IMG/VR virus record: IMGVR_UViG_3300020430_000009
Source of the DNA: a virus
Reading direction: 5' to 3' (one strand)
Length of the DNA stretch: 62,277 nucleotides
Below the pieces are notes generated by a model that did not search any database, had not been told where the DNA came from, and saw only the letters and a program-made list of their open reading frames with translations. This document shows, in pieces, positions 1 through 62,277 of the stretch (its first letter is position 1; every line of letters starts with the position of its first letter). Position numbers and translations under genes: made by a program.

Positions 1-69
1 AATGAAAGGCATGATGGATAAAGGCGACACCAAAGACTTCAGAAAAAATAAGTTCATAAGGAGTATGAA

Positions 70-285
70 ATGACATATGACTTTCACACTTTCAGAGAAA
101 GAGGTCCTATAAGTGAAGCTACCGACGTTTATGACAAAGATGGAATTCAAATTACTAGAACTGCTTTAAAAGGCGGTGTTGGGTTTCAAATTAACTATGG
201 CGAAAGAGGTAGGTATATTCAGGTCCTTAAAAAGGATATGAGCAAGATTATGAAAGCCATGCAAACAGCAATGAAAGCAAGATAG
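70..285 (+). CDS. hypothetical phage protein
   Basis: 71-aa ORF with SD (aggag) upstream, overlapping the stop of a partial upstream ORF. Confidence 0.6.
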   Translation: MTYDFHTFRERGPISEATDVYDKDGIQITRTALKGGVGFQINYGERGRYIQVLKKDMSKIMKAMQTAMKAR

Positions 286-286
286 T

Positions 287-1201
287 ATGCCATTAGGAAA
301 AGACGCAACAGCCGGAGACTACGTAAAAGACTTTAGAAAGTCTAAGGCTCCACAGTTTAAAGGTAAGTCTAAAGAAAAAAGACATAAGATGGCTATTGCC
401 GCTTATCTCGATAAACGCGATAGTCAAGACGAAGCCAAATTAGCTGGTAATAATCTAAAACTCTTTTCTCAGTTAAATAGAGATAAAAAGGTAGATGAGT
501 TGTCTATGAAACTAAAGACCAAGGCTAAATTCGCTCGAGCCGTAAGAGGTCCAAGTAAAAAGGCAAGGCCTGATATATTCAGAACTACTGGAAAGAGAGC
601 AAAAGAAATAGCTAAAAAAGCTGATATACTCGTAACTATGAAAAGAGCTAAAGAAAGAGACGAGAGAAGAAAACGTCTAGGTCTGAAACCAGTAGGAGAA
701 TCCTCATCTTTTGCTGTAGATATTAAAGGCCTTCCAACTATGTACATGGACGGAATGACTTCCAATGAAATAAAACAAAAGTTGCGTAAGATTATCAAAC
801 AGCCTTCTATGATACAAGCCGTTGATAGAATACAAAAGTCTAAAGTTAAAAAGATCTTTAGAGACAAAGGTCAAGGAAGAGAACAGATAGATGCTAATTA
901 TAAGTATGACTATGGCTCTCCAGAATCTGTTAGACTTATGAAAAAAATTACTCCGGGTGAAGGAGTTAAGGAAGGTGTAAGAGGAAAAACAGACGCGCCA
1001 AAAGGACCAGAGTCTTATGAGGCGCAGTATAAAAGAAGATTAGTTAAAACTACAGATCCTGAACATAAAGAAAAAGGTTATAAGTACAGAATTAAAGGTA
1101 AGAAGAATAGTTCACTTACTAAAAAGTTGTATAAGTCTAAACCTGATCAGGCTGAGTTTAACAAACAGATGAGAAGGATTGCAGGTCATGAGTTTGGATA
1201 A
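287..1201 (+). CDS. basic putative internal head protein
   Basis: Lys/Arg-rich 304 aa; N-terminal DFRKSKAPQFKGKSKEKRHKMAIAAY segment of a kind seen in T4-like head-region proteins. Confidence 0.55.
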   Translation: MPLGKDATAGDYVKDFRKSKAPQFKGKSKEKRHKMAIAAYLDKRDSQDEAKLAGNNLKLFSQLNRDKKVDELSMKLKTKAKFARAVRGPSKKARPDIFRTTGKRAKEIAKKADILVTMKRAKERDERRKRLGLKPVGESSSFAVDIKGLPTMYMDGMTSNEIKQKLRKIIKQPSMIQAVDRIQKSKVKKIFRDKGQGREQIDANYKYDYGSPESVRLMKKITPGEGVKEGVRGKTDAPKGPESYEAQYKRRLVKTTDPEHKEKGYKYRIKGKKNSSLTKKLYKSKPDQAEFNKQMRRIAGHEFG

Positions 1202-1547
1202 ATTTAAAACTTTTAGAGAAGAATGTATAGATGACGATTGCGAATGTTTTGATCTCTACGAAGATTTAGAGTTAGAAGAAGCCGAGTATAAAGGCAGAAA
1301 AGTAACTCTTAATAATCCATCTCGATCTAATGATGGAAAGAAAAAATTTTACGTGTATGTAAAAAATGACAAGGGTAATATTATTAAGTTAGGATTTGGC
1401 GATCCAAATATGGAGATAAAAAGAGACGACCCAGCAAGAAGAAAGTCTTTTAGAGCTAGGCATAACTGTGATAACCCAGGTCCAAAATATAAAGCAAGAT
1501 ATTGGTCTTGTTATCAGTGGAGAGCAGGAGCAAAGGTAGATAATTAA
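1188..1547 (+). CDS. conserved viral protein (DUF6321-like)
   Basis: FGDPNMEIKRDDPARRKSFRARHNCD...ARYWSC motif; ATG at 1188 preferred over the ORF-track start. Confidence 0.65.
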   Translation: MSLDKFKTFREECIDDDCECFDLYEDLELEEAEYKGRKVTLNNPSRSNDGKKKFYVYVKNDKGNIIKLGFGDPNMEIKRDDPARRKSFRARHNCDNPGPKYKARYWSCYQWRAGAKVDN

Positions 1548-1990
1548 TGGCGACAAAAGTGAATGAAAACACAGAATTGTCTATGCCAATTCGTAATTTA
1601 ATAGCAATGGTAGTTGGCGCGGCAATCGGTACATGGGCATACTTTGGTATCATAGAAAGATTAAATAATTTAGAAAATAAGTTTCAAATTCAAGATGCTG
1701 ACGTTGGTATGAATACAGAGTTTAGAATCAAATGGCCAAGAGGAGAAATGGGCTCCTTACCAGCTGATTCAGAACAGTTTATGTTGATTGAACATTTATC
1801 TGGAGAGCTAGAAAAATTAGCAAGTCAGATAGAAGATGGACAAGCTCCATATGATCAACAACAACAATTGACATTGAACTTTTATAAAGACAGAATTGAA
1901 GCTTTAGAGAATGAGATTAAATCTATTCGTAAGGACATGATGGACATGATCCACGATATGAACGGGATAAAAAAGCACAATGGTCATTAA
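1547..1990 (+). CDS. membrane-anchored coiled-coil hypothetical protein
   Basis: N-terminal hydrophobic helix followed by coiled coil; TAATG coupling. Confidence 0.6.
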   Translation: MATKVNENTELSMPIRNLIAMVVGAAIGTWAYFGIIERLNNLENKFQIQDADVGMNTEFRIKWPRGEMGSLPADSEQFMLIEHLSGELEKLASQIEDGQAPYDQQQQLTLNFYKDRIEALENEIKSIRKDMMDMIHDMNGIKKHNGH

Positions 1991-2198
1991 AACGATGACA
2001 CTCTTACTTTATTTAGGTGGCGGTATTATAGAACATACTGGGCCTATGTCTATGTCAGAGTGTCTTAAAATGAAAAGAACTATAGAAAGACACGGTTGGA
2101 AAGACAGAAAAGATACGAGATATTCTTGTGAAAAGAAACAAGTTGAAGTTGCTGTAGGTCCAGACGGAAAAGAATTTATTGTAAGGATTGTCGAGTAA
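1980..2198 (+). CDS. hypothetical protein
   Basis: 72-aa ORF in operon. Confidence 0.55.
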   Translation: MVIKTMTLLLYLGGGIIEHTGPMSMSECLKMKRTIERHGWKDRKDTRYSCEKKQVEVAVGPDGKEFIVRIVE

Positions 2199-2199
2199 T

Positions 2200-2337
2200 A
2201 TGCCAACTAGATTCAGAAGTGTTGCAATACACGAGCCAACTATAAAAGGAACTTCTATTGGAAGAAAGCCGATTAAGTCGACTATGAATAAAAACAAAAG
2301 ACGTTCTTTTAAGAAATATAGAGGACAAGGAAAATAA
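2200..2337 (+). CDS. small basic protein (45 aa, not in ORF track)
   Basis: MPTRFRS...MNKNKRRSFKKYRGQGK; fills the gap exactly and is TAATG-coupled to the next gene. Confidence 0.7.
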   Translation: MPTRFRSVAIHEPTIKGTSIGRKPIKSTMNKNKRRSFKKYRGQGK

Positions 2338-2615
2338 TGGCTGAAACTACAGAAACTAGACTGGATAGAATAGAAGAAAAGATAGACAAGTTAGCTGACG
2401 CTATGATCAGTTTAGCTCGTGCAGAGGAGAAAATTATAGCATTGCAAGACGATCACGAGAATATGAGAGAGCGATTGAATAAGCTGTCAGTTAAACTCGA
2501 TGATATACAAAGAACTGTTGATGATAATTCAAGAACAGTGAGACTTATAAATAAGATTGGAATGGCAGTCATAGTGGCTGCTGTCGGCGCGTACGTTGCG
2601 CATATGTGGATGTAA
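2337..2615 (+). CDS. coiled-coil protein with C-terminal transmembrane helix (XhlA/holin-like)
   Basis: RLDRIEEKIDKL heptads plus C-terminal hydrophobic helix. Confidence 0.55.
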   Translation: MAETTETRLDRIEEKIDKLADAMISLARAEEKIIALQDDHENMRERLNKLSVKLDDIQRTVDDNSRTVRLINKIGMAVIVAAVGAYVAHMWM

Positions 2616-2627
2616 AAGGAGAATCAA

Positions 2628-3200
2628 ATGGAAGAAGGTTTTAAATACCATATACCAGAAGAGATTCCAGCAAATGAAAGAACCGCCTTTCATGGCGCAG
2701 CGGCAGCAGCGGCTAAAAGCGGAAAAAAGAAATTCAGCTTTGGTGGAAAAACTCATCCGGTCACTATGAAAAAAGATACGGCAAATGCCATAACGTCTAT
2801 GAAACATCATAACAAAGACGATAAAGATAAAATGAAGAAAGAGAGTACAATGACTTTTAGAGAAAAACTAATTGCCGTACTCGAAGGCGATAGAAAAGCT
2901 CATTATAAGAGTGCTACTCCGCCAGAGGAATATGACGAACTGTCGAAATCATCTAAAGGTGCTATGGACATGATGAAGAATCGTACAGACGCAGTTACGA
3001 TTGATGGTAATAAAGCGGCAGAAGTTACGGCAAAGAACGCAGCAGCTAAAGTGCCTGCAAAAAAGATGAGAAGTAATGATAATAATAAGGGAGACATGAA
3101 AATTATCCCTAGTGCCACTCCTATGAAAGGCATGAAAAAGACAATGGAAGCTTACATGAGTATGAAAGGAAAAACTGATGGCGAAGATACAACCTCCTAA
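2628..3200 (+). CDS. basic putative internal head protein
   Basis: strong SD (aaggag); Lys/Ala/Met-rich. Confidence 0.55.
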   Translation: MEEGFKYHIPEEIPANERTAFHGAAAAAAKSGKKKFSFGGKTHPVTMKKDTANAITSMKHHNKDDKDKMKKESTMTFREKLIAVLEGDRKAHYKSATPPEEYDELSKSSKGAMDMMKNRTDAVTIDGNKAAEVTAKNAAAKVPAKKMRSNDNNKGDMKIIPSATPMKGMKKTMEAYMSMKGKTDGEDTTS

Positions 3201-3450
3201 GTGGGCACCAGGCGCTCATCCAACTCCACAAGGTTGGAAGAACGTTAGTACAGGCGAACTGTTAATTTCTCAACCGATTTCTCAACAGCAAATCGACGAG
3301 TATTTTGAAGTTCCAAAGCCAAAGAAGAAAAAAGTTAAAGTTCTTAGAGAGGCTCCTGTAACTGCAGAAGAGGCTGAAGCTGAGCTTATGCAAGATCATA
3401 GTGTTCTTACTGAAGACGATGGTCTACCAAGCGACGTGGAGCGAAACTAA
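3178..3450 (+). CDS. hypothetical protein
   Basis: 90-aa ORF in operon. Confidence 0.6.
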   Translation: MAKIQPPKWAPGAHPTPQGWKNVSTGELLISQPISQQQIDEYFEVPKPKKKKVKVLREAPVTAEEAEAELMQDHSVLTEDDGLPSDVERN

Positions 3451-3474
3451 TTCTAAATCTTAATATATACTTTT

Positions 3475-3843
3475 ATGTTAAGATTTAAAGAATTAAATGA
3501 GAAGAATCTCTTTCTCTATGCAGCTAAGCATTATAGAAATCCTAGATTTGCTGATGCTGATGAGTTTTATGAAGACCTTAAGAGATTCAAATATATTAAG
3601 AGATTATTGAATAGGTATATCGAGTCAGATGAATTACCAGAAAGACTTGTATTAAACCATTTAATAGTAGTGTTTAACGTATTTGGAATTGAAGCTGCTT
3701 TAAATATATTAGAATTTAAGTTAGAGGACAAACACTGGCCGATTATAAAACCGTTCTTAATATTTTTAAAGTACATTAAGAACGAAGAATATACTGGAAT
3801 ACCAATGGACCCTAACGTTGTAGAGATTTTAAGGAAGATATAA
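3475..3843 (+). CDS. conserved T4-like hypothetical protein
   Basis: EFYEDLKRFKYIKRLLNRY...ERLVLNHLIV motif typical of T4-like core genes. Confidence 0.7.
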   Translation: MLRFKELNEKNLFLYAAKHYRNPRFADADEFYEDLKRFKYIKRLLNRYIESDELPERLVLNHLIVVFNVFGIEAALNILEFKLEDKHWPIIKPFLIFLKYIKNEEYTGIPMDPNVVEILRKI

Positions 3844-4430
3844 TGGGTATCGTAAAAAGAGCAGCAGATATAGCATACACTTTCAGATTCATACGAATGC
3901 TCGTTTTGGATTGGAAAGACTGGGATGCTTATAAGTTAGGTATCATAGACGAGAATGGAAAGAGAATAAAATCAGTGAAATTAGATAATGACGAAAAAAA
4001 GTCTGCATATACTCCTTTTATTAGGTTGTCTGCTAACGTTAAGCGGTTGTTATCCAAAATTCCGGGTGGGGGTAGTAAGCTTGGAAGTTTTGCTGCAGGA
4101 CTCTTTTTAATAAAAGAAAAATATGGATTTACTGATAAGAACATAAAAGACATTTGCGAAAAGGTAAATGTCGACGTACTCGACTTCTTAAATGAAAGTA
4201 ACGAATGGTTTATGCTAGAAGATAAACAAATATCTCCTGGGATATACAAAGTGTACAATCCTAAGTTACTTAACAGCACGTGTGATGAACTAGTTTGGCC
4301 TAAAGATGAGATTAGAATAGAAGAAGAATGTTTTCCTATTGGCGACATATTTGGCGTAGACATTTATGAAGCCGTACATATGAAAACACAACAAAGAATT
4401 TATATTGCTTTGAGCGAGATATATAAATGA
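3843..4430 (+). CDS. conserved T4-like hypothetical protein
   Basis: WDAYKLGIIDENGKRIK motif. Confidence 0.65.
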   Translation: MGIVKRAADIAYTFRFIRMLVLDWKDWDAYKLGIIDENGKRIKSVKLDNDEKKSAYTPFIRLSANVKRLLSKIPGGGSKLGSFAAGLFLIKEKYGFTDKNIKDICEKVNVDVLDFLNESNEWFMLEDKQISPGIYKVYNPKLLNSTCDELVWPKDEIRIEEECFPIGDIFGVDIYEAVHMKTQQRIYIALSEIYK

Positions 4431-4717
4431 AGATATTCGCAGCAGTTAGATGTCCGCCAGGGTATAAGTACGATGAAAAATCTAAATCATGCGTACCAAA
4501 GAGTTATTCCAGAGTAGCTAGGATAGGATATCCTCATTATGGCTTTGGTGGTGGTAAGTCGTCATCACAAAAGAATGGTAATGGTTCTAATGGTAATGGA
4601 AATGGAAATGGTAATGGTAACGGCGGTAATGGCAATGGTGGAAACGGTAATGGTGGAAATGGAAACGGCGGCGGAAACGGTGGCGGCAATGGCGGTGGAA
4701 ACGGTGGAGGCCAATGA
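4427..4717 (+). CDS. small protein with Cys pair and Gly/Asn-rich tail
   Basis: CPPGY...C followed by (GN/GGN)n; ATGA overlaps at both ends. Confidence 0.6.
   Translation: MKIFAAVRCPPGYKYDEKSKSCVPKSYSRVARIGYPHYGFGGGKSSSQKNGNGSNGNGNGNGNGNGGNGNGGNGNGGNGNGGGNGGGNGGGNGGGQ
4573..4710 (+). repeat. low-complexity coding repeat encoding Gly-Asn / Gly-Gly-Asn
   Basis: tandem aatggt/ggaaac/ggcggt units. Confidence 0.85.
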
Positions 4718-5499
4718 GAGTCGCAGGTAGACAAAAAGGAGCTAAAATAAAACCATATACGCATGTGGTTGTAAATCCTAATGCACCGAAATCAAGATAC
4801 ACTTTTAGCATGCACAGTTCAGAAGCAGGAGCAAAGAAAGCAGCTAAAAAATATTCACCATTAGTAGGCGATGACTTAAAAGTCGTTAAACAATCTGGTA
4901 GAAGTCCAAGTACCGACATGTTTGAAGCTACAAAAAGAATACCAAGAAAAAAAGGACAGCCTGCCGGATCTGATAAACACAGTGATCTATACACTGATGA
5001 AAACCCGAAAGGAACAATACATGGTCTTAAGTTTGCTACAGTCGAAGACGCGAAAGCGTCGGTCGCGAAAATTAAAAACTCAGGAAAAAAACACGCCCAC
5101 AAAATTCAAGCTGCCATCGCCATGGAACAAAGAGCTAGAGTTATGGGAAAGACCGGACCTGCCGCGGTTTATAGAAAGTTCATAAACCAAATGAAGAAGA
5201 AGACAAAACAAATGCAAAAAGAAGACATACAAGAGAGCAGACCAGGGTTGTGGGATAACATCCGCAAACGTAGAGCGTCTGGAAAACGTATGAGGAAGAA
5301 AGGTGAAAAAGGAGCTCCATCACCAGAAGCAATGGCAAGAGCCAGCGCCGCTAGTGAAGAGATGACTACTACCGCTTCTATACCGAATCCAATAGACACA
5401 TCTATGGGACCTAGATTTACGACAACTAATGTTATGGATAGAAGGAAAAAGAAAAAACCTGCGCTACTTAAAAGGTTTTCTCAATATATTTCAAAATGA
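4714..5499 (+). CDS. basic putative internal head protein
   Basis: HSDLYTDENPKGTIHGLKF and GLWDNIRKRR modules; Lys-rich. Confidence 0.55.
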   Translation: MRVAGRQKGAKIKPYTHVVVNPNAPKSRYTFSMHSSEAGAKKAAKKYSPLVGDDLKVVKQSGRSPSTDMFEATKRIPRKKGQPAGSDKHSDLYTDENPKGTIHGLKFATVEDAKASVAKIKNSGKKHAHKIQAAIAMEQRARVMGKTGPAAVYRKFINQMKKKTKQMQKEDIQESRPGLWDNIRKRRASGKRMRKKGEKGAPSPEAMARASAASEEMTTTASIPNPIDTSMGPRFTTTNVMDRRKKKKPALLKRFSQYISK

Positions 5500-5999
5500 T
5501 TCGTATATACATAGCCCTGGCAGTATTCGCTATTATAGGTAGCTTGGCTTATGGCGCCAAGTACTATTATGACACTACTCAAAATAAGATAGCGGTATTA
5601 ACTAAAAACAATGCTACCCTAAAAGTGGCAGTGGATACTGCAGAATCAAGTTTGAAACTCGCAAAAGAAGAACAACAAAAGATGAGCGAGCTTAATAATA
5701 AACTACAAGGTGATCTTCAAAAAGCAGAAAAATATGGAGATAGTTTAAGAAGTAAACTGGCTCAACTTAATCTAGTAAAAGACGCATTGACAGATGCTAA
5801 AAATTTAGAAGGAAGAATGAATGGCGCAACAGCCAAGATATGGCGAGAGATTATGGGTGATACTGGTGGCGATTCTAGCCGGCCTAATCCTAACTGGTTG
5901 CAGCGGTCTGAGACAGCCGACGGAAATAAAGACGGTGACAAAGATCGAAAAGATAACGATACCAGTAGTAGCGAGACCGAAACCAGTTCAACTCAATGA
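5496..5999 (+). CDS. i-spanin (Rz-like)
   Basis: N-terminal transmembrane helix plus long coiled coil; overlapped by a lipoprotein gene. Confidence 0.75.
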   Translation: MIRIYIALAVFAIIGSLAYGAKYYYDTTQNKIAVLTKNNATLKVAVDTAESSLKLAKEEQQKMSELNNKLQGDLQKAEKYGDSLRSKLAQLNLVKDALTDAKNLEGRMNGATAKIWREIMGDTGGDSSRPNPNWLQRSETADGNKDGDKDRKDNDTSSSETETSSTQ

Positions 6000-6225
6000 C
6001 GTAAGAGTCTACGTCGTTAACGCTGACATATATGAAGAATTTGTAAAAGAGTTTACTGAAGAAAACGGTGAGCTTGCTTTTGTCGCCTTGTCAATGAAAG
6101 ATTATGAGAACTTAGCTTTAAACGTAGCTGAAATGAGAAGATATATAAATCAACAGAAACAAATTATAGTTTACTACGAAAAAGCTGTAACAGAGGAGAA
6201 AAAGAATGATGGACCTAACAATTAG
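5821..6225 (+). CDS. o-spanin (Rz1-like lipoprotein)
   Basis: signal peptide with lipobox ILTG-C; overlaps the 3' end of the i-spanin in another frame. Confidence 0.75.
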   Translation: MAQQPRYGERLWVILVAILAGLILTGCSGLRQPTEIKTVTKIEKITIPVVARPKPVQLNDVRVYVVNADIYEEFVKEFTEENGELAFVALSMKDYENLALNVAEMRRYINQQKQIIVYYEKAVTEEKKNDGPNN

Positions 6226-6799
6226 TCTGGCCACTCAATTTTGGCCAATGACTATTTTTATTATTCTGGTACTTATCGGCTTTATCATTAACTTGTTTGA
6301 TAGAAGAATGGCAGACTACAGAGTCAACTTTAAGTATAAAGAGATGCCACAAATGAAACCAATTCCTATTCCAACTAAAGGAAAAGGCTTTTGGAAAGCT
6401 ATATTCCTATGGGTCTTTGGAACGAGACATTGGATCGTAGCCAAAGATTTTATCTATTCAATGCATGGTCAACAATATGTAATTCCAAAAGGATTTCAAT
6501 TCGATGGAGCAAGTGTGCCGAAGTTTTTAGCTCAGTTCTTGTCTCCTGTTGGTGTATTACTTATAGGTGGACTAATACACGACTATGGTTATAAGTACGA
6601 AACTTTACTGCTAAAAAGCAATAGAACTATTGGGAAAAAATCTCAAAAGTGGATGGATCAAACTTTTAGAGATATAAACATAGAGGTCAATGGTTTCTTT
6701 CTTTTGAATCAACTAGCTTACTGGGCGTTAAGACTTGGTGGTTGGGTCGCTTGGAATAAACATCGAAAGATCGGTGCTCAGGTACCAGGGCTAGACTAA
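6206..6799 (+). CDS. DUF1353-family protein
   Basis: IPKGFQFDGASVP...GLIHDYGY motif. Confidence 0.75.
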   Translation: MMDLTISLATQFWPMTIFIILVLIGFIINLFDRRMADYRVNFKYKEMPQMKPIPIPTKGKGFWKAIFLWVFGTRHWIVAKDFIYSMHGQQYVIPKGFQFDGASVPKFLAQFLSPVGVLLIGGLIHDYGYKYETLLLKSNRTIGKKSQKWMDQTFRDINIEVNGFFLLNQLAYWALRLGGWVAWNKHRKIGAQVPGLD

Positions 6800-7194
6800 T
6801 GTATGAATATAGATGTAAATTAGTTAAAGTGATCGATGGAGACACGATAGATGTTGATATCGATTTAGGATTTGGAGTTTGGTTAAAAAAAGAAAGAGTT
6901 AGATTAGTCGGCATTGATACACCAGAATCTAGGACTCGAGATCTAGAGGAAAAAAAGTATGGATTAGCTGCTAAAGAATTTCTTATCAAATGGACTGGAG
7001 CTGGAGAACTTAGGCTCAAGACTCAAAAAGACAAGACCGGAAAATTTGGTAGAATACTAGGAGAACTGTGGACGTTTGATACCAACATTAATCAAAAGAT
7101 GATTGAAGAACATCATGCAGTTGCTTATGAAGGACAATCTAAAGAAGAGATTGCAGAACAACATTTAGCTAATAGAGAAAGGGTAAAATTATGA
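6799..7194 (+). CDS. thermonuclease (SNase-like)
   Basis: VIDGDT, VRLVGIDTPE and GKFGRILG motifs. Confidence 0.85.
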   Translation: MYEYRCKLVKVIDGDTIDVDIDLGFGVWLKKERVRLVGIDTPESRTRDLEEKKYGLAAKEFLIKWTGAGELRLKTQKDKTGKFGRILGELWTFDTNINQKMIEEHHAVAYEGQSKEEIAEQHLANRERVKL

Positions 7195-7406
7195 AAGTAG
7201 GCGATCAACTTATTCACGCAGCTAAAAAACAAGCTGAAGGTCAGCTTGAAGTTCACAGAGCAAATATTGAAGTATATAAAACAATGCCAGCAGGTATTGG
7301 TGAACATTCCGACGTTACTGAGGCAGTCATATCTGAACTCGATAAGATGGCCGCAGCTTACGATCGAATAGAAATGATAGAGAAATATTTTTCTTTAAAA
7401 GAATAA
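7191..7406 (+). CDS. hypothetical protein
   Basis: PAGIGEHSD motif; ATGA overlap. Confidence 0.65.
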   Translation: MKVGDQLIHAAKKQAEGQLEVHRANIEVYKTMPAGIGEHSDVTEAVISELDKMAAAYDRIEMIEKYFSLKE

Positions 7407-7435
7407 AAAACTTTACAAATGCAATAAAAAAGGGG

Positions 7436-7464
7436 TTTACAAAGATCCCTTTTTAATATATAAT
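7436..7464 (+). promoter_or_regulatory. sigma70-type promoter for nrdJ
   Basis: TTTACA-17 bp-TATAAT; the -35 lies within an inverted repeat (7426-7454). Confidence 0.75.
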
Positions 7465-7500
7465 AGTTACAATACAAAAAAATCAGAAAAGGTAAAAGCC

Positions 7501-9714
7501 ATGCAACAATTTGTTGACACAAGAGAGTTTTTGTCTCAGACTAAGTTTTATGACGGCTATTCAAGATTCAAAGAATCAGATAATAGGTACGAAACTTGGG
7601 ATGAGGCTGTAGACCGTGTTATTGACATGCACGATGAAAACTACAAAAATTTAGATAATGAATTAACCCCGTTTTTAGAAGAAGCGAGAACCGCTTATAA
7701 AGAGCAAAGAGTACTGGGAGCACAGCGTGCTCTTCAGTTCGGTGGCGATCAATTGATGAAGCATCAAATGAGAATGTACAATTGTACGTCATCATACGTA
7801 GACAGACCTGAGTTTTTTGGCGAAGTTTTTTATATTTTACTATGTGGTGCAGGTGCTGGTTTCTCAGTACAAAAACATCACGTTAAAAAACTACCAAAGG
7901 TTCAGACCAGAACTAAGCAGGCTAAAGGATGGGTAGTAGAAGATTCAATCGAAGGCTGGGCAGACGCATTAGATGTACTTATGGCGTCTTATTTTGTAAA
8001 TGGAGGTAAACATCCAGATTACGCTGGCCGAAGAGTATTCTTCGATCTTACTCAGGTAAGACCAAAAGGCGCAAAAATATCTGGTGGATTCAAAGCTCCA
8101 GGGCCTGAAGGTCTACGTAGATCGCTCGATAAAATAGAACACTTACTTCAAGGTATTGTACTCGAATCAAAAGAACCAATTGCATTAAGACCTATTGATG
8201 TTTATGACATTACTATGCATGCTGCAGATGCAGTATTGTCTGGTGGTGTAAGACGTTCAGCTACAATTTGTTTATTCTCTCCAGATGATGAAGAGATGAT
8301 GAATGCAAAAACTGGCAATTGGTTTATGGAAAATCCTCAAAGAGGAAGATCTAATAATTCAGCTGTTATCGTAAGAGATAAGACTACTCCAGAACAATTT
8401 GGAAAAATTATGGAATCAGTCAAGCAGTTTGGAGAACCCGGATTTGTCTTTGTTGAATCTACAGAGCACACGACTAACCCATGCGTAGAAATTGGTATGT
8501 TTCCTAAGCTAGGAAATAAATCAGGCTGGCAAGGTTGTAATCTTACAGAGATCAACGGAGGCATGTGCAATACCGAGGAAGACTTTTATAAGGCATGCCG
8601 CGCAGCGTCTATCCTCGGTACCCTACAGGCAGGGTACACTGACTTCAAGTTTTTAACTAAGACTTCGAAGCAGATATTTGATAGAGAGGCGCTACTCGGC
8701 GTTTCTATAACTGGGTGGATGAATAATCCTACTATTTTGTTTAACGCAAACATCCTTAAAAAAGGAGCGGACATTGTTAAGGCGGTAAATAAAGAAGTTG
8801 CCGCAATCATTGGAATTAATCCGGCAGCCAGAACTACTTGTGTTAAGCCAAGTGGTAACGCATCCGTCTTGTTACAGACTGCATCTGGAATACACGCAGA
8901 ACATTCTCCAATGTATATTAGAAATGTTCAAATGAATAAAGAATCAGAAATTACTCAGGCAATAACTAGAACTAATCCTTATATGGTTGAAGAGTCTGTA
9001 TGGTCTTCAACTGGTAGTGATGTTGTAGTTTCATTTCCTATTTTACCCAACAAAGGTTCTAAGTACAAAGAAGAACTTCTTGGTATTAAGCATTTAGAAC
9101 TCGTAAAGAAAGCTCAAAAGTATTGGGTTGAAACTGGAACTAATGAAGATCTTTGCGCTGACCCTGGAATCAGACATAACGTATCAAATACTATTATTGT
9201 AGATGACTGGGACGAAGTGGAAAAGTATGTATTTGAAAATAGAGGTTCCTTTGCCGGCATATCTTTCTTAGCTATGACAGGCGATAAAGACTACAATCAA
9301 GCTCCAAATACTGCCGTTCCAACTGCAACTGACATGGTTGAAGAGTACGGTAACGCGGCTGTATTTGCGTCAGGAATGGTAGTTGATGCTCTTAAAGTGT
9401 TTCCTAATCTATGGGATGCCATTTCAACTGCTCATGGATATGGACTAGATCTTTCTGTTGAATCTTCAGAGAACTCTTCTAGAAAAGATTGGATAAGAAG
9501 ATTTGAAAACTTTTCTAATAATTATCTAGATGGTGATATGAAAAAAGCTGATTACTGCTTAAAAGATGCTTATCTTTTGCATAAGTGGAATAAGATTCAA
9601 TCTCATTTAAAACAAGTTAATTGGAAAACAGATTTAACAGAAAAGAAGTATACAGATGTCGACACTCTCGGAGCGCAGGCGTGCGCGGGTGGCGCGTGTG
9701 AGATCGATTTCTAG
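7501..9714 (+). CDS. nrdJ: class II (adenosylcobalamin-dependent) ribonucleotide reductase
   Basis: YNC, SGGVRRSATI, TNPCVEI, TCVKPSG and C-terminal CAGGACEI motifs of monomeric NrdJ; no nrdB adjacent. Confidence 0.85.
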   Translation: MQQFVDTREFLSQTKFYDGYSRFKESDNRYETWDEAVDRVIDMHDENYKNLDNELTPFLEEARTAYKEQRVLGAQRALQFGGDQLMKHQMRMYNCTSSYVDRPEFFGEVFYILLCGAGAGFSVQKHHVKKLPKVQTRTKQAKGWVVEDSIEGWADALDVLMASYFVNGGKHPDYAGRRVFFDLTQVRPKGAKISGGFKAPGPEGLRRSLDKIEHLLQGIVLESKEPIALRPIDVYDITMHAADAVLSGGVRRSATICLFSPDDEEMMNAKTGNWFMENPQRGRSNNSAVIVRDKTTPEQFGKIMESVKQFGEPGFVFVESTEHTTNPCVEIGMFPKLGNKSGWQGCNLTEINGGMCNTEEDFYKACRAASILGTLQAGYTDFKFLTKTSKQIFDREALLGVSITGWMNNPTILFNANILKKGADIVKAVNKEVAAIIGINPAARTTCVKPSGNASVLLQTASGIHAEHSPMYIRNVQMNKESEITQAITRTNPYMVEESVWSSTGSDVVVSFPILPNKGSKYKEELLGIKHLELVKKAQKYWVETGTNEDLCADPGIRHNVSNTIIVDDWDEVEKYVFENRGSFAGISFLAMTGDKDYNQAPNTAVPTATDMVEEYGNAAVFASGMVVDALKVFPNLWDAISTAHGYGLDLSVESSENSSRKDWIRRFENFSNNYLDGDMKKADYCLKDAYLLHKWNKIQSHLKQVNWKTDLTEKKYTDVDTLGAQACAGGACEIDF

Positions 9715-9871
9715 TGTTCCTTCACCGTGTATTAAAGTATGCAAGTTGGAAAATGGTTATTGTGTTGGATGTTTTAGAACACAAGATGAAATTAGAGATT
9801 GGTTTACTGCCACCGATACAGATAAGTTACGGATCCTTGAAAGGATAAATAATGAAGCAGTACATAGTTGA
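9656..9871 (+). CDS. DUF1289-family Cys-rich protein (start uncertain)
   Basis: SPCIKVC...CVGCFRTQDEIRDW motif. Confidence 0.75.
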   Translation: MSTLSERRRARVARVRSISSVPSPCIKVCKLENGYCVGCFRTQDEIRDWFTATDTDKLRILERINNEAVHS

Positions 9872-10001
9872 GTGCGAAGAATGTTCGAATACGACTTACG
9901 TTGAAAATGAAAGTAATGATTCTATAGAGTTCTGTCCAGTGTGTGGCAGAAGAGCAGAAGTAGAAGAAAGAAAAGCAGACTTTGACTGGCAAGAGGAATA
10001 A
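9852..10001 (+). CDS. small zinc-ribbon protein (49 aa, not in ORF track)
   Basis: MKQYIVECEECS...FCPVCGRR; SD upstream; TAATG-coupled to the next gene. Confidence 0.7.
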   Translation: MKQYIVECEECSNTTYVENESNDSIEFCPVCGRRAEVEERKADFDWQEE

Positions 10002-10639
10002 TGGCATATTTAGTACACCCACTACCACCTGAACAAATATTTGTTAGAAAAGAATATCTTTATGACTTACAAAGAGGTCATGGAGAATATACCCCAGGAA
10101 TCTGGATATCAGTAAAATCAACACAGTACAAAGCTCTTTACTTTGAAACTTTGTTAACAGAATACGGAGCACTTTATGATAAACTTCCTCTCTCGGCCTT
10201 CGTCTGGAAAACTGATCACGGCGATCTTCCTCTCGATGTTTTGCAGCTTTGGGATTGCTTTGATTATCATCTTACTGTAATAGAAAAACCGATCCTCGCA
10301 AGATGCGAATTCTTTGGTAAAGATAAAAACATGCACCCAGGCGAATACATGTTTACCATAGATAACGCTCATTCGGATCGATCTATTTTAGACATAAACT
10401 TTAGCGAAGATGATCCAGAACATAAAAGTTTTAATATCATAAAATTAGATAATGGTCAGTTCGCAGCTCAACCAAACAATAGAGTAATTTGGAGAGACTC
10501 GAGTCTTATTCCAGACAAACTATTGCAGCCTGATTTTAAGGTATGTACTCAAAACTATACAGTTGAAATTGAACCTAAATGGTCTGTAGGTCATACCGAC
10601 GAGTGGCAATATAAGACACGCGAAGAGGCTGATAAATAA
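10001..10639 (+). CDS. conserved marine phage hypothetical protein
   Basis: VRKEYLYD...LDNGQFAAQPNNR motifs. Confidence 0.7.
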   Translation: MAYLVHPLPPEQIFVRKEYLYDLQRGHGEYTPGIWISVKSTQYKALYFETLLTEYGALYDKLPLSAFVWKTDHGDLPLDVLQLWDCFDYHLTVIEKPILARCEFFGKDKNMHPGEYMFTIDNAHSDRSILDINFSEDDPEHKSFNIIKLDNGQFAAQPNNRVIWRDSSLIPDKLLQPDFKVCTQNYTVEIEPKWSVGHTDEWQYKTREEADK

Positions 10640-10643
10640 ATGC

Positions 10644-11045
10644 ATGTGGTATTATAATAATGAACCTTTTGAGTCTGCACCAGAAGAATACCAAGGATTT
10701 GTCTACATCATCACAGAATTGGATACGAACAAAAAGTATCTCGGTAAAAAGAACTTCTGGCGGCCGAAGGTATTACCAAAAAATTCAAAGAGATCTAGAA
10801 GGGTACGCACCAGAGTGGAATCCGATTGGAGAATATACTTTGGCTCGAATAAAGAACTACGGTGTCTCGTTGAAGAGCGAGGAGAAACAAACTACAGAAG
10901 AGAAATCATCAAGCTCTGTAGAACAAAAGGAGAAATGTCTTACTTTGAAGCAAAAGCTCAGTTCGATAATGACGTCCTTTTTTCAGATGAATGGTACAAC
11001 GAATTCATAGGTTGTAAAATACATTCCCGACATTTAAAAAAATAA
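10644..11045 (+). CDS. GIY-YIG-like nuclease
   Basis: GFVYIIT...KYLGKK motif, conserved E and YN. Confidence 0.65.
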   Translation: MWYYNNEPFESAPEEYQGFVYIITELDTNKKYLGKKNFWRPKVLPKNSKRSRRVRTRVESDWRIYFGSNKELRCLVEERGETNYRREIIKLCRTKGEMSYFEAKAQFDNDVLFSDEWYNEFIGCKIHSRHLKK

Positions 11046-11047
11046 AA

Positions 11048-11098
11048 TCACCTCAAAGTGATTTTTTTGTTTACAAACACTAATTTTTAGTATATAAT
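11048..11098 (+). promoter_or_regulatory. sigma70-type promoter with upstream TCAC-N6-GTGA palindrome
   Basis: TCACCTCAAAGTGA (11048-11061); TTTACA (11070)-17 bp-TATAAT (11093). Confidence 0.75.
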
Positions 11099-11131
11099 AA
11101 TTATATACAATTGAAAAGGAGTAGTTTTGTT

Positions 11132-11440
11132 ATGGGTATATTTATTGGAAAGCACGGCAGATCTGACAGTTTTGTTGGAAGATTTGATCCTACCAATCCT
11201 TCAGATATAAGAGAATACGAATTAGTAAAAGCTGTCGTACGATCGGTTAATTCTAGTAGTAAAAGAAAATTCAGAGTTTGCAAAAGAGGAAGAAAACCAA
11301 TATATGGATATGTGTGGGGCGGTAATCCTAAAGGTGGAATAAAGAATGCTAAACTTTGGGATGTTTATATCTACAAAAAATCTTTACCATATAACGTTGA
11401 GATGCAACTAAATATAATTTCAAACTATCCAGAGGAATAA
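11132..11440 (+). CDS. hypothetical early protein
   Basis: SD aaggag upstream of ATG 11132. Confidence 0.6.
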   Translation: MGIFIGKHGRSDSFVGRFDPTNPSDIREYELVKAVVRSVNSSSKRKFRVCKRGRKPIYGYVWGGNPKGGIKNAKLWDVYIYKKSLPYNVEMQLNIISNYPEE

Positions 11441-11442
11441 TC

Positions 11443-12297
11443 ATGATCATTATGGATTACAGCGGCATTGCATTGGCAAGCATTATTATCAATAAGACGT
11501 TTGAAGAATCTCTCATCCGTCATATGATACTCAATTCTATTAGAATGTATCGGTCTCGATATCTTGAAGAATACGGCGAGATAGTACTGGCTTGTGATGG
11601 TCCTAACAACTGGCGTAGGTCAGCTTTTCCACAGTACAAAGCTAATAGAAAAAAAGGTAGGGACGAATCTACTTTTGATTGGAACGAAGCTTTTAGAATC
11701 TTACACCTTGTAAGAGAAGAAATCAAAGAAAACTTTCCGTACAAAGTCATTCACATAGATCAATGTGAAGCCGATGATATTATTGGTACACTAGTTAATC
11801 TTAAATCAGATGTGCCGATTGCACCGGAACCAGTCATGATTGTTTCATCAGATCGAGACTTCGTTCAATTACAAAAGTTTCCAAACGTAAAACAGTATTC
11901 TCCTATCTTGAAAAAAGAGGTTGTTGAATCTAATCCTAGATTGTTCTTACAAACTCATATTATCAAAGGTGATAAAGGAGATGGTGTACCAAATATCTTA
12001 TCAGAAGATAATGTATTTGTCGAAGGCTTTAGGCAAACTCCTATGTCTAAAAAGAAGATAGATAATATTATTGAAGATTTAGACGATGGAGAATTGCTGT
12101 ACGCAGCTTCTTGGTATAGGAACTATTGTAGAAATAAAAAATTGATAGATCTTACCGAAACTCCTAGCGATCTAAAACGTCAGATTATAAATAGTTTTGA
12201 GGAACAAGATCCATGGTCAAACAAAGGTAACGTGTTTCCATATCTAGTTTCAAAAAATTGTAATGAATTGATAAAAAGTGTACAGGAGTTTGTATGA
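11443..12297 (+). CDS. rnh: T4-type RNase H / 5'-3' exonuclease
   Basis: YKANR, EADDIIG, SSDRDFVQL and GDKGDGVPNI motifs. Confidence 0.9.
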   Translation: MIIMDYSGIALASIIINKTFEESLIRHMILNSIRMYRSRYLEEYGEIVLACDGPNNWRRSAFPQYKANRKKGRDESTFDWNEAFRILHLVREEIKENFPYKVIHIDQCEADDIIGTLVNLKSDVPIAPEPVMIVSSDRDFVQLQKFPNVKQYSPILKKEVVESNPRLFLQTHIIKGDKGDGVPNILSEDNVFVEGFRQTPMSKKKIDNIIEDLDDGELLYAASWYRNYCRNKKLIDLTETPSDLKRQIINSFEEQDPWSNKGNVFPYLVSKNCNELIKSVQEFV

Positions 12298-12713
12298 TGA
12301 AACAGTATGTTTTTGAAGTTATCGAAGAAGCTGCTAAGCAGCGAAATCGAGATGGTAAAGTAAAAGTCTTAAAACAAAATGAGTCTTGGGCATTGAAGGA
12401 TATTATACGAGGTTCAATGGATTCTAAAGTAGAATGGAACCTACCTGAAGGTTCCCCACCATATCAAGCATCCGCAGCTCATAACCACCCTACAAATCTT
12501 CTAAGAGAAAATACTAAATTTAAGTATTTAGTTAAAGGTGGTCCTGGGGATAAAATGCCAAAATATAAAAGAGAACAAATTTTTATAGGCATGCTTGAAG
12601 GTGTACATCCTGAAGATGCTAAGCTTGTCGTCTCGATGGTTAACAAGAAAAAAATAACAGGCATCACACGCCCGGTTGTAGAGGAGGCTTTTCCAGGGTT
12701 GCTTAAAGACTGA
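12294..12713 (+). CDS. conserved T4-like protein (DUF6433-like)
   Basis: WNLPEGSPPY...KREQIFIGMLEGVHPEDA; usual position after rnh. Confidence 0.65.
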   Translation: MMKQYVFEVIEEAAKQRNRDGKVKVLKQNESWALKDIIRGSMDSKVEWNLPEGSPPYQASAAHNHPTNLLRENTKFKYLVKGGPGDKMPKYKREQIFIGMLEGVHPEDAKLVVSMVNKKKITGITRPVVEEAFPGLLKD

Positions 12714-12736
12714 CTCTATTTCCAGAAAGGACAAGA

Positions 12737-12913
12737 ATGGTACTTGCACAACTTGAAAGATTACAAAAAGATTCCAGCGATTTAGAACTTTACGCTCTTA
12801 AACTTAAAAAGAGAGGAAGAATACAACAAATGGAAAACATCTTAAGAAAAAGAGATTATGTAAGGGAAAAAATCAAGTTGATAAAAAGTCCGGAGGTTCA
12901 ATATTCTACTTAG
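12737..12913 (+). CDS. small hypothetical protein (58 aa, not in ORF track)
   Basis: SD aagga; MVLAQLERLQKD... Confidence 0.6.
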   Translation: MVLAQLERLQKDSSDLELYALKLKKRGRIQQMENILRKRDYVREKIKLIKSPEVQYST

Positions 12914-12928
12914 TTAAAAAAATAAACG

Positions 12929-12957
12929 TTTACAATTATTGAATAATATGATACTAT
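12929..12957 (+). promoter_or_regulatory. sigma70-type promoter
   Basis: TTTACA-17 bp-TACTAT with TG extended -10. Confidence 0.6.
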
Positions 12958-12979
12958 ATAATGATAATAAGGAATTGAT

Positions 12980-13552
12980 ATGAATATTTTTATACTTCAT
13001 GAAGATCCAGTCGTTGCGGCTCAGATGCTTTGTGACAGACACGTTCCTAAAATGATCGTAGAGTCTGCGCAAATGTTAAGCACGGCGCATAGGCTACTAG
13101 ATGGTGTACCCGAAAAAAGACCGTCAAAGTCAGGAAAGACTATACAAACTTACTACGCGTTTGGAGACGAACGCGATAAATTGTATTATGCTGCTGTTCA
13201 TAAGCATCATCCTTGTACCACATGGACTATGGAATCTTCTCAAAATTACAAATGGCATTATAAACATTTTTACGCCATGGGCCAAGAGTTTACTTATCGA
13301 AGAGAAAAGTCACATAAGACTATTGAATTGCTAGGTAAGTTGTTATCTAAAATTCCAGAAAATATACCACATGGTCCACTTACTCCGTTCGCTCAAGCAA
13401 TGTCACACTATCCTATGTGCAAGGTTGATGGCGATGCGGTAAAAGCATATCGTAATTATTATCACGTGGCTAAAGATTTTGCTGTTTGGGAATGGAAAAG
13501 ACCAGCGCCTAGCTGGTGGGAGGGATATAAAGGTGCCAGTTTATACAGTTAG
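12980..13552 (+). CDS. pyrimidine dimer DNA glycosylase (DenV / Pyr_excise-like)
   Basis: MNIFIL...DRHVPKMIVESAQMLSTAH and HPCTTW motifs. Confidence 0.75.
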   Translation: MNIFILHEDPVVAAQMLCDRHVPKMIVESAQMLSTAHRLLDGVPEKRPSKSGKTIQTYYAFGDERDKLYYAAVHKHHPCTTWTMESSQNYKWHYKHFYAMGQEFTYRREKSHKTIELLGKLLSKIPENIPHGPLTPFAQAMSHYPMCKVDGDAVKAYRNYYHVAKDFAVWEWKRPAPSWWEGYKGASLYS

Positions 13553-13763
13553 AAGAAAAGATGGAGAAGAAGAATGGGATATAATGTGTTCTCACGAAGA
13601 AGCAAAACAAACATGTGAAGAATACGGTCTTGTCATTGTTCCTAAATTTCCTGCTATAGTCTCTGGTACAGGAAGCTTAATCTCTAAAACAGACGATGGA
13701 TGGAAAGAAAATCTTAAAAGAATAAAATCAGGAGCTGGAAAAGGTAATACTATAAAAGTATGA
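13533..13763 (+). CDS. FmdB-like small regulatory protein
   Basis: GTG start giving MPVYT...; DDGWKENLKRIK; usual position before phoH. Confidence 0.55.
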   Translation: MPVYTVRRKDGEEEWDIMCSHEEAKQTCEEYGLVIVPKFPAIVSGTGSLISKTDDGWKENLKRIKSGAGKGNTIKV

Positions 13764-14440
13764 GCAAGCAGTCTGTAAAATTTGAAGATTTAATTGAGAT
13801 TGAACCTATAACTACAAATCAAGTTAAAGCATTTGATGCGTGGGCTGATGGAGACCATTTAGTTTTAGCTGGTTCTGCTGGAACTGGTAAAACTTTTATA
13901 GCGTTGTACTTAGCGCTACAATCAGTTTTAGAATCATATACTTCTTTTAATAAAGTGGTATTGGTTCGATCTGTAGTTCCAACTCGAGAAGTTGGATATT
14001 TACCCGGCGATATTGGGGAAAAGGTAGAACCTTTTGAAGCGCCATATAAAAATATATGCTTAGAATTATTTAGAGATACAAATTCTACTTATAACAAACT
14101 TATAAATAGTCATCAGATGGTATTTAATACCACATCTTTTATTCGTGGAATTACTATAGATAATGCCATAGTCGTAGTAGACGAAATGCAAAATCTTAAT
14201 TTTCACGAGTTAGATTCTATAATAACTCGCGTAGGGCGTGATTGCAGAATAATCTTTTCTGGAGATTATCACCAGTCAGACTTTAAGGACTCTTATGAAA
14301 GAGATGGAATACAGAGATTCTTAAGAATAGTCGAGCAACTAAAGAACTTTAGTGTAATCACATTTGGATGGGACGATATTGTAAGATCTGATTTTTTAAG
14401 AGATTACATCATGACAAAAGAAATGTTAGGAGTAAAATGA
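13760..14440 (+). CDS. phoH: PhoH-family ATPase
   Basis: GSAGTGKT, GYLPG, FIRG, DEMQN and GDYHQSD motifs. Confidence 0.92.
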   Translation: MSKQSVKFEDLIEIEPITTNQVKAFDAWADGDHLVLAGSAGTGKTFIALYLALQSVLESYTSFNKVVLVRSVVPTREVGYLPGDIGEKVEPFEAPYKNICLELFRDTNSTYNKLINSHQMVFNTTSFIRGITIDNAIVVVDEMQNLNFHELDSIITRVGRDCRIIFSGDYHQSDFKDSYERDGIQRFLRIVEQLKNFSVITFGWDDIVRSDFLRDYIMTKEMLGVK

Positions 14441-14712
14441 TGACGGAATGGTTTTTTATAATAGTAACATTCGTTCTAGCCAATCCACTACAAGATTCTC
14501 GTCCACTGTATGTATTTACACAGCCACAATTTGAATCATTGGAACAGTGTATTGGTTACGTTGAACAAAATAAAAATAAAATCTTTTACATAGCTGCAGA
14601 TTCCTACAGGTTTCAGCAACAGCCTGAAACTATATACTGTACACCACAAAATGTATTAGGTGAAATGATTAGGGAAGGATACAAAATACAGCAAAATGAA
14701 AAGAGTATTTGA
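14437..14712 (+). CDS. hypothetical protein with signal-like N-terminus
   Basis: hydrophobic N-terminus, Cys pair. Confidence 0.55.
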   Translation: MMTEWFFIIVTFVLANPLQDSRPLYVFTQPQFESLEQCIGYVEQNKNKIFYIAADSYRFQQQPETIYCTPQNVLGEMIREGYKIQQNEKSI

Positions 14713-15373
14713 GCATGAAAAAATTGATGTTGGATATAATGATTTGGACGCAGACACAACCGATACTGGTAGGACATACACTGCTCCTGATGGTTCTTCT
14801 TATCCTAGCATTACCACTGTTCTTGGAGTATTAAGTGAAGACGCAATACGTGCATGGCGAGAAAGAGTTGGCGAAGACGAAGCTAATAAGATTAGCGGCA
14901 GAGCTAGTAATCGCGGTACTCGTGTACATAGCATTGTCGAGCGGTATTTAAAGAATGAAGATACAACAGACAATCTCCCTCATATTAGGCAAAGTCTTGA
15001 AAACTTGCGGCCAATTCTTGATAAATCTATCGGGAAAATCTTTGGCCTCGAAGTTGCTCTTTATAGTAATCATCTTGGTGTTGCTGGTCGTTGCGATTGC
15101 ATAGCCGAGTTTGATGGAGTACCTTCAATAGTAGATTTTAAGACATCTAAAAGAATTAAAAAGAAAAACAAGATACACAGCTATTTCGCTCAAGCAGCAG
15201 CATATGCTATAATGTTTGAAGAGCGAACCGGAATGGCCATACCTAACTTGGTCATAGTCATGGATGTAGACCATGAAAAGCCCTTGGTGTTCAGAGAACA
15301 TCGAGATAATTGGATAAAACTTTTAACGGAGACAATAGATGAGTATCGCAGAAGAAAGATGTTCGGACACTAA
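14696..15373 (+). CDS. PD-(D/E)XK exonuclease (Cas4-like fold, T4-like)
   Basis: YPSITTVL, RGTRVH, AGRCDC...DFKTS and Q..AYA motifs. Confidence 0.85.
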   Translation: MKRVFEHEKIDVGYNDLDADTTDTGRTYTAPDGSSYPSITTVLGVLSEDAIRAWRERVGEDEANKISGRASNRGTRVHSIVERYLKNEDTTDNLPHIRQSLENLRPILDKSIGKIFGLEVALYSNHLGVAGRCDCIAEFDGVPSIVDFKTSKRIKKKNKIHSYFAQAAAYAIMFEERTGMAIPNLVIVMDVDHEKPLVFREHRDNWIKLLTETIDEYRRRKMFGH

Positions 15374-15374
15374 T

Positions 15375-15602
15375 ATGGCTTTGACACAAGTCATTCAGTT
15401 AAGAAATGAATTTGAAGATCTAACGAGAGGGTATAATATGCCCGAAGGATCTAGTATAGATAATATTGAGTGGTTCATAGAAAATGGCCATAGGTCAAAT
15501 TCTCTTCGTAATGGATTTGCAGATGCAATGAAGATAGCGCGTAGAATTAAGGAGTACTATTATGGCAGCTCAAAAAAGACTAGAAAAAGGAAGCGTCTAT
15601 GA
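15375..15602 (+). CDS. hypothetical protein
   Basis: ATG immediately after the upstream stop. Confidence 0.55.
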   Translation: MALTQVIQLRNEFEDLTRGYNMPEGSSIDNIEWFIENGHRSNSLRNGFADAMKIARRIKEYYYGSSKKTRKRKRL

Positions 15603-15924
15603 AAAATATGATGTAGATGGTGACGGAGTCGTAAGTGATGAGGAGTTAGACGTGGAAAGAAGAATGATTGAACTTGAAGACCTCAGGTCTGACATGGAGA
15701 ATGAAGATAAAAAGCAAGACGCCCAAAGAAACATGGCTTGGTTTGCTCTTGGTGGCATGCTACTTTATCCTGCTTTTGTTATTACTGCAACATTATTTAA
15801 ACTTGATAATGCTGCAAAAATATTAGGAGACATGGCCGCAGTATACTTTGTATCGGTAGCGGCAATCGTGGCAGCATTTTATGGTAAAGAGGCAATCACC
15901 CAAAAGAAAGTAGATAAAAAATAA
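15562..15924 (+). CDS. membrane protein with EF-hand-like loop (holin-like topology)
   Basis: DVDGDGVVSDEE followed by two transmembrane helices. Confidence 0.55.
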   Translation: MAAQKRLEKGSVYEKYDVDGDGVVSDEELDVERRMIELEDLRSDMENEDKKQDAQRNMAWFALGGMLLYPAFVITATLFKLDNAAKILGDMAAVYFVSVAAIVAAFYGKEAITQKKVDKK

Positions 15925-16499
15925 TGAAACTACATCAGTATGAAAATTATGATGAATATGTAAAGGAGCAGACTCAGGCTAACGTAGCTAAGTTAAAAAA
16001 CGTTTGGGTAAGAGAAAACGCTATTCAAAAAGTAGTGTCTTACAAACCTTTTGCTGCTAGCATATTGTGCCATGGAACTAGAAACGGTAAGGAACTCGAA
16101 TATTTTAAAAAGTTCTTACCTCATGCCGAAGTCGTTGGAACTGAAATATCTCATACAGCTACTCAGTTTAAGAACACGGTTCAACACGACTTCCATGAGG
16201 TTAGAGAAGATTTTATTGGTAAGTTTGATATAGTGTATTCAAATTCTTTTGATCATGCTTACGATCCGGATAAAGCTATATTAGCTTGGAAAGATCAGCT
16301 TACGTCAGAAGGTGTTTTAGTTATAGAACTTATGACAGGAGTTGAGAACGTATCTAGGCCAGTAGATCCACTTGAAATTAATTACGAAGAATTTAAAGAA
16401 CTTGCAGAAAAAAATGGATTGAGAATCTTTGAAAAAAATATCATGCAAAGACAGATGTCCGGCGCAAAGAACAGTATCATGGTGGCTTTAAAAAAATGA
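15924..16499 (+). CDS. class I SAM-dependent methyltransferase
   Basis: LCHGTRNG motif I, VGTEIS, FDIVYSNSFDH. Confidence 0.7.
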   Translation: MKLHQYENYDEYVKEQTQANVAKLKNVWVRENAIQKVVSYKPFAASILCHGTRNGKELEYFKKFLPHAEVVGTEISHTATQFKNTVQHDFHEVREDFIGKFDIVYSNSFDHAYDPDKAILAWKDQLTSEGVLVIELMTGVENVSRPVDPLEINYEEFKELAEKNGLRIFEKNIMQRQMSGAKNSIMVALKK

Positions 16500-17326
16500 C
16501 TAAAAGGTTAATATATCAGGTGTACACTGGCAAAAGATCTAAACTTTACGATCATTGCACAGCTTCTGTTAAAGCATATGCTGAAGACATTAACGAGAAA
16601 GAATCTCCTAACAATAGAGTTGACTATATAATTCAAACTCAACCAATCATGAAGATTAAACCTGACGTATTTGCCACAAATAGAAGTAAAGAATCTTATG
16701 AAAAGTATGGAGGATTCTTACCGATATATGAAAAAGAAAATGCATTTAATTATTGGGATCGTTATGATCAGATAGCTATCATAGATGCTGACGTTTGGGT
16801 AAGGCCAGGGACTGAAAATATATTTGACGTTATGAATCATGAAACGGAATTTGCTGGAATGGCAGAGAGAACAGCTCCAATTTTGCCATGGTATAAAGAA
16901 AAACTGATAGGTTATACTAGAATGCAATATTCTTCTTTAACGGATGTTGATTGGCGATGGAACGAATCCGGTGCTCATTTTTATAATATGGGCGTGATGC
17001 TACTAAACAGGCATATAGTTCAGTATTTAAAAGGTAAAAGTAAAAGATACGAAACTGGTAGAGAATTTATTGAAAGACCAGAGTTTAAAAGATTTGTTGA
17101 TGGACTTGGAGCTTGGAAGTGGAGTACGGATCAAACACTTTTAAATTACTGGGTCAAAAAAGAAAAAATGGAACAACAAGAATTAAGTTGGAAATGGAAT
17201 GCACTATATACTGCGATCTCTAATGAAGACGCTAAGAAAGCTTACTTCGTACATTTCTTTCTTAAAGACAAATTGCCTAACAGAGGCGAAGACGTAGAAA
17301 AGCTTATGGAGGACGTAAATGAATAG
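16496..17326 (+). CDS. GT-A fold glycosyltransferase (GT8-like)
   Basis: IIDADVW DxD, YNMGVMLL, DQTLLN, WNAL and FVHF motifs. Confidence 0.75.
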   Translation: MTKRLIYQVYTGKRSKLYDHCTASVKAYAEDINEKESPNNRVDYIIQTQPIMKIKPDVFATNRSKESYEKYGGFLPIYEKENAFNYWDRYDQIAIIDADVWVRPGTENIFDVMNHETEFAGMAERTAPILPWYKEKLIGYTRMQYSSLTDVDWRWNESGAHFYNMGVMLLNRHIVQYLKGKSKRYETGREFIERPEFKRFVDGLGAWKWSTDQTLLNYWVKKEKMEQQELSWKWNALYTAISNEDAKKAYFVHFFLKDKLPNRGEDVEKLMEDVNE

Positions 17327-18398
17327 GTACCATGTAACATATGAGGTTGATGGTCCAGACATACCAAAGATTGCTCATGAAATAGCTATTGGCCAAAGTA
17401 TTGGTAATCCAAATATTAGATCTGAAATAGAAAATTCAGATAATATTAAAGAAATGGCGGCTGAAATCGTAAGCATTGATGGCAATGAGGTTGTGATTTC
17501 ATTTCCTAATAAAGCATTTAATTGGCCAAACATCAATCAACTTATGTGTATTATTATGGGTGGACATACTGATATCATGGGAGTCGATAGATGTAGAGTC
17601 TTAGATATCAGTATTGAAGTTCCAGTTAAGGAGCCAGTGCTAGGAATGTCAGGCTTGAAAAAAAGAACTGGTGCTGAGGAAAGGCCACTATTTGGGGCTA
17701 TCGTAAAACCAAAGTCAGGACTTACAAAAGATCAGCTTACTGAAATAGTAAAACAAATGATGGACGGTGGAGCTGATTTTATTAAAGAAGATGAAATCAT
17801 GGCAGATAATTCATACCTGCCACTTCATGAAAGAGTGGAAGTAATTGAAACACTTAAAACAACTTGTGACTGGAAAGGATTCTACGCTTATTGTATAAAC
17901 GCAGATCCGTTAGATCTTATTGCTAACTTAAAGATAATTGATTATCATACAGGTCTAAAAGAAAATGTAATGGGAGGTGTTCATATCAACTTTTGGTCTG
18001 GCCTAGGTGCATATACCTCTGCTAGAGATATGAGTATTCCATGTCACTATCAAAGATCTGGAATTAGAATTTTAACAGATCCGAGTAATAAATACTCGAT
18101 AGCTTGGCCGGTTTTGGCTAAGTTAGGCTGTATGGCTGGAGTAGATAGTATGCACGTAGGAATGTTAGGTGGATATTATCCTGAAGGCGAGAGCGAGGAA
18201 GAAACTCTTAGGGCGATTGACATATGCAAACAACACAATACAATCCCATCGCTAAGTTGTGGAATGAATCCCGTACTCGCTCAAGAAATACGAGAGAGAA
18301 TTGGTAATGACTTTATGGCTTCAATAGGAGGCTGGCTCCATACTGGAGAAACTATATACGAAAAAGTATATGAGATGAGAAGAAGTCTTGATTCATAA
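17319..18398 (+). CDS. RuBisCO-like protein (form IV RLP)
   Basis: GAIVKPKSGL, GGADFIKEDE, AGVDSMHVG, PSLSCG and IGGWLH align with the RuBisCO large-subunit motifs; His294 and Lys334 equivalents appear absent. Confidence 0.88.
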   Translation: MNRYHVTYEVDGPDIPKIAHEIAIGQSIGNPNIRSEIENSDNIKEMAAEIVSIDGNEVVISFPNKAFNWPNINQLMCIIMGGHTDIMGVDRCRVLDISIEVPVKEPVLGMSGLKKRTGAEERPLFGAIVKPKSGLTKDQLTEIVKQMMDGGADFIKEDEIMADNSYLPLHERVEVIETLKTTCDWKGFYAYCINADPLDLIANLKIIDYHTGLKENVMGGVHINFWSGLGAYTSARDMSIPCHYQRSGIRILTDPSNKYSIAWPVLAKLGCMAGVDSMHVGMLGGYYPEGESEEETLRAIDICKQHNTIPSLSCGMNPVLAQEIRERIGNDFMASIGGWLHTGETIYEKVYEMRRSLDS

Positions 18399-18441
18399 TC
18401 CTATACAACGTGATGATTTAATTGAAGTGAAAGGTAAGACT

Positions 18442-19179
18442 ATGAGTTTAAAACTAATTATGCCAATGGCCGGCAATGGTCAAAGATTCTTCGACGCAGG
18501 CTACAATAGGCCAAAACCCTTGATTGATATTAAGGGTAAGCCGATGTTTAAAAGAGTAATCGATAATCTTGGAATGGACGTTGATCCTGTTTGTATAGTA
18601 CGGCAAGATCATGTAACTGACTACGAGATAGATAAGAGAATTATCGAGCATCAGCCGAATGCTAAGATAATTATTACCCCTGGACTAACTGAAGGTGCCG
18701 CATGTACGGTAAGACTAGCTACTAGTGTATTTAGTAACGAACCTATGATGGTCGCAAATTGTGATCAGCTTATGGTTTGGGACGACTTAGGATTTAACGG
18801 CTTGTGCGCTAGTGGAAAATTTGAAGGTGGAATTATTCCTACTTTTATTCCTAAGCATGAAGAGCCTATTCATAGTTATGTAAGAGTAAACGAAAATAAC
18901 GAAGTACTAGAACTAGCAGAAAAGAAACTAATATCTAATATAGCTACTGTTGGAGTTTACTACTTTGGTAGCGAATCTGGATGGTGCGCGGCTCATGCTA
19001 AGCAAATGGATAACGATGATAGAACTAATGGAGAGTTCTATCTCGCTCCAACTTATAATTATATTTCGTATCCAGTTGGAATATACCCTGTCGATCATAT
19101 GATCGGCATGGGTACACCAGAAGAACTAGATGCTTTAGTTGAAAGCGAATGGTTAGAAAGGCTAGACGAAATATCATGA
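18442..19179 (+). CDS. sugar-phosphate nucleotidyltransferase (BcbE-like / dTDP-Glc pyrophosphorylase-like)
   Basis: IMPMAGNGQRF...PKPLI, TEGAACT, NCDQ, ATVGVYYF, NGEFYLAP and GTPEEL motifs. Confidence 0.85.
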   Translation: MSLKLIMPMAGNGQRFFDAGYNRPKPLIDIKGKPMFKRVIDNLGMDVDPVCIVRQDHVTDYEIDKRIIEHQPNAKIIITPGLTEGAACTVRLATSVFSNEPMMVANCDQLMVWDDLGFNGLCASGKFEGGIIPTFIPKHEEPIHSYVRVNENNEVLELAEKKLISNIATVGVYYFGSESGWCAAHAKQMDNDDRTNGEFYLAPTYNYISYPVGIYPVDHMIGMGTPEELDALVESEWLERLDEIS

Positions 19180-19907
19180 AAATAGCAGTGTGCATATCAG
19201 GAGTTCCTAGAGGAAGAGTTAAAAGAAATATTGAGCACTTAGAAATGGCGTTTGAAGGAGCTGATTTCTTTTATTCAACTTGGAATGAAACTAGCAATGG
19301 AATATCTGAAAGCCTTAAAGCTTCTACGTATCCAGAACCTAAGATGCATTACAATCCATGGAGTGAGTGCGTCACTGCATGTAAGGCTCCAAAATATAAA
19401 GCTTACAAAGAAGACTTTTTAAGAAAAGGTCCTTTGTCTAGTCAACAGAAACTACTTAACGCTACAAAACAAATTATAGCTCACGCCTATCAAGTAGAAG
19501 ATTTACCAGAAGAATATGACATGATCATTAGAGCTAGATGGGACACCTACACATCGATAAAAGTCAACTTTGAAAAATACTTACAAGACTCGTATAACAA
19601 TCAACAAGCCATAGGGTTTGCTATAAGAGGTAGTAGATGGATAGACGTAAACAAATTTAGAGACATAGATCACATGTATATCGATGAAAACACGGATAAA
19701 AGTTGGAGTCGAGATTGGTCTTATTGGCTAAATGATAATTTAATAATACACCCTAGAAAAATATTTGATCCAGTCAGAGTCAAGCTACTTCATAGAATGA
19801 AAGGACTCTTGCCTTGCGAGTTTGGTTGGTATCAGGTACTAAGTAATAATGATAATCACCATTGCGTTTATGGTGGTGCCGCCATCGAAAGATTTGTAGA
19901 TAGATAA
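19176..19907 (+). CDS. putative glycosyltransferase
   Basis: MKIAVCISG...YDMIIRARWD pattern seen in viral glycosylation clusters. Confidence 0.55.
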   Translation: MKIAVCISGVPRGRVKRNIEHLEMAFEGADFFYSTWNETSNGISESLKASTYPEPKMHYNPWSECVTACKAPKYKAYKEDFLRKGPLSSQQKLLNATKQIIAHAYQVEDLPEEYDMIIRARWDTYTSIKVNFEKYLQDSYNNQQAIGFAIRGSRWIDVNKFRDIDHMYIDENTDKSWSRDWSYWLNDNLIIHPRKIFDPVRVKLLHRMKGLLPCEFGWYQVLSNNDNHHCVYGGAAIERFVDR

Positions 19908-20318
19908 ATGCTTGACACTTTGTTTAAGAGATACAAATCTAAAAGACCTCATGTTTATTACTATGAGAGAGAATTATTTAAACACAAAATATATCCTATC
20001 AATTTACTACAAGTAGGAATGGACACCACACTACAAGTTTGGCTTAAGTACTTGAAAAATTCGAATATCTATTGCATAGATAGTTTTAACAATTCGCAAC
20101 CAGTTAACTATAGTTTTTTAGATGACAAAAGATTATTTTGGTCAAGATGCGATCCTGACGATCGCAAAGCAGTAGATAAAATTATGCGTGAGATATGGAA
20201 TAAGCCAAGATTTGACGTGATTATAGATAATACTAACAACTTCGAAAATCTTAAAAGATACTGTATTGGAAAATACTACGCAGAGAAAAAAGATGAAGTC
20301 ATTTGCCATAGTTGTTAA
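19908..20318 (+). CDS. short or degenerate SAM-methyltransferase-like protein
   Basis: NLLQVG, IYCID and FDVIID remnants of a sugar O-methyltransferase fold. Confidence 0.45.
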   Translation: MLDTLFKRYKSKRPHVYYYERELFKHKIYPINLLQVGMDTTLQVWLKYLKNSNIYCIDSFNNSQPVNYSFLDDKRLFWSRCDPDDRKAVDKIMREIWNKPRFDVIIDNTNNFENLKRYCIGKYYAEKKDEVICHSC

Positions 20319-20994
20319 AGACAACAAAATATCAGAAGCTGGATTTGAAGAACTTAAAAGAACGTGGGGATCTTATGGATACGAATATTCTTCACTTGAA
20401 AAACACTATGCGACTCCTTTAGACAAAGTTGAAGGATACTGCGCTGGAAATGGATTGATTTGGAACTATCCGTGGGAAGGTGAAGTAATAGATATAAAAA
20501 GTGGACTTACCAAAAAAGCGTATCCAACCACAAATAGACTAGCAAGAATTTCTTGTTTCATGAGTCACTGGTATCTTTGGCAAAAATGTATAAAATTAGA
20601 CGAGATGATTTTAATATTTGAACATGACGCCAAGCTTATAAAACAGTTACCCAGTGTAAAAACTTTTGACAAGTGTTCATTCGATATTATTGGTATTAAT
20701 GATCCTTCTATGGCTACTAGAAAGTCTAAGTTATATCACGATTTGATTCTTAAAAATCCAGAAAAAATTCAGCCAGTTCCAACCATCGATGAAGTACACG
20801 TACCTCAAGGATTGGCTGGTAATTCTGCTTACGTAATCAAACCATCTGGAGCTAAAAAGATGATTGAACTTACAAGGGAACACGGGATGTGGCCAAACGA
20901 CGCACTTATGTGTAAACAGTTAATATCTACATTAGGTGTTACACGAAACTTTTACTCTACAATTCAAGGATTGAGGTCAACGACAACGCTATGA
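20293..20994 (+). CDS. glycosyltransferase family 25
   Basis: SCFMSHWYLW, LIFEHDA and AYVIKPSGAKKMI motifs. Confidence 0.8.
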   Translation: MKSFAIVVKDNKISEAGFEELKRTWGSYGYEYSSLEKHYATPLDKVEGYCAGNGLIWNYPWEGEVIDIKSGLTKKAYPTTNRLARISCFMSHWYLWQKCIKLDEMILIFEHDAKLIKQLPSVKTFDKCSFDIIGINDPSMATRKSKLYHDLILKNPEKIQPVPTIDEVHVPQGLAGNSAYVIKPSGAKKMIELTREHGMWPNDALMCKQLISTLGVTRNFYSTIQGLRSTTTL

Positions 20995-21641
20995 CAAATT
21001 ACTATGTAATCACTATGATGGACAACGAAAGATCTACTCAGGTTGCGAGAAGATGTATTGAAAGTGGAAAGAAGCTTGGATATAATATATTGATGTTTAA
21101 AGCTTTTACACCAGATAATTGCAATCCAGAAGAAGTGGCGATCACTAATGATTTACCACTAAAAGGATTTGAAGAAAAATACAGCAGAACCGGAAACTGC
21201 ATATCTGGATTTCTAAGTCATTTTCATTTATGGAAACTTACTGTGGCTAATAACACTCCAACTTTTATATTTGAACACGATGCAGTGATTCTCAATAAAC
21301 TTCCAGACATGACTAATTACGATATCTTATCAGTTGGAAAGCCTTCCTATGGAAAATTTAACATTCCAACTTTCTTAGGTGAAGGTCCACTAACTTCAAA
21401 AAGATACTTCCCTGGCGCTCACGGATACAGAGTAACACCAAAAGGCGCTCAAATGTTAATTGACGAAGCTAAACATACAGCTGGTCCTACTGACGTGTTT
21501 ATTCACGTAGATAAATTTCAGTATCATTTAGGAGAAACTTATCCATGGTCAGTAGAAGCTAATGACTCATTTACTACGATTCAAAGACAAGAAGGCTGTT
21601 TAGCAAAACACAATTATGGTGAAACTTATGAAATTATATGA
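20991..21641 (+). CDS. glycosyltransferase family 25
   Basis: GFLSHFHLW, FIFEHDA and GYRVTPKGAQMLI motifs. Confidence 0.8.
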   Translation: MTNYYVITMMDNERSTQVARRCIESGKKLGYNILMFKAFTPDNCNPEEVAITNDLPLKGFEEKYSRTGNCISGFLSHFHLWKLTVANNTPTFIFEHDAVILNKLPDMTNYDILSVGKPSYGKFNIPTFLGEGPLTSKRYFPGAHGYRVTPKGAQMLIDEAKHTAGPTDVFIHVDKFQYHLGETYPWSVEANDSFTTIQRQEGCLAKHNYGETYEII

Positions 21642-22266
21642 TGAGGCTTTTGTCACAGGTTGCGATAAAGGACATGAATGGATTCTTCCGTGGTTCTTAA
21701 ATAATTACAAACAACATGTTAATGTACCACTAGTGTTCGCTAACTTTGGCTTAACTAAAGAAGGCTTAAATCTAGTTAAAGATCATGCTCACGCAATCAT
21801 GGACTTAACTTCAGCAGAAGAAAAAGGCTGGTTCAAGAAACCATTATCTATGCTAAAGTGTCCAGCAAAGAAAACAGTTTGGATAGATACCGACTGCCAG
21901 ATCAAAGAAGACGTATCTGATATATTTGATCTTATTAAAGAAAATAAACTTTATATGGTAGAAGATAAACCATGGACTCAAAGGCGAGGAGAGGTTTGGC
22001 ATAACTCTGGTGTCGTTGGTTTCGTAAACAAACCACCAATACTATATCAATGGGTAAAGGCCGTAAAAGAAAATCCTACGGTAGGAGACCAAGAAACTTT
22101 ACATTCGATACTTAATCCTATAACTAAGATCGGTAACATCGCTGACTTGCCTAATAGATATAATGTTATGAGGTTACAAGTTGAACACGATAGTTATAAA
22201 GGACCGGTAAGTATCATGCATTGGACCGGCCAAAAAGGTAAAGATAGAATTAGGAATATGTTATGA
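21628..22266 (+). CDS. GT-A fold glycosyltransferase (GT8-like)
   Basis: WIDTDC, NSGVV, GDQETL and IMHWTG motifs. Confidence 0.7.
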   Translation: MKLYDEAFVTGCDKGHEWILPWFLNNYKQHVNVPLVFANFGLTKEGLNLVKDHAHAIMDLTSAEEKGWFKKPLSMLKCPAKKTVWIDTDCQIKEDVSDIFDLIKENKLYMVEDKPWTQRRGEVWHNSGVVGFVNKPPILYQWVKAVKENPTVGDQETLHSILNPITKIGNIADLPNRYNVMRLQVEHDSYKGPVSIMHWTGQKGKDRIRNML

Positions 22267-22883
22267 AGAAAGTTGTACACGTAATTGGTAACGGCGACCA
22301 AGCATCTTTATTTCACAAAGAACATCGGACTGGAATGAAACTAACATGTAATATTCCACCATGGCCAGTGGCTGGAGCTTATGGTACTATCATGGTAGAT
22401 TTTAAAATGATGAGAGCATTACATGAAGGTTCCTTAGATATACCGGGAGACTGGATATTAGGCATGAGGCCAAAGATATGGATGGATCAACAGCCTTCTT
22501 TCTTTATTAAACACTCTCATCAAGTTAAAGAGTTTTACACGGTCCTTCCAAATTACGTTGCAAACTACACTGATTTTAATTGCGGTCATATGGCAGTACA
22601 TTATGCCGCTAATAAAGTTAAAGCAGAAGAAATACATTTGTATGGATTCGATTCTATGTTTGATTTTAATCTAAGAAGCTGTTCTGATTTTTATCTTGGA
22701 TCTGATAGAGGTAATATGAACACAAATAGATTAGCCAATAACTGGAGACCAGTATGGCAAAACATGTTCAAAGAGTTTCCAGACACTACCTTTGTTCTAC
22801 ATCATATACATGATGCGATAAAGTTCCAAGTTCCTGATAATGTTGAAGTAATCACTTATTCTAGTAAGGCCGTAATGACTTAA
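22263..22883 (+). CDS. Maf/GT29-like transferase
   Basis: VHVIGNG...G..AV..A...IHLYGFD pattern. Confidence 0.55.
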   Translation: MKKVVHVIGNGDQASLFHKEHRTGMKLTCNIPPWPVAGAYGTIMVDFKMMRALHEGSLDIPGDWILGMRPKIWMDQQPSFFIKHSHQVKEFYTVLPNYVANYTDFNCGHMAVHYAANKVKAEEIHLYGFDSMFDFNLRSCSDFYLGSDRGNMNTNRLANNWRPVWQNMFKEFPDTTFVLHHIHDAIKFQVPDNVEVITYSSKAVMT

Positions 22884-22890
22884 AAAAAAT

Positions 22891-22941
22891 TCACTTTGAG
22901 GTGATTTTTTTGTTTACATTCTTGTTTTTTTATGGTATAAT
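22891..22941 (+). promoter_or_regulatory. sigma70-type promoter with upstream TCAC-N6-GTGA palindrome
   Basis: TCACTTTGAGGTGA (22891-22904); TTTACA (22913)-17 bp-TATAAT (22936). Confidence 0.8.
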
Positions 22942-22968
22942 ATAACTATAAAATGAAGAGGACACAAG

Positions 22969-23379
22969 ATGTTATTAGTTAATGTACAAGGCGGAACCGC
23001 ACAGAAAAGGCAACTAGCCGAAGATCTTTGCTATTTCGTGGCGCAAAGGTACAAGTTCTCTCCAAAAAAAGAAATAGAAATAGATGTCAACATCAAGAGT
23101 ATAGATGGGGCACAGGGTTTCTGTATGGACTGTGATGATGGTCTATATGAAATAGAAATAGATAACAAAATTACTGGTGACGATTTTATTACTTGTGTAC
23201 TACACGAATTGGTACACGTCAAGCAGTACGTTAAGAAAGAACTACACGATTGTGGTTGTGTTCAAATGTACAAAAAGGTGGCTTACGAAACTGACATGAA
23301 CTATCTTGATAAGCCATGGGAAAAAGAAGCATATAAAATGCAAGAAGTATTACTGGAGGAGTATAAAAATGCTAGCTGA
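22969..23379 (+). CDS. zinc metallopeptidase-like protein
   Basis: HELVH (HExxH) plus PWEKEA. Confidence 0.75.
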   Translation: MLLVNVQGGTAQKRQLAEDLCYFVAQRYKFSPKKEIEIDVNIKSIDGAQGFCMDCDDGLYEIEIDNKITGDDFITCVLHELVHVKQYVKKELHDCGCVQMYKKVAYETDMNYLDKPWEKEAYKMQEVLLEEYKNAS

Positions 23380-23584
23380 AGGAGCAACAGAATACGGTTA
23401 CAGAGGACTGGCCGAGATAGAACTCTTAAAAAAACAAATAGCTGAGGAAACTAAAGAAAAGTACACGCTATATAAGCGCATCAAAGAGTTGACTGAATTA
23501 CTAGAAGAGTATAAAAGAGTAAATCAAGCTTTGAAAGACGAATTGCCATTAAATGTAATTGAAAAAATAATTCAAAAAAAGTGA
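23369..23584 (+). CDS. coiled-coil hypothetical protein
   Basis: SD ggagga before ATG 23369. Confidence 0.55.
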   Translation: MLAEGATEYGYRGLAEIELLKKQIAEETKEKYTLYKRIKELTELLEEYKRVNQALKDELPLNVIEKIIQKK

Positions 23585-23622
23585 AAAAAGTCCTTTACAT
23601 TTGCTTAAAAGTATGGTATAAT
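23581..23622 (+). promoter_or_regulatory. sigma70-type promoter (near-duplicate of 25096-25150)
   Basis: TTTACA (23594)-17 bp-TATAAT (23617). Confidence 0.8.
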
Positions 23623-23695
23623 ATATCTATAAAATGGAAAAAGAAATGAAAACAAAAGTGGAGAAAATCAATGACATAGCGAAGGTAACCGGCAG

Positions 23696-23845
23696 GATGT
23701 GTGATGGACAACGAGATGACGAGAAGCACATCGGGATTTACAGGTACGGAACTACCCAGGGAATCAGCGGCGGAGTATAAAACGTTCCCCTCCTTACCAT
23801 GGGGCCGATAGGTCGGTAAGGAGGATGGTATTGACAACGGCCCCA
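23696..23845 (+). ncRNA. candidate structured RNA with H-type pseudoknot
   Basis: stems CCTCCTTACC/GGTAAGGAGG (10 bp) and TGGGGCCG/CGGCCCCA (8 bp) interleave; additional short upstream stems. Confidence 0.45.
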
Positions 23846-23877
23846 AAGAATTTATAAGCGAAACTGAGGAGTAAATT

Positions 23878-24081
23878 ATGAAAATTTTAAAAGCAATCAA
23901 AGATATTAAGTTTGACAATGGAGTTTCCGAGCCTATTGTCATGGCTTCTGCAGCTGGTTGGTACGTAGGTGCAATCGATAATAGTGAAGGTTTTATTCAG
24001 CCCTACGACAGATACACCGGCTACTATGCCACTTCCGGCGAAGCCGAAACAGTTTTGGACGGGCATTTTAGTAATGCCTAG
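23878..24081 (+). CDS. hypothetical early protein
   Basis: SD gaggag; SAAGWYVG...PYDR motif. Confidence 0.65.
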   Translation: MKILKAIKDIKFDNGVSEPIVMASAAGWYVGAIDNSEGFIQPYDRYTGYYATSGEAETVLDGHFSNA

Positions 24082-24289
24082 TCCATCCGAACTACAAGCA
24101 ATGACGCCGCTATTTCTTCAACTCCTCTTCTTCGCGGTAGCTGGCGCATTGCTCGTAGGCACTTTCGTATCGATCGTCGGTTTGATGTATCGATACGCTC
24201 TTCTTATAGTGTTCGTGCTGTTGGTAGTCTACAGTATCAACTATGGAGTTATCGATATAAATAAGTTAGTACAGGGAGTTGGCGTATGA
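24074..24289 (+). CDS. small membrane protein
   Basis: two hydrophobic helices. Confidence 0.55.
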   Translation: MPSPSELQAMTPLFLQLLFFAVAGALLVGTFVSIVGLMYRYALLIVFVLLVVYSINYGVIDINKLVQGVGV

Positions 24290-24441
24290 TTAGGTGGTTT
24301 GATTATATCATCATAGCACCATTTGCTTACGTGCTATCAAAATCATTTATTATTGGAGCTTATGATTTTACTATTATTTCATATTTGCTCTACGTTGTCT
24401 ATTGCGTGAAAAGAAAAACATGGGAAGGTAAAAAAGTATGA
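24286..24441 (+). CDS. small membrane protein (51 aa, not in ORF track)
   Basis: MIRWFDYIIIAPF...; ATGA overlaps at both ends. Confidence 0.55.
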   Translation: MIRWFDYIIIAPFAYVLSKSFIIGAYDFTIISYLLYVVYCVKRKTWEGKKV

Positions 24442-24797
24442 CTATGCACTTAATGCCAGTTTATTACAATAACAATAACAGTAAAAAACGTAAACCTTTC
24501 CGAAAGCCGGGGTGGCAAAAAGCTCAGGCTGAACACGATGCTTGGTTAAAGAAGCGTGGTGTTCATCCTAGTCAGCTTAAAAACAAAGAGAAATCTAGTG
24601 GCAACAGTATTCCGGATTATTCATCAAACCGTAAGAGCATCCCGACGTCGGATTACGTCGGGCCAATCGAAGGCCGTAAGGCAGCAAAAGTCTATAGTGG
24701 TGACTACATCGTTGGTATCGCAACCATGCACAAATCAAACGCAGTCCCTGTTGGTAAAGGCGATGACATCAAAGCATACGCTAAAATGAGAAGGTAA
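24438..24797 (+). CDS. conserved T4-like hypothetical protein
   Basis: GIATMHKSNAVPV motif. Confidence 0.7.
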   Translation: MTMHLMPVYYNNNNSKKRKPFRKPGWQKAQAEHDAWLKKRGVHPSQLKNKEKSSGNSIPDYSSNRKSIPTSDYVGPIEGRKAAKVYSGDYIVGIATMHKSNAVPVGKGDDIKAYAKMRR

Positions 24798-24803
24798 CAA
24801 TTT

Positions 24804-24879
<76 letters not shown>

Positions 24880-24895
24880 ATTATGGAGAAGAGGA

Positions 24896-25099
24896 ATGGA
24901 ACTAATATTTGTAGCCACACTTTGGATGATGGCTAATAAAGAGTTTGTCGTAACCGCAAACAAACAAATTCAAGATGGTTACAAGTGGCATAAGGTAGAA
25001 TGCAGAAAACCAGACGAAAATATACCACATGTTAAAATAAAATCCCCAAACGGAAAAGAATATATTTGCTTAAAGCTAAAAAAAATCACCTTGAAGTGA
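24896..25099 (+). CDS. hypothetical protein
   Basis: ATG after the tRNA with SD; the ORF-track start overlaps the tRNA. Confidence 0.55.
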   Translation: MELIFVATLWMMANKEFVVTANKQIQDGYKWHKVECRKPDENIPHVKIKSPNGKEYICLKLKKITLK

Positions 25100-25137
25100 A
25101 AAAAGTCCTTTACATTTGCTCAAAAGTATGATAGAAT
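25086..25137 (+). promoter_or_regulatory. sigma70-type promoter with upstream TCAC-N6-GTGA palindrome
   Basis: TCACCTTGAAGTGA (25086-25099); TTTACA (25109)-17 bp-TAGAAT (25132). Confidence 0.75.
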
Positions 25138-25168
25138 ATACTTATAAAATAAAAAATGAGGAGTTGTT

Positions 25169-25360
25169 ATGGATATGAATATGTTAGTAGATATGTTAGC
25201 TAGGATGACAGCTGTAGAAAAAGTACAGTTTGTCGAAAAGCTTTGTGATACGCATCCTAACTTAGCTTTTGAAATCAGTAACTCAATTGAGGTTACTATG
25301 ATGGATAAAGTCTTTTTGGAAAACGAAAAGAAAGTACAGGCTGCGAGGCAGGTGGTATGA
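25169..25360 (+). CDS. hypothetical early protein
   Basis: SD gaggag. Confidence 0.6.
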   Translation: MDMNMLVDMLARMTAVEKVQFVEKLCDTHPNLAFEISNSIEVTMMDKVFLENEKKVQAARQVV

Positions 25361-25599
25361 AAAATCCTATAGCAAAATATTTAATGTGTTCCTATGCTTA
25401 TTATGAGCAAGGTGATCCACTTATATCGGATCAAGAGTTCGATGAGTTAGCTAAGTACATACTAGCTAATTATGATAATATAGAACATATGCACAAGCAT
25501 CTTGTGACTATAGGTGATTTGGAAGCTGGTACTTACTTAGGTAAATATCCAGCAATGGTTAAAGGCGCAGTTGGAAGTTATAGAAGGGGAGAAAGATAA
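25357..25599 (+). CDS. stand-alone NAD+-ligase domain Ia-like protein
   Basis: YAYYEQGDPLISDQEFDEL resembles the LigA YY..D.P.ISD.EYD.L motif. Confidence 0.65.
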   Translation: MKNPIAKYLMCSYAYYEQGDPLISDQEFDELAKYILANYDNIEHMHKHLVTIGDLEAGTYLGKYPAMVKGAVGSYRRGER

Positions 25600-26738
25600 T
25601 GGGACTCACAGCACTAAAAGGTAGAAAATCAAAAAAGAAAATAGCAAGAGCAAAAGTTCGTAGTGGTGCGAATGCTGCTCCAATCGAGAAAGGTTTAGAA
25701 AGTGTACAATATTACTTTCAAAACGAAGTATCTCGTAAAGATGCTATTGAACAAGTAAAGACATATGTCAAAAATAATTTCAGTAAGCAAGAGGCAAGAT
25801 ACATCTTGTCAAATCCTGAATATAAGCTCTTACCAAGTTACTATTCAGCAGCTACTGCTTTCTTTATCAATAGCAATCTTCAAGACGATAAGTTACCTTA
25901 TTGGCAAGAAGCTTTACAAAAGCGTATGACAGATATTATCGAATCTGGTAAGGTGCTCTACGCTGAAAAGCAAAAGGCCAAGAAAGATAGTGCTAATGTC
26001 ATTACACTATCTCCTGCTCAAAGATTGCAGAAAAAGATTAGTAATACAATTATGCAAGATCTACTCGAACTCGAAGACGATTGGATCGACGGAAAAGAAT
26101 CTACTATCAATCTATATGATAGGTTCAAGTTCCATGGCTTGGCAGGCTCCGCTACACTGCCAGTTCGTGGGGTGGTTGAGGGCTGGTTACTAGATTATGA
26201 AGATGCCTACCATAAAAGATGTGACCAAGCAGTTGAAGGGTATTCTCACTTGAAGAGATCAGAACTCAACCGCCGTATTAAAGCGTGTAATGATATGTTA
26301 TCAGATCTCGATAGCATCAAAGCAGCGACTAAAGCAAGTAGAACTATAAAGGTTAAAAGACCTAAGTCTGCCGATAAACAAGTCGCTAAAGTTAAATTTA
26401 AAAGAGAAGATAATGACTTTAAAGTCGTGTCTATCAATCCAGTTCAAATTGTTGGTAAGACTAGGTTATATACCTTCAATGCCAAACATAGAGAACTCAG
26501 TATGTTCTATACCGATAATCCAAGTGGATTTGAAATATCAGGTTCAACTATAAAGTACTTCGATAAAGAACAAAGTATTAAGGTTAGGTTAAGAAAGCCA
26601 ATGGATATGTTGCCATTGATTCTCGATAAGACTCCTAATCAAATACAAAAAGAGTTATCAAACCTTTCGGTAAAGGTCAACACTCCTAATGGTAGACTCA
26701 ACGAGGAAACATTATTGTTAAGAGTACTTGATAAATGA
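25599..26738 (+). CDS. conserved T4-like hypothetical protein
   Basis: 379 aa; SINPVQIVG...LRKP...NGRLNEETLLLRV. Confidence 0.7.
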   Translation: MGLTALKGRKSKKKIARAKVRSGANAAPIEKGLESVQYYFQNEVSRKDAIEQVKTYVKNNFSKQEARYILSNPEYKLLPSYYSAATAFFINSNLQDDKLPYWQEALQKRMTDIIESGKVLYAEKQKAKKDSANVITLSPAQRLQKKISNTIMQDLLELEDDWIDGKESTINLYDRFKFHGLAGSATLPVRGVVEGWLLDYEDAYHKRCDQAVEGYSHLKRSELNRRIKACNDMLSDLDSIKAATKASRTIKVKRPKSADKQVAKVKFKREDNDFKVVSINPVQIVGKTRLYTFNAKHRELSMFYTDNPSGFEISGSTIKYFDKEQSIKVRLRKPMDMLPLILDKTPNQIQKELSNLSVKVNTPNGRLNEETLLLRVLDK

Positions 26739-26983
26739 GTAACAAATTAGAAGACCAGTTTTTGACTAAGTCAAAATTCACTAAACTTATCGAAGCTACA
26801 GTGAGTGATAAACATATACCTTACATGGATGCTATTCTCGATGTATGTCAAAAGAACGAAATCGAAATAGAAGACATTAAGAAGTTTATATCGCCTGTAA
26901 TAAAAGATAAGTTAGAGGCAGAAGCGATGGAATTGAATTTCTTACCGAAAAAAAATTCAATCGACTCATCGTTATTTGAGTAG
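26735..26983 (+). CDS. gp33: late transcription coactivator gp33
   Basis: YMDAILDVC..NEIEIE...IKDKLEAEAMELNFL; position before gp32. Confidence 0.85.
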   Translation: MSNKLEDQFLTKSKFTKLIEATVSDKHIPYMDAILDVCQKNEIEIEDIKKFISPVIKDKLEAEAMELNFLPKKNSIDSSLFE

Positions 26984-27093
26984 ATGCTTATATATAATAT
27001 AGGTAACTTTGTATCGCTATGATGTTGGCAGGGTTACATTAATATACAGCGTAATATTTCAGTTAATACTTCAGTAAATAAGGAGACAATACT

Positions 27094-27978
27094 ATGTCGT
27101 TCGAAACTCTAAAGCGCAATCGTGGCGCAAACATCAATAAAATTATTCAGGCAGCAGAATCCGCAAATGGTGGAGAAACTAAGTCCTATGCAGATGATAG
27201 GATTTGGAAACCTACCGTTGACAAGGCGGGTAATGGCTATGCTGTTATCAGATTCTTGCCTGGGAAAGACGGAGAGATTCCATTTGTTAGATATTGGGAC
27301 CATGGATTTAAAGGTCCAACCGGTATGTGGTATATTGAAAACTCTCTAACTTCTATTGGTCAAAATGATCCAGTAGGAGAACTTAACTCTAAGCTTTGGA
27401 ATTCTGGTATCGAATCAGATAAAGAAAAAGCCCGGGCTCAAAAACGTAGACTTCATTATGTTACAAACATCTATGTAGCAAACGATCCTTCAGCTCCTCA
27501 TAACGAAGGTAAGGTGTTCCTATATAAGTTTGGCAAGAAGATCTTTGATAAGATTTATGATCTTATGAATCCGGCGTTTGCAGATGAAAAGCCAATCGAT
27601 CCATTTGATATGTGGGAAGGTGCAGACTTTAAACTTAAGATTAGAAATGTTGAAGGTTATAGAAACTACGACAAGTCTGAGTTTACTAGTCCTGTACAGC
27701 TCTTAGATGGAAATGAAGATCAGTTGAAGACTGTATACGAAGGTATGCATGACTTAACAGAGTTTACTAATCCAAAGAACTATAAGACGTATGATGAACT
27801 TAAAACTAAGTTGATGAGAGTTCTTGGTGAAGAAGCTACAGCTGGTGCTTACACCGTTAAGGAAGAGATTCAGATCAATGAACCTGTTCCAGCCATTGAA
27901 CCGGTATCTGCCGCTGAAATGGACGATGAAGCTCAGGATACTATGTCTTACTTTGCAAAATTAGCAAAAGAAGACTAA
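27094..27978 (+). CDS. gp32: single-stranded DNA-binding protein gp32
   Basis: DKAGNGYAVIRFLP, WYIENSLT, YKFGKKIFDKI and NYDKSEF motifs; acidic tail. Confidence 0.95.
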   Translation: MSFETLKRNRGANINKIIQAAESANGGETKSYADDRIWKPTVDKAGNGYAVIRFLPGKDGEIPFVRYWDHGFKGPTGMWYIENSLTSIGQNDPVGELNSKLWNSGIESDKEKARAQKRRLHYVTNIYVANDPSAPHNEGKVFLYKFGKKIFDKIYDLMNPAFADEKPIDPFDMWEGADFKLKIRNVEGYRNYDKSEFTSPVQLLDGNEDQLKTVYEGMHDLTEFTNPKNYKTYDELKTKLMRVLGEEATAGAYTVKEEIQINEPVPAIEPVSAAEMDDEAQDTMSYFAKLAKED

Positions 27979-29856
27979 TTACATTATACCTGCAGCTGCA
28001 AGATAAGGGTCTGCGGTGTCTACACCGGGGCCCTTATTCATTAGTGTAGTACCTCCAACCTTTACACTACGATCAGAAGCGTCGACATTTCCTCCAGTGC
28101 TAACATTTACATTTCCACCAGTTCCTCTGCCAGCGGATCTAGATCCACTATCTATAGCTGGTGGTTCAACACTGGTTGGTTTAACGGTAGTCTTTCCAAG
28201 TACAAAGTTAACTTTTTCTATTGTTTCTACGAGCTTGTCTATATTAAGATTTGGATTTAAGATACCACCTGAACCTTTTGGTCCAAAGTCTACTTCTTTC
28301 ATACCATCAAAATAGCCCGATCCAGCCTTACCACCATTTGCCATAACATTAAGTAAGTCGTAACTTGATGCTAGACTACTCGCTATATTTTGTATGCTTC
28401 TTTTGAAGTTTGTTACTCTTAAATTTTGTAATGACTCAAACGACTTTCCAAAATTAACGAGCGCATTTCCCATTAGGTCTAAGCTCTTTATCATTTGTAC
28501 GTCTAAGTCTTTTAGTGGAGCTAAAGAATCTACTATTGCTGCGATCTGACCTTTTCTTCTCTTATCTTGGTTGGCCTCCATGTTAGTGCCAAATAAAAAG
28601 TTAATTACTTTTGTGGCACCTTCCATTACACTATCAGTTATAGCACCTAGACCAGCTGCTCCAAAAAACTTTAACATCGCAGGTCCTACACCAGACAGCG
28701 CACTTACTTTATCTCCAATATTTGAATCAAGTTTTCCAAGTTCACCTAGAGCCTCTGCCATATTTTTCATAATGTCTTTAAGGCCACCTCCAGTTACTCC
28801 CATCTTATTGAAGAGATCGCCAACTCCAGCCAAAGCTCCGAAGAAACCAGCTACACCAGCGCCGATCAAGGTCATACCAATTGAAGCCATGCCAGCTAAT
28901 GGCGCGCCGAATAATCCTAGTGCTGCTCCAGTTCCCATAAATGCGCCTAGTGCTTTTAAACTATCTGGTGAAAAAGCATTAAGCGCTTCTGCTACGTTCT
29001 TCATCATGGTCGTAATAGCAGAACCGTCGACGTTTAGTAATTGAGTTAGCTTATCACCTACACCTAAAGCTGTAAAGAATCCAGCGATACCAGCTCCAAT
29101 AGCTGTAATTCCAACGGCCGCTTTTGCCGCCTTACCTACACCAAATAAAGCTGCAAGTGCTCCACCACCTGCCATAAGACCACCAAGCTTTACCAAACCT
29201 TCATTTGAAAGAGAACCTAGTGCCTCACCAAAATTCTTTAAGAATGCAGATATATTCTTTCCACCGCCACTATCCATCATTTCCATAGCTTTATCAGATG
29301 CGGCTAAAGCCGTAAAGAAACCAGCTATTCCAGCTCCCATAAGAGCTATTCCTGCTCCAGCGCTAAATCCTTTACCAAGTGCTCCAAATATAGCACCGGT
29401 CGCTAGAACCGCGCCAATGGCCTTCAGACCATTACCACCAAGACCTTCAAGGCCTTCACCTAAGTTAATCAATAATTTTTTAAGGTTGTCACCACCACCA
29501 AACTTTTGCATGATAGCCTCGGCTCCAGCAAGACCCATAAAGAAAGCGCCAACACCTGCACCTGCCGCTCCTATACCAATTCCTGCTCCACCGAGTATTG
29601 CTCCTAGACCTTTACCACCTAAGAAACCACCAAGGCCTGACATAATACCACCGCCACCAGATTTTTTACCACCTCTGGCTTGTGCTGCCGCAGCTGTATT
29701 AGAACCTTTTTCTCTGCCTTCTTCTAGTTTTTTTCTAGCTTCACTGGCAAAATAAGCTCCAAACATGTTTTCAAGACCGGCAACGCCGGCACTGATGTCG
29801 ACATTTGTCTCATTGTTTTCTTTAAGTTGCTGAATTACGTCGTCTAGTTTAGCCAT
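27979..29856 (-). CDS. tail tape measure / baseplate hub (gp29-like) protein
   Basis: 625 aa with repeated Gly/Ala-rich helices (GAGIAGFFTAL); downstream of gp26/gp51. Confidence 0.65.
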   Translation of the reverse strand: MAKLDDVIQQLKENNETNVDISAGVAGLENMFGAYFASEARKKLEEGREKGSNTAAAAQARGGKKSGGGGIMSGLGGFLGGKGLGAILGGAGIGIGAAGAGVGAFFMGLAGAEAIMQKFGGGDNLKKLLINLGEGLEGLGGNGLKAIGAVLATGAIFGALGKGFSAGAGIALMGAGIAGFFTALAASDKAMEMMDSGGGKNISAFLKNFGEALGSLSNEGLVKLGGLMAGGGALAALFGVGKAAKAAVGITAIGAGIAGFFTALGVGDKLTQLLNVDGSAITTMMKNVAEALNAFSPDSLKALGAFMGTGAALGLFGAPLAGMASIGMTLIGAGVAGFFGALAGVGDLFNKMGVTGGGLKDIMKNMAEALGELGKLDSNIGDKVSALSGVGPAMLKFFGAAGLGAITDSVMEGATKVINFLFGTNMEANQDKRRKGQIAAIVDSLAPLKDLDVQMIKSLDLMGNALVNFGKSFESLQNLRVTNFKRSIQNIASSLASSYDLLNVMANGGKAGSGYFDGMKEVDFGPKGSGGILNPNLNIDKLVETIEKVNFVLGKTTVKPTSVEPPAIDSGSRSAGRGTGGNVNVSTGGNVDASDRSVKVGGTTLMNKGPGVDTADPYLAAAGIM

Positions 29857-30034
29857 TTCCTTGTCTCTGTTTTAGTTCTTCTTCTTTAATTAAATCAACT
29901 AACATTCCAACATATACTTCTTTTTCCCACGGTATCAAATTGTCTATCTCACTAAGTGAATACTTATGGTGTTGCATTAAATCAAAATTTGTTTTATAAT
30001 ACGCATGCAACGACGTATGAGATAGACTAATTAT
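29849..30034 (-). CDS. gp51: gp51-like baseplate hub assembly domain, probably reached by -1 frameshift from gp26 (not in ORF track)
   Basis: frame reads IISLSHTSLHAYYKTNFDLMQHHKYSLSEIDNLIPWEKEVYVGML...; the conserved-looking part starts before the first ATG. Confidence 0.75.
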   Translation of the reverse strand: MISLSHTSLHAYYKTNFDLMQHHKYSLSEIDNLIPWEKEVYVGMLVDLIKEEELKQRQGNG

Positions 30035-30744
30035 AAAAAACTTTGCAGGCCCTCCAACACTATGGTATTTTTCTCTTTACATTTACCACATTCATAATTT
30101 ACGTCATAAGTAAGCTTTGGAATCTTTTCAACATATTCTCTAACCTTACCAAACTGTTCTTGAGTCATAGACTCTAAAAACTCTTGAAACTCTTCATGCG
30201 AAGTATCGTTCATATCGATTCTTTCTTCGTCTGTCATGACAGACATGACTGATTCTTTAATTAAAGCAAAAGCCTGTTCAGTTTTATCGAACCCTATTGC
30301 TTTTTCGTTTTTCATCATAGACATAAAAGTCGGGTGCTGCATTTCTAGCACTACATTGTCTGTAATTTTAACTTCATTATCGTCTGTCTGACCTTTCATT
30401 TCAATCTTACTTAAATCGATGGTTACTTCTGTCTCATGTTGATCTTCGCACTTATCACATTTAAGTAACACTTTAGTTGTTTCACCAACTGACTTTGCTC
30501 TAATTTGCAAAAATAAGTATTCGACATCGTAACCTGTTAATTTTTTAGTATCTATTTCGTCTATAATACACGCAGTTACGGCATCTAACATGGCCATGGC
30601 GATTTGTTGAGGATCTTGAGATTCTAAAGCAATCAACATAACTTTTTCTTCTTTAACAAGAAAAGGTCTTACTGATACTTTTTTATTTAGTGATGGTACC
30701 AAGATCTGATATTTAGGTACGTTATTTAGTTTTGGCAGCGCCAT
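30031..30744 (-). CDS. gp26: baseplate hub assembly chaperone gp26
   Basis: MALPKL..P.Y, RPFLVKEEK, LFLQIRAKSVGE and two CxxC motifs. Confidence 0.85.
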   Translation of the reverse strand: MALPKLNNVPKYQILVPSLNKKVSVRPFLVKEEKVMLIALESQDPQQIAMAMLDAVTACIIDEIDTKKLTGYDVEYLFLQIRAKSVGETTKVLLKCDKCEDQHETEVTIDLSKIEMKGQTDDNEVKITDNVVLEMQHPTFMSMMKNEKAIGFDKTEQAFALIKESVMSVMTDEERIDMNDTSHEEFQEFLESMTQEQFGKVREYVEKIPKLTYDVNYECGKCKEKNTIVLEGLQSFL

Positions 30745-30757
30745 TTCATTTCACTCC

Positions 30758-31387
30758 TTAAAATAATGATATTCCACCAAGAGGTGTTTGTATGTCCATA
30801 TTAATAAAGTTCTGCACTCCACTAGCAACTCTCCAGTTAGTGTATGCAAATGTAACGGTCAATTGGACTAGACCGTCAAGTTCGTTGTTTAAGTCTACCT
30901 GACTAGTATTTATTGGAAACGCGTCGATCAAATCTACACTGTAAACCGAGCCTCCTCCAAGACCAAGATTAAATCTAATAGGTCCTAGTTGTTTACTAAA
31001 TCCTTTCAATGGTTGTCTTAGCTGATGGATTTGTACTGTTCTTGCGTATTCTTTCTTATAATTAGATTCCATACCGGTCTCATTTATTACTGATGAGCGC
31101 CAGTTATCAAAGTACTTTTTAACTCCATAGTCATTCATAAGATAAAAGGTCATAGACACGTCGTCCACAGCATAGCCATAAGCCATCTTTTGAAACTCCA
31201 TACCTATTCGTCTTTCGTTAGTTATGATAGTTTTTGCCGGTAAGCTAGCGTTACTGCAGAGTATGTTTATGTTTCTAGTACTTTCACCACCAAAAGTTCC
31301 GGGCAAAGTAACTAAAAATCTGTTGTTTCTTGCAAAACCTAATTTAACCGAGGCTAAAGCTTTTAATTCATCTACACTAGTTGCCAT
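30758..31387 (-). CDS. tail tube initiator / tube-like protein (gp54-like)
   Basis: GFARNNRFLV, DAFPINTSQVDL and LTVTFAYTNW; ATG at 31387. Confidence 0.7.
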   Translation of the reverse strand: MATSVDELKALASVKLGFARNNRFLVTLPGTFGGESTRNINILCSNASLPAKTIITNERRIGMEFQKMAYGYAVDDVSMTFYLMNDYGVKKYFDNWRSSVINETGMESNYKKEYARTVQIHQLRQPLKGFSKQLGPIRFNLGLGGGSVYSVDLIDAFPINTSQVDLNNELDGLVQLTVTFAYTNWRVASGVQNFINMDIQTPLGGISLF

Positions 31388-31970
31388 TGGCAGCTCTCCT
31401 AGAATCAGAGTATATACTTCCTGCACTAGACTTTTTCCATGATGCGGTTGGTAAGAACGTAGCAATTTCCCACTCAGGTGCAGGCACTTCAGCAAATTTT
31501 GATTTTACTTGACTAAGTAGATAATGTTTAAAGCAAGGCTTGAAATATCTAAATTTTCGTGTACCACTTAATAAACTGTATGTCAATCTAAATTTGGTAG
31601 TGTTGTCGTATTTTTTGTTATTAGTTATCTCTAGCAATCCATCTAAAAATTTAGCTCTTAATACAGGAGGAAGATAGTGTAAGTTAACTCCATAGAATCC
31701 ACCCTTAGCTGGTTCTACTGGAATTGTAAGTGGAAACGTATCGTAGTACGGCAATTTGTCTTTTGTCTTTGGATCGTAGAAAAACATAAACATTCCACCA
31801 TAACTATGGGTACGAACTTGTTCTAATTCATCTTCTCTCATAAGCTGTTCGCGATTTATTCTCGTCAACCTTTGAATTCTTCTACGAAACCAGTCTCGAG
31901 ATTGCGCTGTACGCGGTGTAATACCAGCTCTAAATGCTTCTAGTTCTAGTTTTTGAAAGAGATTGCTCAT
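31377..31970 (-). CDS. gp2: DNA end protector protein gp2
   Basis: YDPKTKDKLPYYDTFPL, GVNLHYLPP and PCFKHYL motifs. Confidence 0.9.
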   Translation of the reverse strand: MSNLFQKLELEAFRAGITPRTAQSRDWFRRRIQRLTRINREQLMREDELEQVRTHSYGGMFMFFYDPKTKDKLPYYDTFPLTIPVEPAKGGFYGVNLHYLPPVLRAKFLDGLLEITNNKKYDNTTKFRLTYSLLSGTRKFRYFKPCFKHYLLSQVKSKFAEVPAPEWEIATFLPTASWKKSSAGSIYSDSRRAANGN

Positions 31971-31975
31971 ACTTC

Positions 31976-31983
31976 TATTTATA
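31976..31983 (-). promoter_or_regulatory. T4-type late promoter TATAAATA
   Basis: exact consensus just upstream of gp2. Confidence 0.75.
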
Positions 31984-31984
31984 A

Positions 31985-32488
31985 CTATTTTTTGCGCTTT
32001 TTACGCCTGAATTGTTTTAATGGTTTATATGTACCTTTGAGCTTTCCAGGGACTGGTTTTTGCATAAGTTTCATTTCTTGTAAAGTCTTTTCAGTCCATA
32101 TTTGAAACTCCCATCCTCTATCTTTAGCAAATTCATTTGCGGCTTCCCACTTATTCATATTTTTTATATATGTCAAACCTTCACTTATGTACTGCTTAGT
32201 CTTTCTTTTACCTTCAGGTGGCCGTGTTTCTTTTTCTGGTTTTATCTCTACTAAGAGAGTTTTATCATCAAATACTATTTTCATGTCAACAAAATATCTG
32301 TGGTATTTCTTATCAACTTCATAAAAATACGGCACTATAACTTCTTCAGAACTCCAATTTCTTACCTTTGGATTATTATCGCACCACTGAAATACGGCTT
32401 TCTCCCATAAAGACCTATATACTACTTTAGAGGCATCACCTTTGTACTTTTGTCTGTTCTTAACTTTATATAAGCCTGAATAAACCAT
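31985..32488 (-). CDS. gp4: head completion nuclease gp4
   Basis: KYKGD...YRSLWE, WSSEE, HRYFVD, EIKP and NKWEAA motifs. Confidence 0.9.
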   Translation of the reverse strand: MVYSGLYKVKNRQKYKGDASKVVYRSLWEKAVFQWCDNNPKVRNWSSEEVIVPYFYEVDKKYHRYFVDMKIVFDDKTLLVEIKPEKETRPPEGKRKTKQYISEGLTYIKNMNKWEAANEFAKDRGWEFQIWTEKTLQEMKLMQKPVPGKLKGTYKPLKQFRRKKRKK

Positions 32489-32497
32489 GATTTTCGT

Positions 32498-32505
32498 TAT
32501 AAATA
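32498..32505 (+). promoter_or_regulatory. T4-type late promoter TATAAATA
   Basis: exact consensus upstream of gp48. Confidence 0.75.
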
Positions 32506-32544
32506 GAAAAATAATACTTAACTATATCTATAAGGAAAAAAAAT

Positions 32545-33879
32545 ATGCCAATGCTAGATTTTCCGGGAGCTAAGCTACAAAAGCTAGGTCCAAGTGGAGA
32601 AAAGATAGTTGCCAATGCCGTACCAGGGCTAGATGCTTTTGGTGGAGAAGGCCCTAAAATCAAAAATGTTGTATCCACTGCTACTTCAACGATAGGCAAT
32701 GAACTGTTATCTTTCGCTCAGTCATTGCAAGGCCATGGCGAAGATCTGAAATATCCATTAGAAACTGGTAATCCAGCTTATCAGTCACGAGTAAAATTTC
32801 AAGTCTTTGAATTTAGATCAAAGCAAGATGGCGTTACACAGAAATCTCATGTTAAACAACCGACTGACAATCTTTCAACTAACACAGGATTAGTAGACGG
32901 TACTGAACATGCTGAAGAATTTGCAAATTTAGGGCCATCAACTACAGCATCTCAAAGTTTAAAAAAACCATTATCGCCTGATGAAGAAGATGAAGCATTA
33001 GAAATAGCCGAAAGAGGTATATCAGCTCAAACTGAAAAAGCTCTGGCAGGAGCTGCAGCTCAAGGAGACTCGATAACTGATACGGCCATTGGTAAAGCCG
33101 CTATAGCTGCAGTATCAGGTGGATTGGACTTTCAACTTAAAAGAGACGAACCAATCGTTGATCTGTACATGCCAATTTCTTTTAACTATGCTGATGGTGT
33201 ACAATATGAAAATGCGAGTCTAGGAGCCTCCGGAGCAGTTACAGAGGCTTTGGTTAATGCAGGAGCTGATGTGGCTGTAGGCGCTGGAAAAGCGGTGGCA
33301 GATTTATACGAAAACGCTAAAGGTAGTTTCTTTGATCTACTAGATGGAAATGTTGATATAGCTTCTGAAGCTTCGAGATTTAGTTTACAAAGAATAAACG
33401 AAATATTTAATCCACTTAGTGGAATCAGAAATGCTGTGACAGGCGCTACGAGAATGATTATCAATCCAAACGTAAGAGCTTTATTTAGAGGAGTCAATCT
33501 AAGAGAATTTGCGTTTCAATTTAAGTTTATCGCTGATTCTGCACAAGAAGCAGAACAAGTGCGCAAGATAATTAAGCACTTTCGAAAACAATTATATCCA
33601 GATACATTTGGAGCATCGTTTAACGTTGGTGGAACTACAGTAAATGCAGACGTTGGATACAAGTTTCCACATGTATTTCAGATAAGTTTTCATCATAGGG
33701 GAAGTAGAAACTTAAAACTTCCGAAATTTAAGTATTGTTATTTAAGAAATGTCAATCACACTATTAATCCAACAGGTGGAGCATTACGTAGAGATGGACA
33801 GCCAAACGAAATAGATCTTACACTTAGCTTTGTAGAGTATAAGGCACTAACAAAACAAGATATCGAACAAGGATTCTAA
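32545..33879 (+). CDS. gp48: baseplate tail-tube cap gp48
   Basis: LYMP, INPN..LFRGVNLREFAFQFKF and LTLSFVE motifs. Confidence 0.8.
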   Translation: MPMLDFPGAKLQKLGPSGEKIVANAVPGLDAFGGEGPKIKNVVSTATSTIGNELLSFAQSLQGHGEDLKYPLETGNPAYQSRVKFQVFEFRSKQDGVTQKSHVKQPTDNLSTNTGLVDGTEHAEEFANLGPSTTASQSLKKPLSPDEEDEALEIAERGISAQTEKALAGAAAQGDSITDTAIGKAAIAAVSGGLDFQLKRDEPIVDLYMPISFNYADGVQYENASLGASGAVTEALVNAGADVAVGAGKAVADLYENAKGSFFDLLDGNVDIASEASRFSLQRINEIFNPLSGIRNAVTGATRMIINPNVRALFRGVNLREFAFQFKFIADSAQEAEQVRKIIKHFRKQLYPDTFGASFNVGGTTVNADVGYKFPHVFQISFHHRGSRNLKLPKFKYCYLRNVNHTINPTGGALRRDGQPNEIDLTLSFVEYKALTKQDIEQGF

Positions 33880-33880
33880 T

Positions 33881-34609
33881 ATGCTTTATTTTGAAGACTT
33901 TAAAACTTTACTATATAACTTTGGAAATGAAGTTGATCCAGTAGTATTTCAAGATATATCTAAATACGCCGACGTAGTAGATCAGATAAAAGATAATCTA
34001 ACTTTCTTTAATCTGCATTTTGTACAAGAAGGATTTAGACCGGATCAAGTTTCAATACAATTATATGGTACACCACTTTATTACTGGACTTTTTATCTTC
34101 TTAATGACGATATTAGACAACAAGGTTGGCCATTGATTAGAGGTGAACTCGAAGCTTACACTAAAAAATTATTTCCAAATACAGTTTTGACAACTCGAGA
34201 TGATATTGCGTCGAAACTTAAAGTAGGACAAATTGCAATTGGTGCTCTTTCTGGAGCGAGTGGTAAGATCATAAGAAGAAATCTCGACCTTGGTCAAATA
34301 GTAGTAGAAGGAACTGTAGGATTTAGAATTGGTGGAGAAAATATTAACTCAACAAATTCTGATGGAGATCTTGAAACCATATTTGCAGTTTCTAGTGCTA
34401 ATGAGTTTCAATCAGAATCTCACTATATTGATGGAAGTGGAGCGATTGTAGATATAGATCCACACGTAGGCCCGGGCGCGCTTCTTACTGGTAAAACTTT
34501 TGAAGAAGTATATTTTGACGTCAATGAAAGTTTACGTACTATAAAAATTATTAAGCCATCATTAATGAGTACAGTAATATCAGGTTATAAAAAAGCGATA
34601 AAGTCATAA
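33881..34609 (+). CDS. gp53: baseplate wedge subunit gp53
   Basis: RPDQVSIQLYG...YWTFYLLN...WP motif. Confidence 0.8.
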   Translation: MLYFEDFKTLLYNFGNEVDPVVFQDISKYADVVDQIKDNLTFFNLHFVQEGFRPDQVSIQLYGTPLYYWTFYLLNDDIRQQGWPLIRGELEAYTKKLFPNTVLTTRDDIASKLKVGQIAIGALSGASGKIIRRNLDLGQIVVEGTVGFRIGGENINSTNSDGDLETIFAVSSANEFQSESHYIDGSGAIVDIDPHVGPGALLTGKTFEEVYFDVNESLRTIKIIKPSLMSTVISGYKKAIKS

Positions 34610-34610
34610 A

Positions 34611-35963
34611 ATGTCAAACACAGCATTAGCTCAACAACAAACCGATTTTCAGATTCTAAGTGCAGTTATTTCTAGTGATAGAAATGTAGTAGGAATTGAT
34701 ATCGCAAAAGTTATAAGTGACTTTGTAATCTATGAACACATAGAAAAAGCATATCTCACAGCTAGGTTTCTATTTATTGATCAAGAAAATATAGTTCAAG
34801 ATATGGACTTTCAAGGTGGAGAAAAATTAACACTTACACTACAGCATTCCGAAGAAAGAGTTACAGGAAACGAAATAGTAAAAGTATTTCTTATCGATAA
34901 GATTGACAACATATTTAAAGTAGACGAAAGAAATGAATCAGTCTTTATACACTGTATTGAATATCATGCTTTTGAATCTGCCGCTCAAAATATCAGTAAG
35001 TCGTATTCTGGAGCTCCTTCTAAAATAATCAAAAAGATACTAGAAGAGTTTTTAGATAAAGAGTTGCTTATAGATGACGTTGATGCTATAAATGATCTTA
35101 AAGTAATAATACCAAATTTAGATCCAATTGAAGCTTGTAACTGGTTGAAAAAAAGAGTCTTGTCTCAGTCTGGATTACCCTTTTATCTTTATTCAGCTTT
35201 AGGTGTAAACAACTTAGTACTGAAAAGTTTAGATAAGATGTTAACGCAATCACCACTTAACTTAAATACACCTTACATATATGCACCAAGTATAACTTCT
35301 AATGACGCAGGCGCTCAAAAACAGTATCTCATAGAAAGCTATGAATATAATGAAGGAGAAAAATTAATGCCATTGGTGATGGAAGGATTAGTTGGAGCTG
35401 AGTATCAGTTTTTTAACACTATGACTGGAACTCCTACTAAAATTCACTTTGATGTTGACGAAGATTTATTTGGTCCGCTCGTCTTAGATAATAAACTAGG
35501 ATCTCAAAATACAAGATATAATTATGCGCCTGGGTATAAAGTTAAAGATAAACCATTAAGCCAATTAGATTCTAAATCAATAACTCAAATATCTTCGTCT
35601 GGAGCTTACAAACAGCTTCAAGGTAATTTTAAGAGTTATAACGATGAATCGGCCTCAGGACAACACAGAAGAAAAGCCATTGGTGCGGCCGTAAAAAAGT
35701 TTGTAACTAAGACTCCTCTAAGAATTACTGTATCTGGCCGAGAGTTTTTAACTGGAGACGAGAATTATACTATTGGTAAAACAATAAGAGTCTTATTTTT
35801 AGACAATACACAAGAATCTGGAGAGCAAAGACCAAAATACGACCAAAAAAAATCAGGTGATTATATTATATTTGCTACCGAACATATATTTAAAACAGAA
35901 AGATATGACGTGAATCTGTTACTTGGTAAAGTAGCTTCTGTCGGAGAGGAGCCAATCACATGA
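34611..35963 (+). CDS. baseplate hub protein (gp27-like)
   Basis: position between gp53 and gp5; GGEKL, SKSYSG and KSGDYII..TEH motifs. Confidence 0.6.
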   Translation: MSNTALAQQQTDFQILSAVISSDRNVVGIDIAKVISDFVIYEHIEKAYLTARFLFIDQENIVQDMDFQGGEKLTLTLQHSEERVTGNEIVKVFLIDKIDNIFKVDERNESVFIHCIEYHAFESAAQNISKSYSGAPSKIIKKILEEFLDKELLIDDVDAINDLKVIIPNLDPIEACNWLKKRVLSQSGLPFYLYSALGVNNLVLKSLDKMLTQSPLNLNTPYIYAPSITSNDAGAQKQYLIESYEYNEGEKLMPLVMEGLVGAEYQFFNTMTGTPTKIHFDVDEDLFGPLVLDNKLGSQNTRYNYAPGYKVKDKPLSQLDSKSITQISSSGAYKQLQGNFKSYNDESASGQHRRKAIGAAVKKFVTKTPLRITVSGREFLTGDENYTIGKTIRVLFLDNTQESGEQRPKYDQKKSGDYIIFATEHIFKTERYDVNLLLGKVASVGEEPIT

Positions 35964-36805
35964 GTTTTTATGGCGATCAAACTCGATGGTTTGTCGGCAC
36001 AGTTGTTGACGTTAACGATCCACTTAAATTAGATAGAGTAAGAGTTAGAGTGCATGGTGTTCATTCATCTAACACGGTTGATGTTCCTAACCAAGATTTA
36101 CCATGGGCACAGGTTAACATACCAGTTACTGAAGATGGAAGTTCTGGATTAGGCGCAAACTGCAGTTTGAAAAATAGAGCGCAAGTCTTTGGCATATTTT
36201 TGGACGGTAAAAATTCACAACTTCCATTAATCTTAGGTTCAATACCTAAAATAGAATTAGACGATAATGAATTATCTGAGCAGTTAGACAAAGCTGATTC
36301 ATTGATAGATATAGAAATAACAGGAAATACTAACACTGAGAAAGCGTTTAACTTTTTTGTTTCAGAAGCTGGTGGAGGATTTTCAGAAAAACAAGCTTGT
36401 GGAATGATTGGTAATTTTATGGTAGAATCTGGTGCAAATGCCAATAATGGAGATTTAAATCCTTCTGCTAGATCTGGATTTGAAGATGAGAATAGTTTTG
36501 GAATTGCTCAGTGGAATCCAGCAAAAGCAGCTGGAAACAGGTTTGGCCAACTAGTAGATTTTGCTAACCAAAGAAATTTAAATTACAGAGATATAGAAAC
36601 ACAACTTAAGTTTGTAAAGTTTGAACTGGAAACAACCCCATACTTAGGCCTTGGTAAATTAAGAAAAACAAAGACCGTAAAAGAGGCAACAATAGTATTT
36701 CAAGATAAGTATGAAAGACCAAATAAAGATTTAGCACATACTAATCAAAGAGTAGCTTTTGCTAATGAGGTCTATAAAAAATTAGGTATAGGAGCGACGA
36801 CGTAA
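35960..36805 (+). CDS. gp5: gp5 N-terminal OB domain fused to phage tail lysozyme
   Basis: WFVGTVVDVNDPLKLDRVRVRV..LPWA; then ACGMIGNFMVES, GIAQW and YERP. Confidence 0.85.
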   Translation: MSFYGDQTRWFVGTVVDVNDPLKLDRVRVRVHGVHSSNTVDVPNQDLPWAQVNIPVTEDGSSGLGANCSLKNRAQVFGIFLDGKNSQLPLILGSIPKIELDDNELSEQLDKADSLIDIEITGNTNTEKAFNFFVSEAGGGFSEKQACGMIGNFMVESGANANNGDLNPSARSGFEDENSFGIAQWNPAKAAGNRFGQLVDFANQRNLNYRDIETQLKFVKFELETTPYLGLGKLRKTKTVKEATIVFQDKYERPNKDLAHTNQRVAFANEVYKKLGIGATT

Positions 36806-39007
36806 ATGGCGATTGAAGAAGGAAGAGGCAGATCGGTACAGATTCCGAATGACATTAACGTTCTAGAAATTATACAAGTTACTGTATTTCAGAATCAAAG
36901 TTCTATTGGAAAAAGACTTTTTACCGGCCAGTTTACTTTTAGTAATAATAAAGTAACTGTAAAGACAAAAAAACCTCAGTTTAAAATAAAAGTTGAATAT
37001 GAGAAGTCGGTGTCTCGAGAAGAGTTTCAGCAGTCTGTTCCACCTGAGATATTTAATGCTGTAACTAATATTGAAGCTCAAATAAAACCTCAGATGTTAG
37101 CAACAGCTGAAAACGTAAAAGCTGAAAGAAGTTTGCTTGAAGGCGCGCCTATTAATAATATGGGTGAATCACTGGCAGGAATAAAAAGCTTATTTGCAGG
37201 AGGTAAGCCTATAAAAGCTTTCAGAAAAAAAGCAGCACCGAGCGTGTTAGAAGAAAATGCTGGTGAAGGTATTGGTGTAGTAACAAATGCACTAGCTAAT
37301 GAAACTAAAACATTATTTGGAGACACTGGAATACAACCAAAAGCTTTCTTAAAATCAGTAGTTGCAGATGGAAGCGCAAAAGCTCAACTTAGAACTTTTC
37401 AAAAAAATTTAAATCTTAAACCAGAAAAAGCAAGGCAGATATTAACTAAATTTAAACCAGCAACTGATAAGTTATCAGCATCAACTGGTAATATCTTAGA
37501 AAAAGCAATGCAAAATTTTCAATCTGGTAGAAGTCCACAAAAACAAATAACAACGCAAACTCAAAAAACTATAAAAGAAAAAACTAGTGAAATATTCAAT
37601 CAAGGCGATCCACTAAGTTCAGATATTTTTGGTAAGATATCAAAGGCGGCTGGAAGAAGTGGAACTAATATTCAAGCTGCATTGGCTGCAGTAAAAACAA
37701 AAGGTGTAAAACCTATCAACCCGCTTAGTGGTTTACCAGACATCTCTGGAGATATCAAAAATAAGTTTGGTGCATTGGCTCCTGGTGCTGTAGTTCCAAA
37801 GGGGTTTAAAGAACCTCCAAACTTTATTGAAGGTTTAGATTTTAAGACTGGAAAACCTAACTTTGATACTAACCTATCCAAGTTGATTGGTAAAAGTGAG
37901 CTTACTGCCGACGCAATAACACCATCTTTTATTAAAGATTTACAGCAGCATGCCGGCGGTTTTACTGGACTTACGACACCAAGTGATTACGCCTTCGAGG
38001 TTATTGATGGATTTAATGAATTAAAAACAGACTTTGAAACTTCTCAAAGAGGAAAAGAAGATACAAAAAGATCTATAAGAACATTAGTCATAGGCTGGAC
38101 TGCAAAAGTTTGGGGAGGACCAAAAGAAGTAAATGCGAGAAGATTACATGAACTGTCTATTGAAGCTCAAAAGAATGCTCTTGTAAAAGAATTTCAAAGT
38201 CAAGGTAATGCTGCTAGCGACGCCGTTAAAAAAGCCGATACAAAGATGAAGAATAAGCCGTTTGATTTTGGATTACAAGCACATTACGTTATTCTTACAA
38301 ATGGATCTATACAAAGAGGAAGACCTATAGACCTTACTAGATCCGAAACTATGTTTGATTTAGACGGAGTTCAACTTACTGTTGTAGCTTCTGAAAAACA
38401 TCCTGTTAACGCCGATCAACAAAGAGCGCTAGAAAACTTTACAAAATTATTTTATGAATCTTTTGAAGGTGCTAACGTCTTTGGAGATTATGAGTACGAT
38501 TTAAGATACTTAGGTCCTGGGATAGATGTTGAGGCTCTTAGAGAAAAGTTTAGTAAAGTAAATAATGTAGAGGATCCAACAAAAATAACTTCATCACCTA
38601 CTAAAAAAGAAGCCGCGTTTATCAAGCCAAAGAAGCTAGCAAAACCAGCTGAAACCGCTTTTAATTCAAAGCGTAAATTTAGTTTTGATAAAGTGGCTCA
38701 AGACTTTGATAAAATTAATCAAGTCGATGGTACTAAGATAGAAAAAGACTTAGATGCGGCTATAAGTGAAATGAATACAGGCCTTGATAAAATTTCTAGC
38801 GATGACTTTGACTTACAAGCTGAAATAGAAAAAGCTAAAAATGCTCAGAATGGTTCGATTGGTAAGTTTAATTCTGATAATATCATTAAAAATAAAACAG
38901 CAGCCATCGACAAAGCAGCTGGAGCTTTCAATAGAAATATAAAAGACGTGGCAGGTAATAACAAAATAGCCAACACCATAGCAAACAAATTAGGGTTTTT
39001 AAAATAA
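36806..39007 (+). CDS. large virion protein with degenerate amidase_2/PGRP-like domain
   Basis: AHYVILTNGSIQRGRP motif; Zn-ligand positions appear replaced. Confidence 0.55.
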   Translation: MAIEEGRGRSVQIPNDINVLEIIQVTVFQNQSSIGKRLFTGQFTFSNNKVTVKTKKPQFKIKVEYEKSVSREEFQQSVPPEIFNAVTNIEAQIKPQMLATAENVKAERSLLEGAPINNMGESLAGIKSLFAGGKPIKAFRKKAAPSVLEENAGEGIGVVTNALANETKTLFGDTGIQPKAFLKSVVADGSAKAQLRTFQKNLNLKPEKARQILTKFKPATDKLSASTGNILEKAMQNFQSGRSPQKQITTQTQKTIKEKTSEIFNQGDPLSSDIFGKISKAAGRSGTNIQAALAAVKTKGVKPINPLSGLPDISGDIKNKFGALAPGAVVPKGFKEPPNFIEGLDFKTGKPNFDTNLSKLIGKSELTADAITPSFIKDLQQHAGGFTGLTTPSDYAFEVIDGFNELKTDFETSQRGKEDTKRSIRTLVIGWTAKVWGGPKEVNARRLHELSIEAQKNALVKEFQSQGNAASDAVKKADTKMKNKPFDFGLQAHYVILTNGSIQRGRPIDLTRSETMFDLDGVQLTVVASEKHPVNADQQRALENFTKLFYESFEGANVFGDYEYDLRYLGPGIDVEALREKFSKVNNVEDPTKITSSPTKKEAAFIKPKKLAKPAETAFNSKRKFSFDKVAQDFDKINQVDGTKIEKDLDAAISEMNTGLDKISSDDFDLQAEIEKAKNAQNGSIGKFNSDNIIKNKTAAIDKAAGAFNRNIKDVAGNNKIANTIANKLGFLK

Positions 39008-40401
39008 TGACAGAAATATTCGAAAATTTAGATCAAAATGTAAATGCAGCTAAATTAAGAGAATTAGAAAATGCTCAGCATGGTTATGAAGATCCTGAAG
39101 GTGTATTTCCTAAGCCTGAGTATCTTCAAGGGTCTGGTGTAAACGACAAAGCAAGAGGTTCCAAAAGAACCAATGTATACTTAGGTGGAAGCGTTTCAGG
39201 TTTAGACTTAGAACTTGAATCTGAACCAGTGTCTTTATATCCAAATAATCAAGTTAAAGAAACAGCTTCTGGTCATATTATCGAATATGACGATACGCCA
39301 AACGCTCAAAGAGTTATGATACGTCATAGAACAGGATCAGGCGTAGAGATGAGAGCGGATGGAACTGTGATTTACAGTTCTACAAAAAATACAGTAAGAG
39401 TTACTGCAGAAGACGAGAAAGTTATCGTAGATGGTGACGGTGAACTTCACTACAATGGTAACCTTAAATTAAAAGTTGCAGGAGATTTTGACATTGAAGT
39501 TGGTGGTGACTTCAATATAAAAACTGATGGTGATTTAGAGCAAACAGTAAAAAGAGGATTTATTCAAGAGATTGCTGGAAATCAAGAAATTGAAATTGTT
39601 GGTAGCAAAACAGAACAAATTGCCGGCACTAAATCAGAAGTAATACTTGGAGATAGATTTGAAACTATCAAAGGTAATGTAACACAAATAGTTGGATCTA
39701 ACGTAACTCAAACTTATGGCGATACTTTAATTCTTACAGCAGAAAACGAAATAACACTTTCAACAAGAAGTGCTAATATCGCTTCTTCTTCTCTCTTAGT
39801 AGCAGGAGACAGTGGAACTATTGGTGGAGAAGAAATGGTAATCTATGGAAAGACCGCTCATATTCCTAGAATCAACGCAACTGAAATGACTTCAACAACT
39901 TTTAGAGGTGATTTAGTTGGTACGGCTACTCAAGCAATTGATGCTAATCAATCATTGAAAGCTTCAGTTGCAACTTCGTTAGGTGCAGGTGCTGGTACTG
40001 GTGGACATAGCGCAACTGATACTACAGCGACAAATAAGAATACAGTTCAAGTTACAAATGCCGTAGCTCAAGCTATATTAAATAATTCTCCAAAAGGGAT
40101 AAGAAGAGTTGACGTTGATGATGGTAACTTCTTAAAAGATAAAATTGATCAAACTACAAACTATGGTGGAGTATCAAAAACATTGCTCACAACTAGAGAA
40201 GCAAGATCAAAGTTAAGAGACGCTAATAATTTAAACAATGAAGAGTTTATTGGAGCGATTTTATCTGAAGGTATAATATCTCCTGGGTTTGCTAACATAG
40301 CACCTGGGAAAACCGGAAGAATAATTGGTAGTGAAAAGTCACCTATGAGACCAGATCAACCGGTTGGTAGAGCAGCCACTACTTCTAAGTTATTTACGTA
40401 A
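39007..40401 (+). CDS. gp5 C-terminal beta-helix spike protein
   Basis: YPNNQVKETASGHIIEYDDTP...HRTGS followed by V.G 8-residue repeats. Confidence 0.8.
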   Translation: MTEIFENLDQNVNAAKLRELENAQHGYEDPEGVFPKPEYLQGSGVNDKARGSKRTNVYLGGSVSGLDLELESEPVSLYPNNQVKETASGHIIEYDDTPNAQRVMIRHRTGSGVEMRADGTVIYSSTKNTVRVTAEDEKVIVDGDGELHYNGNLKLKVAGDFDIEVGGDFNIKTDGDLEQTVKRGFIQEIAGNQEIEIVGSKTEQIAGTKSEVILGDRFETIKGNVTQIVGSNVTQTYGDTLILTAENEITLSTRSANIASSSLLVAGDSGTIGGEEMVIYGKTAHIPRINATEMTSTTFRGDLVGTATQAIDANQSLKASVATSLGAGAGTGGHSATDTTATNKNTVQVTNAVAQAILNNSPKGIRRVDVDDGNFLKDKIDQTTNYGGVSKTLLTTREARSKLRDANNLNNEEFIGAILSEGIISPGFANIAPGKTGRIIGSEKSPMRPDQPVGRAATTSKLFT

Positions 40402-40413
40402 TTAGGTAAACGA

Positions 40414-41055
40414 ATGGCAAAAACATATAAGACTACATACTTTCCTGATCCAAAGTTTAATCCTTTGTTTCAAGAAGAGATAACTAGCAGAACTAGATTA
40501 GCGCCTGGGATTACTATGGCTACTTTTTTAGGAGGGCTTGGTGATCCAGTTACATTGACACATATAATCGAAGATGACGATAGAATGCGATTAGCAAAAC
40601 AATACGTGCTACAAGCTCGAGCTATGAAAGTAGTTAACTCGGCTACTTGTAGTAGAGAATTTGCTAATCATAGATTGCAAGTCGTTGAAGGCTTATACCG
40701 GGCTGAGCCGGGCGAGACTCTTGATGTCAGTGATGGAATAAATTATTTAATGTCAAGAGGACGTGCAGTAGTCTATGAACTTATAGATGAAAATGGAGAA
40801 GTAGATAATGAAAAGACATTTGACTTAGCAATATATCTTAAAAACTTATTACAATTTGATAAATTAATATTAGATTACGACATCTACAATCCTGATGGAA
40901 GTTTAAATGTACAACTAATATTAGTAATGCCAGAGATTATTCCTCCATGGACAGTGACGTATCAAAATGATGTAGAGACTAGATTTAATAATTACGTGCA
41001 GTCTACTAACGAACTAATGGAAATTTTAGATCCAAACGAAGAAATTTCGTTATAA
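40414..41055 (+). CDS. hypothetical baseplate-region protein
   Basis: 213-aa ORF between the gp5 C-terminal gene and gp25. Confidence 0.6.
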   Translation: MAKTYKTTYFPDPKFNPLFQEEITSRTRLAPGITMATFLGGLGDPVTLTHIIEDDDRMRLAKQYVLQARAMKVVNSATCSREFANHRLQVVEGLYRAEPGETLDVSDGINYLMSRGRAVVYELIDENGEVDNEKTFDLAIYLKNLLQFDKLILDYDIYNPDGSLNVQLILVMPEIIPPWTVTYQNDVETRFNNYVQSTNELMEILDPNEEISL

Positions 41056-41058
41056 ATA
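41051..41058 (+). promoter_or_regulatory. T4-type late promoter TATAAATA
   Basis: exact consensus upstream of gp25. Confidence 0.75.
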
Positions 41059-41076
41059 GACAATAAAGGAAATGTA

Positions 41077-41520
41077 ATGCCAGCAAGAGCTTTTTCGATA
41101 GAAGATGGAAATCTTGGTAACAAGACCATAACTACGGCTAGAACCGTAGGTTATCAAGACATAGACCTGTCATTTACAAAGAAGCCTTCTGGAGATATTT
41201 TTAAAAAGAGTAACGCAGCGGCAGTAAAACAAGCTGTAAGAAATTTGTTACTTACGAATTTTGCAGAGAAACCTTTCTTGCCGAGATACGGTGGTGATTT
41301 AAATTCAATGCTTTTTAGATTAAGCACGGATATTGATGATGATTCGCTAGAAGAAAGAATAATAAAGTCAATAGAAGACTTCGAACCTAGGGCTAAAATA
41401 CTTAACATAAATAGTATTATAAGTCCAGACGAGAACGAAGTAAAAGTTACGGTGTTCTTTCAGGTTGTTAATACGGCTCAACAAGTGCAAGTGGAAGTTT
41501 CTTTAACGAGGTTAAGATAA
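41077..41520 (+). CDS. gp25: baseplate wedge subunit gp25
   Basis: YQDIDLSF, AVKQAVRNLLLTN..EKPF.P.YG and FEPR motifs. Confidence 0.9.
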   Translation: MPARAFSIEDGNLGNKTITTARTVGYQDIDLSFTKKPSGDIFKKSNAAAVKQAVRNLLLTNFAEKPFLPRYGGDLNSMLFRLSTDIDDDSLEERIIKSIEDFEPRAKILNINSIISPDENEVKVTVFFQVVNTAQQVQVEVSLTRLR

Positions 41521-43350
41521 ATGGCAACAACAATTAAATCAACTCAATTAGATTTTGATACAATCAAAACTAAACTTAAAGACTTTCTTAAACAAAAAGC
41601 AGAATTTGCTGATTACGATTTTGAAGCATCTGGATTAAGCAATATACTAGACGTTTTAGCTTATAACACGCATTTTAACGGTCTTATTGGTAACTTTGCT
41701 TTGAATGAAAGTTTTCTAAATACGGCTCAGCTTAGAAGTTCAATAGTTTCTCACGCTGAAGCTTTAGGATATGTTCCAAGATCTTACTCGGCTGCTCAGG
41801 CTAAACTTAATTTGTCTCTTTCTGTGGCTTCATCAACTAGACCAACTGCAATTACGTTGCCAAGAAACACGCAGTTTACAACTTCAGTTGATGATGTTTC
41901 TTATACATTTCAAACTCGAGAAAATTTTACGGCTTTAGATGATGGAGCAGGTCTTTATCAGTTTTTAGATGGAAATGGTCAAACTGGTATTCCAGTATTT
42001 GAAGGTCAAGAAAAAACAAAAACATTCTTTGTTGGTGAAACTGGTGACTCACAAATTTACGTTATTCCAGATATTACCATGGACACCACTACTATTAGAG
42101 TGCGAGTATTCGCGACTGCGTCATCAACGGCTTTTGATACTTACACCAACATCAATAAGGCGATAAGAATAACAAACACCTCTACGCTCTTTCAAATAAA
42201 AGAAGTTCCAAATGGTTACTTTGAAGTAATATTCGGAGATGGCATATCTACTGGAAAAGCTCCAGAAGCTGGAAATAAAATTGTAATTGACTATCTTTCT
42301 ACTAAAGCTACGGCTGCTAATGGAGCTTCTTTATTCTCACCTACAACTACTGTTACCGTAGATGGAACACCAATTAATTTAACTACAGTTACTGAGAGCA
42401 ACGCATCGGGTGGAGCGTTTAAAGAAAGTATAGAATCAATAAGACAAAATGCTCCTATATCTTTCACAGCTCAAAGAAGACTTGTTACTGCAGAAGATTA
42501 TACTGCTCAAATTTTAGCAAATTATGGTTCTTTCCTAGATGACGTAACTTCATTTGGTGGAGCCGATAACGAACCTCCTCAGTTTGGAAAGGTATTTGTT
42601 GGCCTTAAGTTTAAGTCCAATATCGCCGACGATACTCAACAAAATGTTAAAGATACTATAAGAACAGAACTAACAGACAACTTAGCCATAATGTCTATTG
42701 ATACAATTTTTGTCGATCCTATAACTACAAATGTTCAGATAAATACTACTTTTAACTTAGATCCAGACTTGACAAGTTCTACGTCCAAGACAGTCGAAAA
42801 TCTAGTTCAAACAACCATCAATAACTTCTTCGCCACTAACTTAAATAAATTTAATAAAGTGTTTAGAAGATCTAACTTATTAACTCAACTAGACGCTTTG
42901 GATGAAGCTATTCTTAACTCTAAGATGGACGTAAAACTTAATCAAACGTTTACTCCATCTGTAGGAGAAACACTTCAATACACTGTTAGCTTTCCAGTAG
43001 CCATAGCTACGCCAGATGATGTTAATCACACTTTAACTACTTCAAGATTTACTTTAAATGGACAAACTTGTACTATTAAAAATCTTTTAAAGTCTACTAA
43101 ATTACAAGTTTTTAATAATGACGGTGAAGTTGTGGTAGATAATATAGGTTCATACATAGGTGCTACCGGAACTGTAACTTTTACAGGGTTTAATCCTTCC
43201 GCGTTTGAAGGCTCTGGCATAAGAGTAGATATTACTCCAGCGAATCAAAACACAATAAGACCATTACGTAATTATATTCTAGACATTGATAGAACATTAT
43301 CAACTTCTAAAGCTCAACTAGATTTTCAGAATACGCAGGTAACATTATAA
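41521..43350 (+). CDS. gp6: baseplate wedge subunit gp6
   Basis: LDFDTIK, DYDFEASGLSNILDVLAYNT, FGDG and QRRLVTAEDY motifs. Confidence 0.92.
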   Translation: MATTIKSTQLDFDTIKTKLKDFLKQKAEFADYDFEASGLSNILDVLAYNTHFNGLIGNFALNESFLNTAQLRSSIVSHAEALGYVPRSYSAAQAKLNLSLSVASSTRPTAITLPRNTQFTTSVDDVSYTFQTRENFTALDDGAGLYQFLDGNGQTGIPVFEGQEKTKTFFVGETGDSQIYVIPDITMDTTTIRVRVFATASSTAFDTYTNINKAIRITNTSTLFQIKEVPNGYFEVIFGDGISTGKAPEAGNKIVIDYLSTKATAANGASLFSPTTTVTVDGTPINLTTVTESNASGGAFKESIESIRQNAPISFTAQRRLVTAEDYTAQILANYGSFLDDVTSFGGADNEPPQFGKVFVGLKFKSNIADDTQQNVKDTIRTELTDNLAIMSIDTIFVDPITTNVQINTTFNLDPDLTSSTSKTVENLVQTTINNFFATNLNKFNKVFRRSNLLTQLDALDEAILNSKMDVKLNQTFTPSVGETLQYTVSFPVAIATPDDVNHTLTTSRFTLNGQTCTIKNLLKSTKLQVFNNDGEVVVDNIGSYIGATGTVTFTGFNPSAFEGSGIRVDITPANQNTIRPLRNYILDIDRTLSTSKAQLDFQNTQVTL

Positions 43351-43351
43351 T

Positions 43352-44305
43352 ATGTCGCAAAATCCACATCTTAATAGAAGACCTAGAAGTTTTCAAGTAA
43401 GGAAAGTCAAAGAGTCTCTTCCGGAATATTTTGCTGCAGACTTTCCAAAGCTCGTATCTTTTTTAGAAAATTACTATGAGTTTATGGACTCTGATGGTCC
43501 TCATGGATTTGGAGAAGACAATAGAAGATTATTCGATACGCGTGACATACACGCGACGCAGTCTCAGTTTTTAAACAATCTTGTATCAGAAATTGCTGGC
43601 GGCTTAAAAACTGGTGAAAACTTTTCTGACGTAAGATTTGCTCTTACAAGACTTGCGCAATTTGCTCAACATAAAGGAAGTAGATTTTCGATTGAAGAAT
43701 TTTTTAGATTATTCTTTCAACAAGCTGCAGAAGTTGAATATCCTAAGAGACAGATATTTACAGTTGGAGAGTCAGAGATTGGTGCAGAATCTCTAAAATT
43801 TATACAAAATGCCGAATTGTTTCAGATCTTTTCGTTGCTTATTAAAGTAGGTATAGATACTTCTCAGTGGAGTGAATTATATAAAAAGTTTGTACACCCT
43901 GCAGGATTTTTCTTTGCTGGAGAAGTTATACTTGAAAGAGAAGCAAGTTTAAGTCTTTTCGCTCCATTAGTTGTATCAGATTCAGCTGTTGGACCTATAT
44001 TGACTTCTGAAGCTTTACTATCTCCGGTCTCACCGTTTACTCAAATGACTGGATTAATTGATTCAGACGCTACAACATTTAGAGTAGGCTTAGACCAAAT
44101 TGTAAGTGTATATCAAAATCTTTCGGCTCAACAAATTGATAAATTTTATTCGAGTACTGCGCAACTTATTGGAGTTAACTCGTTCAAGTTTGATGATAGT
44201 GACATTGGAGACAGCGCAGGCGCAGCGAGACCTGACTTCTCGTTAACTACAGAGACTATGGACAATGAAATGTTCACTAGATACACCAGTGATTCATCTT
44301 TCTAG
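43352..44305 (+). CDS. baseplate wedge protein (short gp7-like)
   Basis: FLENYYEFM, KGSRFSIEEFFR and FVHPAGF motifs. Confidence 0.7.
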   Translation: MSQNPHLNRRPRSFQVRKVKESLPEYFAADFPKLVSFLENYYEFMDSDGPHGFGEDNRRLFDTRDIHATQSQFLNNLVSEIAGGLKTGENFSDVRFALTRLAQFAQHKGSRFSIEEFFRLFFQQAAEVEYPKRQIFTVGESEIGAESLKFIQNAELFQIFSLLIKVGIDTSQWSELYKKFVHPAGFFFAGEVILEREASLSLFAPLVVSDSAVGPILTSEALLSPVSPFTQMTGLIDSDATTFRVGLDQIVSVYQNLSAQQIDKFYSSTAQLIGVNSFKFDDSDIGDSAGAARPDFSLTTETMDNEMFTRYTSDSSF

Positions 44306-44313
44306 TATAAATA
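44306..44313 (+). promoter_or_regulatory. T4-type late promoter TATAAATA
   Basis: exact consensus upstream of 44336. Confidence 0.75.
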
Positions 44314-44335
44314 GAACAATATATCAGGAATTAAA

Positions 44336-45277
44336 ATGACTAGGCAAAACATTAATATTGGTAGTTCAGCGAATGATGGTACAGGAGATACCCTTCGTAC
44401 CGCTGGAACTAAAATAAATCAAAATTTAATAGAACTATACACCAGACTTGGTGGAGATAGTGCTACGCTTTCAACTGGAGTATCGTTTACAGATAGCGCG
44501 GTTGTTTTTGAAGGAGCTTCTACAGACTCTCATGAAACGTTCTTGATAGCTACAGATCCTACAGCCGATAGAACGATAAGTCTACCAAACGCTACTGGTA
44601 CTGTAGTGTTAAAAGATACCACTGACACATTAACGAATAAGACGTTAACCGCACCAATCATATCAACTATTTCAAATACTGGTACGATTACGTTGCCAAC
44701 TTCTACTGACACATTAGTAGGCAGAGCTACAACAGACACTTTAACAAATAAAACCCTAACATCACCTACGATTTATAGACCTAAGATTCAGCAATCGATA
44801 ATTGATTCAGCTGGAGCTACTATGATTAATCTAACTTCTACTTCAAGTGCTGTTAATAATCTAAAGATAACTAACCAAGTGTCTGGAAGTAATCCAACGG
44901 TTCAAGCTGAAGGAACTGATACAAATATTAACTTAAAACTAAACGGGCAAGGGAAAGGTTCTGTAGAAGTAGCTAAACTTGCTTATACTTCTGTCACAGA
45001 AACGGCAGATGGAGCGGTAGATTCTGCAGCCTCACTTATTGTTTGTAATAAGTCTGGCTCGCTTGCCTTAGCTTTAGGCCCAGGAACTACTGCAGGAGAG
45101 TTTAAAATTTTTACAAACATTGGAACTGGTACCGCAACAATTACTCCGCACCCTTTTGCTCAAGGTACCTCTTTTGATGTAACACAGAATAATGCAACAC
45201 AGTGTATATGGAATGGAACCAGCTGGTTTATGTTAGCTGGCGCGGACTCAGCCAGCACTGGTGTAACAATTACGTAG
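44336..45277 (+). CDS. baseplate / tail-fibre connector (gp9/gp10-like N-terminus)
   Basis: INIGSSANDGTGDTLRTAGTKINQN; TDTLTNKTLT repeats. Confidence 0.75.
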   Translation: MTRQNINIGSSANDGTGDTLRTAGTKINQNLIELYTRLGGDSATLSTGVSFTDSAVVFEGASTDSHETFLIATDPTADRTISLPNATGTVVLKDTTDTLTNKTLTAPIISTISNTGTITLPTSTDTLVGRATTDTLTNKTLTSPTIYRPKIQQSIIDSAGATMINLTSTSSAVNNLKITNQVSGSNPTVQAEGTDTNINLKLNGQGKGSVEVAKLAYTSVTETADGAVDSAASLIVCNKSGSLALALGPGTTAGEFKIFTNIGTGTATITPHPFAQGTSFDVTQNNATQCIWNGTSWFMLAGADSASTGVTIT

Positions 45278-45286
45278 AGATAAAAA

Positions 45287-46654
45287 ATGACAGCAATTAT
45301 TACAGATCCTCTAAAAAGACAATTAACTCAAACTATTTTTAACGAGGTTACAGCAGCAACTGCTAGATACTACATTGGAATTGGTAGGTCGGAAGCGTGG
45401 GACAGTGCGGAGACTGTTCCAACTCCACTAGACAATCCAAGATCTATTAGAAACGCTCGAGCATCTATGCAGTCTATAAAAACAGCAGGAGATGTTACTT
45501 TTACTATTCCTAGATATAACTGGTCTTCAGGCGCGATATACAATGGCTTTGACGATAATCTTACAGAGATTCCAGCTACAAATCAATACTACGTTCTTAC
45601 AGAAGATAACCAAGTTTATATAGTACTTCAAGGTGGTAAAGACGCAAATGGTAATTCTGCTGCTTCTACTGTAAAACCAACTGGAACTTCTGTAAAACCA
45701 TTTAAAACTGCAGATGGTTACGTATGGAAATTTCTATTTGCTCTTAGCGCAACAAGAGCGAGTAAGTTCTTATCAGCAAACTTCGTACCAGTAGAAAAAA
45801 TTATAGGATCTGGTTCAACTTCACTAGAAATACAACAAAAAGCTGTTCAAGACGCTGCATCAGCTGGTCAAATAATTGGGGTGGCATTAACTGCAGGCGG
45901 AAGTGGTTATACTTCAGCTCCGACGATAACAATTGATGGAGATGGAAAGGCCGCAGCTGCTACAGCAACTGTTTCTGGTGGAGCAGTAGTAAAAATTGAA
46001 TTAGACTCAAGCGCAGACAGTGCTATAACTATGGGGCACGGGTATAATTTTGCAAGTGTGTCTATAACTGGTGGTGGTGGTTCCGGGGCAGCAGCCCGTG
46101 CAATCATCGGACCAGATAGCGGAATGGGCGCAGACTGTAGAAACGAACTTAAAGCTACTTCTCTTATGTTCAACACAAAACCAGCAGGAACAGAAACAGG
46201 AGATTTTGTAGTAGGTAATGATTTTAGACAAATTGTACTTATGAGAAATCCAAGAAAAGGAACTGTAGATTCCGACTTTACGGCAGCCACTGGTAGAGTT
46301 TTAAAGTTTTTACAAGTGACGAGTAACACAGACGCTGCAAACTTTACAGTTGATACTGAAATAACAGGTGGTTCAACTGGAGCTAAAGCTTATATCGATG
46401 ATATAGATAGCGATAAAGTATACTATCACCAAGCAGAAGAGACTGGATTTAAACCTTTTCAAGAAGGTGAAACTATATCTGGTGGCGGTAACTCGGCAAA
46501 CTTAGTAGCAGTCGGTGTAGATGCAGACAGTGATGCGTTTACGAGAGATGATGTCTTAAATACTAGTGGAGAAATATTATACATAGAAAATAGAGCACCA
46601 GTAGTACGAGCGTCTAATCAAACAGAAGATATAAAAATTGTAGTAACACTATAA
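45287..46654 (+). CDS. gp8: baseplate wedge subunit gp8
   Basis: IPRYNWSSG, TADGYVWKFL, NDFRQI and SGEILYIENR...EDIKIV motifs. Confidence 0.85.
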   Translation: MTAIITDPLKRQLTQTIFNEVTAATARYYIGIGRSEAWDSAETVPTPLDNPRSIRNARASMQSIKTAGDVTFTIPRYNWSSGAIYNGFDDNLTEIPATNQYYVLTEDNQVYIVLQGGKDANGNSAASTVKPTGTSVKPFKTADGYVWKFLFALSATRASKFLSANFVPVEKIIGSGSTSLEIQQKAVQDAASAGQIIGVALTAGGSGYTSAPTITIDGDGKAAAATATVSGGAVVKIELDSSADSAITMGHGYNFASVSITGGGGSGAAARAIIGPDSGMGADCRNELKATSLMFNTKPAGTETGDFVVGNDFRQIVLMRNPRKGTVDSDFTAATGRVLKFLQVTSNTDAANFTVDTEITGGSTGAKAYIDDIDSDKVYYHQAEETGFKPFQEGETISGGGNSANLVAVGVDADSDAFTRDDVLNTSGEILYIENRAPVVRASNQTEDIKIVVTL

Positions 46655-46664
46655 GGCGAAAATA

Positions 46665-49600
46665 ATGGCGACAAATCTTACTAATACAACCTTTGCTACT
46701 ACCTATAAAGATGATTTTGCGGACAGTGATAACTTTCACAGAATACTTTTTAATTCAGGTAGAGCACTTCAGGCAAGAGAACTAACTCAAAGCCAAACTA
46801 TCATTCAAAGAGAAATGCAGAGGTTTGGCGATAATATATTTAAAGAAGGAGCAGTTGTTCGACCGGGTGGTGCTAATATTAATCAAAAGTTTGAGTTCGT
46901 AAAACTCGACACTACGATAAATACTCTTCCACCAGATACTAGTACATTGTTAGGTACATCTTTTACGGGTCAAACTTCTGGAGTAGTTGCAAAAGTTCTT
47001 GAAGTAGTCGCAGCTTCAGGTAGCGATCCAGCAACACTATATGTCCAATACACTAATACAAGTTCAGCTCTCGCTGGATCTGCCACTATTAGAATGACTA
47101 ACGGTGAAGATATTAATAATGGTAGTGTATCACTTACAGTTCAAACCACCAATACTGCCACTAATCCAGCCACAGGTGTCGGCACGCAAGTAACTCTACT
47201 ATCTGGAATTTACTATGCCAGAGGTCATTTCGTATTTACTCAAGATCAATCTAAAATCATATCAAAATACACAGATACTCCAGACGCTAACGTTGGATTT
47301 AAAGTTGTAGAAGAAATTGTAACCGGTTCAGATAATACTGCTTTGTTTGATAATCAAGGTAGTGTTCCAAACTTAGCTGCCCCAGGAGCTGACAGATACA
47401 GAATTCAATTAACTATAGCTCTCGACACAGAAGTAGACTCAGATGAAAACTTTGTCACGGTTGCCGTAGTTAAAAAAGGTGTGATATATAATGCGATTAA
47501 CGCTAACGATGCATACAACGTACCAAATGAAGTTGTAGCAAAAAGAATCTTTGAAAATTCTGGAGACTATTTTGTAAAACCTTTTACTACTAGATTCGAA
47601 TTAGATTCAGACAATACTAAACTTCAGTTAGTCGTAAGTGCTGGTACTGCAGTAGTCGATGGATTTAGAGCTTCTAGAACGTTTCCAACTACGTTAAGAA
47701 TTAATAGATCAACTCAAACTACCACGATCAATAACGAAGTAGTTGCAGCTGATTATGGTAACTTCGTAATAGTCAATCCTAACGTAGATTCTGATACTCA
47801 AGGCGTTCCTAACATAAACGTATTTCAAAAGCTTACATTAAAAAATGATTCAGATTTTCAAGGAACAACCATAGGTACGGCCAGAGTTAAAGCCGTTGAC
47901 GAAGACGGTATCAACTTAAAATACAATTTATTCGACGTAAAGATGAACGCTGGTCAAGCTTTTAGAAATGTAAAAAGTATTGGAACAAGCATAACAGATT
48001 ACTTTAATCCTGTATTAGAAAATAATAAAGCCGTAATCAAAGAAACTTCTAATGGTACCAGTTTGTTTGCTCTACCTAGACCAAGACCGAAAGCTCTTAC
48101 AGACATATCTTTAACTGTACAAGAAAGATTTACCGCAACCACTGATGGTGTTGGCACAGCTTCTATTTCGTTATCTGGAACTGGAGAGACTTTTGCAAAT
48201 ACTAATGATTGGATCATTGGCACTGATAGTAATATCATATCTCCGAGTACATTATTTGATAATCCATCAGTTGGTGGTGTTGGTTCTCAAGCGTCAACAA
48301 TAACTGGACTACCAGCAAATCAACAAGTAGAAATTCTTGCTTATGTTAATAAGGCTAACGCAGCCGTTAAAACAAAAACTCTTAGTACTAGATCCATTAG
48401 TGTAGGTATTCAAACTGACGCGATCACAGGTAAACAATTCTTGCCGTTAAATAGAGCCGATATATTTTCAGTTAACGAAGTTCTTAAACATGGTGATAGT
48501 AATATTAGTTACATAGACAGATTTACTCTTGATAATGGTCAAAGAGATAATCACTATGACTTAGGGAGACTCGTACTTAAAGGTGGTCAATCCGCTCCAG
48601 CAGGTAGTGTGTTTATTAACTATCAACATTTCGATCACGGAGTGTCTGGAGACTTTTTTGCGGTTAATTCTTACACCGGTCAAGTTAATTATGATCAGAT
48701 TCCAAAGCACAGACTTTCTGATGGTAGAGTAGTTCCGTTAAGAGATGTTTTAGACTTTAGACCAGTCATGGATTCTGATGGAGAATTTGCAAGCGGAATT
48801 GCAAGAGCTATCAAGCAGCCTAGAACAAACACTTTAATTCAAGCTGACATAGAATACTTCTTATCTACAGCTGGTAAACTTGTAATTGATAGAAATGGTA
48901 TCATAAGATTTATAAGAGGTAATCCGGCGTTTTCACCCGTAACTCCGGACAAGCCAGATGGAACTCTAGGGTTGTATGATATTAAACTTAACGCCAATAC
49001 CGGAAACGATTCGGACGTGGCTGTAAGAAAGATAGAGCATAAAAGATTTACTATGAAAGATATTGGATTCTTGGAAAAAAGAATCGATAAATTAGAAGAA
49101 GTAACCACACTCAGCGCTCTTGAATTAGATACAAAACATTTTCAAGTTCTAGATTCTGCTGGAAATGATAGAACAAAAGGTGGATTCTTTATTGATAACT
49201 TTACAACGCACTCTCTTTCAGCTATCGATCCTATTGAATATAGAGCGGCACTAGATCCTCTTGAGCATTGTATAAGACCTACATTTACAGAAGAAAATAT
49301 TAGACTTATATATGACTCAGCTCAATCTACAGGCGTTAGAAAGATTGGTGATAACATTTACTTAGAGCATGAAGAAATAGAATACATAAATCAAGATTTA
49401 GCGAGTAAAGCTATTCAAATTAATCCTTTCTCAGTAGTAGTGTATGAAGGAACCACTACACTTTCTCCTGCTTCAGACGAATGGAGAGACGTTAATAGAC
49501 TAGCTGATAAGACCGTCCCAGGTGGAACTAGACTTTCGACTACTCAAGCTTACAACTGGAATAACTGGTCATGGAACTGGGGTGGTGTAGCTACAGAGAA

Positions 49601-50702
49601 TCTTAAAGTTGGTTCTTCAACAGGAGCTATAGGAGGTACAGTAAACAGAGTTGTCAGCGAAGAAACAGTACTTGAACTTGTAGAAGATAGAGTTACTCAA
49701 ACAGCGCTGTTACCGTTTATGAGATCGAGAAAAGTCTTCTTTAAAGTTCAAGGGATGAGACCAAATACTCGAGTGTTCCCTTTCTTTGATGGTACACTTA
49801 TATCTGATTTTGCAAGATCAGAAGCCTTTCAGTTTTACTCAGATGCTACAGAGGATTTTGGTAATACTTTAAAAGGAGCAACTACTCATCCTGATGGATC
49901 TTCAACTCTTACTACTAATGGTGATGGCGAAGTGACAGGTTCATTTATCGTGCCGAATAACGATGATATTAAATTTAGAGTAGGACAAGTAGAGTTTAAG
50001 ATAATGGACATTAGTGCCAACAACGAAGGAGACGCTGCAGCGATAGCAAAAGCTCCGTACTCTGCAAAAGGATTCTTAGATACTAAAGAAGCAACTTATC
50101 AATCTACTCGAGTACTCAACGTTCAAGGTGTAAGAGTAAGAGATAACGCTAGGTATCAAGTTGATGACGGTGGAGACAATAACCATGGCAAAGGTACTGT
50201 AATAAGCGATGCTAACTTAGTGGTTGGTACTACTAATACATGGTCAAGCGATCCTAACGCTAATACTTATGGAAACTGGGCTAATGAATTTGCGGGTCTA
50301 GGTACAGATCCATTGGATGCTTTTGGAGGTCCTGGGCCGGCTGTAGAAACTGATAACAACAGCCCGTCTGATGATGGTACGCATTGTTGTACAGCTGCTG
50401 AAAGGCGAGGAGATATGTCATTTACTGAAGTCAAAAAGTTAAGAGCTTGGCATAGAAAACAGTCTGTCATCTGGCAAGAAGGTTATGACATTTGGGGTAA
50501 GATAATAGCCGATAACTTAGTAGCAAAGTCACAATGGCAATCTGATAGAGTTAGAGATTTTTATGACAATAAGATCAATGGTAAGTACTCTATAGGAGCG
50601 CTTTACGCAGACATTGTTATTACTCCAATGTCGATGTTAATAGGAACGTATCAGGTGATGAAGAAAAAATTTGAATTAAAGGATATAAGAAAATGGCAGT
50701 AA
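46665..50702 (+). CDS. VrlC/DUF4815-like large virion protein
   Basis: YKDDF...ILFNSGRALQARELTQSQ, APGADRY and FTMKDIG.LEKRI motifs. Confidence 0.8.
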   Translation: MATNLTNTTFATTYKDDFADSDNFHRILFNSGRALQARELTQSQTIIQREMQRFGDNIFKEGAVVRPGGANINQKFEFVKLDTTINTLPPDTSTLLGTSFTGQTSGVVAKVLEVVAASGSDPATLYVQYTNTSSALAGSATIRMTNGEDINNGSVSLTVQTTNTATNPATGVGTQVTLLSGIYYARGHFVFTQDQSKIISKYTDTPDANVGFKVVEEIVTGSDNTALFDNQGSVPNLAAPGADRYRIQLTIALDTEVDSDENFVTVAVVKKGVIYNAINANDAYNVPNEVVAKRIFENSGDYFVKPFTTRFELDSDNTKLQLVVSAGTAVVDGFRASRTFPTTLRINRSTQTTTINNEVVAADYGNFVIVNPNVDSDTQGVPNINVFQKLTLKNDSDFQGTTIGTARVKAVDEDGINLKYNLFDVKMNAGQAFRNVKSIGTSITDYFNPVLENNKAVIKETSNGTSLFALPRPRPKALTDISLTVQERFTATTDGVGTASISLSGTGETFANTNDWIIGTDSNIISPSTLFDNPSVGGVGSQASTITGLPANQQVEILAYVNKANAAVKTKTLSTRSISVGIQTDAITGKQFLPLNRADIFSVNEVLKHGDSNISYIDRFTLDNGQRDNHYDLGRLVLKGGQSAPAGSVFINYQHFDHGVSGDFFAVNSYTGQVNYDQIPKHRLSDGRVVPLRDVLDFRPVMDSDGEFASGIARAIKQPRTNTLIQADIEYFLSTAGKLVIDRNGIIRFIRGNPAFSPVTPDKPDGTLGLYDIKLNANTGNDSDVAVRKIEHKRFTMKDIGFLEKRIDKLEEVTTLSALELDTKHFQVLDSAGNDRTKGGFFIDNFTTHSLSAIDPIEYRAALDPLEHCIRPTFTEENIRLIYDSAQSTGVRKIGDNIYLEHEEIEYINQDLASKAIQINPFSVVVYEGTTTLSPASDEWRDVNRLADKTVPGGTRLSTTQAYNWNNWSWNWGGVATENLKVGSSTGAIGGTVNRVVSEETVLELVEDRVTQTALLPFMRSRKVFFKVQGMRPNTRVFPFFDGTLISDFARSEAFQFYSDATEDFGNTLKGATTHPDGSSTLTTNGDGEVTGSFIVPNNDDIKFRVGQVEFKIMDISANNEGDAAAIAKAPYSAKGFLDTKEATYQSTRVLNVQGVRVRDNARYQVDDGGDNNHGKGTVISDANLVVGTTNTWSSDPNANTYGNWANEFAGLGTDPLDAFGGPGPAVETDNNSPSDDGTHCCTAAERRGDMSFTEVKKLRAWHRKQSVIWQEGYDIWGKIIADNLVAKSQWQSDRVRDFYDNKINGKYSIGALYADIVITPMSMLIGTYQVMKKKFELKDIRKWQ

Positions 50703-52273
50703 CCTCTTTAGGCTATCAAGTCAATAAGCAACCAATTGCGCAATCGTTTTACGTAGATGAACCACTTGGAGTCTACTGTACGAAAGTAGATTTATTCTTC
50801 GCTCAAAAAGATACGGCTCTTCCTGTACAAATTCAAATAAGACCAATGGTTAATGGCTTTCCTTCCGGAAGTGATATTATTCCTGGGTCGACAGTAGTTT
50901 TACCATCTGCGTCAGTTAACGTCGATACGGTTGGTCCAGAGCTTACACCTACTACTTTTACATTTCAAGAGCCAATATTCTTAAAAGGTACACAAGATTA
51001 TGCTTTAGTTGTAATCGCTGATTCTAAAGATTATCAAATTTATATAGCTGAGATTAACGAATTTACTTTTGGTTCTACCGAGAGAAGAGTAAATAAACAA
51101 CCAACATTAGGAAGTCTTTTCTACTCTCAAAATGGAGTTACATTTACTCCTGCACAAAATCAAGATCTTTCTTTTAAACTATATCAAGCTAGATTTACTA
51201 GAACTACTGGTAATGTCGTACTTCATAACGCCTCGGTGCCTAAGAAAAAACTAGTTAAAAATCCAGTTACCGTAACCTCAGGTAGTCAAGAAGTAAGAAT
51301 AAGACATATTGGTCATGGCCTTATAGTTGGAAATAAAGTAACTGTTACTGGCGTAGACTCAGCTGGTGTTGGTGGTATATCAAAAGCAAGTATTGAAGGC
51401 GCTAGAAGACCAATTACTAAAGTCGACTTTAGTGGTTACACGTTTAACGCAGATTCTGCTGCAGACTCAGATGCTATCGGAGGTGGTACAAATATTTTAA
51501 TTACAAAGAACATACCTTTTAGCATTTTATATCCACACGCTGCGATATTGCAACCTAGAGGAACTCACGTTGCAGCCGGTGTTAAAACATCTACCGGTAG
51601 ATCTTTTGCTGGATCAGAAACTGCTTTTCAAAAATTATCTGATTTTGAACCTATCAAACTTAATCAAAATAATCAGGCAGATAAAGTTTATGTCGTAGGT
51701 CATGATAGTGCTGAAGCCGAAGAGCTAGGCGCAGGTAATAAGTCTATGGACGTAAAAATTAACATAGCCACTGAAGATTCTAACGTTGCTCCTATGATCG
51801 ACATGCAAAGAATGTCTATGACATTGATTGATAATATTATCGATAAGCAAGATTCATCAGCAACTAGTGGATTTAACGTGCCAATTGCTTTTGTCAATGA
51901 AACTTCGGCCACTGGTGGTACTTCAGCGTCAAAACACTTAACTAAAATCGTTAATCTAGCAGAAGAAGCAGTTGGACTAAAAATAATAGCCAGTGCCAAT
52001 AAACCAAATGGAACAGACTTTCAGCTTTTCTTTAGAACAGCAACTTCTGATGAAATCATAACTGACAATGACTTTACTTTACTCGCGCCAGAAGCTAATA
52101 TACCTACGGACGATAACCCAGGAAGATATAGAGAACATAGATTCTTGGCCGGAGGACAAAACGGTGCGTTACCTGGGTTTAGTAAGTTTCAAGTCAAGAT
52201 CGTAATGAGAAGTACTAACGCGGCCAAAGTGCCAAGGATTAAAGATTTAAGAATTATAGCATTGAGCGTATAA
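50693..52273 (+). CDS. VrlC-like C-terminal part (virion protein)
   Basis: PIAQSF, QPTLGSLFYSQNG and PRIKDLRIIAL motifs. Confidence 0.75.
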   Translation: MAVTSLGYQVNKQPIAQSFYVDEPLGVYCTKVDLFFAQKDTALPVQIQIRPMVNGFPSGSDIIPGSTVVLPSASVNVDTVGPELTPTTFTFQEPIFLKGTQDYALVVIADSKDYQIYIAEINEFTFGSTERRVNKQPTLGSLFYSQNGVTFTPAQNQDLSFKLYQARFTRTTGNVVLHNASVPKKKLVKNPVTVTSGSQEVRIRHIGHGLIVGNKVTVTGVDSAGVGGISKASIEGARRPITKVDFSGYTFNADSAADSDAIGGGTNILITKNIPFSILYPHAAILQPRGTHVAAGVKTSTGRSFAGSETAFQKLSDFEPIKLNQNNQADKVYVVGHDSAEAEELGAGNKSMDVKINIATEDSNVAPMIDMQRMSMTLIDNIIDKQDSSATSGFNVPIAFVNETSATGGTSASKHLTKIVNLAEEAVGLKIIASANKPNGTDFQLFFRTATSDEIITDNDFTLLAPEANIPTDDNPGRYREHRFLAGGQNGALPGFSKFQVKIVMRSTNAAKVPRIKDLRIIALSV

Positions 52274-52275
52274 TT

Positions 52276-52500
52276 ATGGCTAAAATTAAGGTTGAGGACC
52301 ACCCTGGTTATGTTCGTGATACTCTTACAGGTGCTATTTTGAATACTAATTTAGAAGAAATTAGAGCGGCTAAAGCTAGAAAAGCTGCGAAAGAAAAAGA
52401 AAAAGAAGATATAAATAACTTAAAGAATGAAGTAAGTGATATAAAGCTTATGCTAAATACAATTATAGAGAAATTAGATGGCAGCAAGAACAACAGTTAA
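52276..52500 (+). CDS. conserved small T4-like protein
   Basis: VRDTLTGAILNTN plus coiled coil. Confidence 0.7.
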   Translation: MAKIKVEDHPGYVRDTLTGAILNTNLEEIRAAKARKAAKEKEKEDINNLKNEVSDIKLMLNTIIEKLDGSKNNS

Positions 52501-52987
52501 TCTTACCGATCCAGTATCAACCTGGGTTACTAAGACAAATACCATATCCACAGACGTAGGTGATAGAACGCAGTTCGACGCACAGATTGTAGCAGGTAAC
52601 GCCGATTCTAACTTAGTCGCGGCTATTAACTTTTCAATCAACAACGCTGGAACTGACTCAGCAGCTGTAATAATTCTTACGAGATCAAGCGTATCTGTTA
52701 CAGACAATGGTGGTGATGGATCATTATCATACAATTCAGGAACTGGAGTCATATCATATACAGGACCGTCTCCATCTGATGTTAGAGCACACTTTCAAAA
52801 AGACAGTGCTAATGGAATCGGATTTGATTCATCAACTGGTAGATTCTCTATAGCACCTAACACTGTTACTGGCTCAATGATAGCAACTAACACTATCACT
52901 AGTGCAAACTTTAATAGTGCAACCACACTGACTATTAAAGACGTAAATGGTACTACAGTAAAGACGATGTTTTCACCGGGTAGTTAA
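52478..52987 (+). CDS. short fibre-like virion protein
   Basis: WVTKTN, LVAAIN and LSYNSGTGVISY fibre motifs. Confidence 0.65.
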   Translation: MAARTTVNLTDPVSTWVTKTNTISTDVGDRTQFDAQIVAGNADSNLVAAINFSINNAGTDSAAVIILTRSSVSVTDNGGDGSLSYNSGTGVISYTGPSPSDVRAHFQKDSANGIGFDSSTGRFSIAPNTVTGSMIATNTITSANFNSATTLTIKDVNGTTVKTMFSPGS

Positions 52988-52989
52988 AA

Positions 52990-53967
52990 ATGGCAGGACC
53001 ACTTAAAATCACAGCAGATAATAATTTACAAGAAATGACTTCTGGAGAACAGGACTACATAGAACATGTTCTACTAGGAGACTTCGCTTCGGCAGATACT
53101 GGAGTTGGAACAGTTTCGGTTAACCCTGGAAGTACTACAGGACTTACTCTTATTGGAACTTTTACAGATACCAGAAGAACTGAATCTGTAGGAACACATC
53201 CGGCGGCTGGAACTACAACTACTGTTAACACTTATAATTTTTATCAAGATAGACAAACAGCTTCTGAAAGTATCTCAAATAGACCAGTTGAGTATGACGG
53301 ATCTTCTATATCAGAACAAACTGACGCAACTATAGATCCTCTTTGGATTGATAGTACACAGGATAATTTAGTAGGCGCTGGACTAGGATCTTATGTTTTA
53401 CAACCAAGTGCTCCTTCAGGCGGAACGTGGACAGAAAAAGGAACTCTTACAAATACCATAATAGGTGGATCCAGTAATACTACTAAATTGTGGAGAAAAA
53501 CAGCTGCAGCTAGTACACCTACAACAGTAAGACCTCTTAAGTTGGCGGCGTCAAATGTTATTCAAGAAATGACAGACACAGAAATAAAGCAATTTACTCC
53601 AAGACTAAGAAATAAAATTAAAGCTGGAATAGGTCAATATCAGTTGTCCGCTTCTGCTCCAGGGAGTGGCGGAACATGGGCTGCCGCTGGATCAGCTTTC
53701 GCTGATACTAGAAGGCAAGTAACGAATCAAAGTTATTCTGGTAGTTACACAGGTACATACAGCCAAAATTTTGCTGGAAGCTATACTGGTTACTACGCGA
53801 GATACCAAGCATACACTGGTTCTTACTTAGGTAACTTTGCCGGCACTTACACTGGCTATTATACCGGTTACTTTTCTGGAACTTACACGGGTTCTTACAC
53901 TGGAGCGACAGTGCAAAGTGCTACCGAAAACGTGGCTAGCTTAACACTTTGGGTAAGAACTGCTTAA
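52990..53967 (+). CDS. virion protein with (Y/F)-(T/S/A)-G-x repeats
   Basis: internal duplication (PLK...QEMT) plus YTG repeat tract. Confidence 0.65.
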   Translation: MAGPLKITADNNLQEMTSGEQDYIEHVLLGDFASADTGVGTVSVNPGSTTGLTLIGTFTDTRRTESVGTHPAAGTTTTVNTYNFYQDRQTASESISNRPVEYDGSSISEQTDATIDPLWIDSTQDNLVGAGLGSYVLQPSAPSGGTWTEKGTLTNTIIGGSSNTTKLWRKTAAASTPTTVRPLKLAASNVIQEMTDTEIKQFTPRLRNKIKAGIGQYQLSASAPGSGGTWAAAGSAFADTRRQVTNQSYSGSYTGTYSQNFAGSYTGYYARYQAYTGSYLGNFAGTYTGYYTGYFSGTYTGSYTGATVQSATENVASLTLWVRTA

Positions 53968-54001
53968 ATATATAATATTGTTACATTATTAGGAGATATG
54001 A

Positions 54002-54445
54002 ATGGACTACACTCAACTTCCTCGTACCATTAAACTTCCATATTTTACATCTGATAAAAAAGATCAGGTTGTATGCCAGTTTCACTATGAAGGTGGACCT
54101 GTCAGTACTGTTTCTGTTTCTGATACTGAAGAAGGGAATCCAGACTGGCATGAGATTATGGAAAAATTTACTATTGAAGAAATAGATAAGAACACTGAAG
54201 AGCTCTTAGCTATAGAAAGAGAAAAAGAAAGAAAAGAAAAAGAACGCATGGAAGATGAATTGGCTCAAATGAAGTCAGATACTATCTATGCGGCAAAACT
54301 AGAAGCTTTCGAAATACCAGAAATTAAAAATTCAAAGAACAGAAAACTAAAATCCTTAATACGAAAATCCAAAACTCTTGGTGAGATTCAAGCTTACACG
54401 GCTGTATTAGTTATGAAAGAGATGGAAAACGGTGATGGAAAGTAA
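54002..54445 (+). CDS. hypothetical protein (fibre-associated)
   Basis: KLEAFEIPEIKNSKNRKLKSLIRK motif; SD aggag. Confidence 0.6.
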   Translation: MDYTQLPRTIKLPYFTSDKKDQVVCQFHYEGGPVSTVSVSDTEEGNPDWHEIMEKFTIEEIDKNTEELLAIEREKERKEKERMEDELAQMKSDTIYAAKLEAFEIPEIKNSKNRKLKSLIRKSKTLGEIQAYTAVLVMKEMENGDGK

Positions 54446-55127
54446 TGGGTTTCTTTACGTAGCATCTCTTAATCCAATTTTTATATCAGCTGCTAGATAT
54501 TCGGCAATAAGTTTAAGAGATCATTGGCCAGAAGCTGACATCACTCTTTTTACTCACGAAGATTGGATAGAAGAAGACGATAAAGATATATTTAATAGAA
54601 TATGTACGGGCACGCCTAGGCACGTACGAGCGAAGTTGTGGGCTTTAGACAAGACTCCTTATGACTTAACTTGTTATATAGACTGCGATACACAAGTTCA
54701 TAACAAAGACATCAAACATATATTTGAACAGCACGATCCTGAAGCTAATATCAGCATGAGCCGCGCGCGAGCGTACGCGGCTTCGATTGACGCTAAATTT
54801 CCGGGTGGAGAATTAATCGATCATTGTGGATTATTTTTATATGATAATAAACCAAAGACTTTAAATTTTATGAAAGAATGGTGGAATCAATATCGATTAC
54901 AAACTACAGCTTCAGAATGGGCTAAGTTCGATAAAGAACTATATCCAGATTATTTGCAACCATGGGATATGTTTTCTTTTTGGTGGTTGCAAAATAATAC
55001 AGAACATAAAATAAAAAGATCATACTTTCCAGATCCTGACGCCAGATGGAATTTCATCTATACATATAATATAAAAGAACTGATGGGAAAATCTTGCGTA
55101 ATATCACATAGGCCAGTTCCAAGATGA
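54432..55127 (+). CDS. GT-A fold glycosyltransferase
   Basis: RAKLWAL..TPYDLTCYIDCD, HCGLFLY and RWNF motifs. Confidence 0.7.
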   Translation: MMESNGFLYVASLNPIFISAARYSAISLRDHWPEADITLFTHEDWIEEDDKDIFNRICTGTPRHVRAKLWALDKTPYDLTCYIDCDTQVHNKDIKHIFEQHDPEANISMSRARAYAASIDAKFPGGELIDHCGLFLYDNKPKTLNFMKEWWNQYRLQTTASEWAKFDKELYPDYLQPWDMFSFWWLQNNTEHKIKRSYFPDPDARWNFIYTYNIKELMGKSCVISHRPVPR

Positions 55128-55744
55128 AAAGCATAGAAATAAACAATGAAGAATTAAAACAAGCACTAGATGAAATCGGTGACTGGTTTAATACTTTCGA
55201 CTTAGAGAATAATATTAGAATTTTTGGAAAAGAAGACAAGAATGAATATTATACTGGAGAAGAATTTTTACAATTGCAAATAGATGACGAAGACCATGAT
55301 GGATTTGGAGCTACTATATCTTATGGAGTAGACCTTAACGCCAATAACATGATTTCAGCAGAAGTCAAATCTCATGTTACTCGGATCGACGAATTGTTAA
55401 AGCCAGTATTATCAGCACCACAATGCCCAGTGAAAATGTACTATCCAAAAAATGGTTTTATGCACTGGCATAACAATCATAACGCACCAGGGTATAATAT
55501 TCTCTTATCTTATACGAAAGAAGGAAAAGGTTATTTTAGATATAAAGATCCAGAAACAAAAAGAATAGTAACTATGCACGACTCTCCTGGGTGGACAGCA
55601 AAGGTGGGTTACTATGGTTCTAATGAAGAACCGGATAAAATTTACTGGCATTGCGCTCGAGCGTACGAGCCTAGACTTACTTTAGGTTATATTATTCCAC
55701 ACGAAGAGATGTGGGAAATGATGTGTGAAGATATTCAAGAATAA
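55124..55744 (+). CDS. 2OG-Fe(II) oxygenase / cupin-like protein
   Basis: YPKNGFMHWHNN...WHCA...RLTLG. Confidence 0.55.
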   Translation: MKSIEINNEELKQALDEIGDWFNTFDLENNIRIFGKEDKNEYYTGEEFLQLQIDDEDHDGFGATISYGVDLNANNMISAEVKSHVTRIDELLKPVLSAPQCPVKMYYPKNGFMHWHNNHNAPGYNILLSYTKEGKGYFRYKDPETKRIVTMHDSPGWTAKVGYYGSNEEPDKIYWHCARAYEPRLTLGYIIPHEEMWEMMCEDIQE

Positions 55745-56490
55745 TATTGTTTAAACTCTTCGTACATCCAGTCCTCTGAAGGACCGTTGAAAATACAAAT
55801 TAGCATTTCTGGATGATGATGTAAGACTACATTATCGAATGGTATGCCTTCAAAGTCATATCTTTTTACTTGGTTTTTAAATGCTTTACCTTTATGAAAA
55901 TCAGTCTCATCAACTCCATTGATTCTAGAGTATATTAATCTTTTAGGAAAAAAACTTAAAGGCATGTTTTCATGAAATAAAAATCTATCGATTCCTTTGT
56001 ACTTAGTCATGAAAAAATCTGGATTAGAATCAAAATGATTCCAAATATATCCTAAAGATTTATTCTTCCAAAGCAGTACACTTGAGTTAGCGTACATGTC
56101 CCACTTCTCTTTAAATTTAGGAGAGCTTCCATCGGTCACTCTATCTTTTTTCCAATAAGCCCTTATCATAGTAAGATTGTCTCTTAATTGTTCTTTAATA
56201 AAATTATCTAGATTGTTTTGTATAACTACGTCTAAATCAAAAAAGAGATTAATATCACCACTATCGATAAAATCTTCTTGGAACATACATAACTTGTTCC
56301 AGTAGCCTTCATAGTAATCTTCTGTAGTAATTGGAATTATTTTAACTTTTTTGTCTATATCAGAAGATTCATCTGTATAACAATAAAAATTAAACGGTAT
56401 AGATATATTAATAGAACACATATAAAATAGACGGTTAACCCAGTCTGCAGAATATTTGGTTCCCCACTTGACACATATTATATTAACCAT
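55735..56490 (-). CDS. GT-A fold glycosyltransferase
   Basis: IICVKWGTKY, WNKL, FFDLDVVI and NSSV motifs; ATG at 56490. Confidence 0.7.
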   Translation of the reverse strand: MVNIICVKWGTKYSADWVNRLFYMCSINISIPFNFYCYTDESSDIDKKVKIIPITTEDYYEGYWNKLCMFQEDFIDSGDINLFFDLDVVIQNNLDNFIKEQLRDNLTMIRAYWKKDRVTDGSSPKFKEKWDMYANSSVLLWKNKSLGYIWNHFDSNPDFFMTKYKGIDRFLFHENMPLSFFPKRLIYSRINGVDETDFHKGKAFKNQVKRYDFEGIPFDNVVLHHHPEMLICIFNGPSEDWMYEEFKQYYS

Positions 56491-56495
56491 GGAGT

Positions 56496-56503
56496 TATTT
56501 ATA
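56496..56503 (-). promoter_or_regulatory. T4-type late promoter TATAAATA
   Basis: exact consensus immediately upstream of the minus-strand glycosyltransferase. Confidence 0.65.
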
Positions 56504-57123
56504 TGAATTTTGGAATAGACCCCGCAACAGCAACTGTGATAAAAAGATATCCTCACAGAGCCACAGATTTAGTTAAATCTTTCAGTGAAAGACAAGTCGT
56601 GTGCAAGCAATGGCTTGTAGAAGAACTTACTAATATTATGAAACACGGGATTAAAAAAGACAGACCTCATAAAAGAATATACATTGCAGGAAGTTGGTAT
56701 GGAAACGTGCTAGTTCCTCTCATTTTAAATATGTTTCCAGATTGCGATATAAGAATTCACGATATAAATGAACAAGTAATAAACATAGCTAAGAATATTT
56801 ACTTTCCAGATTTAGTGGAAACCAAACAGCTAAAGCCTTCTGTTCTCGATAGTCAAAATTTTAACTATAATGATACTTTGATTAATACTTCTTGCGAACA
56901 TATGAAACCTCTAAAGTGTACCCCTGGAACTTTAATGATATTGCAAAGCAATAATTATACTCATGATAAAGATGGAACTCCTATAAATGATCATGTAAAT
57001 TGTGTTAAAGATGTAGATGAATTGATAACACAATATAAAATGCGAGAAGATAAAATATTTTACAAAGGTGAAAAAGACTTTGTAACTTATAAAAGATTTA
57101 TGGCTATAGGATTAAGAAAATGA
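56503..57123 (+). CDS. class I SAM-methyltransferase-like protein
   Basis: IAGSWYG, HDIN, INTSCEHM and LQSNN motifs. Confidence 0.6.
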   Translation: MNFGIDPATATVIKRYPHRATDLVKSFSERQVVCKQWLVEELTNIMKHGIKKDRPHKRIYIAGSWYGNVLVPLILNMFPDCDIRIHDINEQVINIAKNIYFPDLVETKQLKPSVLDSQNFNYNDTLINTSCEHMKPLKCTPGTLMILQSNNYTHDKDGTPINDHVNCVKDVDELITQYKMREDKIFYKGEKDFVTYKRFMAIGLRK

Positions 57124-57779
57124 TAGAAAAGTGGAAACAATGGTGTAATCAAAAATTGTCTCAAGAAGGTAAAGCTAGAAAAATAGGAGTATTAGTATCT
57201 GGTGGAGCTGATTCAGCTATGGCTCTATACGTTATATCAAAACACATATTAGATTGTGACAAGAGTAAAAGGTTTAGTAAGTCTATTATAGTACCTATGC
57301 ATGGATGGGACCAAAGAAGAATTAACGTGTACTCTCCTGATTCAGCAAAAGAAGTAATTAAAGTTGTCAAAAAATTATTACCAGAAGCTCCTATAAAAGA
57401 CTTACAAATCTGTGGTTATTACAAAGAGAAAGGAGAAGAAAAAGCTAAATACCATAATCCATTTGCTTATACACTGATGAAAGAAAACGTAATTGACGTT
57501 TATTATTCTGGAAGTACAAAACAACCAGAAAAGCATGTTATGGAAAAATTAAAAATGGAGGATTTGAAAAGAACTGAAGAATTACAGAGTAGAAAAGGAC
57601 CTATGGGTTCTTACACTAAGAGAGAATTAGCTCTGCTTTATAAAGATTATGGTCTTATGGAAGAATTATTTCCAGTCACCGTGTCTTGTATAGGTGATGA
57701 ACCATATCCTTGTAAAAATTGTTGGTGGTGTTTAGAAAAACACGATGCATTTGGAATGTTTGATGGTGGCGTTAAATGA
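57120..57779 (+). CDS. QueC-like PP-loop ATPase
   Basis: SGGADSA PP-loop; SC...PCKNCWWC Zn site. Confidence 0.7.
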   Translation: MIEKWKQWCNQKLSQEGKARKIGVLVSGGADSAMALYVISKHILDCDKSKRFSKSIIVPMHGWDQRRINVYSPDSAKEVIKVVKKLLPEAPIKDLQICGYYKEKGEEKAKYHNPFAYTLMKENVIDVYYSGSTKQPEKHVMEKLKMEDLKRTEELQSRKGPMGSYTKRELALLYKDYGLMEELFPVTVSCIGDEPYPCKNCWWCLEKHDAFGMFDGGVK

Positions 57780-58522
57780 TTCATATATTAACTCTTAAAG
57801 TCGGTGACAAATATAGCTCTCAGTATATTAACAATCTTTACAGAGGTATTAAAAAAAATTCTACAGTGGATTTTAAGATGTATTGCTACACCGAAGATCC
57901 AAAAGATATAATTGACGACGTACAAATAATTACACTGGCTAATCCAAATTTATTAAAGTTACAATGGCACAAAATAGAATTTCATTCTAAAAACTTCGCT
58001 AAAATTAAAAATGGAGAACGCTGCTTGATACTTGACATTGATTGGATTATCACTGGTAATTTAGATGAAATATTAAGCTTTGATCTTAAACCTGGGCATT
58101 TTGGCTGCTTTGAAAGATGGTGGTCTAACAGACTCGAATGGTGTAGTATAAATGGTGGTTTTCAAATGTATAGAATGGGAGAAACAGATTATCTCTATAA
58201 AATATTTTTTGCTGATCCAGAATATTGGCAGGAAAGATTTATTAAGTTAGGAGAAGCTGAACCACCGGTTAATGGAGAACAAAATTTTGTAGATCTAATA
58301 ATTGGACCAGAAAGACACTGGTTTCCAAAACAATGGTTTGCCAAGTATCATGAGCCAGAAATGGAAAAGATCGAAAAAAATTGGATAAAAAGAGTAAGTC
58401 CTAATCCATTGTTAATAGATGGTGAGTGGGACGACGATATTAAGATGATTCACTTTTCAAACGCAAAAAACATTATAGAAAATTCTAGTGAGTCTTGGAT
58501 CGAAGAGTTCTGGCCCGTGTAA
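57776..58522 (+). CDS. GT-A fold glycosyltransferase
   Basis: LKVGDKYS, WHKI, ILDID, GEQNF and MIHF motifs; paralog of 55735-56490. Confidence 0.7.
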   Translation: MIHILTLKVGDKYSSQYINNLYRGIKKNSTVDFKMYCYTEDPKDIIDDVQIITLANPNLLKLQWHKIEFHSKNFAKIKNGERCLILDIDWIITGNLDEILSFDLKPGHFGCFERWWSNRLEWCSINGGFQMYRMGETDYLYKIFFADPEYWQERFIKLGEAEPPVNGEQNFVDLIIGPERHWFPKQWFAKYHEPEMEKIEKNWIKRVSPNPLLIDGEWDDDIKMIHFSNAKNIIENSSESWIEEFWPV

Positions 58523-59240
58523 AATCATGTTCTGCATGATACCACTTTTCTGGTCTCCATCTAATGTTTTGACTATCTTGTTCTGTGCTTACCCATTCAG
58601 GACTTGGTGGAAGAATGTGCCGTGCATTCTTATGATCTCCGTATCTAGATGATTTAAGTAATCTGAAACATATATTGTTATCTAAAGCCATTTTTTTAGC
58701 TTTTTCTATCTCATGTTCGTTATGTTTAAAAACTATAAATTGCCATTCTACCATCATGTTTCTTCTTCCAGCCTCTACCATTGCGTTAAAAGACTGTTCA
58801 AAACTTCCGTTAACTCTGTATATTTCATGCGTTTGTTGGCTTGCTCCGTCGACTCCAAATACCCAATTAGTAATTGATCTTTGAGTTAAATCAAAAGCGT
58901 TATTCCACCAATCCATTGACTTGCCACTTCCATTAGTAGCTATTGTTACTAGATGATTAGGGCATTGTTGTTTTCTTATTTCAAGTAATCTTAAAAAATT
59001 TTTATGGTATATTGGATCACTAAGCTGACCACAAAAATTTAATCTCTTAAAAAATTTTAAGACCTTATCGTAAGCTTCATAAGATAGATCTTGAGAACTT
59101 TTTACTTTTGGCTTAGCGTTATCTCGCTGTCTCATACAAAAAGGACACTGTAGTCTACATCTAAATGTAGTATCAATGTTGACATTAGCAGAAGTTCTTT
59201 GAGCTGTAATATAGTCACCGTAAAATTTATCGAATTTCAT
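58485..59240 (-). CDS. radical SAM enzyme
   Basis: CRLQCPFC (CxxxCxxC), TNG, FGVDG and YRVNG motifs. Confidence 0.85.
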   Translation of the reverse strand: MKFDKFYGDYITAQRTSANVNIDTTFRCRLQCPFCMRQRDNAKPKVKSSQDLSYEAYDKVLKFFKRLNFCGQLSDPIYHKNFLRLLEIRKQQCPNHLVTIATNGSGKSMDWWNNAFDLTQRSITNWVFGVDGASQQTHEIYRVNGSFEQSFNAMVEAGRRNMMVEWQFIVFKHNEHEIEKAKKMALDNNICFRLLKSSRYGDHKNARHILPPSPEWVSTEQDSQNIRWRPEKWYHAEHDFTRARTLRSKTH

Positions 59241-59571
59241 TGCCAGCACCTTTAGGTAATGCCTTCGAACATTTTATCTTACATCTTTCTGGAGCATCGT
59301 ATGGAGCTTCTAACAACACTCTATGAAAATGTTTCCACTCTTCTGAATTTACTATATCGTCTATTGTATCATTGTTTTGAATCTTCAAGTGTTCTCTTCT
59401 CATGTAAGTTATACCGTTTCTTTCATTATCTCTATCGGTCATGTCTAGCCAACAACACGGAAGTAAAAAATCGTCAGCAGAAACTGCTAGTCCTTTAATG
59501 CTATTATTTTTTATGATATTGCCATCTTCATTTTTCCAATAAGGATGACACCTCGGGTATAACTTTTTCAT
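59227..59571 (-). CDS. stand-alone SPASM/twitch-like Fe-S domain
   Basis: C...AVSADDFLLPCCW...CKIKC. Confidence 0.65.
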   Translation of the reverse strand: MKKLYPRCHPYWKNEDGNIIKNNSIKGLAVSADDFLLPCCWLDMTDRDNERNGITYMRREHLKIQNNDTIDDIVNSEEWKHFHRVLLEAPYDAPERCKIKCSKALPKGAGNEIR

Positions 59572-59580
59572 AATACTATA

Positions 59581-59632
59581 TATAAATAGCTTATAAATAG
59601 TATTACGATAAGAGTTTAAGATCGTATAAATA
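59581..59632 (+). promoter_or_regulatory. three tandem T4-type late promoters
   Basis: TATAAATA at 59581, 59592 and 59625. Confidence 0.75.
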
Positions 59633-59660
59633 GATTAAAGAATCGTATGGAATTTGTTTA

Positions 59661-60011
59661 ATGGCACAGTTCGAAGAAATCACTATAGATCAAGGGGCGG
59701 ATGCGACTATCCAACTCGAATTAATTAATCAAGATGGATCGGCTAAAAATTTAGTTAACCACGCAATAGCAGCTAAATTAAAAAAAAATTATAGTGATAG
59801 TAGCGGAGAAGCCACTGCTTTCACTACCGCAGTAACCGATGCTACTTCTGGGCTGGCAAGTTTATCGTTAACAAATACTCAGACTGATTCTTTGAAAGCA
59901 GGTAGATATGTCTACGATGTCGAATTATCTTTTGTAGACAGTGGAGGTGCTACCATTATTGAAAGAGTTTTAGAGGGTAGAATTACAGTAACCCCATCAG
60001 TAACGAGGTAG
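59661..60011 (+). CDS. virion structural protein (Ig/BppU-like adaptor)
   Basis: IDQGAD...GRYVYDV...RVLEGRITVTPSVT. Confidence 0.7.
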   Translation: MAQFEEITIDQGADATIQLELINQDGSAKNLVNHAIAAKLKKNYSDSSGEATAFTTAVTDATSGLASLSLTNTQTDSLKAGRYVYDVELSFVDSGGATIIERVLEGRITVTPSVTR

Positions 60012-60013
60012 AG

Positions 60014-60268
60014 ATGGTAAAGGTTGGAGTTAGCGGCGTAACTGTTAAAAGTGTAAAGGCAGCCGGAGTAAGAACGGTAGTCAAAAGAGTTACAGTTGGT
60101 AAACCATTAAAGAATGTCTCGTCCGGTGCTTTCAACATAGATAATCTAGGTGGAGTAAACACAACAACAAAAACAGATGGAGCCGCATTGATATTTAATA
60201 CCACAACTGGTGATTTTGAAGCTACCACACAATTAGAAAAACAAACGGTTAATGGAGGCCACTTCTAA
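60014..60268 (+). CDS. small virion protein
   Basis: ends in VNGGHF, like neighbouring fibre proteins. Confidence 0.6.
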   Translation: MVKVGVSGVTVKSVKAAGVRTVVKRVTVGKPLKNVSSGAFNIDNLGGVNTTTKTDGAALIFNTTTGDFEATTQLEKQTVNGGHF

Positions 60269-61764
60269 TGGCATCAACAATAAGAATTAAAAGATCGAGT
60301 AGTAGCGGATCACCTACCAGTCTAAGACAAGGTGAACTCGCGTATTCGTTTTCTAGTGGAACCGGCGGTAATAGACTATACATTGGTACTGGAACTGAAG
60401 ATTCTACTGGAGCGGCAGCCTCGATAGATCAAATTGGCGGTAAACATTTTACCGACTTACTTGATCATACCCCAGGAACACTTACTGCATCAAGTGGTAT
60501 TATCACGGATGCATCTAGTAAAATTGATAATCTTAAAGTCGATAATCTCGACCTTAATGGAAACACACTAAGTACTACGAATACTAATGGCGACCTCATA
60601 CTCGATCCTAACGGAGCTGGTAAAGTTGATGTCAATACCTCCATTATTTCAAACGTCACAGATCCCGCAAGTGCTCAAGACGCCGCCACTAAAAATTACG
60701 TAGACACTAACTTAAATAACAAGTCATTAGATCTCGCAGCAGATTCTGGTACAACACATTCTCTTAGTCTTTTAAACTCTGACCTGACTCTTACGGGCGG
60801 AGCTGGAATAGACACGTTTGTTAATAGACATGCTATAAGAATTAATATAACAGAAACTGGAGTAACAGCTGGAAGTTATGGTTCAGCTACTCAGATCCCA
60901 ACATTTACAGTCAATGGTAGAGGTCAACTTACAGCAGCTGGTGTAGCGAACGTAGCCACGCAGTTAGCTATCACCGGTGATGTCGGTGGAGTAGATTCAG
61001 TTGACTTACTGACAGATACACTCACGTTCCAAGGTGGTACTAATATAAACACCGTTATCGCTGATAACAGAGTAGTAACACACTTAGACTCAAACGTAAC
61101 TGGATTATCCTCTTTAACAGTTGATAATTTAAAGTTAGATGGTAATACATTAAGCACCACTGACAGTGCTGGATTCTTATTTATTAATCCATTTCCTGTC
61201 GGAGATTCTGGTGAAGTTGTAATCCTTGGTAACTTAAAAGTTGAAGGTACAACAACCACAGTTAATTCAACAACAGTTTCAATAAATGATAAGAACTTAG
61301 TACTAGCTGATTCGGCTGCAGACTCCGCTGAAGCTAACGACGCTGGTATTACAATAAATGGTCCACCAATAAAGCCGACTATCTTATATAAGGCCACAAC
61401 AGATACTTGGGAACTTAGCAAAAAATTTACTACACCTTCTGGTTCAGTTCCTAACCTTATCGATAATTATAACACGGACCATCTAGGTGAAGGTTCTACA
61501 AATCTATACTTTACTAATGAAAGAGTAGACGATCGATTAAACAACCTCTTGCTAGCAGGTGAAGGAATTGATCTTACATATGATGATGCTGGAAACAGTC
61601 TAACAATTGCTGGAGAACTTGCTTCATTAACTAACCCAGGTGTTGCTTCATTTGGTGGTTTTGCTGATGGAGATTCTGCTGGTGCAACTGGAACTTTAAG
61701 ACAGTTCCAAGTTTCAGCTGCTGGTAACGTTTGGATTGCGGCCATTGACGGAGGCACGTACTAA
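60268..61764 (+). CDS. tail fibre / virion appendage protein
   Basis: IRIKRS...GELAY, DAATKNYVD, VEGTTTTVNST and C-terminal IDGGTY motifs. Confidence 0.8.
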   Translation: MASTIRIKRSSSSGSPTSLRQGELAYSFSSGTGGNRLYIGTGTEDSTGAAASIDQIGGKHFTDLLDHTPGTLTASSGIITDASSKIDNLKVDNLDLNGNTLSTTNTNGDLILDPNGAGKVDVNTSIISNVTDPASAQDAATKNYVDTNLNNKSLDLAADSGTTHSLSLLNSDLTLTGGAGIDTFVNRHAIRINITETGVTAGSYGSATQIPTFTVNGRGQLTAAGVANVATQLAITGDVGGVDSVDLLTDTLTFQGGTNINTVIADNRVVTHLDSNVTGLSSLTVDNLKLDGNTLSTTDSAGFLFINPFPVGDSGEVVILGNLKVEGTTTTVNSTTVSINDKNLVLADSAADSAEANDAGITINGPPIKPTILYKATTDTWELSKKFTTPSGSVPNLIDNYNTDHLGEGSTNLYFTNERVDDRLNNLLLAGEGIDLTYDDAGNSLTIAGELASLTNPGVASFGGFADGDSAGATGTLRQFQVSAAGNVWIAAIDGGTY

Positions 61765-61769
61765 TATTT

Positions 61770-61805
61770 GATGCCTGAGTTATTACTCGTATGGCGTCCT
61801 TTTTT
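61770..61805 (+). terminator. possible rho-independent terminator
   Basis: GATGCC/GGCGTC plus GAGT/ACTC bulged hairpin followed by a T tract. Confidence 0.5.
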
Positions 61806-61816
61806 AAGGGTTGACG

Positions 61817-62277
61817 ATGACGTCTATTAAACTAAAGAAGTCTTCCGTTGCTGGGAAGATTCCTACCGATTCAGATCTCGCGCACGGCGAACTTGCCATC
61901 AACTTCCAAGATGGTAAGCTTTTCTACAAAGATGCTTCAAATAATGTCAAAGCGTTTATAGATTCAGCTGCGGTTGGCTCTTTAATTACTGCTGGGCAAG
62001 GGCTAGACTCTGATGGAGTTAAGTCCGTACACTTTGGTGATAACGAATCACTTAAGTTTGGTAATGACAGTGATTTTACGATCACTCACACGCCTAATAG
62101 AACCGTACTACATGATGCAGGTACCGGGGAAATTATGGTTCGTACAAATCAGTTTAGAATTAGAAACCCTGGCAATACTGAAACACTTGCTAAGTTCGTA
62201 CAAGATGGAGCGTCAGAACTTTATCACAATAATTCAAAAAAAATAGAGACAAAAACAACTGGTGCTACAGTTACCGG
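61817..62277 (+). CDS. tail fibre protein, partial (runs off the window end; not in ORF track)
   Basis: MTSIKLKKSSVAGKIP...GELAINFQDGKLFYK; open to the window end. Confidence 0.8.
   Translation, partial: MTSIKLKKSSVAGKIPTDSDLAHGELAINFQDGKLFYKDASNNVKAFIDSAAVGSLITAGQGLDSDGVKSVHFGDNESLKFGNDSDFTITHTPNRTVLHDAGTGEIMVRTNQFRIRNPGNTETLAKFVQDGASELYHNNSKKIETKTTGATVT

Follow-up and report, generated by a model that had tools for sequence, protein, structure and literature searches.

An uncultured marine T4-like phage carries a genuine ten-gene sugar-chain operon, whose products very probably build a glycan using an activated sugar that the operon itself supplies. The window analysed was a 62,277-nt stretch of viral DNA (IMG/VR record IMGVR_UViG_3300020430_000009). 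Its ten ORFs (O1 to O10, 15924-22883) are co-directional and overlapping on the + strand, each at the coordinates given in the initial annotation. With the listed starts, the successive junctions are -4, -8, -11, -31, 0, -53, -4, -26 and -4 nt; alignments of orthologues suggest later starts for three of the genes (O4, O5 and O7). The operon is placed among early/replication genes, with exonucleases, PhoH and a DNA-binding protein upstream and the gp32 SSB downstream. Because the gene order is kept in divergent IMG/VR contigs whose proteins are only 35-65% identical, the cluster is not a chance arrangement.

No membrane segment was found in the ten proteins (the highest 19-residue Kyte-Doolittle mean was 1.22), and the Pfam, PHROG and NCBIfam matches of the ten genes and their neighbours included no flippase, polymerase or polyprenyl-phosphate transferase. 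These searches confirmed the earlier reading that the cluster lacks membrane segments and export machinery. A Wzx/Wzy- or ABC-dependent polysaccharide locus, which we defined by an initiating polyprenyl-phosphate transferase, a flippase or ABC exporter, and a polymerase, was rejected, as the required families were absent from the ORF matches between 12980 and 27978.

Family and fold assignments upheld the initial gene calls, including those of a RuBisCO-like protein (RLP), a degenerate methyltransferase and a Maf/GT29-like fold, and the proposal of a multi-residue glycan is likewise supported. Four of the products resemble GT-A glycosyltransferases. O7 (20266-20994, +; probable start ATG 20293) and O8 (20991-21641, +; 216 aa) are GT25 members by profile match, scoring above the Pfam gathering cut-off of 24 bits for Glyco_transf_25 (52.6 bits, E 6.8e-14, and 46.7 bits, E 4.6e-12, respectively). 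O2 (16496-17326, +; 276 aa) and the short O9 (21616-22266, +; 216 aa) are GT8-like, at 18.1 bits and 23.0 bits against a cut-off of 24.3, the latter falling just below it. The two share DxD, NxG, DQ and C-terminal His columns, and O9 has the invariant columns IDTDC, NSGV, GDQE and HWTG. Profile and sequence searches of the PDB gave no match for O2, and for O9 gave weak matches to glycogenins (E 0.34).

The last gene, O10 (22263-22883, +), encodes 206 aa with a predicted minimal Maf/sialyltransferase (MptE-like) fold (model pLDDT 89). It is the most widespread of the ten, occurring in at least 452 viral stretches; none of its 1201 relatives at E<=0.001 has a name, and O10 itself has no Pfam family and no PDB sequence match. 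The structure search suggested in the initial annotation, run for O5 and O10, returned a GT-A fold for O5 and the Maf/sialyltransferase fold for O10. The best structural match of O10 was the Maf glycosyltransferase 5mu5 (Z 11.0, 167 aligned residues, rmsd 3.6), followed by Cst-I (Z 10.2), SteA (10.1), MptE-like HPPK (9.0) and GT29 (8.0); unrelated rows scored about 5. Foldseek also placed sialyltransferases on top, but at an E-value of just 5e-3. In the model comparison, the fold class also holds pyrophosphokinases, which scored Z 6-9 overall, with the thiamine pyrophosphokinases at 6-7. Maf proteins carry flanking substrate-binding domains beside the catalytic core, whereas O10, at 206 aa against the 632-residue chain of 5mu5, would correspond to the catalytic core alone.

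O3 (P0001; 17319-18398, +; 359 aa) matched the RuBisCO large-chain family (RuBisCO_large, E 3.6e-22; PF00016, 79.4 bits against a cut-off of 30.1), 98 PDB RuBisCO or RLP sequences at E<=1e-5, and 943 relatives at E<=0.001. Carboxylation by RuBisCO depends on Lys334 and His294, alongside Lys175, Lys177, Lys201, Asp203 and Glu204 (spinach numbering). O3 keeps the KPK, K-E-D-E, H327-, S379/G381- and GG-equivalents, while His294 is replaced by Gln and Lys334 by Tyr, both of which are invariant in 20 family members; in alignment to form III chains, H-x-H-R reads H-Y-Q-R and the loop-6 G-K reads Y-Y. With both carboxylation residues replaced, a bona fide RuBisCO of forms I-III is ruled out, and homology without the full carboxylase set classes O3, by its residues, as a RuBisCO-like protein (form IV in the broad sense). 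It matched neither of two RLP enzyme types at the NCBIfam equivalog level, scoring 86.2 bits against a cut-off of 700 for the OiaX decarboxylase and 43.6-60.2 bits against cut-offs of 409-514 for the MtnW enolase. Since the enolisation, metal and both phosphate sites are kept and the carboxylation residues are lost, O3 probably isomerises or epimerises a phosphorylated ketose. O3 is not a carboxylase, and it probably helps to make an unusual activated sugar.

The neighbour of O3 is consistent with this role. O4 (18388-19179, +; probable start ATG 18439 or near it, from orthologue alignments) matched NTP_transferase (E 8.6e-9, 35.8 bits against a cut-off of 21.2) and phrog_3980 (8.2e-45); its closest solved relative is the NDP-sugar pyrophosphorylase 4evw (5.5e-19), and HddC also matched (1.6e-9). 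The domain together with an N-terminal GxGxR-type loop, in which PMAGNGxRF is invariant, identifies O4 at the sequence level as a sugar-1-phosphate nucleotidyltransferase. Of 79 viral loci, 70 have an O4-type nucleotidyltransferase no more than 5 kb from the RLP, and in 59 of 69 pairs the distance is less than 400 nt. The pairing is still present in 38 of 40 loci at 38-47% identity, and all three long forms tested are HAD_2-nucleotidyltransferase fusions. Phage 'form IV-like' RLPs have already been published with no function assigned (Jaffe, Castelle, Dupont and Banfield 2018, Mol Biol Evol, PMC6389311). The parts of that study compared here likewise describe a divergent RLP on Myoviridae-type IMG/VR contigs, without the carboxylase residues, but do not tie it to sugar nucleotidyltransferases or glycan clusters, whereas the RLP described here behaves as an accessory part of a glycan operon, paired with an O4-type nucleotidyltransferase.

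O5 (19149-19907, +), whose probable start is ATG 19176, overlapping the stop of O4, had no Pfam match and 239 relatives at E<=0.001, with a conserved N-terminal AVCxSGxxR. Its model (pLDDT 94.7) has a predicted GT-A fold (GnT-I, Z 12.6; in Foldseek, KdsB at 3.4e-5 and TarP at 1.2e-4), and WavE was matched weakly in 2 of 45 family members. The two remaining genes are methyltransferase-like. O1 (15924-16499, +; 191 aa) is a predicted SAM-dependent methyltransferase (Methyltransf_11, 22.9 bits against a cut-off of 21.2) with a weak match to a Pse-associated methylase. The methylated glycan of the initial annotation is plausible, but O1 orthologues occur solely in two near-identical contigs (L001 and L002). 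O6 (19908-20318, +; 136 aa) is a truncated, degenerate remnant, 29% identical to residues 19-148 of a 233-aa Methyltransf_24-type protein in contig L006; it covers the first ~130 residues of such an enzyme, lacks the C-terminal ~100 aa and has lost the glycine-rich loop.

Comparison across relatives resolved the operon into two modules, a core (O2 and O7-O10) that is kept across the clade and an accessory trio (the RLP O3, O4 and O5) that is sometimes incomplete. Orthologues of O2 at 55-61% identity were found in seven contigs (L003-L006, L037, L038 and L200) and those of O7 at 43-50% identity; O8 was present in 7 of 8 further records. The RLP is absent from G008, G009 and the complete genome G016, all of which have core genes, and from G015, which keeps O4 and O5. 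Sulfotransferases, a carbamoyltransferase and an aminotransferase are also carried by relatives, which further add KdsA, KdsB, an RfaE-II-like gene, PMM, UDP-glucose dehydrogenase and epimerases.

The families and folds, the synteny, the modularity and the RLP-nucleotidyltransferase pairing are observed; the chemistry and the acceptor that follow are inferred. We propose that the ten genes would form a cytoplasmic glycan assembly line, in two modules, that needs no lipid carrier. In the accessory module, O3 would convert a phosphorylated ketose that may be a pentulose bisphosphate, O4 would attach a nucleotide to the sugar phosphate so formed, and the activated sugar would be transferred by the GT-A protein O5. 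In the core module, O2 and O7-O9, four small GT-A transferases of lipooligosaccharide type, would extend the chain, and O10, with its Maf/sialyltransferase fold, may also add residues; O1 would methylate the product and O6 would be a dead remnant. The acceptor would be the phage's own 5-hydroxymethylcytosine (5hmC) DNA, which would receive its glycan once replicated and so be protected from host nucleases.

That acceptor is our first choice, narrowly ahead of lipooligosaccharide and virion protein, though a tentative one whose chances we put below even. It is placed first because relatives encode a hydroxymethylase and MazG, because the cluster has an early/replication setting without a late promoter, and because 5hmC glycosyltransferases have been published; on the same grounds DNA moved up between the two acceptors named in the initial annotation, DNA or virion proteins. 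Relatives with the same cluster, one of them a complete genome, encode a T4-type dCMP hydroxymethylase and a MazG-type pyrophosphohydrolase. In G004, whose RLP is 65% identical, protein P0392 matched the T4 enzyme 1b49 at E 1.1e-69; it keeps the Asp that is replaced in 5-hydroxy-dCMP synthases, and the cytosine-type Asp is present, following the rule in the part of Lee et al. 2026 (PMC13326640) used here. The hydroxymethylase was also found in G008, G009, G013, G016, G020 and G022. In an O10-first sample it was present in 4 of 12 records, including the complete G016 and G022, the latter with the RLP (75%), O10 (86%) and the hydroxymethylase all on one 47-kb contig. Its neighbours in relatives are the MazG-type pyrophosphohydrolase, a dCMP deaminase and sugar-activation genes, and a cytidylyltransferase-like ORF overlaps its start. 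The late promoter TATAAATA, which precedes structural genes, does not occur between 14109 and 24255. O2 and O8 had no tblastn relative in 50,697 deposited phage records, so this glycosyltransferase set appears specific to a clade in which the hydroxymethylase is common. As far as the compared sections go, Pyle et al. 2023 (bioRxiv 10.1101/2023.12.21.572611) report that phage GT-A and GT8-like enzymes attach glycans to 5hmC DNA, from mono- to trisaccharides, and RB69 and DLP3 have poly-arabinosyl-5hoC DNA (Lee et al. 2026). The clusters in those sections likewise pair a pyrimidine hydroxy(methyl)ase of the ThyA family with a pyrophosphohydrolase of dCTPase type; the phage also makes its own NDP-sugar by a route whose last enzyme is a nucleotidyltransferase, and several transferases, GT-A and GT8-like ones among them, attach one to three sugars.

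Several observations argue against DNA. The hydroxymethylase is absent from the window and, unlike in the published clusters, occurs here only in relatives, 10-50 kb from the glycan cluster. No ThyA-family match was found in the near-identical 69-kb record G003 or in G015 (84% complete; O2, O4, O5 and O7-O10 present), and the hydroxymethylase was not found in 8 of the 12 O10-first records or in the complete Phage C48C1, which has an O10 homologue. G006 groups the sugar genes that elsewhere flank the hydroxymethylase, without the hydroxymethylase itself, and the co-occurrence of cluster and hydroxymethylase may come from shared ancestry alone. A gene adjoining the hydroxymethylase is similar to clusters that have a 5-hmdU DNA kinase domain in 10-36% of their members, so a separate route may modify hmC. 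The pI values of the ten proteins range from 4.7-9.0, and no protein is strongly basic. The five or six transferases and the decorating enzymes of relatives exceed the needs of any DNA glycan in the literature compared, where trisaccharides are the largest; in the same sections of Lee et al. 2026 and Pyle et al. 2023, GT25 and Maf/sialyltransferase-type enzymes go unmentioned as DNA enzymes, and arabinose-5-phosphate isomerase, a kinase and a HAD phosphatase stand in place of the RLP route. The fullest version of the DNA reading, a methylated oligosaccharide of at least four residues on phage 5-hydroxymethylcytosines with one residue from the RLP-made sugar, is improbable, at roughly one chance in five. 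If true, no longer DNA-linked glycan would be known, GT25 and Maf-fold transferases would for the first time be seen acting on DNA, and the RuBisCO fold would gain its first role in making nucleotide sugars and in modifying DNA.

The host envelope is an acceptor that we regard as unlikely, though not far behind DNA. Here, enzymes at the inner face of the host membrane would add an outer-core-like oligosaccharide to lipid A-core and the host would export the product, altering the surface of the infected cell; this might, for instance, keep other phages out or prevent progeny from binding cells already infected. GT8, GT25 and a sialyltransferase-fold enzyme are the family set of lipooligosaccharide outer-core synthesis, whose peripheral enzymes work without their own membrane segment, flippase or polymerase; the cluster resembles this set, and its lack of those three features is compatible with such enzymes. 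Together with the KdsA, KdsB, RfaE-II-like, PMM, UDP-glucose dehydrogenase and epimerase genes of relatives, this leaves the initial exclusion of LPS unsupported. The cluster also occurs in records where the hydroxymethylase was not found. Against this, the proteins lack an amphipathic or hydrophobic membrane-association segment and have a near-neutral pI, and O8, O9 and O10, at 206-216 aa, are shorter than their bacterial counterparts. In the sections compared, GT8-rich gene sets of pelagimyophages are argued to modify the host O-chain (Zaragoza-Solas et al. 2020, PMC7029224) and the 13 glycosyltransferases, KdsA and KdsB of cyanomyovirus S-SCSM2R are listed under cell-wall modification (PMC12801897), but that literature holds no experiment with a lytic marine myophage modifying host LPS.

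Cytoplasmic decoration of capsid, baseplate or fibre proteins by these soluble transferases, with O10 as a Maf-like initiating protein transferase, was the preferred reading of the initial annotation and is in our view slightly less probable again. The Maf match of O10, the weak glycogenin matches of O9 (its sole solved sequence relatives, which glycosylate a protein) and the solubility of all the enzymes favour it, and the methyl, sulfate and carbamoyl decorations of relatives would fit a glycan exposed at a surface. The initial annotation made O10 a candidate to start O-glycosylation at a DS motif. Baseplate and fibre proteins do contain more DS dipeptides than expected (6-9 against 1.6-4.1), but nothing ties DS to O10, and the collagen-like repeats that would suit GT25 were not found. 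In the parts of the literature compared, precedents are the glycosylated virions of mycobacteriophages and the capsid glycans of giant viruses, which viral enzymes make in the cytosol. The absence of a late promoter and the reduction of O10 to a catalytic core count against this acceptor, and a second glycosyltransferase cluster in the fibre region (52.5-59.2 kb), behind TATAAATA at 52410, is the more natural virion candidate. Quite improbable is a product attached to neither phage macromolecule nor LPS, such as a soluble glycoside, a glycolipid or a teichoic-acid-like phosphodiester unit, or an O10 that is a pyrophosphokinase. The O10 fold class would allow this (MptE-like HPPK, SteA and the thiamine pyrophosphokinases), O5 is equally close to cytidylyltransferases (KdsB, IspD) and glycosyltransferases, and, as a ketose 1-phosphate is not anomeric, the donor made by O4 could be CDP-alditol-like; the presence of four GT-A-type transferases in a single operon points instead to an oligosaccharide on a defined acceptor.

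The 'LPS-like' islands of marine T4-like phages share with the operon and its relatives many GT8/GT25-type genes, KdsA/KdsB, an rfaE-like gene and UDP-glucose dehydrogenase, although in the sections of PMC7029224 and PMC12801897 compared their function is only a guess, they lie largely in the tail-fibre hypervariable region rather than the replication region, and RuBisCO occurs 0 times. At the tblastn level, O2 and O8 also show no relationship to the glycosyltransferases that deposited cyano- or pelagiphages encode. With outer-core enzymes and Maf (Maf 5mu5, Cst-I 2p56) the operon shares GT25, GT8-like enzymes and a predicted sialyltransferase/Maf fold, but the phage proteins are reduced to minimal cores that lack domains for membrane association or substrate docking, and sequence identity with the solved chains is 9-13%.

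The cluster at 15924-22883 contained all ten predicted ORFs, on the plus strand and overlapping or abutting, with the starts of three genes (O4, ~18439; O5, 19176; O7, 20293) shifted by alignment to orthologues. Pfam identified O3 as the RuBisCO-like protein (RLP), O4 as an NTP_transferase, and O7 and O8 as GT25 enzymes; O1 scored slightly over the cut-off for a methyltransferase. O2 and O9 scored slightly under the Pfam cut-off for GT8, and both have the DxD, NxG, DQ and C-terminal His columns. O6 could be aligned only to the first ~130 residues of a relative's 233-aa methyltransferase, and its glycine-rich loop is gone. These Pfam matches, shared motif columns and the O6 alignment bear out the gene labels of the initial annotation. 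Its observation that membrane segments, export genes and polymerase genes are lacking also held: the highest 19-residue hydropathy mean of the cluster proteins was 1.22, and neither export nor polymerase genes appeared among the Pfam, PHROG and NCBIfam matches of the cluster and its neighbours. The isoelectric points of the ten proteins gave no signal of DNA- or membrane-binding. We read the operon as a soluble assembly line for a glycan, modular in build and probably activating one of its sugars through the RLP. Collagen-like repeats, considered as a GT25 target, occur in no frame of the window.

Searches of PDB by sequence and profile yielded nothing useful for O2, O5 or O10, and among 45 relatives of O5 the only Pfam family matched was WavE (2/45). 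Because O5 and O10 lacked a family, we predicted their structures. The O5 model (pLDDT 94.7) adopts a GT-A fold whose best match was GnT-I (Z 12.6), followed by hyaluronan synthases, IspD and TarP; KdsB was the top match in Foldseek (3.4e-5). Judged by this model, O5 is a nucleotide-sugar-type transferase, either a glycosyltransferase or a nucleotidyltransferase. The O10 model (pLDDT 89) matched the Maf glycosyltransferase 5mu5 (Z 11.0, 167 residues aligned, rmsd 3.6), Cst-I (Z 10.2), SteA (10.1), MptE-like HPPK (9.0) and GT29 enzymes (8.0 and 7.7), against a baseline of Z ~5 for unrelated entries.

In IMG/VR this gene order recurs in a near-identical pair of contigs and in several divergent contigs. 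Identities in the divergent contigs were 55-58% for O2, 62-65% for the RLP, 50-54% for O4, 35-37% for O5 and 44-57% for O7-O10; O1 was limited to the near-identical pair. Relatives' clusters contain insertions of sulfotransferases, methyltransferases, radical-SAM enzymes and a DHO_dh-like barrel. The cluster of one related genome, G006, extends with an aminotransferase, a carbamoyltransferase, KdsA, KdsB, cupins, PMM, an RfaE-II-like gene, an epimerase and a UDP-glucose dehydrogenase. In two large relatives, G008 and G009, the cluster consists of O2, an O6-type methyltransferase and O7-O10, with O3-O5 missing; the complete genome G016 has retained O10 and both GT25 genes but not the RLP; and in G015 O4 and O5 are present, again without the RLP. 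This pattern of retention therefore defines a core of O2 plus O7-O10 and an accessory sugar-supply part, O3-O5. The RLP trio as a substitute for KdsA/KdsB was ruled out, as G006 carries the trio and KdsA/KdsB together. A protein search returned more than 1200 relatives of O10, and at least 452 stretches on viral contigs matched it, some labelled Tara; the module is therefore common in metagenomes. In G008 a frameshift or an assembly error divides the O10 homologue (L035/L036, G008:C1:100464-101052) between two overlapping ORFs, each 117 aa long. Phage C48C1 (L039 4982-6499) and G006 (L040 2212-3723) each have a NodU/CmcH-type carbamoyltransferase close to their O10 homologue, a decoration enzyme that recurs in the glycan island.

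At E<=0.001 the search returned 943 relatives of the RLP, most of them 330-400 aa long. Aligned with form III RuBisCO chains, it keeps K-P-K, the K-E-D-E metal/carbamate motif, the His327 equivalent, S-x-G and G-G, with His294 replaced by Gln and Lys334 by Tyr; the numbering and residue roles are those of RuBisCO. The Gln and the Tyr were invariant across 20 family members. Given the two replacements, the protein is not a carboxylase; the conserved residues indicate that its machinery for enolisation is intact, as the two phosphate sites apparently are. It scored far under the NCBIfam cut-offs for characterised RLP enzymes.

Across 79 viral loci located by a profile of the RLP family, an O4-type nucleotidyltransferase lay within 5 kb in 70, and the spacing was <400 nt in 59 of 69 pairs. 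Even the most distant loci (38-47% identity) kept this pairing in 38 of 40 cases, with O2, O9 and O10 absent from all 40; the neighbours there are other glycan genes (GT10, GT4, sugar methyltransferases, epimerase, UDP-glucose dehydrogenase and PMM). All three long forms tested were HAD_2-nucleotidyltransferase fusions. Two conserved small ORFs recur in the distant loci (35/42 and 21/42); these RLP-linked ORFs (108-aa and 155-aa) had no Pfam match, and tblastn found no counterpart in the window. The analysis shows that the RLP travels within a small sugar-activation module of a modular glycan operon, where it would supply the sugar phosphate for activation. The module resembles, in its logic, the RB69/DLP3 arabinose route, in which, according to Lee et al. 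2026 (PMC13326640), a HAD phosphatase trims a 1,5-bisphosphate ahead of activation.

Phage RLPs were published in 2018 with no function assigned; Jaffe et al. 2018 (PMC6389311) describe ~80 of them, function unclear, and our literature searches beyond it found no link between an RLP and a nucleotidyltransferase or glycosyltransferase. Marine T4-like phages also carry large 'LPS-like' islands of glycosyltransferases, whose roles are so far guesses. This locus joins the two. The kind of island and the RLP family were already known; the combination, its modular behaviour and its link to a hydroxymethylase-bearing clade are new.

That link came from relatives. G004, which has the same cluster and an RLP of 65% identity, encodes a protein (P0392) matching the T4 dCMP hydroxymethylase 1b49 at E 1.1e-69. 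Diagnostic positions separating ThyA-family hydroxymethylases from 5-hydroxy-dCMP synthases are given by Lee et al. 2026 (PMC13326640); aligned to 1b49, P0392 retains the Asp that the synthases replace and, as in T4, has Asp at the substrate-specificity position. These residues therefore predict 5-hydroxymethylcytosine (5hmC). Near it lie genes for DNA polymerase, UvsX, dCMP deaminase, a MazG-type pyrophosphohydrolase, an epimerase and UDP-glucose dehydrogenase, and a cytidylyltransferase-like ORF overlaps the hydroxymethylase start. In relatives this neighbourhood spans L013 5601-9827 (G007) and L016 3851-9033 (G009) and includes two unknown ~330-aa genes. KdsA and KdsB adjoin it in G009 only. 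One of the ~330-aa genes resembles clusters in which 10-36% of members have a 5-hmdU DNA kinase domain, and this neighbourhood could be a separate 5hmC hypermodification cassette.

How often the hydroxymethylase accompanies the cluster depended on the direction of sampling, most records being fragments: large records sampled by hydroxymethylase had O10 in 2/5 and the RLP in 0/5, records sampled by O10 had the hydroxymethylase in 4/12, and records sampled by RLP had a ThyA-family match in 1/4. Among core-cluster records at least 77% complete, the hydroxymethylase was found in G008, G009 and G016 and was not found in G015. The closest non-identical relative, G022 (RLP 75%, O10 86%), carries RLP, O10 and hydroxymethylase on 47 kb. 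The clade probably replaces cytosine with 5hmC.

The ten-gene cluster is located among replication genes, and the late promoter motif TATAAATA does not occur from 14109 to 24255, a span covering it. Sites stand just ahead of the structural genes and of a second glycosyltransferase cluster (52.5-59.2 kb); their total in the window, 13, was reached by 9/100 shuffles and is not above chance, so that positions alone are informative. Sigma-70-like promoters (52 found, 58 expected) were not informative, and a plus-strand terminator scan within the cluster gave nothing convincing.

To what is the glycan attached? We tentatively favour, by a narrow margin, the phage's own 5hmC DNA. Pyle et al. 2023 (bioRxiv 10.1101/2023.12.21.572611) report that phage enzymes of GT-A and GT8-like type attach the first sugar, and later ones, to 5hmC DNA. 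Against this, the hydroxymethylase is absent from the window and so far seen in relatives, neither G015 nor the complete C48C1 has it, and G006 has sugar genes but no hydroxymethylase at the syntenic place; a further lead is the gene beside the hydroxymethylase, whose resemblance to clusters with a 5-hmdU DNA kinase may mean that hmC has its own modification route. Nor does any DNA glycan described in Lee 2026 or Pyle 2023 call for so many transferases, or for the decorations seen in relatives (sulfate, carbamoyl and amino groups). The T4 beta-glucosyltransferase family PF09198 matched nothing, controls included, and was uninformative. Attachment to host lipooligosaccharide is an only slightly less probable alternative, to which the gene set itself points: GT8, GT25, a sialyltransferase fold, and Kdo and heptose genes are those of lipooligosaccharide synthesis. 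The initial annotation had argued for virion proteins or DNA rather than LPS; its argument is weakened, since the absence of membrane segments is no bar to LPS and is compatible with this acceptor. Host surface modification is favoured, without experiments, in two marine myophage studies (PMC7029224, PMC12801897).

Virion proteins come close behind as a possible acceptor. The modelled O10 would fit them through its Maf match, and baseplate, fibre and structural proteins (43352-46654; 50693-52273; 60268-61764; 27979-29856, minus strand) contain more DS dipeptides, often as x-D-S-A/G/D, than their composition predicts: 6-9 against 1.6-4.1, with 0-2 in other large proteins. These dipeptides are probably the 'DS motif' that had been linked to O10; they could also be a beta-helix repeat signature. 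The fibre-region cluster, behind a late promoter, is a more natural candidate for virion glycosylation. This second sugar-related cluster (52478-59249) follows a T4-type late promoter motif at 52410 and encodes two phrog_1962 glycosyltransferases (55735-56556, minus strand; 57776-58522, plus strand), a radical-SAM protein (58485-59249, minus strand) and a weak QueC-like match (57120-57779); several of its ORFs lack a family.

PHROG scans of 54 ORFs place the window in a T4-like myophage of ~36% GC. Among deposited phages, neither blastn with the whole cluster nor tblastn with RLP, O8 and O2 found a match, and O10 matched Phage C48C1 only, for which a text search of the literature gave nothing relevant. 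The window's gp6 is 43% identical to that of C48C1 (Kyanoviridae) and ~34% to those of Melnitz and pelagiphage HTVC008M. The nearest genome in the collection searched, G001, is a 1.4-Mb, 55%-complete bin in which a ThyA-family search found no match; its contig (G001:C15:17260-25114) is 94-99% identical to window 12140-19997, and is either a phage piece binned with a cellular genome or a hint at the host. Gene content includes ribonucleotide reductase, exonucleases, PhoH and gp32-type SSB, then baseplate, tail-tube and wedge proteins. Two small ORFs matching endonuclease and homing-endonuclease PHROGs (6799-7194, phrog_452; 10644-11045, phrog_447 and phrog_7363) flank the ribonucleotide reductase and 'ferredoxin' genes.

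What the first reader, a model, noticed from the sequence alone, without database searches (positions are those of the whole stretch)
17319..19179. Phage-encoded RuBisCO-like protein coupled to a sugar nucleotidyltransferase
Seen: a compact 359-aa RLP keeps the Lys175/Lys177 equivalents (VKPKSGL) and the carbamylation/Mg motif as KEDE rather than KDDE. It has HYQR in place of HxHR (His294 to Gln), no loop-6 Lys334 (HVGMLGGYY) and SCG for SGG. It overlaps an upstream glycosyltransferase and precedes a BcbE-like nucleotidyltransferase. Established: form IV RLPs do not fix CO2; they act as enolase (MtnW), isomerase (methylthioribulose-1-P) or decarboxylase/transcarboxylase in branched-sugar (apiose, hamamelose) catabolism. 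Inference: here the RuBisCO fold is used biosynthetically to isomerise or epimerise a sugar phosphate into an unusual monomer, which is NDP-activated by the neighbour and transferred by the glycosyltransferases. I know of no characterised RLP with this role in a phage.
Basis: partly seen in the sequence, partly recalled or inferred. Interest (0 to 1): 0.88.

Follow-up and report, generated by a model that had tools for sequence, protein, structure and literature searches.

The report
Phage RuBisCO relative feeding sugar activation
A marine T4-like phage carries a small RuBisCO relative that almost certainly cannot fix CO2; it nearly always sits beside a sugar-activating enzyme, so it probably makes a rare keto-sugar phosphate for glycan building, a job not yet shown for this enzyme family.

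Summary
Observation confirmed. ORF 17319-18398 is an intact 359-aa RuBisCO-fold protein (Z about 38) in a T4-like phage glycan cluster. It keeps the metal site and K175/K177 but lacks E60, N123, H294 and K334. In their place are invariant Q294, Y334, C380 and a new His. It most likely belongs to the published, uncharacterised phage/Beckwithbacteria 'IV-like' clade (Jaffe 2019), which also reaches SAR11, Legionella, DPANN and CPR. Linkage to one nucleotidyltransferase (NT) family is strong: 77 of 82 loci, plus one fusion. That NT resembles KfoH of the E. coli K4 fructosylation locus, not KfoE/BcbE. RLP-free versions of the module use a beta-PGM-like HAD, or phosphoribulokinase with a RuBP-5-phosphatase-like HAD, which points to a ketopentose 1-phosphate as NT substrate. 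Best guess: the RLP shifts the carbonyl of a pentulose 5-phosphate to give the 1-phosphate, the reverse of the R. rubrum 1,3-isomerase (about 0.35). Any biosynthetic sugar-phosphate rearrangement: about 0.8. No activity was tested, and the RLP/HAD exclusion failed a tree-corrected test. This scan noted the same cassette earlier on other phage DNA.

The parts
17319..18398 (+). RuBisCO-like protein (RLP) of the IV-like clade, 359 aa
   Evidence: Pfam PF00016 and PF02788; model and fold match; tree
17706..17714 (+). K130 and K132, equivalents of RuBisCO K175 and K177
   Evidence: Invariant in 80 of 80 non-redundant homologs
17784..17795 (+). K156-E157-D158-E159, the carbamylation and Mg site (K201-E204)
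   Evidence: Invariant in 80 of 80
17982..17990 (+). H222 and N224, clade-specific invariant residues on the strand that carries RuBisCO 266-268
   Evidence: 80 of 80 each; position from PDB alignments; catalytic role inferred
18051..18065 (+). Q245 (H294), R246 (R295; K, R or S in the family), I249 (H298; often D or E in the family): altered distal-phosphate site
18174..18176 (+). Y286 at the loop-6 K334 position
   Evidence: Ungapped alignment with form I loop 6; invariant in 80 of 80
18255..18263 (+). S313-C314-G315 (S379-G380-G381), with an invariant Cys
   Evidence: 80 of 80
18442..19179 (+). Sugar-phosphate nucleotidyltransferase (NT), KfoH / PDB 4EVW family, 245 aa
   Evidence: Pfam PF00483; 4EVW E 6.6e-39 by profile; K4 KfoH E 3e-24; near the RLP in 77 of 82 loci
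19176..19907 (+). DUF7796-related GT-A-fold protein, candidate transferase for the activated sugar
   Evidence: 5 of 24 family members hit DUF7796; family profile hits K4 KfoD at 5e-8; model matches GT-A and IspD-type folds, Z 13.4, rmsd 3.5, 182 aligned
16496..17326 (+). GT8-like glycosyltransferase; linked mainly in close phages
   Evidence: Pfam PF01501 E 0.002, below cut-off
15924..16499 (+). SAM-dependent methyltransferase
   Evidence: Pfam PF08241
19908..20318 (+). Conserved small gene of the cluster, unassigned
   Evidence: No Pfam hit; present in 15 of 82 loci
20266..21641 (+). Two GT25 glycosyltransferases (20266-20994, 20991-21641)
   Evidence: Pfam PF01755, E 6.5e-14 and 4.6e-12
21616..22883 (+). 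GT8-like gene (21616-22266) and an MptE-like gene (22263-22883) closing the cluster
   Evidence: Weak Pfam hits, below cut-off

Best explanation
The RLP is a Mg/carbamate-dependent ketose-phosphate isomerase working in the biosynthetic direction. It binds a host pentulose 5-phosphate (D-xylulose-5-P or D-ribulose-5-P) by its phosphate in the retained P1 site and walks the carbonyl along the chain through enediolates. The product is a pentulose 1-phosphate, formally the reverse of the R. rubrum methylthioribulose-1-P 1,3-isomerase. Y286, H222 and C314 are candidate acid/base groups. The NT then joins this phosphate to an NMP. A GT-A protein (19176-19907 here) or LicD (Legionella) puts the sugar, or sugar-phosphate, on a glycan. 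Where a mini-phosphodiesterase is present it may move the phosphate to the anomeric O2. Shown: fold, residues, clade, gene linkage, partner homologies. Inferred: every chemical step, the substrate, the stereochemistry, the nucleotide and the acceptor. The broader claim (a non-carboxylating enzyme that prepares a sugar phosphate for this NT) deserves about 0.8.
For: NT within 6 genes in 77 of 82 non-redundant loci, viral and cellular; RLP-NT and phosphodiesterase-RLP fusions. The same NT plus phosphodiesterase module occurs in E. coli, Azospirillum and Hirschia plasmids with phosphoribulokinase (E 1e-60), a HAD whose best match is haloarchaeal RuBP 5-phosphatase (E 2e-49, below cut-off) and a class II aldolase. 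That enzyme pair would give ribulose-1-P (PMC9700705). RLP-free viral modules all carry a beta-PGM-like HAD (51 of 51); only 7 of 82 RLP loci do. Some RLP-linked NTs are 59-68% identical to HAD-fused NTs. NT and the GT-A gene are homologs of K4 KfoH and KfoD; related Bcb genes are needed for fructose, a ketose (PMC13552107). Legionella RLP-NT lies next to LicD, which fits an NDP-linked primary alcohol. RLP 1,3-isomerase chemistry is known (PMC5893883). The sister RLP lies with an FGGY kinase, a transketolase and a ketose-bisphosphate aldolase.
Against: No biochemistry. The RLP/HAD exclusion is not independent of phylogeny: the sign test on independent pairs gave p = 1 with very few informative pairs, and 10 NT domains have both. 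The protein is far from the DeepYkr isomerases in tree and motifs. A basic residue is mostly kept at position 295, as for a bisphosphate. No mini-phosphodiesterase, cupin or HAD was found in this window, and no mini-phosphodiesterase in five partial phage records. Papers report no donor-synthesis genes in the xylulose O-antigen clusters of E. coli O95/O97 or Y. enterocolitica O:10.
Confidence: 0.35

Rival explanations
1. Epimerase or 1,2-isomerase of a ketose 1-phosphate or bisphosphate (for example RuBP to XuBP, Ru1P to Xu1P, FBP to its C3 epimer). It would be the counterpart of the class II aldolase/epimerase in the phosphoribulokinase cassette, with a host or cassette phosphatase doing the rest.
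For: K or R kept at 295, H327 and S379 kept. Extra polar residues could protonate the opposite face. HAD and RLP co-occur in some cassettes. RuBisCO misprotonation to XuBP is a known side reaction (own knowledge).
Against: H298 is lost and often acidic. No phosphoribulokinase or other RuBP source recurs beside the RLP. Most RLP cassettes lack a phosphatase.
Confidence: 0.25
2. Alpha-ketol or aldol rearrangement of a ketose phosphate into a branched sugar phosphate (hamamelose or apiose type), which the NT then activates.
For: Other RLPs act in branched-sugar catabolism (OiaX family match; own knowledge). The sister RLP lies beside a split transketolase and an FGGY kinase, as in apiose catabolism (own knowledge). 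A cupin is often attached.
Against: The NT is close to NTs of RLP-free modules whose partners point to linear ketoses. The OiaX score is 86 bits against a cut-off of 700.
Confidence: 0.15
3. Decarboxylase or transcarboxylase of a 3-oxo acid sugar phosphate (OiaX-like), making a shorter sugar for activation.
For: The metal site is intact and the chemistry is known in the superfamily.
Against: No dehydrogenase travels with the RLP-NT pair. The loop-6 Lys kept in OiaX is Tyr here.
Confidence: 0.06
4. Auxiliary metabolic gene: a true carboxylase or a methionine-salvage enzyme that supports the host.
For: The best database scores are to form III RuBisCO models and structures.
Against: E60, N123, H294 and K334 are all replaced. 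Scores are far below the cut-offs: form III 116/497, MtnW 44/514. It forms a separate clade. No AMP-pathway or salvage genes recur nearby, whereas glycan genes do.
Confidence: 0.04

Closest known systems
'Form IV-like' RuBisCO-related proteins of phages and Beckwithbacteria (Jaffe et al., 10.1101/386292)
   Same: Divergent RLP on myovirus-type contigs from IMG/VR; a Beckwithbacteria member (L109) falls in the same well-supported clade.
   Different: The paper left the function unclear, and its main text has no hit for 'glycosyl'. Here the clade is tied to an NT module and extended to SAR11, Legionella, Nonomuraea, Azospirillum and DPANN.
R. rubrum / R. palustris DeepYkr RLP, methylthioribulose-1-P 1,3-isomerase (PMC5893883)
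   Same: RLP fold, the proposed carbonyl-shift chemistry, and an adjacent cupin in many loci.
   Different: Different clade and active-site motifs; catabolic salvage with a methylthio substrate rather than glycan biosynthesis.
Fructose side-chain systems: E. coli K4 KfoD/I/E/H and P. multocida BcbE/F/G (PMC13552107, PMC7429809)
   Same: Homologous NT (KfoH) and DUF7796-type protein (KfoD); a ketose is added to a glycan.
   Different: They use a kinase-domain protein and a small HAD, with no RLP. The Kfo-to-Bcb correspondence is from my own knowledge and gene order.
Haloarchaeal RuBP phosphatase and ribulose-1-P aldolase (PMC9700705)
   Same: Related enzymes accompany the same NT family in the phosphoribulokinase cassette, which suggests ribulose-1-P.
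   Different: A catabolic pathway with no NT and no RLP.
OiaX, MtnW and form III RuBisCO
   Same: Fold, metal site, K175/K177.
   Different: Scores far below family cut-offs, separate clades, different catalytic residues and gene neighbours.

Membership tests
RuBisCO superfamily | N-terminal domain plus (beta/alpha)8 barrel | tested here: met
   Pfam; Z 38.6, rmsd 2.4, 349 aligned
RuBisCO superfamily | Carbamylatable Lys with acidic Mg ligands | tested here: met
   K156-E-D-E159 invariant; carbamylation itself not tested
Carboxylating RuBisCO (forms I-III) | E60, N123, H294 and K334 present | tested here: not met
   G25, G82, Q245, Y286
Carboxylating RuBisCO (forms I-III) | RuBP-dependent CO2 fixation | not testable with these tools
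   Needs an assay
MtnW enolase (IV-YkrW) | Family score; Lys at the N123 position; hydrophobic distal pocket | tested here: not met
   44 bits against 514; Gly at that position, K/R at 295. No named MtnW sequence was in the tree.
IV-DeepYkr 1,3-isomerase | Clade membership and His at position 204 | tested here: not met
   Motif-assigned DeepYkr sequences (L333-L339) are the most distant reference group, at 5.2 substitutions per site; Glu at 204 here
IV-DeepYkr 1,3-isomerase | 1,3-isomerase activity | not testable with these tools
   Proposed by analogy only
OiaX decarboxylase | Family score, clade, apiose-catabolism context | tested here: not met
   86 bits against 700; separate clade; glycan context
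Phage/Beckwithbacteria IV-like clade (Jaffe 2019) | Divergent monophyletic RLP group with phage and Beckwithbacteria members | tested here: met
   48 sequences, support 0.999, including L109
Phage/Beckwithbacteria IV-like clade (Jaffe 2019) | Direct match to the paper's own sequences | not tested
   Their sequences were not fetched
BcbE/KfoE (for the NT) | About 520-540 aa, NT-like plus kinase domain | tested here: not met
   245 aa, no kinase domain; E 1.7 to the KfoE N-terminal part (an IS-interrupted copy), E 3e-24 to KfoH
WavE (for 19176-19907) | Profile similarity to WavE proteins | tested here: inconclusive
   HHalign probability 8.7%, 41 columns

The most novel reading that the evidence does not exclude
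A widespread RuBisCO-fold clade has been rewired (Tyr on loop 6, Cys at G380, a new His) to make a pentulose 1-phosphate from a central pentulose 5-phosphate in one step. It would be the entry to an undescribed route to NDP-activated keto-pentoses used by large phages, SAR11, Legionella, CPR and DPANN, and the first glycan-biosynthetic role for the superfamily that I know of.
Probability: 0.35. Interest if true: 0.85.

Novelty: new variant of a known kind. Interest (0 to 1): 0.62.

Why it matters
The characterised RLPs I know of are salvage or catabolic enzymes. A biosynthetic RLP would add a reaction type to the RuBisCO superfamily and give a function to a clade that has been unexplained since 2019. 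It also argues against counting these phage genes as carbon-fixation genes. How bacteria activate keto-pentoses for glycans is open (the donor genes for xylulose in E. coli O95/O97 are unidentified, PMC7685785). The two-gene RLP-NT unit, including a natural fusion, makes a small, defined test possible.

Tried and rejected
No RLP homolog among 50,697 annotated phage records and only other RLP types among the top plasmid hits, so no cultured phage anchors the function. Raw RLP/HAD anticorrelation was strong (123 RLP only, 51 HAD only, 10 both, 18 neither), but the sets were sampled by different queries and the tree-corrected test was uninformative, so I treat it as a lead only. I looked for the module in xylulose O-antigen loci: a distant DNA search of E. 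coli genomes found nothing for the cupin-NT pair and only two plasmids for the kinase cassette, and the papers list no such genes. The 19176 gene did not align convincingly with WavE. No mini-phosphodiesterase in two Legionella genomes, only weak partial matches, so it is not an obligate partner. The cupin profile hit nothing near DeepYkr RLPs within 1.5-kb flanks. A paper search for a characterised loop-6-variant RuBisCO of this clade returned nothing. The 'Balneola' MAG match was rejected as host evidence: it is a 25-kb contig with a 99%-identical RLP, probably mis-binned phage DNA. No complex prediction was run.

Full report
1. Observation. The ORF at 17319-18398 encodes 359 aa, has a Shine-Dalgarno-like sequence and overlaps the upstream GT8-like gene by 8 nt. 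Pfam gives RuBisCO_large at E 3.6e-22. A model built from 118 homologs has pLDDT 93 and matches RuBisCOs and RLPs about equally, Z 36-39 at 17-24% identity. Against a 99%-identical virus, 36 of 43 base changes are at third codon positions, so the gene is under purifying selection. The window is a T4-like phage. The downstream NT most likely starts at 18442.

2. Active site. Mapping to spinach numbering used HMMER alignments to solved structures and an alignment with form I-IV sequences. Kept: K175, K177, K201, D203, E204, H327, S379, G381, G403, G404. Changed: E60 to Gly, T65 to Asn, N123 to Gly, D202 to Glu, H294 to Gln, H298 to Ile (often Asp or Glu in the family), K334 to Tyr, G380 to Cys. 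H222 and N224 are new. Q245, Y286, C314, H222, N224 and D85 are invariant in 80 of 80 non-redundant homologs. This pattern fits a live enzyme with an intact metal site and P1 phosphate site, a weakened distal phosphate site and a new set of acid/base groups. It does not fit carboxylation. The catalytic roles are inference; I had no access to the model coordinates.

3. Family. A protein search returned 943 homologs; there are 391 viral stretches and 50 loci in the GTDB genome collection, including Pelagibacter, Legionella, Nonomuraea, Azospirillum, Beckwithbacteria and DPANN archaea. In a FastTree of 146 sequences, 48 share the signature and form one clade (support 0.999), far from forms I-III, OiaX and motif-assigned DeepYkr. 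Family scores are far below the cut-offs for form III, OiaX and MtnW. Jaffe et al. (10.1101/386292) described about 90 phage 'IV-like' sequences grouping with Beckwithbacteria and left the function unclear. This is very likely the same clade, though I did not compare their sequences.

4. Gene neighbours. Among 82 loci whose RLPs are under 90% identical, the NT lies within six genes in 77, a small cupin in 36, a mini-phosphodiesterase in 35, and DUF7796-like proteins in about 29. In the reverse search, 50 of 52 non-redundant viral cupin loci carry the RLP (the query came from RLP-linked cupins, so this is biased). One protein fuses RLP and NT, another fuses phosphodiesterase and RLP. RLP plus NT is the minimal unit: this window has no cupin, mini-phosphodiesterase or HAD, and Legionella has RLP-NT beside a LicD gene. 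The gene at 19176-19907 has a GT-A-type fold. Some cellular loci also carry GT2 and PMT-type (GT-C) transferases.

5. What the NT module handles. The NT is a full-length homolog of the E. coli K4 gene after kfoE (KfoH), and the 19176 family matches KfoD. kfoE deletion removes fructose from the K4 capsule (PMC7429809), and P. multocida bcbE and bcbG mutants lose fructose (PMC13552107). The gene names in the K4 locus rest on the published primer position and on sizes I recall. The same NT family occurs without the RLP in two other forms. (a) Fused to or beside a beta-PGM/CbbY-like HAD, with the mini-phosphodiesterase and DUF7796 or WavE proteins, in many phages including cyanophages S-CAM9 and B3 and on plasmids. 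(b) With phosphoribulokinase, a HAD closest to haloarchaeal RuBP 5-phosphatase, a class II aldolase, GtrA and GT2, on plasmids of three genera. Form (b) would make ribulose 1-phosphate from ribulose 5-phosphate (PMC9700705). That is the most specific clue to the NT substrate: a ketopentose 1-phosphate.

6. Mechanism. If the NT takes a pentulose 1-phosphate and the RLP cassette usually has no kinase or phosphatase, the simplest role for the RLP is to make that compound from a pentulose 5-phosphate by moving the carbonyl. The R. rubrum and R. palustris RLP does this in the other direction on the methylthio analogue (PMC5893883). The earliest-branching member of the clade (P0259) sits in a catabolic operon with an FGGY kinase, a split transketolase, a ketose-bisphosphate aldolase and a cupin, which also fits ketose-phosphate chemistry. 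The HAD is present in 51 of 51 viral loci from the NT-anchored search (49 of them RLP-free) and 7 of 82 RLP loci, and some RLP-linked NTs are 59-68% identical to HAD-fused ones. However, the tree-corrected test did not support exclusion, so replacement of HAD by RLP remains a hypothesis. I give 0.35 to the carbonyl shift, 0.25 to epimerisation, 0.15 to a branched product, 0.06 to decarboxylation and 0.04 to a carboxylase or salvage role. The acceptor (virion protein, host surface or DNA) and the host are unknown.

7. Limits. No activity was measured. Loci were the best 50-80 hits per scan, not a random sample. Genes were called mechanically and some high-GC loci were miscalled. Known xylulose O-antigen clusters do not appear to carry the module.

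8. Verdict. A real gene in a published but unexplained RLP clade, with strong genomic evidence for a glycan-biosynthetic role and a specific, testable substrate hypothesis. The scan had already noted the RLP cassette on two other phage windows and the phosphoribulokinase cassette on several. These notes are not independent support; linking the two cassettes through a shared NT substrate is this report's inference. Interest 0.62.

Noticed in passing
L348:1046-11447: The earliest-branching member of the clade (P0259; Gly rather than Cys at 380) lies in a catabolic operon with an FGGY kinase, split transketolase, ketose-bisphosphate aldolase, cupin and a glycosidase. It may be the easiest route to the clade's chemistry.
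   Followed up: partly
L224:5203-12405; L311:5921-13305; L312:3704-14263: Conserved plasmid cassette: double NT, GtrA, GT2, phosphodiesterase, phosphoribulokinase fusion, RuBP-phosphatase-like HAD and class II aldolase, in E. coli, Azospirillum and Hirschia.
   Followed up: partly
L128:6624-9853 (also L129, L130, L131, L345): Several Legionella species carry RLP-NT near a divergent LicD gene, outside any large glycan locus; 5 of 24 genomes of the genus have the RLP.
   Followed up: partly
L137:5694-10390; L138:4207-9881: Cultured cyanophages S-CAM9 and B3 carry the HAD-NT fusion, mini-phosphodiesterase and DUF7796-like genes without the RLP; they could be used to identify the sugar.
   Followed up: no
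P0348 (583 aa): A TIR domain fused to a divergent RuBisCO-like protein.
   Followed up: no
P0272, P0279: IF-2B-family domain (likely ribose-1,5-bisphosphate isomerase) fused to a RuBisCO that keeps the carboxylase motifs.
   Followed up: no
L087 (PCAT01000110.1): A contig in a 'Balneola' MAG carries a 99%-identical RLP; probably mis-binned phage DNA.
   Followed up: no
L350:1-16742: RLP-cupin-NT-phosphodiesterase cassette on a 356-kb contig, surrounded by many radical SAM genes and followed by a HAD and a kinase-like gene.
   Followed up: no
window 24804-24879: tRNA-Arg(TCT) gene.
   Followed up: no
window 27979-32488: A block of minus-strand genes with reversed GC skew between the SSB gene and the baseplate genes.
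   Followed up: no
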